The notes below the pieces were generated by a model, which ran no database searches, had not been told where the DNA came from, and saw nothing but the letters and a program-made list of their open reading frames with translations. Both the position numbers and the translations under genes were made by a program. 64,000 bases of DNA. It comes from Fimbriosthenelais zetlandica. Its lineage: Eukaryota. Shown piece after piece: positions 1 to 64,000 of this stretch. Position 1 is the stretch's first letter. Every line of letters starts with the position of its first letter. The DNA is taken from the NCBI GenBank assembly GCA_977030845.1, contig OZ365111.1, positions 49,662,001-49,726,000 of the forward strand, in the 5' to 3' direction.

Positions 1-3000
1 GATGAATGGACATTTTATTACCCTTTATAAGCCCTTTACATCATTCACCATCATGAATATGCAGATTAGTCAGTAGGATTAGATTCTTTAGTGTTGGTTA
101 GACATTAGTATTTCTTTCGTGAGGCATTGAACTGTTTTTTTTGTCCGATACTACCTATATGCACGAATGGCTTCAAAAGACACGTATATATGACAGTCAA
201 TGAAATCTCTCCCCACCTGAGTACATCTAACGATCGGTATTAGCGGTGGGGTGGCCAGGTATGGTGGTTCTTGTTGGAAAATTCCACCAATTAAGACAGC
301 CACTTTAGCTATATAATATATATGTTCATCTAGGCCCTGCGTTTATTTATGCCTATTTTGCTGCGGGTGTATTCTATATATATGTGGGACATATTCTGGG
401 GGAAAATTCCACTGAAAAACAGGTTGTAAAGATCTACCAACATATAAAACATGTCAGTGAAGCGTAAATGATGACTCAAGCAGCATTAATTATACCAGAA
501 ATCATGTTTCCTCTCATGTCACTGTACTTTTCCTCTGTCCGTCTTACTTTTCCTTTCATTTTCTCTCATCGTCTCTTCCCTTCTCTTCAACCCTGCCCAC
601 CCTTCCCCTTCCCGTTCGTCATCTTCTCCTTCAATTTTTTTCAAATTACGTTTCCCATTTTTCACGTTTTCTTCTTCGCTCTGCTTCTTCCTTTCATTTC
701 AAAGTTTGAAATATTTCCACTTTGCCCTACATGTCGTATGCTTTTAACCGTTCAGACCCACAGAAAAAACTTTTGAATTCTATTCAGAGCCTTGAAAACT
801 GTTCCTGAGGTAGGGGATAGACTAGGCCTATTAATAGGCTTTGTCAAAATGTCAACTTATAGGATAAATGATATAAATTGTATCACCAAGAGCCCTTTTT
901 AAATCCTATTATACTTTTCCCTTATACAGACAAAGTTTTACCTTGTTACCTTGGATATTGTCCGACAACTGGTACTCTCTTTATAAACCATGGACCCCTC
1001 ACATCTCTCCCTCCATCCCTTTAACTAAGAAATTGTATGCTTCATGCTTCAACTGCCTCATTCTGTGGATCTGTCCAATGTCACTTAAAAGTGGTGAATG
1101 GCTATAAAGACGGTCTTGGGGCAGTCTGGTTAGTGAGATTCCCCTGTATAGGTGAGGGCTGAAAATTAACCTCGCGGCAAGTGATCATAATGATATTAAC
1201 GGAGAGGTCGCCTTAGTGTGTGTTCACATGTAATTGGGATTTTTAGTATCTGTATACATTGAAATATTCACTATACAATTGCCTTCTCATTTCTAATATT
1301 TCATTGTGGCTTTCCTTTAAAATTCCGAAATTGAAATTGCCTCATTTCGTGGATGGAAAATTCCTCTAAAATCCTACCGGTTTCTGATTCATTTTATTCT
1401 GTTTTCTCTGTGGAAAGTTTTCATTGCTGTTCATATAGACATGTTTAATTAGAAATCAAGTGGGTTTAATAAGCTAGGCATATATATACCTGTCTGGACC
1501 GGTATATAATGTTTTTTATTTACATCCTGGATCATGTGTTGTGACCTGTTTTCTAATTGCTTTCACCTAATTAATCAATTTAAATAGCCTTGAATTTTCT
1601 GCGATGATTAGCAAGCAATTAACATTTTCCAAGTATGATGATATATATGTTTACATATTAATCAATGCCAGCAATGGTCGGAACCAAATTGGTTAACACT
1701 TTTATAGAATACGTATATACTTCTATATTGGCTTACACGACGGTTTTTTTTTTCAAATTAAAAAAAAATCATTCATACAAAAAACATTTTCCGTAATTGT
1801 AAATATCTTGCATGAAAGTGAACGGGTAAATATTGATATTGATGCTAATATGAGAATATGTAGCAAAAATGAGAATTACATACATGTACTGGTGTCATGA
1901 TAGGACGTTGGGACACTCCCTGTTATCCACCTAGGCCTATGTATACAGTGAGTTCTGACATAACGACCTTCAATTTATCAATAATTCATGAACTTATATT
2001 TCCTTAGTCAGAACCGAATGTTTTGATACCACCAAGTCATCCTCTCTAAAGCGACCATATCAATATGTGACAACTATAAATGGTCAGAACCAAATATTTT
2101 AACACCACTATAAGCGACCATCTCGCTATACGAGCCTCAAAGGTGGCATATTAGCTAGCGACCCTAGGCTACTGATGATTTCAGCTGCCTTTGTGGAGAT
2201 ACCGCAGATACCAATCATGATAGGTTCGCAATAGGAAAAAAACTTGGCTAACCACTTCACATGGCTAACCACTTCATCTGCCCTTGCCTTGTTAGTATTA
2301 GTACTATAGTTACCATTACACATTTGCAGTTTTCCTCCAATTCTGCGTCAGATTTACTTTTCATTCTTGATTCAACTTGATTAATGATTGCTACTATACT
2401 CTTGGCTCTAAGCCAAGGCTACGAGTCAAGTGTTTGGCAAACTGCCAAGCATAAGTACCTCTTATATAATATAACTAAGATTTTGTCTTTCTGGGAAATA
2501 GAAACTGATACATTGTCATTTCGAAGTACCCCAAGTAGCAAAATTTATTACATTGTCTAATTGTCTAATTATCTTTTCTAAGAAAATTAGCTGACATCCT
2601 AGACAGGTTTTTAGGATGTGTTGCCTCTTAGTTAATCTGTGAAAGTCGGAATAATATTATATATTTTTTGGGAAATTACGAGGTAAACTGTTCAAAGCAA
2701 TAGCGTAATGTTTTTTTTTAAATAACAAAAACATATTATTATGAAGCCGTAAAACACGAGTGAAGGCATCTGGAAAATGGAATTTGGGATGATGGAAAAT
2801 AATAAATCTTAGAACAACTATGAAATGGGGTGACATTGAAGAAGACATCTTTCTACGAAATAATTTTTAAATTATGGACTGTTCCAACATCTTTAAAGTA
2901 TCCTGGTATCATAAAAACTCTTAATAAATACGTAAATAGAATATATGTAAGCTATATTAGGTCAACCCAACATATCCAAACCAAACCAACAACTTTGTGT

Positions 3001-3362
3001 AAATTGAATTCAAAACGAACAAGAAAAACTGGGGTATTTAAGAGTTAAGGGACCTCATGAGCTGAAGATGTGTTCCCATGACACATACAAGCAGCAATGA
3101 TCTTTAATTTTATGGCCACTGAACAGTTAGCATGTAAAGGTGAGGATGGCAGCACAACATGATGCTGGAAGGCCTACTTCTATCAATATTTAATGACTTC
3201 CCAGTCATCTTGGTGCAAAAATATCAATAAATATCACATGGTTTGTTGATTATATGCAATAAATATAACATGTTTTGTCGGATATATGGTTATGTTTACA
3301 TACATATATGCTTTTATAAATTTAGCTCTATTTTTCCTGTAGTGTGCCACCAAAATGCAAAT

Positions 3363-3452
3363 TTCCTTCCTTCCTTCCTTCCTTCCTTCCTTCCTTCGTA
3401 CACTTAAATATTCCTTCTTTCCTTCCTTCGTACACTTAAATATTCCTTATTT
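3363..3452 (+). repeat. (TTCC)n microsatellite followed by a duplicated ~32-bp unit
   Basis: About 9 TTCC units, then ccttccttcgtacacttaaatattcctt twice. Confidence 0.9.
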
Positions 3453-5829
3453 CCTTGATTCATTCCATAATAAAATTTAATATAAGTTTATTTCTTGAAC
3501 CAGTTATTTCACAGGTCTTAATCTTTCCGTCTGAATAATCCGATATAAATCATGCAATAACTGAACAATAAGCGCTTAATCATTTATTTATATCAACGTA
3601 GTAGGGGTTCTGACCTTCACCTTTAACTTGGCATGCCAACGTTGTAGGAACATGCTAATATCCCATAAATTTCCTGGCTTAAAAGACTCTGTGTACTGGA
3701 TACCCCAACGTGAAACTATTTGGCCCATTTTTATTCTTTTTTTTGGTCTCTGTATTTGTGTTGATCCCCCAGTACATTTGTACTTCCTGAGGATCTTATC
3801 TGATTGGATCAGCCTCCAGCTGTTGACCTACTGACCCAGATATATGACTTATATTTGGTCTACAGGACTTCCTTGAGATCAATGAGATCATCTACTCTAG
3901 GCCCCTATACTTGGTTAATTGACTTGTTGTCCATACATACATTTTTTTCTTCCACATAAATACTTTTGTATGCCAACGTAGAGAATCGAGGAATCTATAC
4001 CTTACGCCCATTTTAAATTGACTACCATCTATTAAATATTGAAAACGCTTAATTTAAGCCTAAGATTGACAGTTGGATCCTGTTAGCTGAAATAAAATAA
4101 TTTTTTTTAAAGTTCATGGTGAAGAAAAAGAGTGAGTGGTTTAACTGGTTCTGAAAAAGAACCAAAATTAACAAAGATAAATGTGGAAAAGTTAGCGGGG
4201 TGTTTGGTAAGCTTGATCCACCTGGAAAATCAAAAGGTGGAAAATATAGGCTAACACGTGTACAGGGATCCTGTTTGGTTTGCCACCTGGGTAGGCCGGG
4301 CCTATCTACCACAACATTATTTACACTTAATTTACTTATAATCTGTTAATGTGATATCTTCTATTTATCCCCTAATGCGTCTTGTTCTTCGTGTTTTTCC
4401 TTTTTTGGGTGGGGGTGGGGGGAGCGGGGAGGTTTTGGGGAGGTTTAATGTTTAATCTCTCATATAATTTGCTTGCTACGTTGTCTTTGATATTTTCTCG
4501 TTCATTTTGGTTCGTAGTTTTAAGTTTCGTGTTGTGCAACAATAAGTTTTTTTTATGATTTCCATTCATTATTTCATGTTTCAATAAGGTTATTTACATC
4601 TGAACACCTCTGCTGAAGGAACAGGAGAATCGTAAACACTGTCTGACAGTCCCTATTAAATTATTGAGGAGCTCCCTCTAATTAAGGAACACCATGTTGT
4701 AGAGGTTTGACTGTAGATATCTGCTATGTTGTCGGTTCATTGACTCATTGGCAGGTGATGCTGGTTCCTCCCTTCGTGTCTTGTATACACCATCTCTTAT
4801 ACACACCGTTGTCAGGCTCTGTGTCTATGAGTAGATGTAAACCTTGATAAATTCGGTAAATTCATTATTATGTTATAATATCCCATACAAAAAACCCTAA
4901 TTGAGACAGTTCCTAAGTTTTAGGAAGGACATCTCGAAAGATCTTCAGAAAAATCAATCCACAGAATTGAAAATCGAAACTTGGCAATGGCAGTGATGAT
5001 AGAGCATAGCCTTAAATATAGTTATTTTGTTATTATATATTTAACTTTCATACAATTAATACTCAGAATTGTATGACATACGATGCCATATTGGACTAAA
5101 GCAATAATTCTGGAGACTGTGGAGGAATCTTTTATAAGCCGTCCCATGAAAAAAATAACGCCCTGATCCAACATACCTAGTAGGCCCTACTTTATTCATT
5201 ACTTTGCACTTAGTTGCCAATGGTAGTGAATGCCAATCTGAATAATCAATAATGCAAGGAAAGGAAATGAAAGGAGGGAAGGATCTGAACTTTCATATAC
5301 AAAAGCTTTGGAAAGTAAGCTAGGTATTCTAAGTGCTCCATTGAGATGGTATTAGCGTCTAAAACTTATGTTAATGTCTTTATATATACATGTGGTATTG
5401 ATTAGAATAACATGGACATGGACACGGAACTGGCCAAAAGATGTCCCCCATCTATAACCCTTCAATATAGTAAAATGTCGGTATAGTTTGTTGGTCACTC
5501 TAGTTCTTTACTTTGAGATGGTTTTTTTCTTATGATGAAAGCATTCTTTAATGTGTCGGTCATTTTACTGAGTCTGAGATGGACCCATTTGTGAAAGGGT
5601 CACTTAATTGATATAAGTCGCTTTAGTGAGATAGTCGCTTTAATGAGTTGTCCCATTAGTAAAATGGCCACTTTAGAGATGCCCACTTTTGGGAGGTGGA
5701 CGCCTTAGTGAGATCCCACTGTAGTGGGTGTGTTTGTATTGATATTAAAGGATCCTTTATCTCATGCCAGCCGTTATGATCTTTGGGTGTGGATCTACCC
5801 CCATAGGCTCTGAGTCTAACATACCTGAA

Positions 5830-5853
5830 ATGGAAAATTCCATCCATCTCCAG
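5830..5853 (+). CDS. Candidate first coding exon of the SLC6 gene (MENSIHLQ)
   Basis: gaaATGg start context, 8 codons, strong CAG|GTAAAG donor in phase 0, matching the phase-0 acceptor at 8486. No homology support. Confidence 0.3.
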
Positions 5854-6729
5854 GTAAAGTTATAGACAGGTGGCAATGATTGGCAGGTGGGCGTGGCATG
5901 CGGGCGTCTGCTGGAACCATCTCAGCTCTTCTACGTACCTGCATGTCTAATTGTATTTGAAACAAATTTTTAAAAAAATATTGCAAGCTTAATCTAAAAA
6001 GGCTAATTTTAAGCTTAAAATATAATATAATATCCTCAGGTTTTTTCACATGACTATGATTTTTTCTCTTTTTATTAGTGAAGCAATATCTTTGAATATA
6101 ATTATCATTATATTGGGATTTTTATCACAGAAAATACACTAGTAAGGATAGCTGACTCATATGTTAGACAGATTCATAATATTATTGCAACATATTTTGC
6201 AATACGGTGGCGCACCTGTTGACCCTCGGATTGACTCGTGACACTTCCATTAGATTAGTTTTCGCGCTATGAGCAGGACGTATAGGACGAAATCAATGTC
6301 ATTCTCATTAGGCCTACTAAAGGGGCTAAATGTCAAAGAGTTAATGTCCTCTCACATCAAGTTGGCAGAGGCCAAGGCAACCGACAGTCACATTTCTACC
6401 ATTTCAATCGTCGGTTTGGGAACAGATAAAAAAGTCCAACAGGTGGAACGGCTGCTGATAATATACAGAACAATCAAGCTTAGATAAGAGAATCTATAGG
6501 GTTTGTCATTGAGCCAGTCATACATTAGGCTACCTTCCAGTGATTGGGATGTACAAGAATCATTAATTGCTGCCCATCAGAAAGAGTAGTCTGTTCTCTG
6601 GTGCCGATAGCGTGTTTCCTACTTGTTAAGTTGGATAACAAATTGTTCCCATCCAGAGAAGATCTGTGATAGCTAAGAAATTGCTGGTTTTTAGGCAACT
6701 ATAACTCACTCATAAATGCCGTCGTCCTA

Positions 6730-6938
6730 ATCCAAGATGGCGGCGAGAAGTCTCGCGAGATAAGTCACTTAGCAACGGAATAATTACACTTAATTCGTCA
6801 TTTTATAGGTAGTAGTATAAACCTAACCCTAACATAACCCCTATAATATAAACCTTACCCAACCCCTAAACACCTAAACCTGACCTTAGTAACAGGAGGT
6901 CAAAAATCGTCTCTCGAGATTTGGCCGCCATCTTGGAT
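6730..6938. mobile_element. ~210-bp MITE-like foldback with ATCCAAGATGGCGGC terminal inverted repeats and internal telomere-like CCTAAC repeats
   Basis: Perfect 15-bp inverted repeat 6730-6744 / 6924-6938, imperfectly extended to TCTCGCGAGA / TCTCTCGAGA; interior cctaaccctaac...cctaaacctgacc. Confidence 0.7.
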
Positions 6939-8485
6939 CTCGGGCCCTCATAGTGCAGTGACATAGGCCTAAGTCTTCCGTTGACTGACTTTAACAAAAA
7001 AACTCTAGTGGAAATTTACCTTTATACCTGTAGGCATGCGTAGGAAAAATAAACGCTTTCACATAAATAATTCCATGGGTTTCCATGGTGTTACTCCCAT
7101 CCCAACATCAGGGTAGAGGTTCCTTGGCAGGTCACCAAATGTTATCCCCTTGGGTGCCTTTTCTATGTGAGAACTGACATGCATGGACCCTGAATGGCCC
7201 TGAAGATGCACCCCTGGTCTATTCACGCCTGTTTTCACCTCTCCCTTCAGTAAACTATACTATACTACCGTTATCATTCATACTATTCAATTCCTACCCT
7301 GAATGCAAGTCTTTCATGAATAAAAGTAGAAAGTCCCCTTAAATATATTCAAGCACACAGTTACCTTTCAGTATAGCCTGTATAACTGTTTTTCTTATTG
7401 AGAGTTTGGCCTTTGAAAGTGACTGAAAGGTTTGGGAAGTTGATAGGAATGGGCGTGCAGTTTACTTTCTCTTTTATTTATAATTTCATCGAATCAAGTT
7501 ACTGAACGCACCGAGGAAAGAGGCAGTGAAAATGCCTTAGACTGTTCGGTGTTAGAACCAACGAACCCCTGAATGAGCTGATGCTTTAAACAAGTTATCT
7601 AAGTTATCATTTCCCATATAAACTCTCCAGGGATCTGTTTAAAAACGAACATTAGCTAGAGGCTTAGCATTGCCAATATTTCTTTCGGAATAGGGGTGGA
7701 TATAGGATTAAATTTTGTCGCTTCTGTCGCTAAATTTAGATCCATACCTGTTATACCCTATCCGTGTTTTTACGACTATTATTTGTCCCGCATATTCTAT
7801 ACATATTTACGTCCTTAGTTTGTCATATTTTTTCCTGTATGTGTAAATCTGTCATATTTCAAGTCTGTCCTTGACATTCCTATATCACTTGTTTCATAAT
7901 AAATTTTGAAGTCTCACCCCTGTAGTATGGGACCATTGTCTTGCTATCTCTTGCTGTCAATCTGAAATGATACATTTGTCTGTCTGTTTATGACGATGTT
8001 GACAACAGTTATTTACACAAACTGATGCACATACAACCACCAGCTGGCATCGACTCTACCACCACAAACTATTCATCGACTGCCCGTACATAAATGTTCT
8101 GTTATTAATTTAGGGACATATTCTATTTTATTCATTTTTTCTGTGGTAAATTATCATATCTATAACGTTTTTCATGCTGTAAATATGTTGTGAACATGCA
8201 GTAATACATTAAGCCAAACACTGACTTGGTGTAAATTACACCAATAAATAACTTTACAGTGTAAAGTTATTTATTAAGGTACCTAGGCACACAAATTTCC
8301 AGTTTCAGTTTGGTGGCGCCCCGCTGTGTTGAAAAATGGCAATGCCCTACCCTTTCCTCATTCTGATTGGCTAATCAGCTCCATGTAGCATCCTGTGGCT
8401 GACTTCATGCATCTCTTACTTTGCGGAGTTTAGGTATTAATTTCTCTCTACTGAAAATTTATGAATTTGTTGTTTTTTTTTGCAG

Positions 8486-11400
8486 GGAGGAGAGGAGTTA
8501 AAGGATGAGAATGAGAGAGGAAACTGGTCTGGGAAATGTGATGCCCTGTTGTCCTATATTGGCTACTGTGTCGGTCTGGGCAATGTCTGGCGGTTCCCCT
8601 ACCTTTGCTACAGAAATGGCGGAGGTGAGGCTCTTTTTATCTTTATTTTTATACTTTTTGCATTTTATTCATAAGGTTTACACCAAGTTGGATCAAGATC
8701 TGTTTGTTTTCTGGTTCTCCTTTAACATCTTAAAATCAAAATAAAGGGAAAAATCATTTTCCAAAGAGCTGAATAAGAGCTTCTTTTTCCAAATTGCAAA
8801 GTTTTTCCTCTACAATTTCAACAAATATGTCTCTGTGGAGGTCTTATTTACGAGATGTATTTCCTAGCAGAAAATGAAACTTACATGACGTGGCTTTCCT
8901 ATTCACATGATTTATGATTACCCGAATTTAATTTTCCAGGTGCCTTCCTTGTGCCTTATTTCTTTATGTTAAGTGTAGCTGGCCTGCCTCTCTACTTCCT
9001 CGAGCTTGCCATAGGACAATATGCCTCACTCGGTCCGAGTGAAGCATGGGCCTTCTGTCCACTCCTCAAAGGTAATTAATCCCATATAAAATAATATATT
9101 ATTTACAAAACTTCCTTGTGTCTCCATTTGTTTTCGAGGGTTACAATACAAATTAGTTTAAATTTTATTCTTATTATGAAAATTGATGTTTTTTCAGGTA
9201 TTGGGCTGACGGCTGTGGTAGCCAGCGCCCTCTGCTGTTTCTACTATAACGTCATCATCGCCTATATCATTTTCTACCTCTTCGCCTCCTTCACCTCTGA
9301 GCTACCATGGGCAACCTGCGGCAATGCCTGGAACACCCCCGACTGCCAAGTCCTTGACGATCTGAAAAAAGTGGCCAACCAGAGTGAGTTTAACTCTAAT
9401 ATTTACCTGTTTAACTCAGTAGGTTAGACGGTTCGTCTGGTTATGAATAAGGGTCATCATATGCAGTTCATTGAGATGTTTCTTCTTGATCATATTCTCT
9501 TTTCATTCTTCCATTTCTTTTCAAATAAGATTCTCTAATAAATATAATTTCTTCCATTTCATGGGGCTTTCCACAGTACCTTATATTAAAATGCTTTGTT
9601 TCAGAATCCAACTTTCTGCTCGAATCTCGACTGCATTAATTATTTTCTCAAAGTTAGAGCCTTTCAAGCTTGCGTTGCTGTTCCTTGTAACGAGTTGCTT
9701 CTGATAATTATTGTCATGTCGTTATGAATGAATTCAAGTTCCATCTCTCTTTTCTCTTTGCAGCCAGTTTGCCTGACTCTTTACTAATTCAGATCCTTCT
9801 TCTGATTTTTTGTTTATCCAGCGGTCAATGCCACTGCGGTTCTATTGTCCAATCTTACGGGTTCTGATGATACGTATGCCTCGGAAAGCCAATCAGCAAA
9901 TACAACATTAATCAATAATGTAACGCTAGTGAAGAAGACAGCAGCCGAGGAATATTGGGAGTAAGTCACAAGAGCAGCTCCCATTTTGGGAGTATGGTAC
10001 GCGCTACCGTACTTCTAAATAGGACTGTTTGTTTTGCCCTAGCTGGAATTCATGCCACTTTGAAAATGACATTATAATATTGTCCATTTTTCTGTCATTT
10101 CCAGCCAGTTTCCGTCGATTTTTATTATTATTATTATATGCGCTAACCTTCGCTTGCAGATTGACCAGGAGTAGTTGGTGGTGGATAAACTATTATATTG
10201 AGTACATCGACACATGCATATTTTGATATCCATGTAAATGTTTTCCAGTTCCACCCTTTCCTCTCCAATTATTTATAATTTTGGGTGGAAAGTTGTTTTC
10301 TGTTTGGGATTGGGTTCGGTCTTAGTGAAACCTCGTTACTGCTCTATGATTGACTGTGTTGAGAAATAAATTAAAACATTATTTTAAAGAATTATATTAA
10401 AGAAATATTTGTAAAAATGATATTGAAGAATTATTAAAAATATATATATAACTTCATAAAAAAAAATAATGAAAAGGTTTGCAATCTATAGGTCTGTTAT
10501 ACACAAATGTAGGCCTACACAACTTTAGATAACAAAGCCAGTGAATTTGATTCAAAACTTCTATGATGGAATAGTAGTGAAGTGAATATCTTATAATATA
10601 TATCTGATAATATAAAGACCAAAAACAAGGGGTGCATCCAGCGAGGGGAGGTCCAGTGGCTCCTGCAAGGTCCAAGCTTCAAGACCCAGAAGCTTTCAGA
10701 AATATATTTTGCTCAATTTGTATTTGGAGCCTCAAGTTTGGGTCTGAAACCTTAACCTTCTTCCATTGTAGGTCTGTCCCCTGGCAGTATAATTGCCTGG
10801 TTTTAGTGAGATGATCTGCCACTAGGCGGCACCCTGCTGAGTTCAGCAATCGCTCCCCAGGCCCAGAGCAGGACAAATCCTATAGATTTTCAATGGAGTA
10901 TCATGTTACTTTGAACAATACAAACTTAAATGTTCCCACGATTTGTCCTGTGACCTTCAGTAAACTGACTATCCCACTATAAAGAACTACAGTATGAATT
11001 CACGGTCCTGAGGCTGGTGACATTAGTAATACTCCACTGTATACCGTACTTGCCGGTGTATAACGCGCAACTTTTTGACCTGGTAATTGGCCAAAATCGG
11101 GGCCTGCGCGTTATACACCGGAGCGCATTATATATGGATTTTTCTCACATGGTGACTGACAAGCATGACGCATGGTGGGAGGCAGCCGACTATGTCCACG
11201 GATTAGTGGTCGGCTAATTAGTCCATACAGAAAAGCTATGTTGCCTTGAGATGGCTATTGTGTCTGGGAGGACACTGTCTGGGGTGGGAGAAACGGGTAT
11301 ACAAATTGCGCGTTATACACCGGTGCGCACTATATATGGATTTTACTTGAGAGGTAGGGGGGTGCGCGTTATAGTCCGGAGCGCGTTATACACCGGCAAG

Positions 11401-14400
11401 TACGGTACTTTAACCTAGGTTATATATAACAAGACTCTTAATTTAAGTAACTAAATTAATTATAATTTACACTAGAGTGTTAATGCATTTAGCAGTAACG
11501 AGGTTGCACAATAGTATAATGTATGAAAATAATATATCACTAATTAATCTGTGACATTTTTCTAAGAATATATGTGACTGAATATTTTAAAAATCAGTTA
11601 CAACTGCATACAATAACGATTGATAATTAACATGGTTATTTTGGTTTTCGTGGTAATTCTGCTGCTCAACTTGCATGGCGAAATAAACCCTCAGATCTGC
11701 AATCGCTCACCATGGAGATGAGTTGATCTGAGTTAAAATCTAAACACAAATAGTAATGAATTCTGTTCTGCAAACAGGAAAGAATTCAATAATCTGGGCG
11801 ACATTGAAAGATGAAGATTTAATAACTACTTCTGGTTTAAAAATTATAATTTTTATGTTTGTATGATTTTTTTCTGGGGGGTTGCAATAAAAAACTGTAC
11901 AAAGCACCTATTAACTTTAAGCAGTGTCGAGGTTTCACTTTAACCCTTGGCTACTTTTCAAAGCACAGGTGGCTCTGCAGGGAAGCTGTTAAGGTAAGTG
12001 GTGTTAGCTCCGGGCATGGAGGGTTAACCGGCTGGCTCCTGATGCTGTCTTCTTTAGGATGTTTATTATAAAATGCTGCTTTCCTTTTATAGGAACCGAG
12101 TACTGGGGATGAGTTCAGGTATAGATGACCCAGGACAGCTCAACTGGCAGTTAGCTCTCTGTCTCTTACTCGCATGGGTCCTCATCTTCCTATGTCTTAT
12201 CAAGGGGATCAAGTCTACGGGAAAGGTATACTGAAATAATACTAAACTGTCTTTGTTGGTTTTTGATCATACTTTTCTGCATTAAAATACCAGTGTTTCT
12301 CTGGTTAGTTATGTAAAAGGCCAGCCATGTCTGCCACTGTCTGTGGTGAGAGACATGTAAAAGGCCAGCCATGTCTGCCACTGTCTGTGGTTAGTCATGT
12401 AAAAGGCCAGCCATGTCTGACACTGCATGTGGTGGGTCATGTAAAAGGCCAGCAATGTCTGCCACTATCTGTGGTGAGTCATGTAAAAGTCAGCCATTTT
12501 ATTGAAATTCCATTCCATTGCCAAAATGAGTTTTGCATTTCCGACTATATTTCATGGAGTTTTTTTTTTAGGAGTTTTCATTATTCTGACTTTATTTGAT
12601 GGAGTGTGCTGTAAAGCTTACTGTCACATTTGTTCCAGGTTGTGTATGTGACAGCTACCTTCCCATACATCGTTCTCACTATTCTGCTCGTCCGCGGTGT
12701 GACACTACCCGGGGCTGTGGACGGTTTACGTTTCTACATCATCCCAGAGTTTGATAAACTCCTCAAACCAAGGGTGCGTTACACTTAGGCCCCTCTCAAA
12801 AGTCCGCAAGATTTTTCTTCTAGATTTCAGTCCTTTCATTAAGAGCCAGACCATCATCCCACTCCCAATCTTAAATGTAACCCAACATGAGTCTAGATCC
12901 AACTGAAATAGATCTAAACTAAAAATGTTCCTATACAATCTATCTACAATACATATATTCTTGGGAAACTAATTTCCGAAATAGATCTCCCATATACTTA
13001 TTTTTCTTTTTAGAAACATGAAAATTCAAACTAGAAAATGATAACCTTTCATTTCTGTTTTCTATGCAGGTATGGGGTGATGCAGCTTCCCAGATATTCT
13101 ACTCACTAGGCCCTGCCTGGGGAATACTTATCACTTATGGCAGCTACAACCGATTCAAGTCCAACTGTCGCAGGTATTTTATATGTTCAAACCTCTAAAA
13201 AGCTAAATAAAATACATGAAACTGTATGTTCTCAGCTCAGGATTCGAAACCAGGACTTCGAATGCTAGATCAAGCTTTATTCAAATTTACCATTGTTCCT
13301 CTCTATCTCGTGCTGCTAACTGGGTTATCAAAGTCGTGCAGCCATGTCTTCGACTGCATGTCTATGGTGAGAGTACATTGTACAGACACACAGGCCGTTG
13401 TACAACCATGGGATAATGCATTATTGTGCAACCCAACTTATTCAGTTAATTAGAATGGCCCGTCCTGTCATTGCTGTATAATCCCTGAATAGAACGCATT
13501 CTTTTTGAATAATTAATTATTTAATTTCTTTATTTACAGGGACTCCATTATCTCTGCCATTGCCTGTGTGGGTACCTCTATCTATGCTGGTATGGTAATC
13601 TTCTCTGTCATGGGTTTCATGGCTAATGAGTTGGGTGTAAGCATTGACAAGGTCATGAAATCTGGTAAGTAAATGCAATTATTCAATAGTCCAATATATG
13701 TTTCACAGTAGGCTACTGTTCATCCTCCCCTCTTATATCTATTTTATAAAAGGAAAATGTCTAAAAATATTATTAGCTGTATTGCCCCTATGGTTTATTA
13801 CAAATTCCTCGATCCTTCTTTCAATTTTGATATATGTTTCTTGCATTCCATAAAGGTTGAAGAGTAGTTTTTCTCAGATTTATTTTTATGCAGGCAAAGC
13901 CAACGCGTAGGCCTATACATTGCCAGAATACTTTTCTGTCTTTTTTTGCCGCGCATTGTGATGAAAATAAGCGCTAATAGCATATTATGAGCATTAACAT
14001 ACCACATATAATTGGTACCTCTGTACTTTATGCTATGCATTCCAAATAAAAACACATGCACTCATGTTGGCACAGTAATAAGTGGGGCATACCATTAGAG
14101 TTGATTCTGTCTTGGCAGATTGAGTGAGAAACCATTCCAATTTGTCTGTGTGTCTGCTCATACTTTTCTGCATATAAAATGCCAGCCATGTCTCCCCCTG
14201 TCTGTGGTGAGTCATGTAAAAGGCCAACTATGTCTCGCATGTCTCCCACTGCCTGGTGAGAAAGACTTGCAATATCACCTACTGTCTGTGGGAAAAGTCA
14301 TGTAAAATTATCTTCTGTGAATCTAAAAATAAGAACGGGCCATTAGACTGCTTGTTTCTTTCTCATACTGGCCACTAAACACTAAATTAATGTTTTTTTG

Positions 14401-16879
14401 TAATTTGTCCAGGTCCAGGTTTGGTGTTTGTGGTCTACCCCTCTGCCTTAACCAGGATGCCTTGCAGTCCTTTCTGGTCCATCATCTTCTTCTGCATGCT
14501 CCTGACTATAGCCATGGACAGCATGGTACGGACAATTTATTTTTTGCTTTTACTATCTTTGGCAAACATACAATAAAATCTCCATTTGTGAACACCTCTC
14601 ACTAAGGAACACCTATATGAATAGTGAAGGCTTTTTTGCAGGCCCAAGTTCTCGAAGTGTCGTATACGACTCCCTCTGATTAGGGATCATGCACCTCGAG
14701 CCATAATTGTGAAGAATGTTTTTCTCATTATCCAAAGTTTTCGTTATACGATTACGTTTTAAATATAGAGTAAAAAATTGTTTTTGCTGTAATTGGCAGA
14801 AGTTGCACTATGTGTAAATGTTTTAGTTTTTGTTTTAGATTTTCTAATTTATCTTTTTGCACAATCTTGTGGAAGTTATAGCGTTGTAAATAGAAAATAA
14901 TATTAATAGATTATTTATGCCATGACATGCCCCTTTCCCCCTTACATTGCCCTTGGTCACTAGTGCGGTCTGCAGTCATTAATATCGTAAAAAAGAAAAA
15001 TGACCTAAACAGAATATTTATTGTGTCATGGCATAAAGATGTTAGAATCATTTAGCGTTATTTTAAGTTAATACTGTGAATACTGTGTGTTTCAGTTCGC
15101 CACGTTTGAGACGTTCCTCACGGCTATAGTAGACGAGTTCCCGTCACAGCTACGTCATAGGAGGACGCTGTTCACCGGTGTCATGTGTATAGCCTTCTAC
15201 ATACTCAGTCTGCCCCAAGTCACCAGCGTGAGCCACTGTTCCTCATTCATCCTGTCCAACGTCAGGCTTCCCTTAAGCCTGGAACACACTAATCTGATAC
15301 TCCAATCCGTCGCCATCCGAACCTCCATTTCTAAAGGCATCTAATGATTGAAATTTTGTCAGAGGTTAGCCTTACCTAGGTGTAATTGTCTGCTTAAATT
15401 ACAAGCATTTAGTGTGAATAGAAATATAGTTTCGGACAGCTATCGGATGGAGAATCGGATCAGTGTATCCCAGGCTTTAGTCATGAAATGTCAAACTCTG
15501 GACATGCACTTCAGAGATGACATTTTTTCTTTTTTCTTTTTTACTTTTTCCCTTTCCCCCTACCCCACTCACAGTTAATACAAGAAACATTTTCAAATTA
15601 GAATATGATTTTTTTTCAGGCTGGCATCTATATCCTGACTCTCCAAGACTGGTATGTGGGTACCTTCCCTCCGCTCTTTGTCGGTTTTGGGGAACTTGTA
15701 GTTATCAGCTATGTTTACGGTAAGCCCTCTTCAAGAATCAAACCGTGGAAATTGTCCTTTTTTTCTGATGTTTGCTTGAATATTTTAAGCTATCCTTCAT
15801 TATAAAATAAACTTTTTAATAGGAATAGCAGTAAAATGTACAAGCTAAATATGAAGAGTTTGCTTTTAGATTGGTGCTTTTTTTTGGTATATTTAATAAT
15901 GTAATTTTCTATACGTTTAGGATACAAGCGTTTTGCTAGTGATATACAGTTGATGTTGGGTACGCCTCCTAACTGGTATTGGAAGGCTACATGGATGTTC
16001 ATATCTCCTACCTTCATACTTGTAAGTTATAGCATTTTTTTGTAAAACAAAACTGTCAAAAAATATCCTTTTTTAGGATTTATCAAACTAAATTTTATAA
16101 ATCCTGATATTCACACCTCACTCGCGACCACCCAGGGACCGAACCAATGTTTAATTTTGTTCTTTTTTTCCAGTTTATCATCATATTCAACGCTGTCTTG
16201 TATACACCGGTGTATTTGGGTGATTACCATTATCCTAAGTGGGCTGAGGTTCTGGGCTGGTTACAGGCCGTCCTGGGACTCGTCTTTATCCCAACATGGA
16301 TGGTGTATCTCCTACTGAAAACAGGAGGCTCATTCAAGGTAACTATCATGATCATAGTAACTGGTAACTATCATAGAAACTTTAAATATTTAAAAAACAA
16401 GTTTTCATTGAATTGATCAGACTTCAAGAACTTTTCCCCGAAATATTGTCTCGAAAAGATATGGAATATATAGAGGAAAACATTTTTGAAATTTTCTGAG
16501 CCATAATTCAAAATGGCTGCTATTATTAAATAAAAATTCTGGTTAAAATACATTTTAATTTTGGCTCCGATGTTTGTCTTTTGCCTTATAAAATCCATTA
16601 ATCCATTCCAGTATCAAGGAATGTTAAGTAATAGGGAGTCTTCGCTTCATTTATCTGAAACAATAAATGGAAAACCTGTTTTTGTTTGAATTTCAGGAGG
16701 CCTTTACTATTGAAAACATCAGAGCTCAGCTGAAACCATCACCGAAATGGCGGCCAGCGGTGGAACGCGAACGAGAGGCTAGAGAGAAAGAAGCGGCGGC
16801 TAATCTCCTTACACAATCCGAAAAGAACGGCGAACCACCTTCATATAAAGAAATGTTAATGAGCGAAATTAAGGCATAA
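8486..16879 (+). CDS. SLC6 sodium:neurotransmitter symporter, glycine-transporter-like (GlyT1/GlyT2/PROT group); 5' coding exon(s) not firmly identified
   Basis: 14 GT-AG exons with consistent phases: 8486-8624, 8940-9071, 9198-9383, 9822-9960, 12093-12225, 12639-12773, 13070-13173, 13540-13664, 14413-14525, 15096-15227, 15620-15719, 15921-16021, 16174-16338, 16697-16879 (stop TAA). Motifs: [29 protein letters not shown], LPWxxCxNxWNTxxC, [28 protein letters not shown] (close to GlyT1 TM6), [16 protein letters not shown] signals near 17230-17250. Confidence 0.93.
11044..11405. mobile_element. Tc1/mariner (pogo/Tigger-type) MITE, 362 bp, in SLC6 intron
   Basis: 25-bp perfect TIRs CCGTACTTGCCGGTGTATAACGCGC flanked by TA on both sides; internal repeats of gcgcgttatacaccgg. 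Confidence 0.9.
12311..12497 (+). repeat. 42-44 bp minisatellite family, locus 1 (4+ units)
   Basis: Units of atgtaaaaggccagccatgtctgccactgtctgtggtgag.. start at 12311, 12355, 12397, 12439 and 12481 (partial). Confidence 0.95.
13310..13378 (+). repeat. Single degenerate unit of the same family with its gctgctaactggg leader
   Basis: gctgctaactgggttatcaaag..cagccatgtc..tgtctatggtgagag. Confidence 0.6.
14171..14308 (+). repeat. Minisatellite family locus (~3 degenerate units)
   Basis: gccagccatgtctccccctgtctgtggtgagtcatgtaaaaggccaactatgtc... Confidence 0.8.
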
Positions 16880-17432
16880 GTTGAACAGTTCTGCATATTA
16901 TTGTTGTATTAAAAATGTATATCTTATTTTTCTACACAATTTGCCTCATGTACAGGGCAGAATCGTTCATTTCATTCAACTTTGTGATGTATAAATAAGG
17001 CCAATGTCGTATCCGATTCTAATTGTTGATATTGACATCTTAATAAGTATTAGTTTGCTTTTTTAGGGGAAAAGAGGGATTTTATTTCTGACAGCTACTT
17101 GCCGTTGAATCTCATACTTAATAAGAAGTGCACCCATGTGAATATAAGGGTTTAGGAGGTAATGCAAATTGGACAGACTTATTTTAATGTACAGATCGGA
17201 CACACGTATATATATATTGTAAAAAAATAAACAAAATCTGTAATAAATTTTTTTTCAAAACTTGAGTTTCTTTGTGTTCTTGGCATAAAAAATGTTTGGT
17301 TTCAGCATTAAATTTTCCATAATTGGTTTTTGGACCTTTTTGTATAATTCATAATAAAGAAAGAAACCTGGATCCCAAAATTATTATGACATTCTACCCC
17401 TCCGGGTTATTAGGCCTACCCTACATCGGACA

Positions 17433-17503
17433 GGGTAGACCAGGAATCGAACCCCGGTCTCTGGCGTTGCAGGACAGTGTCTTACCTCTAGACTACCTGG
17501 CTC
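17433..17503 (-). mobile_element. tRNA-like sequence (degenerate tRNA-Cys(GCA)-like or SINE head)
   Basis: Minus strand: A box TAGTCTAGAGG, intact D stem gtct/agac, anticodon loop ctGCAac, B box GGTTCGATTCC; acceptor stem pairs poorly. Confidence 0.65.
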
Positions 17504-17580
17504 ACAGGTCAGTCTACTAGACGCCCTCAAATTTAGCCTGAACCACCGAGGACAAGGATGAATCAATGCTTATGATTGTT

Positions 17581-17937
17581 TTGCCCCCCCCCCGGACCCC
17601 TCCCTGGCCCCCAACGTCCATCCCCACCCCCATGTCTAGGCCCAGCACTCCCACCAACTCCCTTCCAAACCCCCAGCCAGATTTGAAACGGCTAACCTCT
17701 CAAAATCCCTCGGAATAGCCCACTATGTAGGTACTGCCCATAGGCTCCAATGTTAAAAAATATTTAGCCCCCCCAGACCCCTCCCCGGCCCCCAACCTCC
17801 ATCCCCACCCCCGTGTCTACCCCCAGTACCCATCCCAACATCCTCCAAAAAAAACCAGCCCGATTCGGAACGTCTAACCTATTTAAATCCATCGGATTCA
17901 GCAAAAGTGTCCCTCCCATAGGCGCAATGTTAAAAAT
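17581..17937 (+). repeat. Two diverged copies of a ~180-bp C-rich unit
   Basis: gacccctccc.ggcccccaac.tccatccccacccc..tgtcta ... cccataggc.c.aatgttaaaaa occurs twice. Confidence 0.85.
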
Positions 17938-18643
17938 CACTCACGATTACATGGATGTGTGCTACTGAGCCGGTTTCCCAGTCCACCCCAATCGGCCTTT
18001 TCTCTATCTGATACATATTATTTCCACTCAAGCCCACGGTTATGTATAGCTTATGACCTCTACTGATAAACCCCAAAAGAGCGGAGACGAAAAACTAGGA
18101 AAACCCCGATTTCTGCGAAGTCGACAAATCGGCCGCGTACATACAGGCCTATAATTTGGCCTTTTATAAACCTTAACAGCGCCCTCTCACTAAAAGTCGA
18201 AAAAGTTGAATAACTTTTTAAATAACGGGTCTAAAATTACAATTTAAACGGATTATTCTTAGTTGGAAGCACCTCCAGGTATCTCTGTGGTTTTTGTGGA
18301 ATTAAAGTTAATTTAAAATTTCAGATTTTGAAAATGTTGTCAATTTGAGGTCTATAGCATTGATCTCTATGGAAGGAGCAAGCCAGCGCTATGAAGCGAC
18401 CCGAGATATGTAGCGGCCAAAAGGTGAACTACGCTGCTAGGATCTAGCCAGCGCTGAGCGCCTGTACACCTGGCCATATAGGAGTTCCTCAGTCCTAGGT
18501 TTCTGATGGCGGGTCAAGAGTAGGGTTCGTGGGGTCGAACCCCCCCCCCCCCCCGCCCCCCTGGCAAGGGCTGAATATTTTTTTGAATGAAAATCCTGTG
18601 ATGTACGTATTCTTTCAGAGTTAATAGTGTAGCCGATTTTCAA

Positions 18644-18835
18644 TGGCTCTACAATATAACGGCTCTATAATGTTACGGCTCTACAATGTTATGGCTAGCC
18701 TGACATCCAAGCCTCACGGACTACGGGGGAGGGACGGATGCTCTGTCTATGTTATGGCTCTACAATGTTATGGCCCTACAATATCACGGCTCTACAATGT
18801 TAGGGTACTACAATCTTACGACTCTGCAATGGCTG
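18644..18835 (+). repeat. 16-bp minisatellite (ggctctacaatgttaY) in two short arrays
   Basis: About 3 and 5 units separated by ~55 bp. Confidence 0.85.
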
Positions 18836-19258
18836 CAGTATAGGCTGGGGAGGCGAGGCTTGCCATACGTAGTTCACTATTTCGCCGCTAGAAATCTGGG
18901 GTCGCCACTGCCGCGCGTGCTTGCTTCTTCCATAGATAGGGAGGGTACATACAAAATAAAATAAGACGAACCCGTATTTTTTCGCGGTAACTAATTAGAA
19001 GGGATATCCAGGAAGTTAATGCTTTTTAAATTTTGTTTCTATTCCCAGTAGAAGCTGAGAAATTGGCTCACTAACATTTGAAATATTGCAAATACTGCAC
19101 CCATAGACGCTAGTGCTAAGTGGTCGCGGTGCCTGGTTGAAATGTGTGATCGAGAGCGTGGCTACTGCCGGACTATTGCCTTACTGCCTATAGCGCTTCA
19201 GCAGTAGGCCTACCATGAATATTATGCAATATATGTGCACCCACCCCAGCCCTAAATA

Positions 19259-19457
19259 TGGAAACGCAAATGTAGGCCTAACCATAATCTCCGCGGGCCC
19301 AAAACCCCGCCAGAAACCCGAAATCGCCATAAAAATAGCACTGGAAACAAGAAACGGAAACCCGATTTCGGTCTGCAGAAACCCATCTATCCGGGATACT
19401 TTTCTCAAAATATCCCGGTTTCGGGCGTGGGGGGTTACAGTAACATTTGCGTTTCCA
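19259..19457. mobile_element. ~200-bp MITE with 15-bp TIRs and TA flanks
   Basis: TA-TGGAAACGCAAATGT ... ACATTTGCGTTTCCA-TA. Confidence 0.7.
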
Positions 19458-20143
19458 TAGTATGACTGTGTCCACAGGCGCGACTGTACTTGGTCCTCAG
19501 ATCAATGGCGCTGCCATGACACAACTTAAGACTCGACCTCAAATATTCATTTCCAAAGGGGTATCAAAGATATATCACCTACAAAGTTCATATTCATACA
19601 AACTGTAGGCAACCTGTTGCTTTACCATGTTATGAAGGTCTTTTTTAAGTCTGGAAGATATTTTAGTCGCAATCACTCGTTGAATGTAATCAATATTCAG
19701 GCAAAGAATACTACTTATTTACTTACATAAACACAGTCACTTTTGGTATTATTCAATTAGGTTAGCTTCTCTCTACACAATGGTGGTAAAATGACAGCTC
19801 TGCGAATAAAACGTTGGTCGCGGGTACCGTTTGAAAAGTTGATCTTCCAAGACTTTATTTTGCTGTAGTTCTATAGTGAGTCACTGTGGAGTGCAATTGC
19901 AAAAAGTCGCGAACCAAGCGGTGTTCTCCGTACCTACCATAGAGTCCAATGCTGTGACCTCAAATTGACAACATTTTCAAAATCAGAAATTTAATATTAA
20001 TGTCATTGGCACAAATAGTATGTCCTAACATAGTTCGGCTCTCAACTAAGATTATTCAGAAAAGATCGTAATTTTAGGCCCAGTAGTTTTCGAGGAATTA
20101 AAGAAATAAAAAATCTGTCATTTTTATGAACTACTTACAAACG

Positions 20144-20418
20144 CTCGAGGCGCGCATAATTACGGCCGCTAGAGGAACTACGTCCCATTCAGTTAACGTT
20201 GGCCTCTTAGTTTCGTATATACATTGCTTAGATATATATCCAAGCTAGAAGCAACTTATAATATATCCTTCGTTGCAACGGGTCCTATATAGGTGACATA
20301 TATATTAATTATGTCTAGCTGGTGATCTAAACTACCGGTATTTATACGAAACTAAGAGGCCAACGTGAAACTAAATGGGACTCAGTTCATCTAGTTGCCG
20401 TAATTTGCGCGCCGCGAG
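20144..20418. mobile_element. 275-bp foldback element with ~76-bp inverted arms
   Basis: 20144-20219 versus 20343-20418, including a perfect acgttggcctcttagtttcgtata core; no clear TSD. Confidence 0.8.
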
Positions 20419-20546
20419 TAGGGTATCAGGCGCGTCTAGCATACTTTAGGGAATCTATTATAGAGAATCAGACGCGTCTACTATAGGGAATCTATAGGGT
20501 ATCAGACGCGTCTAGCATAGGGAATGAATCTATAGGGTATCAGACT
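20419..20546 (+). repeat. ~35-bp tandem repeat (tagggtatcagacgcgtctagcatagggaatcta), 3-4 copies
   Basis: Directly visible, abutting the foldback's right arm. Confidence 0.8.
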
Positions 20547-20808
20547 GTCTTTAGCTGAACTCCATTGCCCAACATCGGGAAGTTTACTTGGTAAATGAAT
20601 GCATGTACGACGATTCAATAGCTATCGATGCTGAATATTTATTAAAGGAGATACTATATAAAAAGGTGTTTTAAAATGTACAATTTACTTTATAAAAGCG
20701 AGTAAAATGTTGTGCAATCTACATGGGTTTAATTATATCCTTGAGTAGTTCGGTATGCACAAAAATGTCCAGGAACATTAAGATGATTTGTATCATTTCT
20801 TCCTAAAC

Positions 20809-22080
20809 TCAACACTCTAGTTCATCTTCGTCCTCATCTTTCTTACACCTCCTACATTTCTCTTTCAAATCAATAAACATCAATTTCATGATCACTCTAA
20901 ACTTCTTACAGAACGCCGTGTAAATGAGGAACTTCACTGGGCTGCTGAGGACAGTGGAGAGATTGGCAAAGAGCAGCATGGACGTCAAAGTGTCACTACC
21001 TATGATGTCAAACTCGAACACCATCTTATTTTGCATCAGTTCTATGGCGTAGAAAGTGGTGAGAGGCAATTCCACCAGAAGAAAGAGTACCAGGAAGGCT
21101 AGTATCAGTCCAGTATCGTACTTCCCTTCCACCAACTGCACCAAGTAACACTTCAGTCGAGTTCTGTAAGTAAACATCACCATCTTGTCCTTGGGGTATC
21201 TCTCCCTTATCTTTCTAATGATGATTCTAAGTGTCAAGTAAAACACCATAAAGCAGGGTATCACATGCAAGGCTAGCGTTTTAAAACAGAAATAAACCTT
21301 GAAGTAGACACTGGTGAAGGCATCCACAAAGGGTGCGAATTTTGAGGTGCAGGCTGTCACTGTTGCCCCGAGTGTCACCCTTGATGGTAAATCCTTCGGT
21401 CCGAAGTCTGACTCAAAGATCCGGGATAATTGACTGCTAAGGGCAAGTATGAAGATGACAATGACACATTGGATGGCTCCGGGGGCATGACTGACACACC
21501 AACGCTGTGTTTCCAATGGCTTACAAATAGCCAGGTAACGCTGACCTGCCAAGGCAACCGTCAGCCACACCGATGAACCGTGGAAAATAGTTGGTAGGAA
21601 CTCCAACATCCATAGAGATACGTAACACCAAGGGTATGGCACCCACTCTATGTAATTACCCAGGGTGAAAAAGTATAAAAACGGAGGCACCGGCCAGATT
21701 GCCATGGACATTTCAGACAGGGCAATGGCGAAAAGCAGAGTTCCCGTTGCATTGCGCATTCCCTGTTGTGTTAATATTACGCAAACGAGACAGTTTGTAC
21801 ACAGAGTTAAAATGGCAAATATTGGCATGACGCAGCCATATAGTATGACTGTGTATTGATTTAATTCAATGGGCTCGCCTACGTTCACACGTCGTACGTT
21901 TTCCAGGCTCATGTAGCCCCAGTCTCGCGGGTCGAAGACGACGTGGGGCGGGACGTGAGTCGTGGAATGGTTCACTGACATCAAGGTTGTTGACAGAGTT
22001 GATGCCGTGAGAGCTCTGTCTGAGGAGTTTAATAACATGGAAGCAGCGAAGGCTGGACGAGCGACTGTCGTGTTATCCAT
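20809..22080 (-). CDS. Class A GPCR, sex peptide receptor / myoinhibitory peptide (allatostatin-B) receptor-like, single coding exon, 423 aa
   Basis: Seven hydrophobic segments. YGCVMP in TM1, TM3 FHGSSVWLTVALAGQRYLAIC (SPR-type QRY), LVELP in TM6, TM7 SPVKFLIY..KKFR. Acceptor at about 22275 for a 5'UTR portion of the exon. Confidence 0.88.
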   Translation of the reverse strand: MDNTTVARPAFAASMLLNSSDRALTASTLSTTLMSVNHSTTHVPPHVVFDPRDWGYMSLENVRRVNVGEPIELNQYTVILYGCVMPIFAILTLCTNCLVCVILTQQGMRNATGTLLFAIALSEMSMAIWPVPPFLYFFTLGNYIEWVPYPWCYVSLWMLEFLPTIFHGSSVWLTVALAGQRYLAICKPLETQRWCVSHAPGAIQCVIVIFILALSSQLSRIFESDFGPKDLPSRVTLGATVTACTSKFAPFVDAFTSVYFKVYFCFKTLALHVIPCFMVFYLTLRIIIRKIRERYPKDKMVMFTYRTRLKCYLVQLVEGKYDTGLILAFLVLFLLVELPLTTFYAIELMQNKMVFEFDIIGSDTLTSMLLFANLSTVLSSPVKFLIYTAFCKKFRVIMKLMFIDLKEKCRRCKKDEDEDELEC

Positions 22081-25079
22081 TGTGTGCTGTCTTCTTTCAG
22101 AGCTGCACTGGTTTATAGATCCATTCTGATTTTGATCAGGGTCTTTTCAAAGTTCCCTTGGTTCATGCTGATTTTCATCAGGGTCTAGTTTTCTGAGTTG
22201 GTTCATAGGTCCATGCTGAATTTGAGTAAAGTTGAAATATTCAGATGTCTATCAACAGCTTTGGCTGCGAGCACCTGAAAAATTGAGGAAATGTATTATA
22301 ATTCACTGTGAGCAATATGGGTGATTATATTGATGCTTTTAACACTGATGCAGAATATAACGAGTGAGAAAGATCTGGGCTCCCGGAAAACCCAAAATAT
22401 AAACTCCAGATTACTTATATATGTTTGAATATTACCTCTAACCCCATTCACTTATTTGCTAAATTGTATGCAAATTTCAAATGACAAAAAGCATCCGGGT
22501 ATCTAATATAAAACAGATGGGCCAACCGATCTAACATCAAAGGTATCTGCAAACTGCAGTGTCCATATTTTAAAGCAACCACTTTAGGAACTGAGCAAAA
22601 GGTGTCTCTATATGGGGGTTGTCACTGCAGGGGGTATTATAAGAAGAAAAGTGATGAACATAGTCGGTTTAGGGAGTGGTCGGGTCGGGTTATGGAATGG
22701 TCGGATGTTGGGGGAGCACTGTATAGCAATGAGAACATGACTTCAAATGCATAGACAGCTGATACTAACTCTCGTGCTTGGCATCATTACCACCAGATTT
22801 ATAGCAGATAGTCCCATGGGACTGCCATGCTTCACCAATATTTGTCAATCAAAGCCTGCGGAAGGCAGTGTGGAGGCTGGGAAAACCCTGCCTTCTGTAA
22901 AGAGTGTGTGTGAATGGTAATTATACTACATTGATGGATGGCTAGGCATGGCTGGTATTCCCTTCTATTCCAGGTCCGCGGTCTATTAATAGTATACACC
23001 TAATTCATCTGACACTGGCTCTAGCCTACTCCACTTCTCTAATTGAAGCAGTGATTATCTCCATAGCAATGCCTTTCAATCACCTAATTGGTCTTAAAAT
23101 GATTGGCCTGTAAGTTATTGTGTTGGTGTGGAATAATATGTGAGGTCGGTGTATGCTATAATGATGCAATTACCCATGCATGCAATTGCCTCATTTCCAG
23201 AATTTTGAAATTTCCAGATTTCCAGAAATTTACTGTTCTGGATTGTATTACAGATAATGATAAGGGAAATATAAGGATCCATATATCCTTTTTAAAAAAG
23301 GTCTTTGAAATTTATAGGATCTGATGAATTACCTTATAGTTTCCTCCAGGTATTCTCTGAAAAGTTCAAACAATATCAGAAGGTTGACTCCCATTTCAAT
23401 ACCTAGTACGTCTAAGTTTCGAAAATTCCCTTGCATCCAAGTAACCAAGTCCCCTTCATATTCCTATTTGATATCCTTTTCAATGGCTCTGGAGATGAAA
23501 TGCTCCATAATGCAATCAATGAAAGCTAGAAAGAGATTAGGATGAAAACCAGTTTTCCCACAAATGTTCCAACTCTGGCAGACTCGGGTATTAAGCCTAG
23601 TGCACTGCAATCAGTCATGATAATCCCAATTTGAAATCAATCCGATGTTCACTTTTTGTCATCATGCAATCTGAATGGCAATGAATAAGGCTTTAATAGC
23701 TATCCATTAAATGAGCTAGGATAGCTCCATGGCAGTAAGGTCCAGTGGTATGGTATATAATAGACATTAGTTGGTCTACTAATCACTGCAGGTTCCTCCA
23801 GTCAAATCCTGGAGGGCTTTTCTGTATAGGGTTAGAGGATAACACCTCTTTCACTGTACAAAGCTCTGGGCATCTATAACCTAGGTGTTGATCCTTGCAG
23901 GTATAGCCTAATACTGAGTGATATTGGTAGAATTGACCAAATTGATGTCAAGGGGATCAATAGCTTGGGTGTTGGAGCTTGCAGGTACCACCACTATTGA
24001 GTGGACGAATTGACCAGATTGGGTAGTAATAGGTTGGGTGTTGATGCTTGAAGGTACTAGAGTCTAATACTGGAGGAATTGACCAGATTGTGTACCACAG
24101 TTGGTAGGTGGTCCAGGCTGCAGGCTGGGTATATTGACTGGGCCTCCTTGGTCGTGTTGATTGGCCTGGGGCAATAGGAGCCAGGCATGCCTGGAGAAAT
24201 GATGGAACGCAGGAGCTGCTGCTGCAGCACTGCTATCACTACCTTCACCGCTAGCCTATCTTAAATAAAGGACCTGAGGTCTGGTGTAAGGGCGACACAG
24301 ACCCGCCTTAGATGACTTTGCCCTTAAGCCTATCCCTTATCCGTCCCCTATACATATTCTGGTGCCCTTACTGGGTCCTTTTAGATCGTTCTCTGTCCCT
24401 TGCTTTAAAACGTTTTGGGGCAATTCATGATAAAGGGTGCACGTGTTTATTTTACTTTAGATGATATTTTCCTTATCGTCCCTCTAGATTTACAATTATT
24501 GGCATGACCAGGCAACCATAATTGTTCTGGAAATATGACAACGACTTAGTCCACCCTTCCCATCATGCAGGCCCTTTCTTTTTCACATTCTTTTCCTTTC
24601 ATTTCTTTACTGTTGACACTATTCCCGAGAGTGAGATCAATCTGGTTTTATGGACCATCTGACACCCAGTTGCCTGCTGAATTACCTGCTGAATTGCCTG
24701 CCGAATCCCTGCTTCACCAACTGAGCGAAAAAAACTCATCCAATGAATACAAATCGCTGGCAATTTCCTGGTCTATCAGGGGAAATTAAATTAAAGTTTT
24801 TGGATGCTGAAAAAAGGTCCCAGCAGAGGCATGCTAATCTAATTGTAATACCCATTGGGTTTGTGCCATATCAGACATGCAGGCCGCTTTCTGGGTCCAT
24901 CGATTAGGGCTATTTATAGCAACTGTTATCTGGATCATAATGCTGTGGGTCCACCTGGATTTTCTCATCTAAAAAACACCAGACTCATCCCTAAATTCTC
25001 AATTCCCCTCCAGTCAGCCATTTAACCAACCCACCACACTGATACTTTATTATTGGCAAACTTTGGGATCAAGACCATC

Positions 25080-25247
25080 NNNNNNNNNNNNNNNNNNNNN
25101 NNNNNNNNNNNNNNNNNNNNNNNNNNNNNNNNNNNNNNNNNNNNNNNNNNNNNNNNNNNNNNNNNNNNNNNNNNNNNNNNNNNNNNNNNNNNNNNNNNNN
25201 NNNNNNNNNNNNNNNNNNNNNNNNNNNNNNNNNNNNNNNNNNNNNNN
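25080..25247. other. Assembly gap (168 N)
   Basis: Run of N directly visible. Confidence 1.
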
Positions 25248-25980
25248 GATGGAATAATGAAAGATTTAATTAATTGAATATTTTTTAAACAAAGTTATAT
25301 TACAATATATACATTTCCATGTTTCACAAATGAATAAATTTCTGTATCAAATCGGTTCTTTGATAATAAAAGCCAATCTCCACTGGTGTGAACTTCATTG
25401 AGACACAAGGGCGACAAAGCTATAATGCATGGGTTGCAAGAAGTACCAGTGGAAGACGGCCTTAAGGTATGTAACACATCCGACCTCAATTTTAATATTT
25501 CGTTTACTGCTGCGTATAGGATTGCAATATAATAACTTTAATAACTCCCATAATAAGCTTAGTTTGTAACATATTCTTGAGTGTTTGCCCAATGTGTTAA
25601 TCTATGTACCAGCGTATATGTGTATTGGAAGCTTTCTGTGTGGAAGCTATGCTATGCAACAGCTTCACTCTTAGCAACCATAGAGAGAGAAAGCTGAGAT
25701 CGACCGATATAAAAGTTTTGGAAATGAGAAGTCAAATCAGTCTTGGCTCAGTCCTTCACCTCCCAACCACTTCCACCAGTCTTCTTGGCCTGCTTGAGGT
25801 TGTGAGAAACCATCCAGTACTCCAACATTCCTGTATTTGCCCAGTTGAAAAGACGGTACCGGTGTTAACTGTTGGAATAGTCTCCAGAAGATTCAGCAGC
25901 CAACAGCAACTAGTCTCCAGTAAATTCAGCAGTCAATAATTATAACTTCTGAATTCAGTTGAAAACTAGCAAAACCAAAA

Positions 25981-27492
25981 ATGGAATATCTTGGACACAC
26001 ACGCACAGCTTCCTACATGACCGGACCTAGAGTTGGAGGGATGGGAGCACCAACCTTCCTCCCCTCCATCTCCACAATGGGATCGTCCAACAAGCCTTAC
26101 GATACGTACCCAGCACCATCGCCACTACGTCGCTCCCTTACGACCCTTCCATGGCGGCCAAGCACCTACTACAGCTCTGCTCGAGTAGAACCAACCATCC
26201 CTGTCAACCGTAGCATGCCAGGAGCCCATGTCATGACAGAGCTTGACAGTGCCAAGGTACCTCCTGTCTTTGCTGCTGCTAGGAACGCTCTGTACACCCG
26301 TTACACTCCTAACGATTGGATGGCGTCCAACAGCTCCCAGTACATGACATCAGATCGCGTCCGTAGCGGCGCCGCATGCGTGCGATATGACACCGACAGA
26401 TTAGTAAGGCAAGTTGACGATTTGACACGCAGCACACAGAGTGACGTCGGCAAGAAGCTGGGAGAACGACTAGGTGACATTCACTTCTGGAAGACGGAGG
26501 TAAGCAATGAAACTGACAGCGCTATCACAGAGATTGACACCCTAGTACGATCCAAGACCATCCTAGAGAAGACCCTAGTGAAGACTGAGAACCCACTACA
26601 CATCGCCCAGGAGTGTCTCTACAACAGGGAGAAGCGCCAGTCAATCGATCTGGTCCATGATAATGTCGAGAAGGAGCTCATCAAGGAAGTTGACACTATC
26701 AAACGCTGTCAGGAGGAGATGAGGAGGCTCATCCAGGATGCTAATAACCAGATTGCCACGAGCCGCGCTGGGCAGCATGAGCTAGAGAAGGACCACCGCG
26801 ACAAGAACTCAGCTCTGCATCTTGATAATACATGCCACCAGCTGAGAAACAGCTCCCGTGGAATCGCCTACTACGATGGTATTGATCGGGTTGACAATGC
26901 CATCTCAGTACCTCAATCCTGGGCTCGTTTCTCTAATGATAACATCCAGCGTTCCCAGTCTGAGCGCGCTGGCTCCCGAAACATGAGGAACATGATCGAG
27001 GCCCTCCTGAACAAATGTGCCACGGCTATGGTTAACCAATGGAACACAGTCAACAGTGCCTTCACCGACCGCATCCGTGAATACATGGATGCCAAGAACA
27101 AGCTCCAAACCCATCTCTCACAGGTTCTTCAGGAGATCTTTGATATGGAGAAGAATATCGAGCTCCTGAAGAAGTGTATTCAGGATAAGGAGGCGCCTAT
27201 GCAGGTCGCACAAACCCGGTTGTCCACACGAACCCGCCGACCTAATATTGAGGCCTGCAGGGATCCCGTACAGCATCGGTTAGTGGCGGAGGTAAATGAG
27301 ATCAACGGAACCGTCGAGTCACTCCGAGCTAAACTCAGGGAGGCTGAGAATGCCCTCCAGCATCTGCTCCGCACCAAGAGCTCCCTGGAGCAGGATCTCT
27401 CTGTAAAGAATAACTCACTATTCATGGATAGGGAGAAGTGTATGGGGATGCGCAAGACCTTCCCTATGTCACCAAGAGTATCAGCCTACTGA
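25981..27492 (+). CDS. TEKT3: Tektin-3/5 family filament protein, intronless, 503 aa
   Basis: Uninterrupted ORF. AARNALYTRYTPNDW, LGERLGDIHFWK, PLHIAQECLYNREKRQSIDLVHDNVEKEL, signature variant RPNIEACRD, DLSVKNNSLFMDREKCMGMRKTFP. Confidence 0.93.
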   Translation: MEYLGHTRTASYMTGPRVGGMGAPTFLPSISTMGSSNKPYDTYPAPSPLRRSLTTLPWRPSTYYSSARVEPTIPVNRSMPGAHVMTELDSAKVPPVFAAARNALYTRYTPNDWMASNSSQYMTSDRVRSGAACVRYDTDRLVRQVDDLTRSTQSDVGKKLGERLGDIHFWKTEVSNETDSAITEIDTLVRSKTILEKTLVKTENPLHIAQECLYNREKRQSIDLVHDNVEKELIKEVDTIKRCQEEMRRLIQDANNQIATSRAGQHELEKDHRDKNSALHLDNTCHQLRNSSRGIAYYDGIDRVDNAISVPQSWARFSNDNIQRSQSERAGSRNMRNMIEALLNKCATAMVNQWNTVNSAFTDRIREYMDAKNKLQTHLSQVLQEIFDMEKNIELLKKCIQDKEAPMQVAQTRLSTRTRRPNIEACRDPVQHRLVAEVNEINGTVESLRAKLREAENALQHLLRTKSSLEQDLSVKNNSLFMDREKCMGMRKTFPMSPRVSAY

Positions 27493-27557
27493 ACTGAACG
27501 ACCTGCTCCATTATTCTGACAACGCAACACAATGAATATCAGGGAATATCATTAGAA

Positions 27558-27758
27558 AGGTCACCGGTTCGAACCACGGCTGGGTCAAACCAAAAAGTAG
27601 AAAAATATTACTAGTAGCTCCCTCGCGTGGCACTCAGTAATAAGAGGACAGTGCTAGGACTGGTCGGCCTGGTTTCAGGATAATGTTATTGGGTGACGGG
27701 TGAGGCATCATGTCATGTGCCTTCGTATATTGATACCCCACTGAGGCAGCACTATAAG
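27558..27758 (+). mobile_element. 5'-truncated tRNA-derived SINE, Meta-domain-like, just 3' of the tektin stop
   Basis: B box GGTTCGAACC then gggtcaaaccaaa..ctccctcgcgtggcactcagtaataagagg..gctaggactggtcggcc..gaggcagcactataag; resembles the recalled MetaSINE body. Confidence 0.6.
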
Positions 27759-29055
27759 AACATAGGTCTCACTGTCACAAATTTGGGATCGAAGTTGATA
27801 CAGTAAATTCATTCTGATGACGATCACTTCATGGTAGTGAACTCCTTTACACAATTCATGGGTTCCCGTATACAGCGCTCTCTGGTATATAGTGAACACC
27901 TCGATATAGTGAACACTTTTCACCTTTTCAATGAAGGGGCATAATCTCCACCAGTCCCCTCTCCAACCCAACCCACGACCCCCACAAAAAAATAATTACA
28001 AATTGTGGGTACGGGCCTGAAAGACAATAGGTCTGTGTGAGTGAGTCCTATAGAGTCTGTGTGAGGGTGATTAGACTGCGGTAATAGAATAGCCTGGTGA
28101 TATTGTGCTATCAATTATGTCACTCATATCCCAATTACAAACACAAGCCTATAGGACAAGCCATATGGCTTGATGGTCGGATGAGGCAGTAGAATAGACA
28201 GTGGAGGATCACTGATGCCACTTGCTTGTATATATTGGCTTGTGACTTTAAAATGAATATCAGAGCTGGAGTTCAAGGAAAAAATAGAAAATGAAAAGAA
28301 AAAAAGCTGATCTCTCCCCCTCCAAAAACGTTATTTGCGCGACAAAACATAAAGTTTTTTTTAGTGAAGATAAGCCTTCATATGTAGAAAGGGACTATAC
28401 GCACTAATAATTTTGATTTAAACTGGCATAAACCTGTAGGTTGATACCGATAGAGAAGACTTGTGAAGCGTTCATGATATCATACCCTGTTAACATAGCA
28501 ACATGCAATATTCTACTTGAATACAAATAAAATACGTATAAAAGTAAAAAAAATAGAATGTTTTTTTATAGTCATCATTCATGTGGGTCTATGACAAATT
28601 CTGGTGTCGCCATTCTGATTTGATTATAAACTACCTGTCCGCTGCTGTGATATTTAGGTTTTAACACGAGTAATAATATTTTTAATAACAACTTTTAAAT
28701 CGTATAGATGTACGTCACGGTCTCTATAAGACCCTATAGACATTTCTAAAACATTTAGTAATTGGTCTATACGTTAACAAAAACGTCCAAACGTAAGTTT
28801 ACAAAAATGCCAACCGTGTACTAAATGGGTCATAAATCATACCTCCATGCATGGATGTTATTTGTGAGGTGGGATTTTCATAAGTCTATAATTATGGATT
28901 ATACATCTTTCTGGGTCAGCCATCATGTTTATAGATCACAGTGCGATCATAGTCAAATACTTCGAGGACGCCAACCTATCTTGTTCTCCAAATTTTATCA
29001 TCATCACCAAAAGTGTCAAGGACTTTTTTCTTCGGAAAGTAAGAACGTCATTGAA

Positions 29056-32000
29056 ATGGTGGAGGATGAAATGGAAAGCGACAAGATGTGTCAGCGAGAA
29101 AGGAACAAAGAAAAGAGGAGAATTATGAAGAATATACTGCTATTGGGAGTTGTAATACACCTGTTGTGTGTCGCTTTGAGGGTAAGAATTTTTTTCTAAA
29201 CCACTTGATTCTCAATGAAATTAAAGTTGACTTGGTAACATGCGGTCAATCTTCAACATCAACTCTGATTGCGTGTGTAGAAGCGAATATCATGTTACTA
29301 GAATTACAAAATAATTTGAAAAAATTGCATTGGATTATTATTACAGTCAGGTTATATTATTATTCTGTATTTTCTTTCATATTAATCCATAAGTAGAGCA
29401 TGTTATAGAATACCATAGATCATATTAATATAATACAAAAAAACAAGTACGTGTACATGTACACCCCCTTGGCAGTTTCATTAACATACGAAAAGCATTA
29501 TTGTATGCTACACAGAGTTTCTCAAGAGAACAATTCCACCACAGCTGCGACATGTATTGAGATGAAAAGTAGGTCTGGAAGTAGATCTCCACCGCCTCAG
29601 AACACATATTGAATTTACGGCAAGAATAATTCCCCTGCATTGGCATGCAGATGTCTGCACTGCCTCATAATATCTTTATCATCTCTCATGTCTTTGCCTA
29701 TATAAAGTGACCAAGATACTTGACAGAAGCATCCTCCCCACAACCGGGCATCTTTCCTCCGTCTGACGTGTGTGTAGCATCTGGACCTGCTAGAGGAGGA
29801 TGGACAGAAGGGACTTCCTGCAAACTTTCACCTCCTATTCGGAAAGGGGAGAATGTAGTATTTGTTATGTACATGTTACGACAGATCACAATGGCACTTA
29901 TAATTGATGTCTTGATCAAGCCCATAACTTTCACAAGTTCCCAAAACCTTGAATAGTTCTGTTACAGATGGACAAAACACGACAAGGTCATATGCATACA
30001 TCAAATGGTTATTCGTTCTATCACCAGATAAGCATCCAGCTTGACACCTGGGCATTATTCAAATCGTCCTTATATACATTAAATAGGTGCGGGGAGATTA
30101 TCCCCCTTGCCTTACATCATTTGTTACTCTGAATTTGGTTTGAAATGGTTCCAGACCACATAATGTCCAATTGACAGGATTTTACTTGCTATTTCCAGAT
30201 ACCCTACAGACTCCAGAGTAGTATTAACAGAGAGAAGGGAATAGGAGTGATCACTGTGGGACTAAACTACGGTGTCTCCGTGCTATCATGTTTATTTATA
30301 ACGAAAGTTTTCACGTCAAAAGTTGGTCATAGAAAAAGTTTTCTCACAGTGGCTTTTACCCTCGGTAGCTGGATACTGGCTAACGGATATGCTGGTATGT
30401 AACTTATGGTCCTTCATTTCTTTAGGGTTAAACTGGCACTTAAATCAATCTTGTCCATGTACACAAAGTCAAAAGTGCCATTTTTAGTACATCACTGCGT
30501 TGTCACATGTCAGCTGACTTCCTGCATTTTTGCCAGCCAATGCCCATCCAAGAATCTGGGTCAAACTAACATAGATTGACCCAAAGATATGATCAATTCA
30601 GAATCATGAGGATCATTCAATGTTTTCCTATCTTCTTCAGTGTGGGCCACTATGATTCCAGCAGCCGTTTTGTTAGGTTTGGCTACAGGTTTTATATGGG
30701 TTTCACAGGGTTCTTACAGCACCCTCTCAGCCGTGAGATATGCTGAACTCACAGACACCCCTGTCAAAGCTATACTTTTCATGTTCTTTGGGATTGGCTA
30801 TGCTTTTAAAACGTCAAGTAAGTTGGCATTTTAAATAAGTTCCAATAGCTTAATGATCAAAGTGTGAAGGCACAAAATCACTGGTATCACAATGCAAAGG
30901 ACTTGCAACTCAAATTGGGGGGGGGGTTTCAGATTCTAAATGTATAATTTGTATACGAATTATTTTATGCATTGAGAATTTTCCTATGGAATTATATATA
31001 TTGTTCCTATATCTGATTTTCCTGCTCAAAATTATTCTTTACCTAATGCAGGTAATCTCGTCAGTTCGGTTCTGTCATCAACAATACTACAAACAGTTCC
31101 TGCTAATGTTACCATAGAAACCAATGACACAGTCCTGGCGACGTGTGGTGCTAGAGACTGTCCTGGTACTAATAGATCCAACCTAAACCTGGAAAGACCA
31201 CCAAGCTATGTGGTAAGCTATACCTCAAACAGGAGGCCCAAACATTCAAGCTTTAAAATAACTGCACGAAATGCATTGATTTCATTGAGTAATCCATTGT
31301 CAGATACAGTCAGAATAAAAGGTACAAAATACTGTCCAGAGAGTTCAGCCTTTGCCTTAGTGCAACTGTTAGTAAGCAAAAGTAACCAAATAATAACTCA
31401 AATCTGCCCAACCTGTTAGGGATTTTTAGCAGATGGGTATGTCTGTACTTCAGAAATCTTGAAAAACATTGGTCAGATTCAGTGAAAAAAAAACATTGTG
31501 CATACAAGTTCAAGTACCAAACTTCTTGGTTTGAAGGGAGTTAAGCCAGAGAGGGAGAGAGACAGTTTCTAACGAATGTTTGAGCCTGGGAGGGAGTTTT
31601 AATTCTACTTTCAGATCTGGATTTTGCTTGGTGTTAGTGTCGGACTTTGTGTCATAGCTGCATGTATAACTATGTTCCTAATGGACGATGCACCCAAAAA
31701 CCCCAAAGCTGATAAAGAGAAAGAGGATTGGAAGAATGTGTTTACATCGACTATTAAACTTTATCGATATAAAGAAGCCTGGTTGCTACTGCCCATGGCA
31801 TTTTATCAGGGAATGCAACCGTCTTTCTTTTCATCAGAATTTGGCAAGGTATGTCAACTTAAGTTTTACATGTGATTCAAAGCATTTAATTTGCAATCCT
31901 ATACATATTACTGACATTACACACTGCTGGTAAAATCACAACTAGGATTTTAAAATTGTATCTATTCTCCAAGACATCATTTGCTGTGAATAATAATTCT

Positions 32001-33486
32001 GTCATCCCTCGTTCCTTCTAACAATACACCTTTCAATTTAACCCTGACTTAAACATAACTCTCTCTGACGCAGAAGGTTAATAACCTATAACTTTTAAAA
32101 AAGCTTGAGTGACTGCTTGAATGAAATTGAATATACAAATTGCTCTTGCTCTTTCCTTTCATGAACAGTCCTATATCGCGTGCACTCAGGGGATCTGGAT
32201 GATTGGTTATGTCCATATCGCCTATGCTATTGTGGGATCTGTTACATCTCTTGCCAGTTCCAAACTCCTCAAGAAATATGCGAACAGCCGCCTTCCTGTC
32301 ATCTTCACGGGTATTATTCCTTTATTTTCCTTTTAAGGCCTTGCTCCACTGGAGGGGCTGATTTTGGAGAGTGCTCGTCTTTACAACAAGGCAACTGGGA
32401 TATCAAAGGCCAGCCATGTCCCCCATTCTCTATGGTGAGTGGCATGTAAAAGGCCAGCCATGTCTGTCACTGTTTGTGGTGAGGCATGTAAAAGGCCAGC
32501 CATGTCTGCCACTGTTTGTGGTGAGGCATGTAAAAGGCCAGCCATGTCTGCCACTGTTTGTGGTGAGGCATGTAAAAGGCCAGCCATGTCTGCCACTGTC
32601 TGCATTGAGATGTATGTAAAAGAACCATATTGAAGTATTTCGAGAGAGGTGGCTCGTTTTAGTTTGGACACGAGAGTGCATGAACAAGTTACTGTTTCCA
32701 CTTTCAGTGATGTTGATTGATCTTGGTAGTCAACTGGCTCTTCTGTTCTGGAGACCGAGATCGGATTCATTATGGATCCTTGTTGTCCTTTCATCTCTAT
32801 TTGGTGGCACGATTGGAATATGGTGCACATATGTTAGTGGTGAGTAGTGACTTATAATGGGTGCCAAGGTTCCATTAGTTCCTTAAGTAAATTAGGATGC
32901 GCCACTATTTAATATTAAATGCTGGTATCCGAAAATAACTGGCACTTCTGAATCCTGTCATATTGTAACAACTATTACAAAATGTTTGAACGGTTTGAAA
33001 CCCCAATGATCTGGTCAAATTGTGTAACACATTATTTAAGTTACATGGTAATGTAGTCGATTTCAGATTATATTTGTATTAGTGACTTGTCATTGTAAAG
33101 AGCTGCAGTGGCTATAAATCTTGTCATACAAATATCTCTTCCTATTTCCAGCCATATATGGTGCTGTGTTCACTAGCAATACCGAAGCCGCCTTCTCTCT
33201 CAACGTCAAATGTGTTTCTCTAGGCTCGGCGTTTCTCTACTGCTGTTCTTACTTTCTGTGTGTATCAACTAAACTTCTTATTCTCATGGTCATCCTGGTG
33301 CTTGGCGTTACTGGTTACTTTACTGTTGAAATACTCGACAAAAACAAGAGGAAAAGCCAGCCTCGAGAAGGCGGGAACACTGTGATCGAGGAATGCAAGC
33401 TCGCCGAAAATACTAAATCAGATTTGAAGATGGACAAGGAGCAAGATACTGTAGAAAAGATGTTAGAAGAAGATAAAAAAGATTAA
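29056..33486 (+). CDS. UNC93A: UNC-93-like MFS membrane protein, copy 1 (~500 aa)
   Basis: Exons 29056-29181, 30199-30394, 30641-30817, 31052-31212, 31615-31848, 32169-32310, 32708-32839, 33152-33486; phases consistent, no internal stops. Motifs KNILL, LQSSIN.EKGIG, ANGY, IWVSQGSY, NLVSS, CGARDCP, WRP, TEAAFS. Confidence 0.88.
29455..29722 (-). mobile_element. Frameshifted non-LTR retrotransposon ORF2 fragment (C-terminal part of RT region)
   Basis: Across frameshifts reads VKYLGHFI / GKDMRDDKDIMRQCRHLHA / GN..CRKFNMCSEAV...LWW....KLCVAYNNAFRMLMKLPR, a typical LINE post-RT pattern. In intron 1 of copy 1 only. Clade not resolved. Confidence 0.8.
32390..32665 (+). mobile_element. Deu/Nin-domain-like SINE remnant with internal 42-bp minisatellite (~5 units), UNC93A copy 1 intron 6
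   Basis: Leader aactgggatatcaaaggccagcc, near-identical 42-bp core units, then atgtaaaagaaccatattgaagtatttcgagagagg. Confidence 0.75.
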
Positions 33487-34743
33487 AATGAAATATACAA
33501 AAGACGTATATGCAATGCTAAGAGATCTGTTCACAGAGGCTTCCAATGGTCAATCAAAAAAGATTTTTAAAGAGGTTTTATGATAAAGTCAAGTTAATAT
33601 AAAACTATTACGATATAATACACTACTCTTTCCATGGATACTGATGACTCAATAAATAATAAATTTGAAGTCTTCTCTGTGCACATATATGTATGTATAT
33701 GTACATAATTATGTACATATGTAAGGGTTTTCCAACATATCAGGTGCGTCTTGATAGACACCAGACAGCAAAACGTCTTAAACCACTGCCCTTCGCTATC
33801 CCATCCCCAACGACAACAATTTTTTATTGAGAGTTAGAACTTCAATGCAAGAATTAAGCTATAACAACAAAGACAAAAAACTGTAATTTTTAGTACTCAG
33901 GAAACACACAAAGAGTGTATAAACGGAGAGTTCACAAGTTTGTTGTTAATGTAAACACACAAGCTATAGTGTCAGTCACAGTCACACTAACAATTTAAAT
34001 TATCCTCAAGAATGAGATTCCCAAGAATGAATAACATTTCTATTGTAAAATGTCTAGAGAAAATATCGCAACTTTGCTTCTGAAATAATTTAAGAAGATT
34101 CAGATTATTTTTTGATATCATGCACTGGCTCAAATAATTGAAGCACTAAGACATGGGAAGGGCAATGAACTCAGACAATAAATGACACACTTATCGATTA
34201 ACCCTGAGATTACTACCTACACATCAATAAAGGACTTAATCTTTGTATCCAATGATATGATGATTAAATGTCATTCAATAAAGAAAATAAATGTATTAGG
34301 GTAAGATTAGAGAAGGGTTAGTGGGTGGAGACGACGTATTGATGATAAAAATATGATTGTTTGACAGAGATAAGTTTGGGTGGGCAGGTGCCCTCATGTA
34401 AGGTTATTAATATATAGCATCATCCCACATGAAGACATACAGTCTTTCACTAGTTGGGAGGATATAGCACATAATCCTGACATGACCAAAGTTGTTAGCT
34501 ACTGACCAATATGGACATAAACTAATCGTGAGTTGGAACTTTCAGAGTCTATATGACTTTTGTTATCAAACAAATCTAGTATAGTTTATACATCTTTCTG
34601 GGTCAACCATCAATGTTTATAGGTCACAGGACGAAAGAAGCATAGTCAAATATTTTTAGGACACAAACCTATTTTGTTCTACAAATTTTCGACACCAACA
34701 GTGTCGAGGACTTGTTTTTCGGAAAGTTAAGAACGTCATTGAA

Positions 34744-37700
34744 ATGTTGGAGGATGAAATGGAAAGTGACAAGATGTGTCAGCGAGAAAGGAACAAAGAA
34801 AAGAGGAGAATTATGAAGAATATACTGCTATCGGGAGTTGTAATACACCTGTTGTGTGTCGCTTTTAGGGTAAGCAATATTTTATTGTTGCTAAACCAGT
34901 GGATTCTCAATGTAAGATGACTTGCTTAGTAACACCTCACATCAACTCTGCATGCGTGCATACAATGTTACTGGAATAACAAAATAAGTTGGAAAATTTG
35001 CATTGGATTATTATTACAGGTTATACAAAAAAGTGTTACACCATTTAACAAATGTACAAATACCCTAGGATAATACAGAATACACTATAGCTCTCTTTTA
35101 GTATGTATGGTACCTAATATTGAGGGTTTTAAAATGATTTTTCATTGACAAGATTTTACTTGCTATTTCCAGATACCCTACAGACTCCAGAGTACTATTA
35201 ACAGAGAGAAGGGAATAGGAGTGATCACTGTGGGACTAAACTACGGTGTCTCCGTGCTATCATGTTTATTTATAACCAAAGTCTTCACGTCGAAAGTTGG
35301 TCATAGAAAAAGTTTTCTCACAGTGGCTTTTACCCTCGGTAGCTGGATACTGGCTAACGGATATGCTGGTATGTAACTTTAGTGTTTATGGTCCTTCATT
35401 TCTTTAGGGTTAAACTGGCACTTAAATCAATCTTGTCCATGTACACAAAGTCAAAAGTGCCATTTTTAGTACATCACTGCGTTGTCACATGTCAGCTGAC
35501 TTCCTGCATTTTGGCCAGCCAATGCCCATCCAAGAATCTGGGTCAAACTAACATAGATTGACCCAAAGTGGGTCATCGCTGATTGGTAATATTGGCACCT
35601 CAACAGCAATGCATGTTCAGAACTTTTTCATCAGAAGTTGACTCTGATTTTGCACCCTAATATCCCATATTCAATTACGTTCATATCAGATACGATCAAT
35701 TCAGAATCATGAGGATCATTCAATGTTTTCCTATCTTCTTCAGTGTGGGCCACTATGATTCCAGGAGCCGTTTTGTTAGGTTTGGCTACAGGTTTTATAT
35801 GGGTTGCACAGGGATCTTACAGCACCCTCTCAGCCGTGAGATATGCTGAACTCACAGACACCCCTGTCAAAGCTATACTTTTCATGTTCTTTGGGATCGC
35901 CTATGCTTTTAGAACGTCAAGTAAGTTGGTATTTCAATAAGATGTATAGGCACGAAATCACTGGTATCACAATTCAAAGGAGTTGCGATTCGAATAGGGA
36001 ATTTTAGGATTCTAAAAATATAAACTGTACAAGAATATTTCACTTATAATTTGTATAGGAATTATTTTGTTCAATCATTTTCCATATGAAATTGCATGTA
36101 CATGTATAATAAGTTTGATCCTATATCTGATTTTCCTGCTCAAAATGATTCTACATCAAATGTAGGTAATCTCGTCAGTTCGGTTCTTTCATCAACCATA
36201 CTACAAACAGTTCCTGCTAATGTTACCATAGAAACCAATGAGACAGTCCTGGCGACATGTGGTGCTAGAGACTGTCCTGGTACTAATAAATCCAACCTAA
36301 ACCTGGAAAGACCACCAAGCTATGTGGTAAGCTATACATACCTCAAACAGGAGGCCCAAACATTCAAACCTTAAAATGTCATCGAGTAAAATTTTATTTT
36401 ACAACCAGATACTCATATATATAAAGGGACATATACAGGGATTGTTGCGGGAAAGTGTAAACGGAAAGATGAAATACTGACCATCTTGATATAGAGGACT
36501 ATCTAGATAGAGGTTACCAGAATTTGCCCAGACGTCTACTCTTGGAATTTTTAGCAGCTGGGTAAATTGTAGGCCTAGTATGTCTGCAGCTCAGAACATT
36601 GTGCATTACAGGTACCAAATTTCTAGGTTCTGCCTATAGGCAGGACGAGTTGTACCAATTCAATTAGAGAAGGCACCCTGCGATGGCAGGAAGGGCATAT
36701 AAGCATGGTATACCATGGTTGTCTGGCAGGTTAATTTGACAGTTTTGTGCTTCTCCGTTTGAGCATGGATGGAGTTTAATTCTACTTTCAGATCTGGATT
36801 TTGCTTGGTGTTAGTGTCGGACTTTGTGTCATAGCTGCATGTATATCCATGTTCCTAATGGACGATGCACCCAAAAACCCCAACGCTGATAAAGAGAAAG
36901 AGGATTGGAAGAATGTGTTTACGTCAACCATTAAACTTTACCGATACAACGAAGCTTGGTTGCTATTCCCTTTGGCTTTTTATCAGGGAATGCAACCGGC
37001 TTTCATTGCGTCGGAATTTGGCAAGGTATGTTTAAGTAAATAACATTTGTGAGAAAATCCTGGTAAAATCACTTGACTGCTTGAATGAAATTGATTATCT
37101 ATTCTTGCTCTTGATTTAAAAGATTTTCCTTTGAACAGTCCTATGTCGCATGCACTCAGGGGATCTGGATGATTGGTTATGTCCATGTCGCCTATGCTAT
37201 TGTGGGATCTGTTACATCTCTTGCCAGTGCCAAACTCCTCAAGTCTTATTCTAGCAGCCGTCTTCCTGTTATCTTCACAGGTATATTTCTCCCATTCTCT
37301 ATACTGAGAGGCATGTAAAAGGCCAGCCATGTCTGCCACTGTCTATGGTGATAGGCATGTGAAAGGCCAGCCATGTCTGCCACTGTCTATGGTGAGAGGC
37401 ATGTGAAAGGCCAGCCATGTCTGCTACTGTCTATGGTGAGATGCATGTGAAAGGCCAGCCATGTCTGCAACTGTCTATGGTGAGAGGCATGTAAAAGGCC
37501 AGCCATGTCTGCCACTGTCTATGGTGAGAGGCATGTGAAAGGCCAGCCATGTCTGCCACTGTCTATGGTGAGAGGCATGTAACAGAACCAGTGCTATATT
37601 TCGAGAAGAGCAGGGCTGTTTTTGGTATGGACAAGAGAGTACATGAACAATTTCCACTTTCAGTGATGTTGATTGATCTTGGTAGTCAACTGGCTCTTCT

Positions 37701-38275
37701 GTTCTGGAGACCGAGATCGGATTCATTATGGATCCTTGTTGTCCTTTCATCTCTATTTGGTGGCACAGTTGGAATATGGGGCACGTATGTTAGTGGTGAG
37801 TAGTGACTTATAAGAGGTGTCAATGTTCCATTAGTTATATGAGTAACTTGTAAATGTTTGTAATGTTTGAAAGTAAATGCATTACTATGCTCCTTCCCTC
37901 AAAAATATATTCCTCTTTCCAGCCATATATGGTGCTGTGTTCATTAACAATACGGACGCCGCCTTCTCTCTCAACGTCAAATGTGTTTCTCTAGGCTCCG
38001 CATTTCTCTACACTTGTTCTTACTTTCTGTGCGTATCAACTAAGACTATTATTCTCATGGTCGTCCTGGTACTTGGTGTTACTGGTTACTTTACTGTTGA
38101 AATACTCGACAAAAACAAGAGAAAAGGCCAGCCTCGAGAAGGCGGGAACACTGGGATCGAGGAATGCAAGCTCACCGAAAAAACTAAATCAGATATGATC
38201 ATTGCCAACAAGATGGACAAAGAGCAAGATACTGTAGAAACAGAAAAGATGTTAGAGGAAAATATGAAAGATTAA
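34744..38275 (+). CDS. UNC93A: UNC-93-like MFS membrane protein, copy 2 (~506 aa), tandem paralogue
   Basis: Exons 34744-34869, 35173-35368, 35744-35920, 36166-36326, 36792-37025, 37139-37280, 37664-37795, 37923-38275. The first seven exon lengths equal copy 1; the last exon is 18 nt longer; ORF intact. Confidence 0.88.
37310..37615 (+). mobile_element. Deu/Nin-domain-like SINE remnant with internal 44-bp minisatellite (6 units), UNC93A copy 2 intron 6
   Basis: Six 44-bp units followed by gcatgtaacagaaccagtgctatatttcgagaagagcagggc. Confidence 0.78.
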
Positions 38276-39553
38276 TATGAAATATACAAAAGACTTATAT
38301 GCAATGCTAAGAGATCTGTTCTCAAACGGTCAATCAAAAAAGTTGTTTTCAAGAGATTCTGTGATAAAATCAAATTAAGACTATTGCAATATAATGTACC
38401 ACTCTTTCCATGGATACTGTTGACTCAATAAATAATAAACATGTATGTATAGGTAGACATATGTAAGGTTTTCTCATACAACATATCAGGTACACCTTGA
38501 TATGGACACCAGACAGCAAAACATCTTAAACCACTGCCCTTCGCTATCCCATCCCCAATGACAACAACTTTTTTGTTGAGAGTCGAACTTCAATGCAAGA
38601 AGCTATAACAACAAAGATGAAAAAGTGTAATTTTTAATACTCAGGAAACAGGCAGAGTTCACAAGTTTGTTGTTAATATAAACACTCAAGCTAGTGTCAG
38701 TCACACTAACAACTTTTTTATTCTCAAGAATGAAGATCCCCAAGAAAAAATAACATTTCTATTGTAAAATGTCTAGAGAAAATACAGAAAATATCGCAAC
38801 TTTGCTTCTGAATTAATTGAAGGTTCAGATTATTTTTGAGATCATGCACTGGCTCAAATAATTGATGCCCTCAATACTTGGGAAGGGCAATGAACTCAGA
38901 CAATAAATGGCACACTTAACGATTAACCCTGAGATTACTACCTACAAATCAATAAAAGATTTAATCTTCTTATACCATGATAAAATCTCATTCACCCAGG
39001 AAAATAAAAGAATTAGGGTAAGTAAGATTAGAGAAGAGTAGTGGGTGGAGACGACGTATTGATGATTAAAATATGATCGTTTGACAGAGAGATAAGTGGG
39101 TGGGCAGGTGTCCTCATGTAAGGTTACTAATACATAGCGGCTAAAGATGGTGTGCTTGGACGTTATGTCTGCCATCAGGAGAGTAAAAACTGAGTAAAAA
39201 AAATTCAGGTTGTTAAAGGGGCACTCTCAGAATTTTTTTTCTTAAAGGGGCACCAATCTGTTACAACTTATTGTCCATGTATGTCAGTTTGACCCAGATT
39301 GTAGGTTGGGCATTGGCTAAGATAATCAACTTCGTTTTGACAAGGTGTTTATTGACATCAATGGTGCTGCGTCAAAAAACAATGGAGTACAGATGAATTA
39401 ATTTCTGATTTTGGGGCAATAGAGCCACTTTAAATGTGAACGTTTGACATTGATCAGTTTTATCAATCAGTGGACTTTGGTAGTGGACTTCAGCTGTATA
39501 AATAAATAATAAAAAACAAAAAATATTTGGTGGACCATGCAGGTGTGGTAGAC

Positions 39554-39603
39554 GTCTCTATGGCTACCCAGACGACAGCTTACTTTCATGTTTCCTTGGC
39601 AAC
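39554..39603. promoter_or_regulatory. Pair of X-box-like motifs (GTCTCTATGGCTAC, GTTTCCTTGGCAAC)
   Basis: The second motif (39590-39603) matches GTNNCC-NN-GGCAAC; the first is degenerate. Confidence 0.35.
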
Positions 39604-41574
39604 AAGCCCTGCTATAATTCCCACGTCAACAAATGTTAAAGGTGTTTAGCTGAAGAGGCCAAGGGATCACTTATTGTTTATGATTATGAGGTCGAAGAAA
39701 GGTGTAAAATTAAGGCAGGGAGGGGGCAGGTTAGTATTTATAGAGGTGATGAGAGGCTCATGGAAGGAAATCTACGAGGAACAAGTTACAGGGGTCCAAA
39801 TAAATCAAAGGATTGTAAAGTAAAATAGAATTTCTTCAGGAAGATAATTTAAAGAATAAATCACTACCAATTAATATCACAAGGATATGATATCAGCAAC
39901 TGTTTTATTTAAATCTTGGTAGATTTTTTCAATCGATTTTAGACAAAAATATATCAGACCCACAAATGTATGGACCCCAACTAGTGGATCATAAACTAGG
40001 GTTGTTTTTGATCATTGAAGGGTCCCCTAGGTGGGCGTGGTCTGCTCCTGTCACCCAATACCCCAGCTTAGACATTTCTATATTTCACTATAGACTAAAT
40101 AGCCTACAGGTGGGCCAAAGCTTTGTCCACTGACAGATTGAAAAGACAGATCATTTAAAAAAATATCTTCCTTACGTTACATATCCAAATGTTCGGATAA
40201 GCTGATGATTTAAGTAAAAGTTCATGAAATCAATTGAACGATTTAAAGTGGCACTGTCACTGATCAATTGATGAGACACTTGTCTTGAACTAGATTCTTG
40301 CGATATAACCGTGTTTTAGGTTGGGCATTGGGTGGGAAAATCTGAGAAATTAACTTTGTTCCAGTTACACTGCTGCAAATCATAGTGGTAGTAGAGCAGA
40401 GGTGAAATAATATCAGACTCTGTTCAGGAAAAAAAGAGTGAGACAGCCCCTTTAACATTAGAAGATTTGAACAGTTTAAAATTGATCCAAAGCGATTGAA
40501 CATGTTTGCTTGGTTCAGGATTTGCTGATTATAATCCTATTTCACTTCACCAGTTCTATACCTAGTAGGCTGTATACCTCTAGATCTTCACATCACAATG
40601 TACCCACCCCTGAATATCATCTGTGCCATGAGCACACCTGTGGTAAATAAAATGTGTTCGGGCAGGTTACAGTACTGGTTTACACACCTCAATATACCCT
40701 GTTTAGCCCATGTTATAAGCATTAAAGTATCCAATTAACCCCTGACACCTGTAGACTGGGGGGTATAACACACCTGAGAAAATGAGGCCCGTATATCCAT
40801 CTGGGCATACAGTACTGCTCGAAATTGCTCATACAATTTCAAATGCAGTTTATTCAATCGAATTAGTAACAACTTACACCAACCTACTTGGACCTTTTCA
40901 TGCACAGCTAGATATTACAAAATGGTCTAAAATCATAGTCAAAAATGTTATAAATGTTAAGATGTACAATTTTTGTTGATACTGTGTATATGAGAGTGTC
41001 GGCCACCTCTGTCAAGGAACAGATCAGGGGACTAGTCTATGCTAATAGCTCTTTGATTGAAAGGTCAGCAGTTCTAATCTAACCTTACCTCTTACTACAA
41101 ATTACCCTAGTGTGTCGAAAAGAGACATTGAGTTAAAAAGTAAAGTGCTATGTGAATAACAATTTGTCTATTCACTAAGACGTCTCCCATTATGAATAGT
41201 AATTTTGCTACTTTCTGTTGTAATTCCTTCTTACAGTGAAGGAGAAAAAGAAACAAATTTAGACCAAGGATTTATAGGAGTTAGAGATACTGTTTCCTAA
41301 CCTTCTTTCTTGATGTAACATGCATAACTGTTTAAGCAGCCTCATATCCCTTTCCCTGCTATTCATTTGAACAGAAACAAGATGCTGAGTCCAATAACCC
41401 AATGAAATAACGAGAAATATGAAGCATATATAACATGAGTTATAGATGGTGATAAATCACACTTCACTCTGCCACACGCTGAGATTGTTCTCTATCACTG
41501 TATAATCAGTTATATTACAGTCAGTGATGGGAAATAATGTATCAAAATCACCCCGGAAAAGTGGAATTAAAAGT

Positions 41575-41820
41575 GGGGATGGGAAGGGAGGGGGGAGAAA
41601 GTGGGATGAGGGTTAGGTGGATGGAGTGGGACGAGATGGGGAAGTGGTGGCTAGCACCTATATGACAGGGACAGGTGGAAGGGAAGATGGGAGGGAGTGG
41701 GGGAGGAGTATCGAGAGGGATGAGGAGGAGGGGTGTGGTTAAGGGGGGCTAGAGCAGTGGGAGGAAGAAAAGGGGGAGGAAAAGGGGTGGGGAGGGAGAG
41801 GTGGAGGTGGAGGTGAAGTG
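41575..41820 (+). repeat. G/A-rich low-complexity tract
   Basis: Nearly C-free purine tract with many GGG runs. Confidence 0.8.
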
Positions 41821-44665
41821 AATATATTTGGATGACTCATGATCTGAATATAACAAATATCATCTGTATACAATCTATCAGATGAAATGTCAACCTCTCA
41901 GTCCAAACATATGTAAACTTTCCGTCAAATCATTTTATCATTGCTTTGATTTTTCTATTATGTCTGGCTTTGGCAGTATCCTTTTAGTGGGCCATGCAGT
42001 AAATTGTGGGCCCAAAATATATTATAATATCCTTGCTGTTTTAATTTTAACATGGAAAAGTTGAGATATTAATTCTGACAAATTCACACAAATATGAGAT
42101 ATTAATTCTGACAAAATATTATATAAAGTGCAACCACCCCCAGGGCATGCCATGGGCAAATTCTGCCTTTCACGTCAGAAACCAGGGGAAATGAGCAATC
42201 TAATATAGGCCTAGGAGCTAAACATAAAGATGTTTCTAATAGCTACAGCAGATAAGCTAACTCGGTCATACGTTCCTGACATTTTGTTTTGGGTGGTTAG
42301 ACAGTGAATCATAGCGTGGTTTGGAGTAATTTATATGTTTTTAGTGACGATTTAGTGTTCAGATTAATTGTTGTATACAGTATAGAGTCTGGGTTCCTGC
42401 CAAGTGACAACACTTTGTCTGGTATTGTTTACTAAAGCACTTCATAGGCTCAAATGTATGAGAGCAACTCTCAAGTCTGACGTGCAGAAACATGTAAGAC
42501 TCAGTTTGAAATTTCTACTGTTTTTCATTGGAGAAATGCACCACAAATATCAGAAAATGTTCAATAAGTTAGTGATACAATATGAGCCCTGGAAAAAGTA
42601 ATGAAAATGACAACAAATCCTAAGAAAAATTATGACTGAAAATTCCAAAGTTATAGGGAAAGAAGGTGCATCGTGCAAAGAATGGGGCGAAAATATCATA
42701 GAAATTTCTCCTAATATAGCCTAGATTTAAAGAAATCATTTTGAGTTGAGCGAATCCATATAGGAATCGGAAATTGGATCGTTTTTTATTACAGGAATAT
42801 CAGGGCATTGGACTTGTATTCTCTTTTCACGGGGCTGGCCCAGAATTAATATGATCCATATAATAGACTATACATGTATTTGTCAACTATTAAATCGGCA
42901 AATATTCTCCCTGTATACAAAAGGAATGATATATATAAAGATGAGAAATGTGCATGTCTATAGTGTGGCAGAGAAAGAAGCCAGCATGGACCCTGGGGGC
43001 CAGCTGATATGTGTCTGAGAAACGTCAACAAGTGAAGAGGGCAGAGAAACAGGAGCCTTAAATGGATCAAGTGTGGACGGGGGGGGGGGGGTTACACTAG
43101 GCAGAGAGAGTTCCTGGATAATCTATACCACTGACAGAATAGTCTTTACATTCACCCTAAAAAGATCATATAAATGCATTTATTTCGCCAACAAGACAAG
43201 TCTAAATAGAGCACACGTCGCTTTTCTAAATCATGCATGGGACCAACGAGAATAGAAAGCTTCTTTCTATACTGATGGAACGTACCTGCTTTGATAGCTG
43301 CCCTTTTACATTGGTTTTTTTCTTATCCCTCCCCCAATGTCCCCATCTGAGATTCCATGACCTAGCAGACAGGTCTGAAGGTCGCACACTGTGACTGAGT
43401 CATCCTCGCCACAGACACTGAGACTGAAACGCTTCTAGCAAAAACTAAAAGGTCAATGTCAGAAATGGTGAAGTTGAAAGAGAACGCCCGGTTTGTGAGA
43501 TGGAAACTTGTAAATTAATAATATCAGGGTACTCTTCATGTATTCCCATTGTGAACATGAAAATGCAGACTTACCAGACTTAGTATAGTTTCTCTAGGTC
43601 CCATGTGGAGGCCTGGTCCGTTAGGTGTTGCCTGACCTAAGGTCTCTTTTGGAATAGTTCTCGGGTTTCCTGGGGGGAGGGGTTGGATTCTTACGACTGA
43701 ATCTGATTGTATGGAATGTCAAATATAACCATAGCGTGGTGACGACCACACTCACTACACAAAGAAGTCGATCCAAGTTATACTAATCTTGCGAAAACAA
43801 TGCATTTAACATAGGTATAAATATGCAGTTTCCCAATTATCGACAGGATTATAAATGTTCCTAATCCAATGTTTGACACAAAAACCTTTTCCAAAACTTT
43901 CAAAAGCTTACAGAAGAATCTTCAACCCATATAGAAGACTACAAACACAGTATACCTGTGGGCTACCCCGGAAAAGCTATATTGCTTTTCCATCTCCAAT
44001 ACTTTTTATAATGACTAACATTGCCATATTCCTGGACTTTCAGTTCTCCTAATTTAAGCGAAGGTAAGCTTATGCCTTGTACTTAATTGGTGTCCCTAAT
44101 TAGAATAATAGCTCCAGTCTCATCCAGTTATCCAAAGTAAGGTATCTACTCCTGGCACATGATCAGTCTTCTTCTCGTCGCTAATTTTCCACTATTTTCT
44201 GCGTGTATAAGCATCACTAGTGATGGGGAGAAGGAGGAGGAGGGGGTAGAGGAGGAGGGAGAAAGTGTCCCGCTGTGGCTAGAATGAGGCCTCAGCCTCT
44301 GACCCGCGGGAGCTACTCTCCCCAAAATCCATTACAAACTACCGTGGTACATAAGGCAGTGCAAGGTACGGTGGACCAAAACCTTGTAGGCTCGAAGCTT
44401 GATATTTGTGACCCATAACAATTTGTTCCATCACTTAGTTCAAAAGGAAAACATTCTAGATTAAATATTTTGACATGAAAAATAATATGTTGAATAAAAA
44501 TATAATGGAAATGTATCTTTTAATCAAAGGGAACACTAGACTTAGCTGCTAATATTTTTATTGTCATTTGATACCAAATCCATTATCAGAAATACAACAG
44601 GTTCTACGTCAGGTCCATTTCACAAACTATTTTTTCAACCAGAGACAGACAGAATCCTCCTTGAA

Positions 44666-46360
44666 TCATGGTACAACATTAACGATCAGGGTCTTGGTCG
44701 TGCTTTGTGTCGGCACCCCTCTGTCCCGACACTGAATTTCTATCTCATATTTGCTCTTTTCGGCGTGTACAAGGGGAGCTGTTGTGCGGAGGTTGTAGGC
44801 ATATTTCATCCCTTTGATTAATACCAACTTGAACCCAGGTTCATTGATCTCACAGATTATTTCACCCTTTAAACCTTGGTCAGGGTCAAAAAGTGACAGA
44901 TGAGCGACCAGTACATCCGAGTTTGGGGTTTCCTTCACCTGAGCGACTGTGTTGAGAGCCAGTAGATTCAAACTGGGAGAATGGTCGTTCACATCCGTTA
45001 TATTGACCTCGATCAAAGTATCAGACTGCTTTGGGGGGTTTGCTGAATCGTTACACATAATACGGGCGCTCACTGATTTTTCAACTTCATAGTCAAAACT
45101 CTTGGCCGTGAGGATTTCATAGGAAATGAAATTTCCGTCTTGGCCACTTATTTGTTTCAGTTCAAGGTTTGGACTCTGCATAGAGCAGTTGACCTTTCCA
45201 TGGCTGACTTTATCAGTGTCGTAGACAGCAACATGTCCTACCAGAGTATTAGCAGGTTCGTTCTCGCTCACTTCCATCTGACCATTGCTACTTTGGGGGA
45301 AGGTTTGAATTATCGGGACTGCTTCATTTATATCAATGACATCAATGGTAAAGTTCTTTGACAGGCTCAGGGGAGGGTCTCCTTTGTCCGTGCAAATGAA
45401 TTCAACTTCGTATCTACTGCACTCTTCGTAATTCAGCGGTTTTATGGAGGCCAGACTGTAGTAATCAGCACCAACGTATTTCTCAACGGTGAAGTGGTTG
45501 TATGGGTCCTTGGCATGACACTCAATGCGACCAGCAATGCCAGCATCATCATCAGTCACATAGATTCTGACTGCAGTTGATCCGTAGCGAAGCTCCTCCG
45601 TGATATTGAACGGACCTGTCGGGGGCTTAATCTCGACAATCTTGGGTTTGTACTCATTTTCATCCAGGAGGTAGAGTTTAAGGGTTCGTACCGTAGACCG
45701 AGGAGTTTCCCCATGATCAGTGCAATTAATGGGTATTTTGTACATTCGCTGTTCCTCGAGGTCAAATACTTTTGTGGTTACAACCTGGTATTTATTTTGA
45801 CTCAGTTCTTCTAGGGCAAAACCTGTAGTCTTGATACTACAATTGACTTCTGCATTATGTCCTTCATCACGGTCAGCTACTAAAACCTGAGCGATAATTT
45901 GACCAGGTGGTTTATTTTCCACCATTTCAGCCATGTCATGGTACCTGGATGTACTGAGGGTAATTTGAGGGCTGTTATCATTGACATCAGTAACTATAAT
46001 GGTCAGATGGACTTCCCTTATTGGCCTTGAGCGGAGACATGAACTGAAGACCTGGATGGTAGTATTGATCATTGGTGTTACCTCACGATTAATTCCACGT
46101 CTTGTATTCATAACACCAGTCCTTGGGTTAACATAAAAGTATGATCCCAACTGTTTAAATTCGAGCTTTTCATTTTGACATCCAGGAAGACCGGTGTCAT
46201 CTAGTTTCACCATGAAGGTCCCGTGTGGTTGATTCTCTGGTAAGGTGATTGTCTGGTTGACGATCCTCGTGTCAGTACGCCGGTCAGCGGACGACAGATG
46301 GTGGGTGAGGATGAGAAGCCACGTCCAGCTAACAATTGACAGGTGTCTTACTGAAGCCAT
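44666..46360 (-). CDS. Protocadherin-like protein: signal peptide plus 5 cadherin (EC) repeats, no transmembrane segment in the ORF (564 aa)
   Basis: Acceptor (ttgtctttcAG) immediately before the ATG; hydrophobic N-terminal signal. PEN/EN, DxD, DRE-like (INRE, DLEE, NYEE, DYE) and DxNDxxP linkers (DVNDNSP, DENEYKP, DINEAVP, DVNDHSP), CxDxGxP motifs. TGA follows the fifth repeat. Confidence 0.85.
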   Translation of the reverse strand: MASVRHLSIVSWTWLLILTHHLSSADRRTDTRIVNQTITLPENQPHGTFMVKLDDTGLPGCQNEKLEFKQLGSYFYVNPRTGVMNTRRGINREVTPMINTTIQVFSSCLRSRPIREVHLTIIVTDVNDNSPQITLSTSRYHDMAEMVENKPPGQIIAQVLVADRDEGHNAEVNCSIKTTGFALEELSQNKYQVVTTKVFDLEEQRMYKIPINCTDHGETPRSTVRTLKLYLLDENEYKPKIVEIKPPTGPFNITEELRYGSTAVRIYVTDDDAGIAGRIECHAKDPYNHFTVEKYVGADYYSLASIKPLNYEECSRYEVEFICTDKGDPPLSLSKNFTIDVIDINEAVPIIQTFPQSSNGQMEVSENEPANTLVGHVAVYDTDKVSHGKVNCSMQSPNLELKQISGQDGNFISYEILTAKSFDYEVEKSVSARIMCNDSANPPKQSDTLIEVNITDVNDHSPSLNLLALNTVAQVKETPNSDVLVAHLSLFDPDQGLKGEIICEINEPGFKLVLIKGMKYAYNLRTTAPLVHAEKSKYEIEIQCRDRGVPTQSTTKTLIVNVVP

Positions 46361-48299
46361 CTGAAAGACAAATTAGTTATACACCGGTTTGGTGGCTTCT
46401 TTTGACAATAAAGGCAATTACAGATAGCCAAATTGATAGCCCTGCCACCTATAGTGTATGAAGAAAAACCTCCACTCGTAGACATCGCTACTTCCGGTTT
46501 ATGTGTATTGCCATAGGTTTGAAGTGGGGAATACACAAACGGTTCACAGAAAACCTTTTCCAAATTGTGTATAATATGTCCCCTTTCCACTTTTCAGTGG
46601 ATGACAAATGCCTTTTACATTCAGTTCTGCTCACAGTACTTGCATAGAGAAGTCAATTAAATCAGCTATATTATTGATATCACTACACTTGGGTAGGCCT
46701 ACCCTGAGGCCCCATGTACTTTATTACTTTGACTAGTAAGAAACAAGAAGCGGAAATATAGCTGACTATATAGCTGAATGCTTCTGTTGCTTTAAATTGT
46801 ATTATTTTGACCATTGGGTAGCCTAATACACTACAATTAGCCTAGTGTAGCCTACTCTAAATTGCATTCAGAAAATAGTTTACGCTGCAAAAATTAGGAT
46901 AATTATGCCTATTATATCATATTGCTAAAATGATTATATAATTGATTGACAATTCTCAAGATTACCCATATATAGGACATGCTTAATGCATTTCGTCATG
47001 AATCACTAGGCCCTATATATAATAGGCTATGCACGACTATTTATATTTATAATATTGCCATGCAAATTTATTCCTGGCAAAAGTAATGGGTTCTGGAATT
47101 GGATACAATAATATAGCCCTAATTGAATGAGAAATTATGGATACGGTAGCCTACTATTCATTACCTGAGGGGTTGGGGTGGGGTGGGGTGGGTGGGGAGT
47201 AAGATTTCTTTTAGTAGTCCCCTACCAGAAAATATTCACACCGTTGTCAATTTTGAGGAAAGTTCATGTCATAAAAGAACTAACTTCTTTCCTAAATGGC
47301 GATTGAAGAAGGTGCTAGAAGTCTGAATTCAGCGATTTAATATGTTTTAGTTTTGACTTAAAACAGATAGGCTATATAATAGCTGCTAGCTCCTTGAATA
47401 GCATAAATTTCCTAAATATTTCCTAAAGGGCATGAATAAGTTCGGACTTAACACTATAGGATCTCTATGGCCTATAGGCCTATTCATTTTAATACAAAAC
47501 AGTGAAATGAATTTGTGTAAATTTGTTTAAAATGTAGGCCTAATTACGCTATTTAATATGAAAATAAATTGTCACCAGACTCAAACTCAAGAAAGGTATT
47601 ATATTAGGCCTATTCTGAAGGGATAAAACTGGAACTTACTTTAATGTTGCCAGCTTTAGCCTATACCGAGACCTGTATAAGGTTTTTGGTGTCTCATCTA
47701 CGGAAGCCCAATGTGGAGTGCCACATACTGTCCTCTAACATATGACTTTTTATTATGATGTGTAATAAATAATGTCTAGGTCTGGATTGTGGCCCCTGGG
47801 GACGAGGGTGAGATGGGGGTGGGGTGGGGGTTAGCCTTGTATAGACAATATATATCCGGAAACCAGCATATTAAAAATGCACATATTATCATTTATGATA
47901 GTCAATCATCATTCACCATTTCCATGTAAAGTAGGCCTACATTAGTAGGGTAATAGACCTATACAGGCATTGTAACTCTATCTCTAGTCTACTGGAAAAC
48001 ACATGGTAGCCTAGCCTTCTATTAATTTTGTCTCATTGCAAAAAGACTAGGCCTACCGGTAGGCCTACCGTATAATTATGCATAGGCCTACTAATGTCTA
48101 GGCCTAAATGATTATAAGGTAGCCTACCATATAGGCCTAGTCCCTGTCTATTATTTAGGCCTATCTATAGGCCTACCTAGGCCTACTTCCTCTAAACTTT
48201 AGGGTAAAAATGTAGTTCTAAACCTGGTATTTTAACCTAAAGTGCTCTACTGATATTTTAGGTTTAGGCATAGGGCGAGAGGGCCTATGAGGCTATACT

Positions 48300-48377
48300 T
48301 AGTCAGTTCGTGCCTGACTCTGCACAACATGGCGTCGTGGCCTATGCCCGTACCGAGGGTCAGGCACGAACTGACTA
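48300..48377. repeat. Perfect 19-bp inverted repeat with 40-bp spacer
   Basis: TAGTCAGTTCGTGCCTGAC (48300-48318) / GTCAGGCACGAACTGACTA (48359-48377). Confidence 0.9.
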
Positions 48378-48701
48378 GGCTATACCAAAGATACTAATAT
48401 ATATTAGTATCTTTGGCTATACTAGGCCTACCCCTTGACTAACTGGGAAGTCCTGCACATAGCAAAACCCTGTGATTTCATTTGTTTTTGTGGGGGTTTT
48501 CACTAAAAAAAACTTGTTTCATAACTTAGCACGACTAAGCTCAATTATAAAAATAAATCTCATCTCAGTTCGTTAAGGAAAACCCAGAGAAAAACGTGGC
48601 AGAAAAGGGGTAAACTTGTCCCGCCAGCCAGGCTGTGCTTCGCGGAGTAACATGGACCTTGTAGCCACCTATCGTGAGAATAGTGAAGCTTGGCTTCACC
48701 T

Positions 48702-48714
48702 GTTGCCTGGTGAC
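48702..48714 (+). promoter_or_regulatory. RFX X-box-like motif GTTGCCTGGTGAC at the putative start of the orphan gene
   Basis: One mismatch to GTTGCC-N(0-3)-RGYAAC; lies in a locally CpG-richer segment ~130 bp before the donor at 48843. Confidence 0.4.
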
Positions 48715-50138
48715 GCCAATATGGCCGCCGTGGAGGTGGCGGGTGTGCAGCTGGCTTCATTCATTACACATATTCAGTTTTTAAAGTCATTATGGAGGAG
48801 ATTTACCACTTAGAAAGTAACAGGATCTTCTACATCTTAAATGTAAGTATTTTTGCGTTTTTAAACCACATGTCATTGTTTTAAATTAGATCTGAAACCA
48901 TTTTTTCTCATGAAATTTTCATTTTTGCCTCGGCGCGTGTGACTGTCCGCCAGCACTCGACTCGGACTTGGTCTATGGTCTTGGTCAGTTACTGTACCAA
49001 GGACAAGAAATCATTGGCAAGCTTCCCCAAACCCAAAACCATGAAGGGTCCTTATATCTACAGTATTATTTTAATTTACAGTAATTTAAATTGAGGTATA
49101 ATTAGTTATCCGGTACCGGTATTAGATCTTATAATAACTTATAATACCGGGTATAGATCTATTATAACAAAATCAAAACATGAAATTCAAGCCAATCAAG
49201 GAGATTCAAAGATACAGTATTGTTATTCTCAGGACATAACCGTACTGAATTCTACATGCATGTTAGATCTATGTACTTGAAATATAAGTTCAAGATCTAG
49301 ATCTATTTTTAATCTATACGCCTCTCCTAATAAATCCTAAGTAGGCAAGCTTGCCTTGTCGAGCTCTAACATAATAACATATGGCAGAGTTCCAATGATA
49401 TAATATGTGAGCCGGTCATAAGGCCATAAGCTTCTAAGAAAAGAACAAGGCAAGTGGCATGCAAGTGCTTGAAGTGGTGAACAACAATAGAGCGTTCACA
49501 CCAGGCCGATCACGGTCCTTCAGGCGGGGGATTAGCCTTGGCTTGGGCTTGGCTTTAGGCAAATCCTCCCCCGATTGGCTTCGGCCAGTCCGAAGGACTT
49601 TATCCTTTAGAAGTTCTGCAGATCAAAATGTTACATCAATGGAGATTAGTTGCTGGACTGTTTATATGACCTATTATTTTGCCAGGTATAGATATAGAAA
49701 CGTCGAAACCTAAAGTAGGCCTTGGTCTTATAATCGAGTCCTATTACTATTAAGATCTATTAATTAATTAGGTACCGGTACTGTACTGTTACGCCTGGCC
49801 CTAGACTAGGAGGCCTAGACCTGGCTAATGTACCGTTATTAAATTAGCGAAAAAAGACAAAATTAGCGAAAAAAGTAGAAAAAATTACTTAAGAAGAAAA
49901 AGAAATAATATTATTTGAGAAAGAAAAGAAATTTATATTCGAAGGTGAAGTAAACTATTAGCCTATTCACTTAGTTTATTCTGCGTGTAGACCCAAACTT
50001 TTGTTTCTTTTTTGTTTCTTTTTGAATTAGACTAATACAATATTAAGTTTTCATCACATCACTACCATTTAAGTCATTTTTTTCCTTTCAGGATTAATTT
50101 ATTATAAGGATATTTATATCTGGGTTTAAAACGTAGCC

Positions 50139-53100
50139 ATGATGAAACAAGTGAGCCCGTCAGTGGACATGCCGCTTGTCACGTCCCCGCTCATCCACAA
50201 CGCCATGCCGTCCAGAATAGGCCCACCAAAACCCCTCATGAAAAACATGACTGGTATCTTCCTGGGAACAGTAAGTTCTACATTTTTATAAATTTTAACA
50301 TTTTGCTCGATCATCTTATAAACTCTACTGGTAGGGTTTCAAGATGGAGATAGTTTACTAAAAAAATCCTAAGGAAAAATTAAAAAAAAAAACGGGAAAA
50401 AAAATGTCTGCAAACAAGCCTAGCTGGACTGTTACAAGCCTCACCTGTGTTAACGCTTATACCCAGGAAATTTGACCTTTAATATTAATTACCATATAAT
50501 GTCCATGATGGTTATTCATATAGAAAAGAATGCGTAAGTTGTTATTTTTTTTCCATTCAAAGTTCTTAATGAATATTTCTGTGCATGGCAACGACGCCTG
50601 TTTCTGTTATCCTGTTATTAATGTGTTTTTTTGCGCTCCTTTTGCTACAATGTAAACCCTGTATATTGTACCTACTCATAAAATATAGATTAAATTTAAA
50701 ACTAAAATAATTAATAATAATATATTTATTTAAGGATGAACACAGGAATTATCCGGCGACCAAGAAGATTGTGCCCCCTCTGGCACGGGTACGTGTGCCC
50801 ACCAAACGATCACGCACCCCCACAGAGGAACGCAGATACGTATGTCAAATTATTACTTTTATATTCACAATTACCCCTCAAAATCTAAATAAATTATAAT
50901 GGTATTAAATTTTAATCAGAGACTCGGAGATTATTCCCAACCTTTAAACATAGACATAGAATTCTATGTTTATGCTTTAAAGTAACAAAAACAAAATAGA
51001 AAGTTTCGCCTCAGTGGCGGCCACTGGAAGAACAAACCGGAACTAAATTGTTCAATTCCACAGTACATGCCTACAGTACATGTATTTGTAAATGACGTAC
51101 TGCAAATTTGAAAATAGCAACTGTTATTTCTGAAAAGGTTACTTTCTATCCTAGGATTTGTTAGTATTTTCAAAAGTATATGGCTATTAAAAAAATAAAT
51201 ATTGAACTTAACTTTGCAGATTGAAGATGATAGTGATTACTGTTGGCAATTGCCAGTAAGATTGATAATTTTGGCTGTGATTTGAACATTTCATTTTGTG
51301 TTCATTTTTTGTGATATCTTCATTTTTTTACTACTTTTAATAAGGTTCATCAAAGGGATGAGCGGCTAGAATATCGACTTCTCTTTGTACAATGTAGGCC
51401 TAGTCGCAAAACAGCGAAATAATATATGTTACTGTTCAGATTTGTTTTACTTTGTTTTTCACGAGTCCATTTGGAAAGTTATTACAGTAAATTAGATACG
51501 CTTAGGCTAAGTCGTTTTGAGAAAAACAAACTGCATGGCTTACCCCATGATTTAAAAAGATTTCTTTTACCAATAATTAAATCTTACATATTATACTATC
51601 TGCACATTTCTAATATACAGTTTGTTTTACATTATTCTAGTTTTATTTCATTTCTCATGTATTCTTGTTTTATTTTATTTTCTATATATATGATCCACCG
51701 CGACCCTTCTTCCCGCATCAATATATTGACCGCTCCTCCACAACCCTTACTATTGTCACTACCCCACCCTGGCTGACCAATGACTAATTCAACACTGGAC
51801 ATTGGCTGACCATTACCTGGCCCTGACCTGTCCATCTACCACCTGTCCCTCCACATATCTCACCTGCCTCTCACCTAAACATGGTGTCATGGACCACCCA
51901 CCATCCCTACCCGCCCCTCCTTAACTCTTACCTTTTCCATTTTCATAAATTTTAAATATTATTTTGTGTGATATAAAATCAAAATTGGATGTTAAATTTT
52001 TTTGGGATGATATTTACCATCACTATTCTTTTGTCAAATGTTGAAATACTTTTGTTTGAAATACTTCGCATTTATCTGTTTAAATATTGTATAATCCTTT
52101 ACATAAAATTACATTCGTAATATTTTATTAAAATCACAATAACTATTGGCAACTTTTTCTCAACTTAAATCTATTTCATATAAATTCAAATGGGCTCATT
52201 ATGGCACTGCATATTTTATGGCCCTGTATATTTTATGGCACTGTATCCTTCATTCCCATAAAATATCAATATATTTTGTTTTCAATGATTTGTAAAACAC
52301 AGACAGATTATTCTGATGCGCTTTGTCTTCTCTATGTCTTATCTACGACTGAACCTGTGACCATACCTAACCTGCCATCCATGCCGCCATCTCGCTATCC
52401 ACTCCACACACCGCAGAAAATGGTGGAATTACTCCGCTACAAAGATGAACGTAGGGGCTTCAGTGGAAACCCTGTCAAGGTATAACATTTTTTTCCAATC
52501 GTTACTACTTTTCGTGTTTTGACAGCAAGATAAGCTCACGGGTATATTCAATACATCATACATAGCAGATCCAAACTTTATCCACACAGATATTTTAGAA
52601 CTCCTATAGTTTGTACTTGTTTCTGCACAAGATTTGAATATGATTAACAGTAAAACACACAATTATTTTTGATTTCTTTTTCAGAGGCGGACCCCTTCAG
52701 CCACTTCTGTTCTGGATGCGCCTCCGCAGAATACCGCCCCCTCACTTGTAGAAGATGAAGATGTGGCTATTTGGGATCTTTGCAGGTAAGTGTATTTTAA
52801 ATATGATTTTTATGTTCAAACTTTACTGTTCAGAATTTAATGATCAACTTGATTATGGAATGTCATGGATTCATTCAATTCCAATTTGAAGCGTAATTCA
52901 AATCTACCATATTCCTACTCCCCGATTGCTGTCACTGGGCTATCAAAAGCCAGCTATGTCTCCCACTGTCTATGGCGAGAGGCATGTAAAGGCCAGCTAT
53001 GTCTCCCACTGTCTATGGCGAGAGGCATGTAAAGGCCAGCTATGTCTCCCACTGTCTATGGCGAGAGGCATGTAAAGGCCAGCTATGTCTCCCACTGTCT

Positions 53101-56100
53101 ATGGCGAGAGGCATGTAAAGGCCAGCTATGTCTCCCACTGTCTATGGCGAGAGGCATGTAAAGGCCAGCTATGTCTCCCACTGTCTAGGGCGAGAGGCAT
53201 GTAAAGGTCAGGTATGTCTCCCAATGTCTATGACGAGACGCATGTAAAAGGCCAGCCATTTCTCCAACTTTCTATGGCGAGAGGCAAGTAAAACGCCATC
53301 CATGTCTCCCACTGTCTATGGCAAGAGGCACGTAAAAGGCCATCCATGTCTCCCACTGTCTATGGTGAAAGCCAGAGGCATGTAAAAGGCATGTAAAAGT
53401 ACCATACAGTCAGAGAGCGTAACCAGAGAGTATAGTACGAGAGTATGATCAGATTATGTTCAGAGAGACTGGGTATAGCTATAGAGAGTATGGTTAGAGA
53501 GTGTGGTCAGATTATGTTCAGAGAGACTGGGTATAGCTATAGAGAGCATGGTTAGAGAGTATGATCAGATTATGTTCAGAGAGACTGGGTATAGCTATAG
53601 AGAGCATGGTTAGAGAGTGTGGTCAGAGAGTATGGTGAGAGTACAGAGAGAGGTGTCATTAGTGCTGGTCTCCGGTTTCTCCATGATCATGTAATATGAA
53701 ACCTTACAGAAACATGATAGAGTTCATCCAGAACTGGGGTACAGGTAAACCTTGTTAAACCAGCACCTCACTAACACGACCACCCCACGGATAAAAACTC
53801 ACAGATAAAGACCGACCGCCTATCATTCAGCCAAAATTCATTTTTACACCTTGGAAAAACACTGTCAAACCTGAATATATTTGAATAAATTAAGCAAAGT
53901 TTAGCATGCCATAAAGTGGTTGAATTATAATCTGTAAGAATTCATGTATTTTCAGACAGACTCAGAGGCATTTTACTGCGGCCACCAATTCTGGTGTCAC
54001 ACATCTAGAATACCTCAATCCTGACGCTGACGGTGGTATGACGTCACATGACCGTGACGCCTTCACCGTACCTCTGTCATCAACTTTAGCGAGCGAGGTG
54101 CATCGCTTAGCCTCCCACAGACAACCTGACACAGCTCAAGGCCTCATAGACTGCTACAAGAAAGTCTGCAAGGTAATTCTTTAAATTCATTTTCTTTAAA
54201 TTGAATCTTTAAATTCAGCTTACTTCAACTTTGATCTGTCCGTACATGTAGCTACAGGATCTGTCAGAGCTGTTGGTAGCGATCGATGAATTTTCGTTTT
54301 TTTTCCCTGACATCCCATGCCCCTTTTAAGATACAAAATCCTGGGTAAGCCCCTCTTGATACATATATTTAGGGAAGATTCCATGAATATTTTGTTAAAT
54401 TCTCATCTCATTTACTTGCAGGGAAATAAAGAAGTACTACAGCACCTTCTGCCTTCAAGGTCAATGAAAGAAGGGCAAACAAAGAGTGGACAGAACTACA
54501 ACTACACCGGATTTACTGTCAAGTAAGGCTCACCTTACTTGATAAAACCCCAAAATCTCTGTATGAGACAATGATAAGTGATAGAGTCGCTTTAAGGCCT
54601 TGGGCGCATGATGTAATTTTGGTGTAATGCAGTACTTAGAGACTTTTGTCCTTGGGTTGGAATGTCTTTTTGGACCATCTCCATCTCTTCTGGGTTTGTT
54701 TAAACCTTATAAGGGGCAGATCCAATGGGGAGGTCAAGGACTCAGGACTTAGCTGTACTACCCCCTACCCCGACATTCCTTAGAGCTTTTTTTTAATATC
54801 AATGTCCCTAATCTTTCCGAAGTATCGTCATTTTCTTAAATTTATCTTCATCTTCTTCCAACTTTATGTGCCTGATTATTCTTATTATGTATCTGATTAT
54901 TCTGAGGTCTCCTTTGTGGAGAAATAATTGCATTACTGGTATTTATAAAGCTGTTCTGTTTTTATCATTACAGGAGTTATAGGAACCCTAACCAGGCTGA
55001 TATACAGGCTAACTTCTCACCTCCCCTGCCCTCTGAACCCGCCTCACGACCCCGTACCACAGCCCACCACGACCCTTCACGACCCTACATACCCAGTCCT
55101 TACTTCTTTAAAAGTTACAGCCCGCCTCAAAAACCTACCAGCGCCAACCAGAAGGGCGCCATCCACACCTCCCCCAGGCCGGCTTATGATGGTAAGTTTA
55201 TTCATATTGCAGGCAGTATAGTGTTGATGTGGGAGGCCACAGGTTCAATTCCCGAAGCTGCATCCAAATTTGACATTTTTAGTGTTGATAACTAGGTTAT
55301 AAAATGCCAGCCTGGCCATATCTCCCACAGTGGTGAAAGAAATGTAAAAGACCAGCTACGTCTCGCACTGTCTATGCTGAGAAGCATGTAAAAAGCTAGC
55401 CATGTCTCTCACTTTCTTTCTTGAGAGGCTTGTAAAAGGCTAGCCATGTCCCACACTGTCTATCGTGAGAGGCATGTGAAAAGCCAGCTATGTCCCCACT
55501 GTCTATGGTGAGAGGTATGTAAAAGGCAAGACATCATGACTTCCATTGTCTGTCCTGAGAAGCATATGAAAGGACAGATAATGTATAAGGATTGCCACGT
55601 CGATTTCCAGGGTGCAACCAGTCTTTTCCTGGGTGATGATGCACGGTGGCTAATTTGCATTGACGTCATTGCATTTAGCGGCGTTAAGGCTTACTATTAT
55701 CTACTATTGTGTCCTCAACATAACCCGCTAACCAGCCACCCAGAAAGGTCGGGTTACTCATGCTAAAATTAGCCCTTTTTGACAGATTGCTTTGGCTATT
55801 TATAATTCACCCCCGCTATATTAAAGCGGCTCTATCACTGATCTTTTCCTTGTACCTAGGCTCAGAACTCGGCATTTTATAATCCACTGAGTGATTTTAT
55901 TTTGGAAAGGATTGAAATTCTAATTGTAACTGATAGGATTGGTGCACGGCATGATGTAACTTTATATAAACCCCTGAATAGTGTTAATTGCAAATTAATT
56001 AATCTTTGAAGCTTTGGGGATCTCAGGTTTGGGATATTTGCAGTAGCCTGACTCGAATTAATGTTCATTTAAAAATAATCTAAGAAGCTTTGGGGTTATT

Positions 56101-59100
56101 TTGAGTTGGCTGACCTTAATCCCAATGTGTGTACAATGTAAAATCCATTGGGAAAACGCTCTGGAGTAGAGAGTATTGTAATTAGGCGGACTGGACTTAA
56201 TCTAAATGATAATAAGATTCTAGGCTGAGAGGGAAAATTAGGTTAGGTGTCTGATTTAGAACAAGACTTGGGGGATTGAAGCCAAAGCTAACACCTAAAA
56301 TACTGGTAATGGGTAGAGCACCCTCCCCTTACACCGTCCATATTAGATAATATTTCCATGATTCGATCAAAGTAAACTATGCTAGCTTACTGACAATGCC
56401 CATACCATACAAAGTCCTCTGGAATGCTCAGGGCATGCCGATCATGTATCGGAAGATGATTTTACTCCAGTTATGAAACCCATTCTCTCTAATTTAATAC
56501 ATTTTCTGCGCTGATTCTGGAAATGCTGAATGCCATCAAAAGTCCTTAGTGGGTCAGTGTCTTTCAATGATTCAGTCAAAGGGTTGTTGGGAATGCAATT
56601 ACTGGAGTGTGAGGAGCAAATTGAATGTTAATTTGATTAGTTTTTCCATGGTATAGTTAAATGTGAAGAGAAAATTATAGTGATTATATAGTTGTAGCGA
56701 ACCTGAGATCCGTTGCTAATTTCAATTACATGAAATCCCGACTTTAGCCCAATATGCGTTTTATCTGTTGAAAATTGGAATTGAACCAGGGACCTCTCAC
56801 ACTCAAGTCAAACACTCTATATCCCATGAGTCACGACCCCATCCGTATTGTGAGTAATTATGCTTATTTTAAACCCCCAAGTTTTTCAAAATGAAGTTTT
56901 AAGGATGTCGTGATCTGACTTAGTCAGTCCCTGATTACATATTCCTAACGAGCTGACGAAGCTGTAAAGAAACCGTAAGCTCTATGGGGGGTGTAGTCAG
57001 GTGGTTACTATGGTAACCTGATAGGTGGTAGAAAAGTGATCCGGGTTGTGAGAGTGTGCCATGTTAACACCTTCACTGAAGGAACAGATCCATGAGCATT
57101 AAGATTTCATAATGACGCACCTTGGATTTGTTTTGACGGTGCGAATTATAATGCATCACCCAGTGCTGCTAACTGGGATATAAAGGCCAGCCATGGCTCC
57201 CACTATGAGAGGCATGTTAAAGGCCAGCCATGGCTCCCACTCTAGTGACCGTCTATGGTGAGAGCATAGGCATAAAAAAGATGTCTATGGTGAGAGGCAT
57301 GTGAATGGCCAGTAATGTCTCCCACTGCCTGTGGTGAGAGCCGTGTTATAGAGAACAATTGCTACTATTCAAAAAGCAGGCCACTCGTGCTGGCCATTGG
57401 GTGCTGGATGTTAGCCAATCTTGCACCATAATCTGTATTAAATATTGAATTTTCTCACATTCTTTGAATGACGAAATACACATCAACTCAAGTGATTTTA
57501 CATTGACCTTTCAGTCAGTCTTCTTCAGGCTTGGAACTTTAGATATTTTTCTCTTAATTTTTCAGTGTATCATTGATACTTTTGATTTTTTTTTTTAAAT
57601 TTGGGTTTTGCATGTTTTTCAATTAATAACATTAATGAAAGTTCGATATATTCTCGGTCAATTTTAAACGAAATATTTGGGGTATTTCGGTTGTAATTCA
57701 GAAATAAATTCATAAGAAAATGTTTAACATTTGAGGCTTCATAGCCTTCATTTAATTGTAGCCAACACTAAATGTGTCAATTACCATATTGAGTTACAAT
57801 ATTCCCCTAGCAGCGGTATTGTGTTTGATGAAAGTTTTGTGGCTGTCAATGGTAATATTGATATTTACAGAGCCTCGTATCGGGGTAGCTCCAGGGGCCG
57901 GTGTTTTGTCACGGTCGTTAGGCAGGAGTCGTCAGGACAACTCCCCACATAACAACACCCCACTCAACATGGAGGTTCTCCATGGTAACGGTTATACGAC
58001 ACACAAGGTAAGCAATTCACTCTCAATTAATACACAAGTCATTTAAGGCCAAGGAAGGGGAAGGGGCTGGAAGAGAAGGTGAGGGAGAGAGGGAAGAAGG
58101 GGTGAAGAGTAGTAGAGGAAGCGGAGCTTAAGCCGGGACTCTACTGCTGCGATTTTGTTTGCGACAAGTCTGCGACAAAGGTGATGCTTGTGTTTCAATG
58201 ATAAATTTACCATTGGAGGACGGCCTTAAGGCCTTGGACACTTGAACCACAATTTATAAATTTTATTCTTACACAACTTCACAAGCATCACCTTTGTCGC
58301 GGTAGTGTCGCAAGCAAAATCGCAGCAGTGGAGTCCCGGCTTTACTCTCAATTAAACCATTTAATGCCAATGATGGAGAGATGTGGGAGAGAGGGGAAGG
58401 AGAGAAAGATGGGAGAGGAGGGGCGGAAGGAAAGACAGGGGAAGGAAAGACCGGACTCGAAATCGATCCGTCCTGTACCCAAACTAAACCCCGCTCCCAT
58501 GTGCACCCCCTTATATCATTCATGTAGGCTTTTTGGACCAACATTTTTTATTAGCTTATTAGCTCTCTAGTATGCTGGAACTTACCTGTAAGGTGAAATG
58601 TTGAAGTTTAATTGGTGTTATACTGAGACCTTTCCGAGAGTGGTCGAGGTGTAATAACTAACTTAATGACGTATATATGTATATGTATGTATATTAGTAA
58701 TGACGTAGGCCCTGCTCTGCCTACTTGGAATTTCTTATTAGCAACTAATTACCCGTATCTTGCAACTTGTTTATTGCTCTTGATATATTTCCTGCAAGAT
58801 TATAAGTAATATAAGTGTCCCTTTTCCTTGCTATAGACATTATCGTTTGAAGCCTCAGATCCATAGTCTTGAGTGTAATCGGTCAATATGGGACTATCAA
58901 ATTGGGCTTAGATAACAAATACATGGCCAAAATGTTGACTTAAAACTATTCTTAACTTTTCAAGGAGGTTGAGAGAATTTTCTTTTTAATTCGTAAGATT
59001 GAATTAAAAATAGGGCCTATAGTTCCTATATTCTAATAACATAAAAAAATCTAAGCCTAAAATTTTCCTGATTTTCAGCCCGTGTAGAATAAATCACCCG

Positions 59101-61385
59101 CCCCAACCCAAAGGACATCCAGATGCATGAGTGGATTCCTGGGACTTCTAAAAGCCCTTAGCATTAATATTAATCCCTCGAGAAAAAGATAAATTTATAA
59201 ACATCGAAAGGAATGATGTCAATTATGTACAACATTTATGAAAACTTTCTCAGTAAATCTCAAAATCAACTGTACCTTCGACTGAACAATGGGAATTAAC
59301 TAAAAAAAAAACTTCTATGCCATCTATAAATTTTTGCCGCGAGTATTATAATCATTCTGATATAGCTATAGGCTGTTTGTCAATCTTAGGCTGAGATTGA
59401 TTAAACACATTAATTAACCATTCTGCGCAGTTATATATAAAATAACTGGCATTGAACCTGTATTCATTGGGTGTATCTTTTAGTGCTAGGATTATAAAAC
59501 ATTTTGGCATATCCTTTCCCATTATTTTCTGACTACATGTATATTGATGTATGTATATAAGCTTATTGTATATTAAGTAAATACAATGTTTAATGTTTAA
59601 AAATTTTGTTTGGCTCATCACTTGACCCCCTTGCTGATAAGTAATATGCATAGGTTAATTATTGCAGTAAAGTAACTAGTATAAGGTTTCAACAATTATT
59701 AGGCAATTCTTGTCTTGTATAATGCCTCAGTTCAGAATCATGTTACACTACATTAATTGATAAGAAATTTAAACGAGGGTGTATTAATAGCTTCTAGAGG
59801 TAAATTCTTTTGTCGGTTTTTAAACCATATAGGGCCTAATTACAGATACTGGAGTTAAAGCCATAGAGTCCATAGAGTTTTCTGAGTGTTATTTTAACTA
59901 AATTTCATGAAGCTACCAATTCATAAATTGCATTGAAATATAATGATATCTAGCTTCCATGTCCGGAAGGGCAACTCTCAAAGGACCTCCAGGCGGAAGT
60001 ACCGATCTTAAGACAAGGCAATTGAGCGATAATGGGGCAGTGGGCGATAATAGAGGTCTCGTCCATTCAGTCGATGCTAACTAATGAGACACAACCCCAT
60101 TGATGGCATACAAACCAATGGCCTGTTATTTTTAGCACACACAGTTATTTTCTCTAGTTAGATCTATATTTAGCTAAGTTTTAATGGGGAAACCCATCAT
60201 GTATATATTAGGCGCAGGTTGAGCCGACATCTTATTGCCTGCCCTCACGGGCACACTTAAACAGATTGGTTTCCCTCGATCTGATCCGGGTAATATTGAA
60301 AGCTCCATTTAATTCAATCTTTCCAAATATATACCAATACCCGGGGTTTCCATTTTCTTATTGTGGTCATTCAAGTGTTATCATTCCTAGCTGAAATACA
60401 AGCAAAAGTATCTACCTTAATCAATTCCGATTAATTAATTTTAATTTTAATGATTATTTGTATGAAAATCTTACTATACTTGAAAGTAGTAACTGAAAAT
60501 GTGACCTCAAACTAAAAGAGCCTGAAATATGCGCGACTTTTTATATACTACTTAAAGTCTCGAAAAGAAATGCCATAAATTTATTGAGAATTTGAAATTT
60601 TACCATTTCATGGTTTAGACTATAGAAGATCACTGTACCCACAGACCTGTTAATGAGCAGACCAATTGAATGTACTAGATGTGTAGGGCCTATACCCAGA
60701 TTTGAAATCCGACTCTGTGAATTCCTATACAGTATAATACATTCTCGATCCAAATTGAAAACCCCATTTCCCACTGTGTCAGATCTAACTCCGATTAAAA
60801 ATAAAAAGTTCAAACTTGGCAAAGTTAGCTGCAGTCTTAGCAGGTGCTAAAAGATTACATTTTGCACCTCCTATTATAATATAATTGAGAAACTTCAACT
60901 CAATCTTTTCTTCTCATTATGTAATAGTCTTCTCTCATTCCCAGCTTGTCGATGGGGTTATTTATTATGTCATACCACCCCTGGATTCTTTTTTCCGCCT
61001 TTAGTGCTCCCTACCCCCTCCCCCACCACCTCCTCCCCCCAACCCCGCTGCCCCTATGCTTAACGCTCCACTTCCTAGGCCATCTCTGACGTCAATGCCC
61101 ACCTGGCGAGAAGCTAGCGCCACTAACACGACTATCGGCCAAGTCAGGAATCACATTCCTCACACTCTTCACAATGTTCCTATCTCCCATACCTTGCCAT
61201 TACCTCCTACAGCATTCAGTACTATGACAGTCGGCGTCTCGAAAAGACCACAACAAGACCTAGTGAGGGAAAAAACTGCACTCTACCCATATAAGCCTTC
61301 AAATATCTACCTACCTGGACATAAATCAAGGTGTGCTACCTATAATAACTATAGAATCAGGTGGGGATATACTTGTAACCTTTAA
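50139..61385 (+). CDS. Uncharacterised Pro/Ser-rich protein, ~522 aa, 9 coding exons
   Basis: Exons 50139-50270, 50735-50839, 52303-52479 (acceptor uncertain), 52685-52785, 53956-54172, 54422-54522, 54974-55191, 57871-58007, 61005-61385 join with junction phases 0,0,0,2,0,2,1,0 into one stop-free frame. In-frame stop just upstream of the ATG. Probable non-coding exon ending at the gtaagt donor at 48843. Confidence 0.78.
52935..53400 (+). repeat. Minisatellite family locus, ~10 units of mostly 43 bp
   Basis: Near-identical ggcatgtaaaggccagctatgtctcccactgtctatggcgaga units at 43-bp spacing from 52981, degrading 3'. Confidence 0.95.
53445..53618 (+). repeat. 58-bp tandem repeat, 3 copies
   Basis: Units start at 53445, 53503 and 53561 (atgatcagattatgttcagagagactgggtatagctatagagagYatggttagagagt). 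Confidence 0.95.
55212..55545 (+). mobile_element. tRNA-derived SINE head (B box) followed by ~5 degenerate minisatellite units
   Basis: GGTTCAATTCC B box at 55242-55252, gataactaggttataaaatgccagc leader, then repeat units. Confidence 0.65.
56785..56850 (-). mobile_element. Degenerate tRNA-derived SINE head
   Basis: Minus strand ...gagtgtgagaggtccctGGTTCAATTCCaat with a degenerate A-box region upstream. Confidence 0.45.
57003..57018. promoter_or_regulatory. Near-palindromic X-box-like motif GGTTACTATGGTAACC (intronic)
   Basis: Fits the RFX consensus GTNRCC/T-NN-RGYAAC; 16-bp palindrome with one mismatched pair. Confidence 0.4.
57160..57385 (+). mobile_element. SINE remnant with ~3-4 minisatellite units and Deu/Nin-like tail
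   Basis: cccagtgctgctaactgggatataaaggccagccatgg... ending gagaacaattgctactattcaaaaagcaggcc. Confidence 0.65.
58131..58341. mobile_element. PIF/Harbinger (Tourist-like) MITE, 211 bp
   Basis: 62-bp TIRs (58131-58192 / 58280-58341, few mismatches) flanked by TTA on both sides. Confidence 0.88.
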
Positions 61386-64000
61386 CACACATATACCAGT
61401 ACCTAAATCTGTGCCAAGTTCTCTTCAGATAAGGAGTATACTGCTCTCTTATATACATACTGTGGGACCTTTGATAACTGACATTTCCCACGGTGTGGAT
61501 TTTGTGGAATTATACTAAAACATGCGAGTGGTTAGGATAGGGGAATGAGCGAGGTCGATTCATTCCATGATAGAAAACACTCCTGTTGTGGTGTCTGCCT
61601 TAAACCTTGCTACCCACGTGTGTGTGCTTAAAGTGTTTGGAAGGAGAAACCAACGGGGCACGAAAAGAGTGGAGAGACGGGGAATCTAATATTATACACA
61701 CACAGCGTCTGTGAGTACAAGTCATCGAAATTCTTCACCATGCTTCATTCCTTTATCCTGTTTTGTAGGGGCACATTCTTAAAGCGTACCATACATATAC
61801 AGTATATAACCTCGGATAAACGATATATATAGATGGTCTAAGAACTCCTTAGCAATACTATTATATAGAACTCTTTAGCAATACTATGTATAGACTTGGA
61901 TAAAATAGATCTATTATTAGGGCTATACTTTGGGTGTTACGGCAAATCATATGAAATGTATAAGGATTTAATTGTGTACATGAATGGAAGGGTCTTAATT
62001 GGACCCCAAATCGGGGCTCCTACGGTGTATAAAATGGGGTCTAATCCAAATTAAAAAGGTCACTTGGGGTTCATTACACTTTGACACTTGGTATTTTTAC
62101 CTGCTTCAAAGGGAAGAAGGCTTGAAATAGGGCATACCCATAGACTTGAAATACTAACATTGAATGTATATAATAAGTCAGCCCTGCCTTCTTTATATGA
62201 AACAGACCACCTTGTATCCTTTTTATAACAGTTTAAATGGTAGTAACTTAAAACATTTTTGGAAATTTAAAAAAAAAGCTGCATACGGTGCATAGCAGGT
62301 CACTAGAGCATATATCAGTATTGAAACCTATGATAAGTGTTACAATAGGCAAAACATGTCCGGTGTTTGGCAGAAAACAAAAGACATAAGATTATCCTCA
62401 ATTCATATCAGATTTTAAATGCATACTATTCCTCACATTTAAAGATATTTTGTATACATATATTTTATTCACCTCCTTCCCCTTTATCCTAGCTTCTTCC
62501 TTAGTTCTTCTTTTTTTCACATTTGCTCCTAGATCTACGCTATTTCTCCCGTTAGTTTATCCGCTTGTTTTACCTTTTATTGTCCAGCCTCGATCATTTT
62601 ATTGATTTACGTTCACATTAGATTCTGGCTAGGGGTATAAACTGGTCCATAAATAGAAAGACCAAATTTAAACCGCTCTTGGCTCCACCTTGTATTTTTC
62701 CTCTAAATGGCCCTCTCATCTCTCTAACACTCTGCCATGCTTTCCAGCCGATTGTTTTAAGTGAGTCTACTCGAGTGGTGAATTGATTCGTGTTACTAAA
62801 ATACAAAGATCGATAAACTTTTTATCCAAGTTCTGTCGATTCAGCAGCAACAAAGCATTGTGTGTACATATGATCCTACACATATCTTCATTTTTCATTC
62901 CGTTTACTCCAAGCTTTTGTTTCTGTTGAGCACAGATTTTGAACCAACTCAAAAAATTACTTGTGTATCCAAACTATTTTTGTCACTGGCCTGTTTTAGA
63001 GAAAGGTGTAGTCTGTACTAAATTAGCTCATAGCGTTACCAGCTGCTAATGTAACACATTTTATTAAGAACCACACCCCAACTTTCCAAAACTGAAACAT
63101 CGGGAAATGTTCCTCGCCGTCTGAATAGTTGAAAACTGGTTTTCAAATATTTGGGATAAAGGCCTACTTCCTCATTCAACGTGTGACATACTTTTTGCAC
63201 GGCAGGCACAAATTCCAGCATTTTTGCAAAATACTTGGAAATATAATCCTTAATTATAGGCTTGACAGGGTATAATTATATACCTATTCAAGTCACCATT
63301 ATTTGTAGCCTATATATGAGGGATAAAAAAGAGCCCACTTCCCTGGTTTTCATAGCCAGTAAGCCTTGAGGGGATAGAGGGAGGAGAGGTGAAGGGCCCG
63401 TGGGAATTTAAGGGGATAAAAATACACAACTTCACAGACCAATGTTTCCCCAACACAAAGCCTATCATCAATGAACGCTGGGTTCACATTGCTGGAAGCT
63501 ATTTATAGACCTTGGTTTCCATGTGAAAACAACAAAACAGGCATATTACCCGAGACTGCTGCCTTCATTAATTATATTATTAATTCTCATTAAGGTTGAC
63601 GTCTATCACTGACACTCTCTAGAACATATTAATTAGGTTACTGACGCATTTTCCTCTTCACAAACAAGCGAAAATGATTGATGAAGGTTTGTTCTAAATC
63701 ACACACTTTTGCGTGAATGCCAGAAAGTAGGATGAAGCCAGAGATATGGATACATTTACTAGACTTATGATTATTATATCATCAAAATAATAGCAACTAT
63801 ACTACAGATTGTCACTAATCTTTCCCATGTGTTTGCAAATTGTATACCATTGTCTTTTTATTCCTGCTGTAAATGAAAACCATAGAAAAGAAATCGGAAT
63901 ATAATCCATGTAGTAATGTATCGTAATTGTATATCTTTAGACTCGTAGAGATACCTGTATAGGAAGGGAGGGTTCGGAGAGTGTACAAATGGTCCGGGCC

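What the first reader, a model, noticed from the sequence alone, without database searches (positions are those of the whole stretch)
37310..37615. The minisatellite appears to be an internal expansion of a Deu/Nin-domain SINE
Seen: arrays share a leader (gctgctaactgggatataaaggccagcc) and a tail (gcatgtaacagaaccagtgctatatttcgagaagagcaggg here; variants at ~32610-32660 and ~57340-57375), and one array follows a + strand tRNA B box (55242). Established, from memory: the Deu/Nin SINE domain contains a segment like atgtaaaagatcccatggcactattcgaagaagagcagggg, preceded by a segment loosely resembling one repeat unit. Inference: the repeat unit is a piece of this ancient conserved SINE domain that amplifies in tandem after insertion, making the SINE a minisatellite seed.
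Basis: partly seen in the sequence, partly recalled or inferred. Interest (0 to 1): 0.7.

Follow-up and report, generated by a model that had tools for sequence, protein, structure and literature searches.

The report
SINE core that seeds minisatellites
A family of short jumping elements in this worm-like animal carries a 44-letter hairpin segment, just before a core also found in jumping elements of corals, and that segment has multiplied in tandem at thousands of sites: a new example of a known way in which mobile DNA gives birth to minisatellites.

Summary
Window 37298-37580 is a 44-bp x 6.4 minisatellite, followed by a short tail. It is one of eight window copies of a dispersed family.

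Genome-wide, with up to 3 mismatches and reversed-pattern controls of 0, I counted:
- about 2,500 leader-unit junctions
- about 1,280 unit-tail junctions
- about 21,600 unit-unit junctions

The carrier looks like a tRNA-derived SINE. It has a conserved B box and a weak full-length tRNA match, no inverted ends, and ragged 5' ends.

About 40 nt of the tail also sit inside tRNA-headed SINEs on more than 120 metagenome contigs, apparently cnidarian. Only one chance hit turned up in 596 Gb of prokaryote assemblies. By position and known phylum range this is most likely the Nin part of the Deu domain. No named reference sequence was available, so the name is inferred.

Upstream of that block, similarity to the foreign SINEs is weak. 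The unit counts as part of the domain only by position, a shared hairpin and flanking direct repeats.

Arrays demonstrably change where they sit: private variants, paralogous introns with 42- versus 44-bp units, and segmental duplicates with 7 versus 9 units. However, a two-unit form also transposed as such.

SINE-derived satellites are already known in squamates. The scan had noted this family elsewhere in this genome (s1-219953).

The parts
37298..37580 (+). The finding's array: 44-bp unit x 6.4. Its left edge has replaced the SINE leader.
37581..37617 (+). Remnant of the conserved SINE core block (tail), cut off at the same point as in the paralogous copy
32388..32404 (+). Leader remnant of the paralogous copy
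32405..32599 (+). Paralogous array, mostly 42-bp units x 4.6; same insertion as 37298, diverged after the gene duplication
32600..32660 (+). Tail (core block remnant) of the paralogous copy
12298..12497 (+). Array of 42-44-bp units x 4.7, with neither leader nor tail recognisable
13235..13385 (+). Single-unit copy: B-box-like head end, linker and leader, one unit, decayed tail
14177..14310 (+). Degenerate copy with 2-3 units
52900..53410 (+). Leader remnant, array 52945-53365 (six near-identical 43-bp units with private variants, then older 44-bp units), and a short tail remnant
55207..55565 (+). The most complete window copy: tRNA-like head with B box at 55242-55252, linker and leader, and a degenerate array at 55342-55565
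57156..57410 (+). Leader (exact at 57165-57192), degenerate array 57182-57345, then a tail with the core block
6540..6740 (+). Relative with no unit: the leader end is joined directly to the core block, followed by the longest 3' part seen in the window

Best explanation
The arrays are internal expansions of a tRNA-derived SINE family. The basic element reads: tRNA-like head with B box, a linker of about 45 nt ending in the leader, one 44-nt segment, then a core block of about 40 nt (it starts AAAGAACC and ends GAGAAGAGCAGG) and a further 3' part. The core block is shared with tRNA-SINEs of cnidarian-type DNA and is most likely the Nin part of the Deu domain. The 44-nt segment folds into a 10-12-bp hairpin. 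In single-unit copies it lies between two imperfect direct repeats 44 nt apart (about 11 of 16 positions alike; one is the end of the leader, the other the start of the core block). I infer that misalignment between these repeats first duplicated the segment, through replication slippage or unequal exchange and perhaps helped by the hairpin. Ordinary minisatellite dynamics then enlarged and homogenised the arrays, most strongly near chromosome ends. Shown: the family structure, the cross-phylum block, and change in place after insertion. Inferred: the Nin name, the role of the direct repeats and hairpin, and the recombination mechanism.
For: Family structure:
- Conserved left and right flanks in 30 fetched loci.
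- 2,514 leader-unit, 1,278 unit-tail and 21,600 unit-unit junctions, with reversed-pattern controls of 0.
- B box conserved; relaxed ARAGORN tRNA-like calls (-ps70/-ps80) mostly end at about the same position, 127-132 of the 200-nt head segment; the Rfam tRNA model aligns full length at 14.4 bits in the best head.
- No inverted ends.

Core block:
- The pattern taken from our tail hits at least 120 metagenome contigs, all inside tRNA-headed SINEs.
- One such contig carries a gene whose nearest clusters are cnidarian.
- In 596 Gb of prokaryote assemblies there are 11 hits: 10 are the same SINE and 1 is chance. There are none in viral contigs.
- The window's own genome has 23 hits, control 0.
- Of the nine conserved SINE domains (HCDs) tabulated, only Nin and Meta are recorded in both Annelida and Cnidaria, and the Meta domain sits directly after the head.

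Hairpin and direct repeats:
- A hairpin lies directly 5' of the block in our element, the coral type, L103 and L074, each with a different stem sequence.
- One coral-type copy has a perfect 63-bp x 2 duplication at the same place.

Change in place:
- 11 locus-private variants are shared by two or more units, against 0.55 expected (at most 5 in 1,000 shuffles). Higher-order patterns appear within arrays.
- The paralogous introns carry 42- versus 44-bp units.
- The duplicate loci L009 and L014 carry 7 versus 9 units.
- Long arrays lie in the terminal 15% of the five largest contigs in 21 of 21 cases, against 34 of 89 leader junctions.
- The deletion product with no unit exists but is rare.
Against: - No named Deu or Nin reference sequence could be compared.
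- Outside the 40-nt block, profile searches in both directions found nothing: nhmmer gave 0 hits, and weak hits did not cluster next to the block.
- Local alignments gave p >= 0.07. Only a gap-tolerant alignment to one reference reached p 0.004-0.03.
- RNAalifold found no consensus structure, and single-sequence fold z-scores are weak, from +0.2 to -1.8.
- Units from different loci are 90% alike against 93% within a locus, so much of the uniformity is family-wide.
- A two-unit form was transposed as such.
- About 80% of well-kept copies already have two or more units (59 versus 15).
- Target-site duplications, the 3' end and a LINE partner were not found.
- The hits are a best-scoring subset and partly clustered duplicates, so the test of position along chromosomes is not clean.
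Confidence: 0.72

Rival explanations
1. The arrays are mainly inherited. Source elements carry a variable internal repeat, as in SVA elements, and unit number is set at or before retrotransposition, for instance by reverse-transcriptase slippage on the hairpin. Change in place is only a minor addition.
For: Ten near-identical two-unit copies lie on six contigs. Unit identity between loci is 90% against 93% within loci. Multi-unit copies outnumber single-unit ones 59 to 15 at equal stringency. A G-to-A variant of the unit recurs as the last unit at several loci.
Against: Locus-private variants and higher-order patterns occur. Paralogous and duplicated loci differ in unit length and number. Long arrays concentrate near contig ends while leader junctions do not. 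Only 1-2 exact three-unit copies exist, and no shared larger structure was seen.
Confidence: 0.2
2. The 44-nt unit is a lineage-specific linker that merely lies next to the conserved core. It is not a diverged piece of the conserved domain.
For: There is no significant similarity of leader plus unit to the coral-type SINEs. Another copy in this genome joins the head almost directly to the core block, with neither linker nor unit (L006).
Against: The last 8-9 nt of the unit continue the conserved block in L074 and L103. A hairpin lies at the same place in four element types. The gap-tolerant alignment to L103 gives p 0.004-0.03. The foreign elements also have a direct repeat on both sides of this segment, and one has duplicated it.
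Confidence: 0.25
3. The shared block belongs to a conserved SINE module other than Nin/Deu, such as Meta or an unnamed one.
For: No named reference was compared, so the name comes from recall and from the table of phylum ranges.
Against: The Meta domain is 66 bp and lies directly after the tRNA head, whereas in the coral type about 95 nt separate head and block. Two conserved stretches around a variable 15-20-bp region match the published description of Nin-DC.
Confidence: 0.15
4. The carrier is a DNA transposon derivative (MITE, Helitron or Helentron) that spreads an internal satellite, as in oysters.
For: Target-site duplications and a LINE tail were not shown. Many copies lack 3' parts.
Against: The head is tRNA-like with a B box. 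No inverted ends were found. The 5' extents are ragged. The foreign relatives are plain tRNA-SINEs.
Confidence: 0.04

Closest known systems
[quoted passage not shown]
   Same: A tRNA head followed by a conserved central block. That block recurs in tRNA-SINEs of cnidarian-type DNA. The pattern of two conserved stretches around a variable region fits the published description. The domain is already recorded in annelids.
   Different: Here the segment just 5' of the core is multiplied in most copies. Only about 40 nt are demonstrably shared. No reference sequence was compared.
SINE-derived satellites of squamate reptiles (Vassetzky et al. 2023, PMC10702118)
   Same: Tandem repeats made from part of a SINE, with end units that run on into ordinary SINE sequence. 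There are many loci, partial homogenisation, alternating dimer patterns and a preference for chromosome ends.
   Different: A different phylum and SINE family. The unit is much shorter (44 bp). The amplified piece abuts a conserved central domain. Most copies of the family are affected rather than a minority.
SVA-type composite retrotransposons with an internal variable repeat (from general knowledge)
   Same: An internal repeat whose length varies both among source elements and at fixed insertions.
   Different: SVA is a composite element without a tRNA head. Here the repeat arose inside a classic tRNA-SINE.
Tandem-like arrays of whole conserved-domain SINEs in bivalves (PMC11481361)
   Same: SINEs with conserved domains that form tandem structures, often in introns.
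   Different: There whole elements, or elements plus their target-site duplications, are repeated. Here it is a 44-bp internal piece.

Membership tests
tRNA-derived SINE | [quoted passage not shown] | tested here: met
   The B box is conserved in at least 10 heads and an A-box-like word is present in some. The Rfam tRNA model aligns full length at 14.4 bits in L016. Its E-value is 2.4 across 4,227 families, or about 6e-4 for the single prior hypothesis. Relaxed ARAGORN calls (-ps70/-ps80) mostly end at about the same position, 127-132 of the 200-nt head segment. No single head reaches the Rfam threshold.
tRNA-derived SINE | High copy number, dispersed on both strands | tested here: met
   2,514 leader-unit junctions (1,296 forward, 1,218 reverse), control 0.
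tRNA-derived SINE | Target-site duplications | not tested
   The copies held are old or truncated.
tRNA-derived SINE | LINE-derived 3' region with a simple-repeat or A-rich end | tested here: inconclusive
   Three copies share a 3' part. No LINE with that end was present in the 360 kb held.
Deu/Nin SINE superfamily | Significant similarity to named Nin or Deu reference domains | not testable with these tools
   Dfam and Repbase were not available, paper supplements were not held, and no printed sequence was found.
Deu/Nin SINE superfamily | Central block shared by SINEs of distant phyla | tested here: met
   At least 120 metagenome contigs carry the block inside tRNA-SINEs. One contig carries a cnidarian-type gene. 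The chance rate is about 1 hit per 596 Gb.
Deu/Nin SINE superfamily | Similarity over about 120 bp (Nin) rather than a short motif | tested here: inconclusive
   Only about 40 nt are clearly shared. The flanks are not significant, except nominally against L103.
SINE-derived satellite or minisatellite | Tandem units identical to an internal SINE segment, with end units that continue into SINE sequence | tested here: met
   Leader and tail flank the arrays at many loci. Single-unit copies exist.
MITE / Helitron-borne satellite | Terminal inverted repeats or Helitron termini | tested here: not met
   No inverted repeats flank three copies. Helitron termini were not specifically tested.

The most novel reading that the evidence does not exclude
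The conserved SINE domain may itself carry a built-in misalignment site: a hairpin bracketed by a short direct repeat that is kept from cnidarians to this worm. That site would explain two things at once. It could be why such domains act as points of module exchange between SINEs, a published but unproven idea. It could also explain why, in a genome prone to minisatellites, one SINE family turned into thousands of arrays.
Probability: 0.2. Interest if true: 0.6.

Novelty: new member of a known kind. Interest (0 to 1): 0.45.

Why it matters
It extends SINE-derived tandem repeats, so far documented convincingly in squamates, to an invertebrate. It also gives an unusually complete series within one genome:
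- the form with no unit
- the single-unit form
- a transposing two-unit form
- arrays of many units, including one locus spanning more than 3 kb

The breakpoints sit at the edge of a deeply conserved SINE domain whose function is an open question. In practice, about 1 Mb of this genome (about 21,600 unit junctions x 44 bp) can be annotated as one family. Many copies lie in introns, and all eight window copies are in introns, sense to their genes.

Tried and rejected
- Paper supplements with SINE consensus sequences were not held. The Piskurek and Jackson paper is not held. Full-text searches for sequence words found nothing useful.
- ARAGORN at default settings and Rfam at gathering threshold found no tRNA at the heads.
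- Profiles built from the foreign upstream and downstream regions found nothing in this genome's sample, and the reverse search showed no clustering next to the block.
- Local alignments were not significant.
- RNAalifold on ten sequences gave no consensus structure, because the stems were misaligned.
- A search for the SINE's 3' part, or a LINE partner, in the held DNA found only the three seed copies. A genome search with one tail found 6 places, and no loci could be cut out.
- The Atlas search did not resolve the window's own phylum. That the genome is annelid-type rests on earlier notes of the scan.
- The contrast in chromosome position between single-unit and multi-unit copies is only a trend: 4 of 10 against 29 of 42 in the terminal 15% of the contig, counted by hand and not formally tested.

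Full report
**Observation.** The stretch 37298-37580 is a clean minisatellite: period 44, 6.4 copies, 94% matches (sequence). The same unit forms arrays at 12298, 32405, 52945 and 55342 and degenerate runs at 14177 and 57182. A 24-nt unit core with up to 3 mismatches occurs 29 times in the window, always on the + strand, where shuffles give none. The quoted leader and tail are exact at only one place each, but recognisable variants flank the other arrays. The B box at 55242 is there.

The arrays at 32405 and 37298 are one insertion, not two. They occupy the same position in the same intron of two tandem gene copies, and the tail is cut at the same base in both.

**The family.** A genome search with the copy at 57140-57430 gave over 1,330 candidates.
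- In the 30 loci fetched, the DNA left of the arrays aligns as the end of a tRNA-like head with a conserved B box, a linker of about 45 nt, and the leader.
- The DNA on the right aligns as a core block, about 30 further conserved bases and, in a few copies, a longer shared 3' part.
- Junction counts with up to 3 mismatches are 2,514 leader-unit, 1,278 unit-tail and 21,600 unit-unit. Reversed-pattern controls are 0. That is roughly 8-9 unit junctions per leader and about 1 Mb of DNA.
- The best-kept head aligns end to end with the Rfam tRNA model at 14.4 bits. This is weak across all families but meaningful for a single prior hypothesis.
- Relaxed ARAGORN calls (-ps70/-ps80) on eight heads end at about the same position, 127-132 of the 200-nt head segment.
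- No inverted ends were found, and the 5' extents of copies are ragged.
- Together this is the anatomy of a tRNA-derived SINE.

**The conserved core.** I took a pattern from our own tail: AAAGAACC, a gap of 9-13 nt, then TCGARAAGAGYAGG.
- Every hit lies inside a tRNA-headed SINE, and 53 of 78 usable hits form one family.
- One contig carries a BTB-BACK-PHR gene whose nearest Atlas clusters are cnidarian.
- The same pattern finds 11 places in 596 Gb of prokaryote assemblies. Ten are that same SINE in contaminated bins and one is a chance palindrome. It finds none in viral contigs.
- In the window's genome it finds 23 places, against 0 for the reversed pattern.
- The block is therefore a genuine SINE module shared across phyla.

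On the name: of the nine conserved SINE domains (HCDs) tabulated, only Nin and Meta are recorded in both Annelida and Cnidaria, and Nin is the roughly 120-bp part of the Deu domain. The Meta domain lies directly after the head. The coral-type elements have about 95 nt between head and block. Nin-DC is described as two conserved stretches around a variable 15-20-bp region. Nin is thus the best reading, but I could not align a named reference. That this genome is annelid-type comes from earlier notes of the scan, not from a test here; the Atlas search left its phylum open.

**Is the unit part of the domain?** Direct sequence evidence is thin.
- Profiles made from the foreign upstream or downstream regions find nothing in this genome's sample.
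- Our profiles do not land next to the block in the foreign contigs more often than chance.
- Local alignments give p of 0.07 or more.
- A gap-tolerant alignment reaches p 0.004-0.03 for one reference (L103), p 0.015-0.38 for L074 and p 0.03-0.46 for the coral type. The other three references are not significant.

Three observations do favour it.
- The last 8-9 nt of the unit continue the conserved block in L074 and L103.
- All four element types fold into a hairpin ending right before the block, each with a different stem sequence. The fold z-scores are weak, and RNAalifold could not align the stems.
- In single-unit copies the segment is bracketed by an imperfect direct repeat, about 11 of 16 positions alike, which is the leader end and the block start. 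The foreign elements have a comparable repeat. One of 106 coral-type copies carries a perfect 63-bp x 2 duplication of exactly that segment.

**When do arrays grow?** Change in place is shown.
- 11 variants private to a locus are shared by two or more of its units, against 0.55 expected (at most 5 in 1,000 shuffles).
- Several arrays show alternating or block-wise patterns of variants and of 40-, 42- or 43-bp units.
- The two paralogous introns now hold 42-bp and 44-bp units with different fixed variants, and one has lost its leader.
- The duplicated loci L009 and L014 hold 7 and 9 units.
- The best-scoring long arrays lie in the terminal 15% of the five largest contigs in 21 of 21 cases, against 34 of 89 perfect leader junctions (Fisher p about 1e-7). 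This sample is not random and is partly clustered.

Inheritance also plays a part.
- Ten near-identical two-unit copies are scattered over six contigs, so that form transposed as such.
- At equal stringency, 15 copies have one unit and 59 have at least two.
- Exact three-unit copies number only 1-2.
- Units from different loci are 90% alike, against 93% within a locus.
- Copies with no unit, the expected deletion product, are rare.

**Mechanism and rivals.** The most likely course is as follows. A single-unit SINE spread through the genome. Misalignment between the bracketing repeats duplicated the hairpin segment many times independently, and at least once in a source element. Unequal exchange or slippage then enlarged the arrays, especially in distal chromosome regions, and gene and segmental duplications copied them further.

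The main rival is that arrays are chiefly set during retrotransposition. The private variants, the diverged paralogues and the position effect weaken it, but it is not excluded as a contributor. A DNA-transposon carrier is unlikely.

**Comparison and novelty.** SINE-derived satellites with the same architecture were described in squamates in 2023 (units taken from a SINE segment, with end units that run on into SINE sequence). The authors left open whether they occur elsewhere. Bivalve SINEs with conserved domains form tandems of whole elements.

This case is a new member of that kind. It comes from another phylum, has a short unit that abuts a deeply conserved domain, and affects most of the family. 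Earlier notes of this scan flagged the same family on another piece of the genome (s1-219953) and on this window (s1-188380), and they describe the genome as rich in minisatellites in general.

Noticed in passing
window 12298-57410: All eight copies of the family in the window are on the + strand, the strand of the genes whose introns hold them. Genome-wide the two strands are balanced (1,296 versus 1,218). The unit contains a GGTGAGA word that resembles a 5' splice site.
   Followed up: partly
window 53425-53641: A second, unrelated minisatellite (58-bp unit x 3.5, 93% matches) starts 60 bp after the array at 52945-53365.
   Followed up: no
window 17432-17502 (-): A tRNA-like sequence passes the Rfam threshold (32.7 bits) but ARAGORN does not call it. 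It may be the head of a different SINE or a decaying tRNA gene.
   Followed up: no
window 25981-27492 (+): An uninterrupted 503-aa reading frame encodes a tektin (Atlas score 0.98, all best hits in Pfam family Tektin). It is possibly an intronless or retrocopied gene.
   Followed up: no
window 6819-6885: A degenerate repeat of CCTAA/CCCTAA type, like an interstitial telomere repeat, lies about 100 bp after the SINE relative that has no unit.
   Followed up: no
G000:C19:35404741-35408011 and G000:C1:409260-705886: A locus spanning more than 3 kb matches the unit array throughout. On C1 a run of same-strand arrays lies 15-100 kb apart within the first 1.2 Mb. Both suggest satellite-like growth and spread by local duplication near chromosome ends.
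   Followed up: partly
L171-L175, L177-L181 (CBDDTI01 and CBDAUV01 records): Two public assemblies labelled as bacterial genomes from metagenomes contain coral-type tRNA-SINE copies. This points to host DNA in those bins.
   Followed up: no
L149 1065-1193: A coral-type SINE copy carries a perfect 63-bp x 2 duplication of the segment just 5' of the conserved block. Nested inside each copy is a 15-bp x 2 duplication.
   Followed up: yes

What the first reader, a model, noticed from the sequence alone, without database searches (positions are those of the whole stretch)
50139..61385. Orphan 9-exon gene (~522 aa) largely missed by the ORF track; candidate ciliary or sperm protein
Seen: nine exons chain in phase over 11 kb into one open frame. 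The protein is rich in Pro/Ser/Thr/His, has a 9-proline run at the start of the last exon, no signal peptide or TM segment, and no domain I recognise. The more ordered stretches are EDEDVAIWDLCRQ, MTSHDRDAFTVPLSSTLASEVHRLA, GLIDCYKKVCKGNKEVLQHLL and the C-terminal LYPYKPSNIYLPGHKSRCATYNNYRIRWGY. X-box-like motifs lie at the putative promoter (48702) and in introns (~50585 half-site, 57003). Established: RFX/X-box drives ciliary genes, and many axonemal microtubule-inner proteins are low-complexity with short aromatic/Pro motifs. Inference: an undescribed cilia/flagellum-associated protein.
Basis: partly seen in the sequence, partly recalled or inferred. Interest (0 to 1): 0.7.

Follow-up and report, generated by a model that had tools for sequence, protein, structure and literature searches.

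The report
Conserved unnamed gene, not an orphan
The stretch holds a real, single-copy gene for a mostly floppy protein that oysters, snails, lamp shells, ribbon worms, another bristle worm and a sea star also carry.

Summary

**Exons confirmed.** The exon at 53956-54172 alone finds 12 proteins (E down to 1.8e-17). Full-length relatives come from Owenia, Lingula, about 30 molluscs, Lineus and Asterias. All are annotated "uncharacterized" and none has a Pfam domain. Homology, codon usage and splice sites support these exons:
- 50139-50270
- 50735-50839
- 52417-52479, with a long form starting at 52303
- 52685-52785
- 53956-54172
- 54422-54522
- 54974-55191
- 57871-58007

**Last exon not supported.** It lies inside intron 8.

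**True 3' end.** The end of the gene lies 4-7 kb beyond the window. A small exon and three exons there encode the family's conserved acidic and coiled-coil C-terminus. The resulting 12-exon, 551-aa model has the same 11 intron phases as the Owenia gene.

**Protein and function.**
- AlphaFold2 predicts mostly disorder, with a basic N-terminal part carrying short conserved motifs and a long C-terminal helix.
- The family matches no solved structure, and it is not TEX33, lophotrochin or trochin.
- X-box evidence is weak and not significant.
- No RNA run could be listed, so the ciliary reading remains speculation.

The parts
48616..48842 (+). Putative non-coding first exon and promoter region (inferred, no RNA evidence)
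   Evidence: GC 0.52, single copy. Donors at 48742 and 48842 score 7.7 and 7.8 bits. An upstream exon is required, because the ATG exon has a 14.8-bit acceptor at 50092 and an in-frame TAA before the ATG. The oyster orthologue has a non-coding exon 1 about 2.7 kb upstream of its ATG exon.
48702..48714 (.). X-box-like site GTTGCCTGGTGAC (1-nt spacer), followed by a CRE-like GACGCCA
   Evidence: Perfect match to GTNRCC-N-RGYAAC on the minus strand. It lies 1437 nt before the ATG. Function is untested, and its similarity to the oyster exon-1 site is not above chance.
50092..50270 (+). Exon with the start codon (ATG at 50139); encodes the NMTGIFLG motif
   Evidence: Acceptor 14.8 bits, donor 6.5 bits. 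tblastn to Owenia, Lingula, Pecten and Asterias. Codon score 0.26 per codon.
50735..50839 (+). Coding exon 2 (PPLAR...RTPTEERRY), 105 nt, phase 0/0
   Evidence: HMM E 2.6e-8, profile E 3.7e-5. Same length (105 nt) and phases as Owenia exon 2. Splice scores are weak at 2.8 and 2.8 bits.
52303..52416 (+).
   Evidence: In frame. Similar to the extra segment of Owenia isoform P0004 and of Asterias P0028. Acceptor is weak at 1.4 bits and the codon score is -0.03.
52417..52479 (+). Coding exon 3 (KMVELLRYKDERRGF...), 63 nt
   Evidence: Same 63-nt length and phases as Owenia and Pecten exon 3. tblastn. Profile E 0.0066.
52685..52785 (+). Coding exon 4 (variable, ...EDEDVAIWDLC)
   Evidence: Acceptor 9.7 bits, donor 12.7 bits. 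Phase 0 to 2 as in Owenia and Pecten. Codon score 0.21.
53956..54172 (+). Coding exon 5, the best conserved exon (RHFTAATNSGVTHLEYL ... GLIDCYKKVCK)
   Evidence: phmmer against 1.84 billion proteins gave 12 hits, best E 1.8e-17. Profile E 2.9e-13. No second copy in the genome.
54422..54522 (+). Coding exon 6 (GNKEVLQHLLP ... YTGFTV)
   Evidence: Acceptor 10.5 bits, donor 8.3 bits. tblastn. HMM E 7.6e-5.
54974..55191 (+). Coding exon 7 (SYRNPNQADI ... PYFF ...)
   Evidence: Acceptor 10.9 bits, donor 9.8 bits. Profile E 5.5e-11. tblastn E down to 3e-12.
57004..57017 (.). Palindromic X-box-like site GTTACTATGGTAAC inside intron 7
   Evidence: 0 mismatches, in single-copy DNA. Function untested.
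57871..58007 (+). Coding exon 8 (APGAGVLSRSL motif)
   Evidence: Donor 11.1 bits. The motif matches Pecten, Crassostrea, Aplysia, Lineus and Asterias. HMM E 0.0022. Ends in phase 0 like Owenia exon 8.
61005..61385 (+). It lies in intron 8 of the homology-supported model and is unsupported.
   Evidence: No homologue in a search limited to proteins of 69-220 aa, and no match to any family member. Codon score 0.016 per codon. Single copy. The nearest AATAAA/ATTAAA is 665 nt after the stop. It could at most be an in-frame cassette (61005-61142 or 61005-61262, phase 0/0).

Best explanation
**What is there.** The stretch is the 5' two-thirds of a real, single-copy protein-coding gene on the + strand. 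The best model has 12 coding exons and 551 aa. It runs from the ATG at window 50139 to a stop at G000:C11:49732743, which is 6.7 kb past the window end.

**Exons outside the window:**
- G000:C11:49730142-49730244
- 49731790-49731990
- 49732221-49732318
- 49732564-49732743

An untranslated exon probably lies near 48.6-48.8 kb.

**Family.** It is the orthologue of an unnamed protein family with no Pfam model. The family is found in annelids (Owenia), molluscs, brachiopods (Lingula), nemerteans (Lineus) and a sea star (Asterias).

**Shown.**
- Gene structure.
- Orthology.
- The protein is predicted to be largely disordered.
- A basic N-terminal 330 residues (pI 9.8) carries a string of short conserved motifs: NMTGIYLG, PPLARGRG, RTPxExRRY-KMVExLR, NPRNFT..GVT, GLEECYKKVCKGN, TGFTVRSYRNPNQAEI, PYFF, APGAGxLSR.
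- An acidic C-terminal part carries a GLExExG..VEID hairpin, a conserved RKxSI site and a helix of about 45 residues.

**Inferred, not shown.** It most likely acts as an elongated adaptor. The C-terminal coiled coil would pair two chains. The basic motif string would dock along a partner surface such as a cytoskeletal filament, possibly microtubules of cilia or flagella. The RKxS site looks like a basophilic kinase target. I put the ciliary or flagellar version of this at about 0.2.
For: **Homologues and orthology.**
- Exon 5 alone finds 12 proteins. Full-length homologues are listed, and species names are given.
- tblastn maps seven exons to homologues in order.
- A family HMM finds the three C-terminal exons only downstream of the window.
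- A whole-genome profile search finds seven collinear exon matches, all at C11:49712720-49732674, and nothing elsewhere in 447 Mb.
- Model A is an open 551-aa frame. It aligns nearly end to end with Pecten (E 4e-71), and with Owenia at 45.5% identity over 290 aa (E 5e-73).
- The intron phases 0,0,0,2,0,2,1,0,1,1,0 are identical to those of the 12-exon Owenia gene.
- 14 of 15 invariant and 38 of 46 near-invariant family residues are kept.

**Coding signal.** Codon log-odds were trained on three unrelated genes of the window, whose identity Pfam confirms. They put 11 of the 12 exons above the 95th percentile of open segments.

**Transcription in relatives.** Homologues are transcribed and spliced in other species: intron-free contigs of about 3 kb occur in RNA-derived Logan assemblies.

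**Protein features.** AlphaFold2 with 24 sequences gives mean pLDDT 51, with helices at 71-89, 170-207 and 486-533.
Against: - No RNA or DNA run of this organism could be listed, so no junction is confirmed by reads.
- Exon 9 (ext 68142-68244) rests only on splice strength (14.1 and 11.1 bits), phase and the parallel with Owenia. Its codon score is 0.06.
- Splice scores of exons 2 and 3 are weak.
- The functional part is inference from composition and architecture only. No Pfam, PDB or Atlas match gives a handle.
Confidence: 0.85

Rival explanations
1. One reading: an orphan nine-exon gene of 522 aa ending at 61385, encoding a new cilia or flagellum protein driven by RFX through X-boxes.
For: - The 522-aa frame is open, and eight of its exons are real.
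- X-box-consensus sites lie at 48702 and 57004, the only two perfect ones in 64 kb.
- The oyster orthologue has an X-box-like site (1 mismatch) plus a perfect CRE in its transcribed exon 1.
- Owenia has a 1-mismatch site 2351 nt before its ATG.
- The exon at 61005 has usable splice sites (7.9-bit acceptor) and could serve as a phase-0/0 cassette.
Against: - It is not an orphan.
- The last exon has no homologue and weak codon bias. Nearly all isoforms of relatives keep the conserved C-terminus, which is encoded beyond the window.
- The Owenia gene has the same exon count and phases as the model without this exon.
- X-box-like sites are not enriched near the ATG in Owenia, Lingula or Pecten.
- The promoter similarity between the window and the oyster is at chance level: 16-17% of shuffles or control segments score as high.
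- The family profile matches no chain in the PDB at a significant E-value.
Confidence: 0.12
2. A nuclear or cell-cycle regulator rather than a cytoskeletal protein: a disordered basic protein with RGRG and TP sites and a geminin-like C-terminal coiled coil.
For: - The family profile's third-best PDB match is the geminin coiled coil (2zxx, E 0.38, 41 residues).
- The N-terminal part is basic, with a conserved RGRG and RTPxE.
Against: - E 0.38 over a short coiled coil is not significant.
- Nothing outside the helix resembles geminin.
- No Pfam geminin hit.
Confidence: 0.08
3. A chance chain of short open frames, or a dead gene.
For: Candidate exons with moderate splice scores are common throughout the window, and no reads were available.
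Against: - Significant, collinear homology exists for ten exons.
- The 551-aa frame is intact.
- Conserved residues are kept.
- Intron phases are conserved.
- Codon bias is strong.
Confidence: 0.02

Closest known systems
Unnamed family of 'uncharacterized protein' entries: Owenia fusiformis CAH1793278 (557 aa), Lingula anatina LOC106167179, Crassostrea gigas LOC105340345, C. virginica LOC111129131, Pecten maximus LOC117323419, Aplysia californica LOC101859859, Lineus longissimus LOC135485455, an Asterias amurensis entry
   Same: - Same order of conserved motifs from N- to C-terminus.
- Similar length (551 aa against 476-616 aa).
- Same 12-exon structure and intron phases as Owenia.
- 45% identity to Owenia over the N-terminal 290 aa.
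   Different: - The variable middle region is not alignable.
- Small substitutions occur in motifs: Y to F in NMTGIYLG, and G to V in RGRG.
- No member has a described function.
Axonemal microtubule inner proteins such as CIMIP4/TEX33 (PF15400)
   Same: Both are disordered, with short aromatic and Pro motifs. The top Atlas feature hit was a CIMIP4 cluster.
   Different: - The Atlas score of 0.76 is below the tool's noise level.
- A second Atlas query gave nothing.
- No PF15400 hit at E <= 10 in 12 members.
- No significant PDB chain match (best E 0.11).
Lophotrochin and trochin, spiralian ciliary-band genes (PMC7441323)
   Same: Both kinds are conserved across spiralian phyla and uncharacterised. 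That paper shows that such genes can be ciliary-band specific.
   Different: - Lophotrochin carries DUF4476, and this family has no Pfam hit.
- Trochin is 173-216 aa with an unrelated sequence.
- None of the family motifs occurs in the supplementary files held for that paper, which include its list of 37 oyster proteins.
- This family also occurs in a sea star.

Membership tests
Unnamed LOC106167179 / LOC105340345-like family | Significant full-length sequence similarity to members | tested here: met
   blastp of the 551-aa model gave Owenia E 5e-73, Pecten 4e-71, Lingula 6e-70, Lineus 5e-55 and Asterias 2e-24.
Unnamed LOC106167179 / LOC105340345-like family | Invariant and near-invariant residues of the 24-sequence alignment | tested here: met
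   14 of 15 invariant and 38 of 46 near-invariant residues are kept. Three of the misses are an alignment gap at the APGAG motif, which is present.
Unnamed LOC106167179 / LOC105340345-like family | Conserved C-terminal module (GLExExG..VEID, RKxSI, coiled coil) | tested here: met
   HMM hits at E 5.4e-6, 0.014 and 3.1e-7 on three in-phase exons at ext 69790-70743, outside the window.
Unnamed LOC106167179 / LOC105340345-like family | Shared intron positions and phases | tested here: met
   Phases 0,0,0,2,0,2,1,0,1,1,0 in both the window model and Owenia. Pecten shares the first seven.
Solved axonemal or other proteins in the PDB | Sequence similarity of the family profile to any solved chain | tested here: not met
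   Best E 0.11, to a designed protein; nothing axonemal at E <= 10.
TEX33 / CIMIP4 (PF15400) | Match to the Pfam model | tested here: not met
   No hit at E <= 10 in 12 members or E <= 1 in 4 members. The Atlas score of 0.76 is a non-significant lead.
RFX-regulated ciliary genes | Conserved X-box close to the transcription start | tested here: inconclusive
   - There is a consensus site at 48702, but the start of transcription is unknown.
- The oyster has a 1-mismatch site in exon 1.
- Lingula and Pecten have none within -6 to +1.5 kb of the ATG.
- The inter-species similarity is at chance level.
RFX-regulated ciliary genes | Expression in ciliated cells or testis | not testable with these tools
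   No run was listed for this organism. Paper searches for gene and run identifiers found nothing.
Lophotrochin / trochin | DUF4476 plus the lophotrochin motif, or the trochin sequence | tested here: not met
   No Pfam hit. The family motifs are absent from the supplementary files held for that paper, and its printed alignments show unrelated sequences.

The most novel reading that the evidence does not exclude
The family is an ancient bilaterian ciliary or flagellar microtubule-associated protein. It would be kept in spiralians and echinoderms and lost or unrecognisable in vertebrates and ecdysozoans. Its basic motif string would lie along axonemal microtubules, its C-terminal coiled coil would dimerise, and it would be switched on by RFX, perhaps together with a CRE-binding factor, through a site in or next to the first exon.
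Probability: 0.18. Interest if true: 0.5.

Novelty: new member of a known kind. Interest (0 to 1): 0.3.

Why it matters
For annotation, it gives a corrected 12-exon model of a gene that a simple ORF track misses. It also shows that a window edge cut off the true 3' end.

For biology, it flags a well-conserved, Pfam-less, largely disordered protein family present in at least five animal phyla with no described function. Such families are common, so the surprise is modest. Any functional result in an oyster or Owenia would transfer to the whole family.

Tried and rejected
**Searches that gave nothing.**
- The look-up of sequencing runs on 10 kb (kind any) and on 1.2 kb (kind rna) listed no run. 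Read laying could therefore not be used.
- Pfam on single exons and on homologues found no family.
- The look-up of encoding contigs for the closest fragment, P0001, returned no DNA because the file is too large. Aplysia was too long, and Lineus and one Crassostrea isoform are not on record.
- Two ESM Atlas calls gave no usable hit.
- The PDB profile search gave nothing significant.
- Paper searches for six LOC identifiers and four SRR identifiers found no papers. The oyster larval single-cell atlas supplement has no hit.
- The family is not lophotrochin or trochin.

**Ideas tested and dropped.**
- I considered a conserved X-box plus CRE composite shared by the annelid and the oyster. The 17-mer was derived from the two sites, and the local alignment of the two regions is at chance level.

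**Not run.**
- Fold search was not run, because the model is low-confidence (mean pLDDT 51) and its matches would be meaningless.
- The spliced window protein was analysed only inside scripts. It has no reference, so the remote searches used single exons or the Owenia orthologue instead.


Full report
**Setting**

The window is G000:C11:49662001-49726000 of a 447-Mb animal genome. It is AT-rich (GC about 0.38). Three intronless ORFs elsewhere in the window are confirmed genes:
- an Srw/rhodopsin-type GPCR at 20809-22080 (-)
- a tektin at 25981-27492 (+), Pfam E 9e-142
- a five-cadherin-repeat protein at 44666-46360 (-)

I used these three as an independent training set for codon usage.

**The observation**

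Listing AG/GT sites around the open segments and scoring them with a generic splice matrix gave four consecutive + strand exons with strong sites that chain in phase: 52685-52785, 53956-54172, 54422-54522 and 54974-55191.

It is 522 aa, 13.6% Pro, and ends ...RIRWGYTCNL. So the chain exists as described.

**Is it a gene?**

- Codon log-odds per codon in the model frame are 0.13-0.31 for all exons but two. Open segments elsewhere in the window have mean -0.14, 95th percentile 0.095 and 99th percentile 0.206.
- GC peaks sit on the exons.
- The decisive result is homology. The 72 residues of exon 53956-54172, searched with phmmer against 1.84 billion proteins, gave 12 hits (E 1.8e-17 to 8e-5). 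Two of them are full-length proteins of 556 and 590 aa.
- These are Owenia fusiformis CAH1793278/79 and Lingula anatina LOC106167179.
- Searches with Lingula and with a 12-sequence profile found about 35 more, all named "uncharacterized" or "hypothetical". They are bivalves and gastropods (Pecten, Pinctada, Crassostrea, Ostrea, Saccostrea, Mya, Mercenaria, Ruditapes, Aplysia, Haliotis, Patella, Lymnaea, Physella, Gigantopelta and others), the nemertean Lineus longissimus and the sea star Asterias amurensis.
Only the variable exon 52685-52785 gives no separate hit.

The gene is therefore real and is not an orphan.

**The 3' end**

- None of the homologues matches 61005-61385, and that exon finds nothing on its own.
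- All family members share a C-terminal module (alignment A1): I/VxxGLExExG...VEID, then an RKxSI site, then a coiled coil (...EFEKLLxEH.E.VQEI).
- I fetched the 10 kb downstream of the window (L011). An HMM of that module hits three + strand open segments there and nowhere in the window.
- With splice sites these become exons ext 69790-69990, 70221-70318 and 70564-70743 (stop). "Ext" numbering means window plus L011, equivalent to G000:C11:49731790-49732743. They chain in phase.
- The exon ending at 58007 leaves phase 0, and the 69790 exon needs one nucleotide from the previous exon. At least one linking exon is therefore required.
- An enumeration of candidates gives a single outstanding one: ext 68142-68244, with acceptor 14.1 bits, donor 11.1 bits and phase 0 to 1.
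- The resulting 12-exon model is an open 551-aa frame. It aligns nearly end to end with the family.

**Comparison with Owenia**

- I mapped the Owenia protein exactly onto its 91-kb gene (L012). It has 12 coding exons with phases 0,0,0,2,0,2,1,0,1,1,0.
- The window model has the same number of exons and the same phases. Exons 2 and 3 have identical lengths (105 and 63 nt).
- Pecten shares the first seven phases.
- A whole-genome six-frame search with the 24-sequence profile finds seven collinear matches. All lie at C11:49712720-49732674, with none elsewhere. The gene is single copy and extends past the window.

- It lies inside intron 8 (58008-68141).
- It is unique DNA.
- Its codon score is 0.016 per codon over 126 codons, and 0.083 over the first 86.
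- It has no nearby polyadenylation signal.
- The isoforms of relatives that I looked at nearly all keep the conserved C-terminus.
- It could be spliced in as a phase-0/0 cassette (61005-61142 or 61005-61262), but nothing supports that.
The extra segment resembles one in Owenia isoform P0004 and in Asterias.

**5' end**

- The ATG exon has the strongest acceptor of the region (50092, 14.8 bits), 47 nt before the ATG. An in-frame TAA lies between them, so an upstream non-coding exon must exist.
- In Crassostrea virginica, an oyster mRNA contig from a Logan assembly maps with a non-coding exon 1 about 2.7 kb upstream of the ATG exon.
- In the window, a unique GC-rich patch at 48616-48842 with donors at 48742 and 48842 is the obvious candidate. 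This is inference.

**What the protein looks like**

- No Pfam family matches, and no PDB chain matches the family profile (best E 0.11).
- AlphaFold2 on the Owenia protein with 24 aligned sequences gives mean pLDDT 51. Its confident parts are helices at 71-89, 170-207 and 486-533 plus a small hairpin at the GLExExG..VEID motif. The rest is disordered.
- The window protein has a basic N-terminal 330 residues (pI 9.8, 28% P+S+T) and an acidic C-terminal 120 residues (pI 5.1).
- It keeps 14 of 15 invariant and 38 of 46 near-invariant family positions.
- The picture is a string of short conserved linear motifs in a basic, disordered chain, ending in an acidic patch, a conserved basophilic-kinase-type site (RKxS) and a coiled coil.
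- From general knowledge of such architectures, I infer an elongated adaptor that dimerises through its tail and docks through its motifs, most plausibly on a cytoskeletal polymer. No tool result shows this.

**The ciliary claim**

For:
- The two perfect matches to the degenerate X-box consensus in the 64 kb are at 48702 (putative exon 1 or promoter) and 57004 (intron 7).
- The oyster's transcribed exon 1 carries GTTGCTAGCTGAC followed by a perfect CRE.
- Owenia has a 1-mismatch site at -2351.

Against, or neutral:
- About 0.7 perfect sites are expected by chance in the window. This is my own estimate from information content.
- Lingula and Pecten have none within -6 to +1.5 kb of the ATG.
- The best local alignment between the window's and the oyster's exon-1 regions scores no better than 16-17% of shuffles or control segments.
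- The Atlas lead to CIMIP4/TEX33 scores 0.76, where shuffled proteins often reach 0.8. It was not reproduced.
- The family is not lophotrochin or trochin, the known spiralian ciliary-band genes, and is not among that paper's 37 candidates (PMC7441323).
- No RNA run could be listed, and identifiers of orthologues and of the runs with their mRNA contigs appear in no searchable paper.

I leave the ciliary or flagellar reading at roughly 0.2.

**Verdict**

This is a real gene and a new member of an existing but unnamed and unstudied family. The ninth is wrong, and so are the "orphan" label and the C-terminal motif. The function is open. Interest is modest.

Noticed in passing
window 25981-27492 (+): Intronless 503-aa tektin ORF (Pfam Tektin E 9e-142). 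A masked N run lies just upstream at 25080-25247.
   Followed up: partly
window-wide; e.g. 28489, 29226, 31108, 36222, 39590, 57004: X-box-like sites (GTNRCCNNRGYAAC, up to 1 mismatch) number 12 against 4.3 expected, and only 1 of 100 shuffles reaches 12. Several sit among + strand exon candidates at 28-40 kb.
   Followed up: no
window 30199-30817 and 35173-35920 (+): Two sets of candidate exons have identical lengths and splice scores, which suggests a tandem duplication of a + strand gene about 5 kb apart.
   Followed up: no
window 52945-53365, 53425-53627, 55342-55565: Minisatellites with 43/44-bp and 58-bp units lie inside introns 4 and 7 of the gene. By eye, the sequence just after the exon-7 donor (about 55205-55260) looks like a tRNA-derived SINE head. 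The same unit family seems to occur at 32.4-32.8 kb and 37.0-37.3 kb.
   Followed up: no
window 52303-52416: The in-frame upstream extension of coding exon 3 resembles an extra segment in Owenia isoform P0004 and in the Asterias protein. This hints at an old alternative acceptor.
   Followed up: partly
L019:7184-7259 (Crassostrea virginica) and L015:4-78: The non-coding exon 1 of the oyster orthologue is 92% identical between two oysters, higher than most of its coding exons (74-94%). It contains a perfect CRE (TGACGTCA) next to an X-box-like half site.
   Followed up: partly
L012:12915-18315 (-) (Owenia): A fibrinogen-C-domain gene is nested on the opposite strand inside an intron of the Owenia orthologue.
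   Followed up: no
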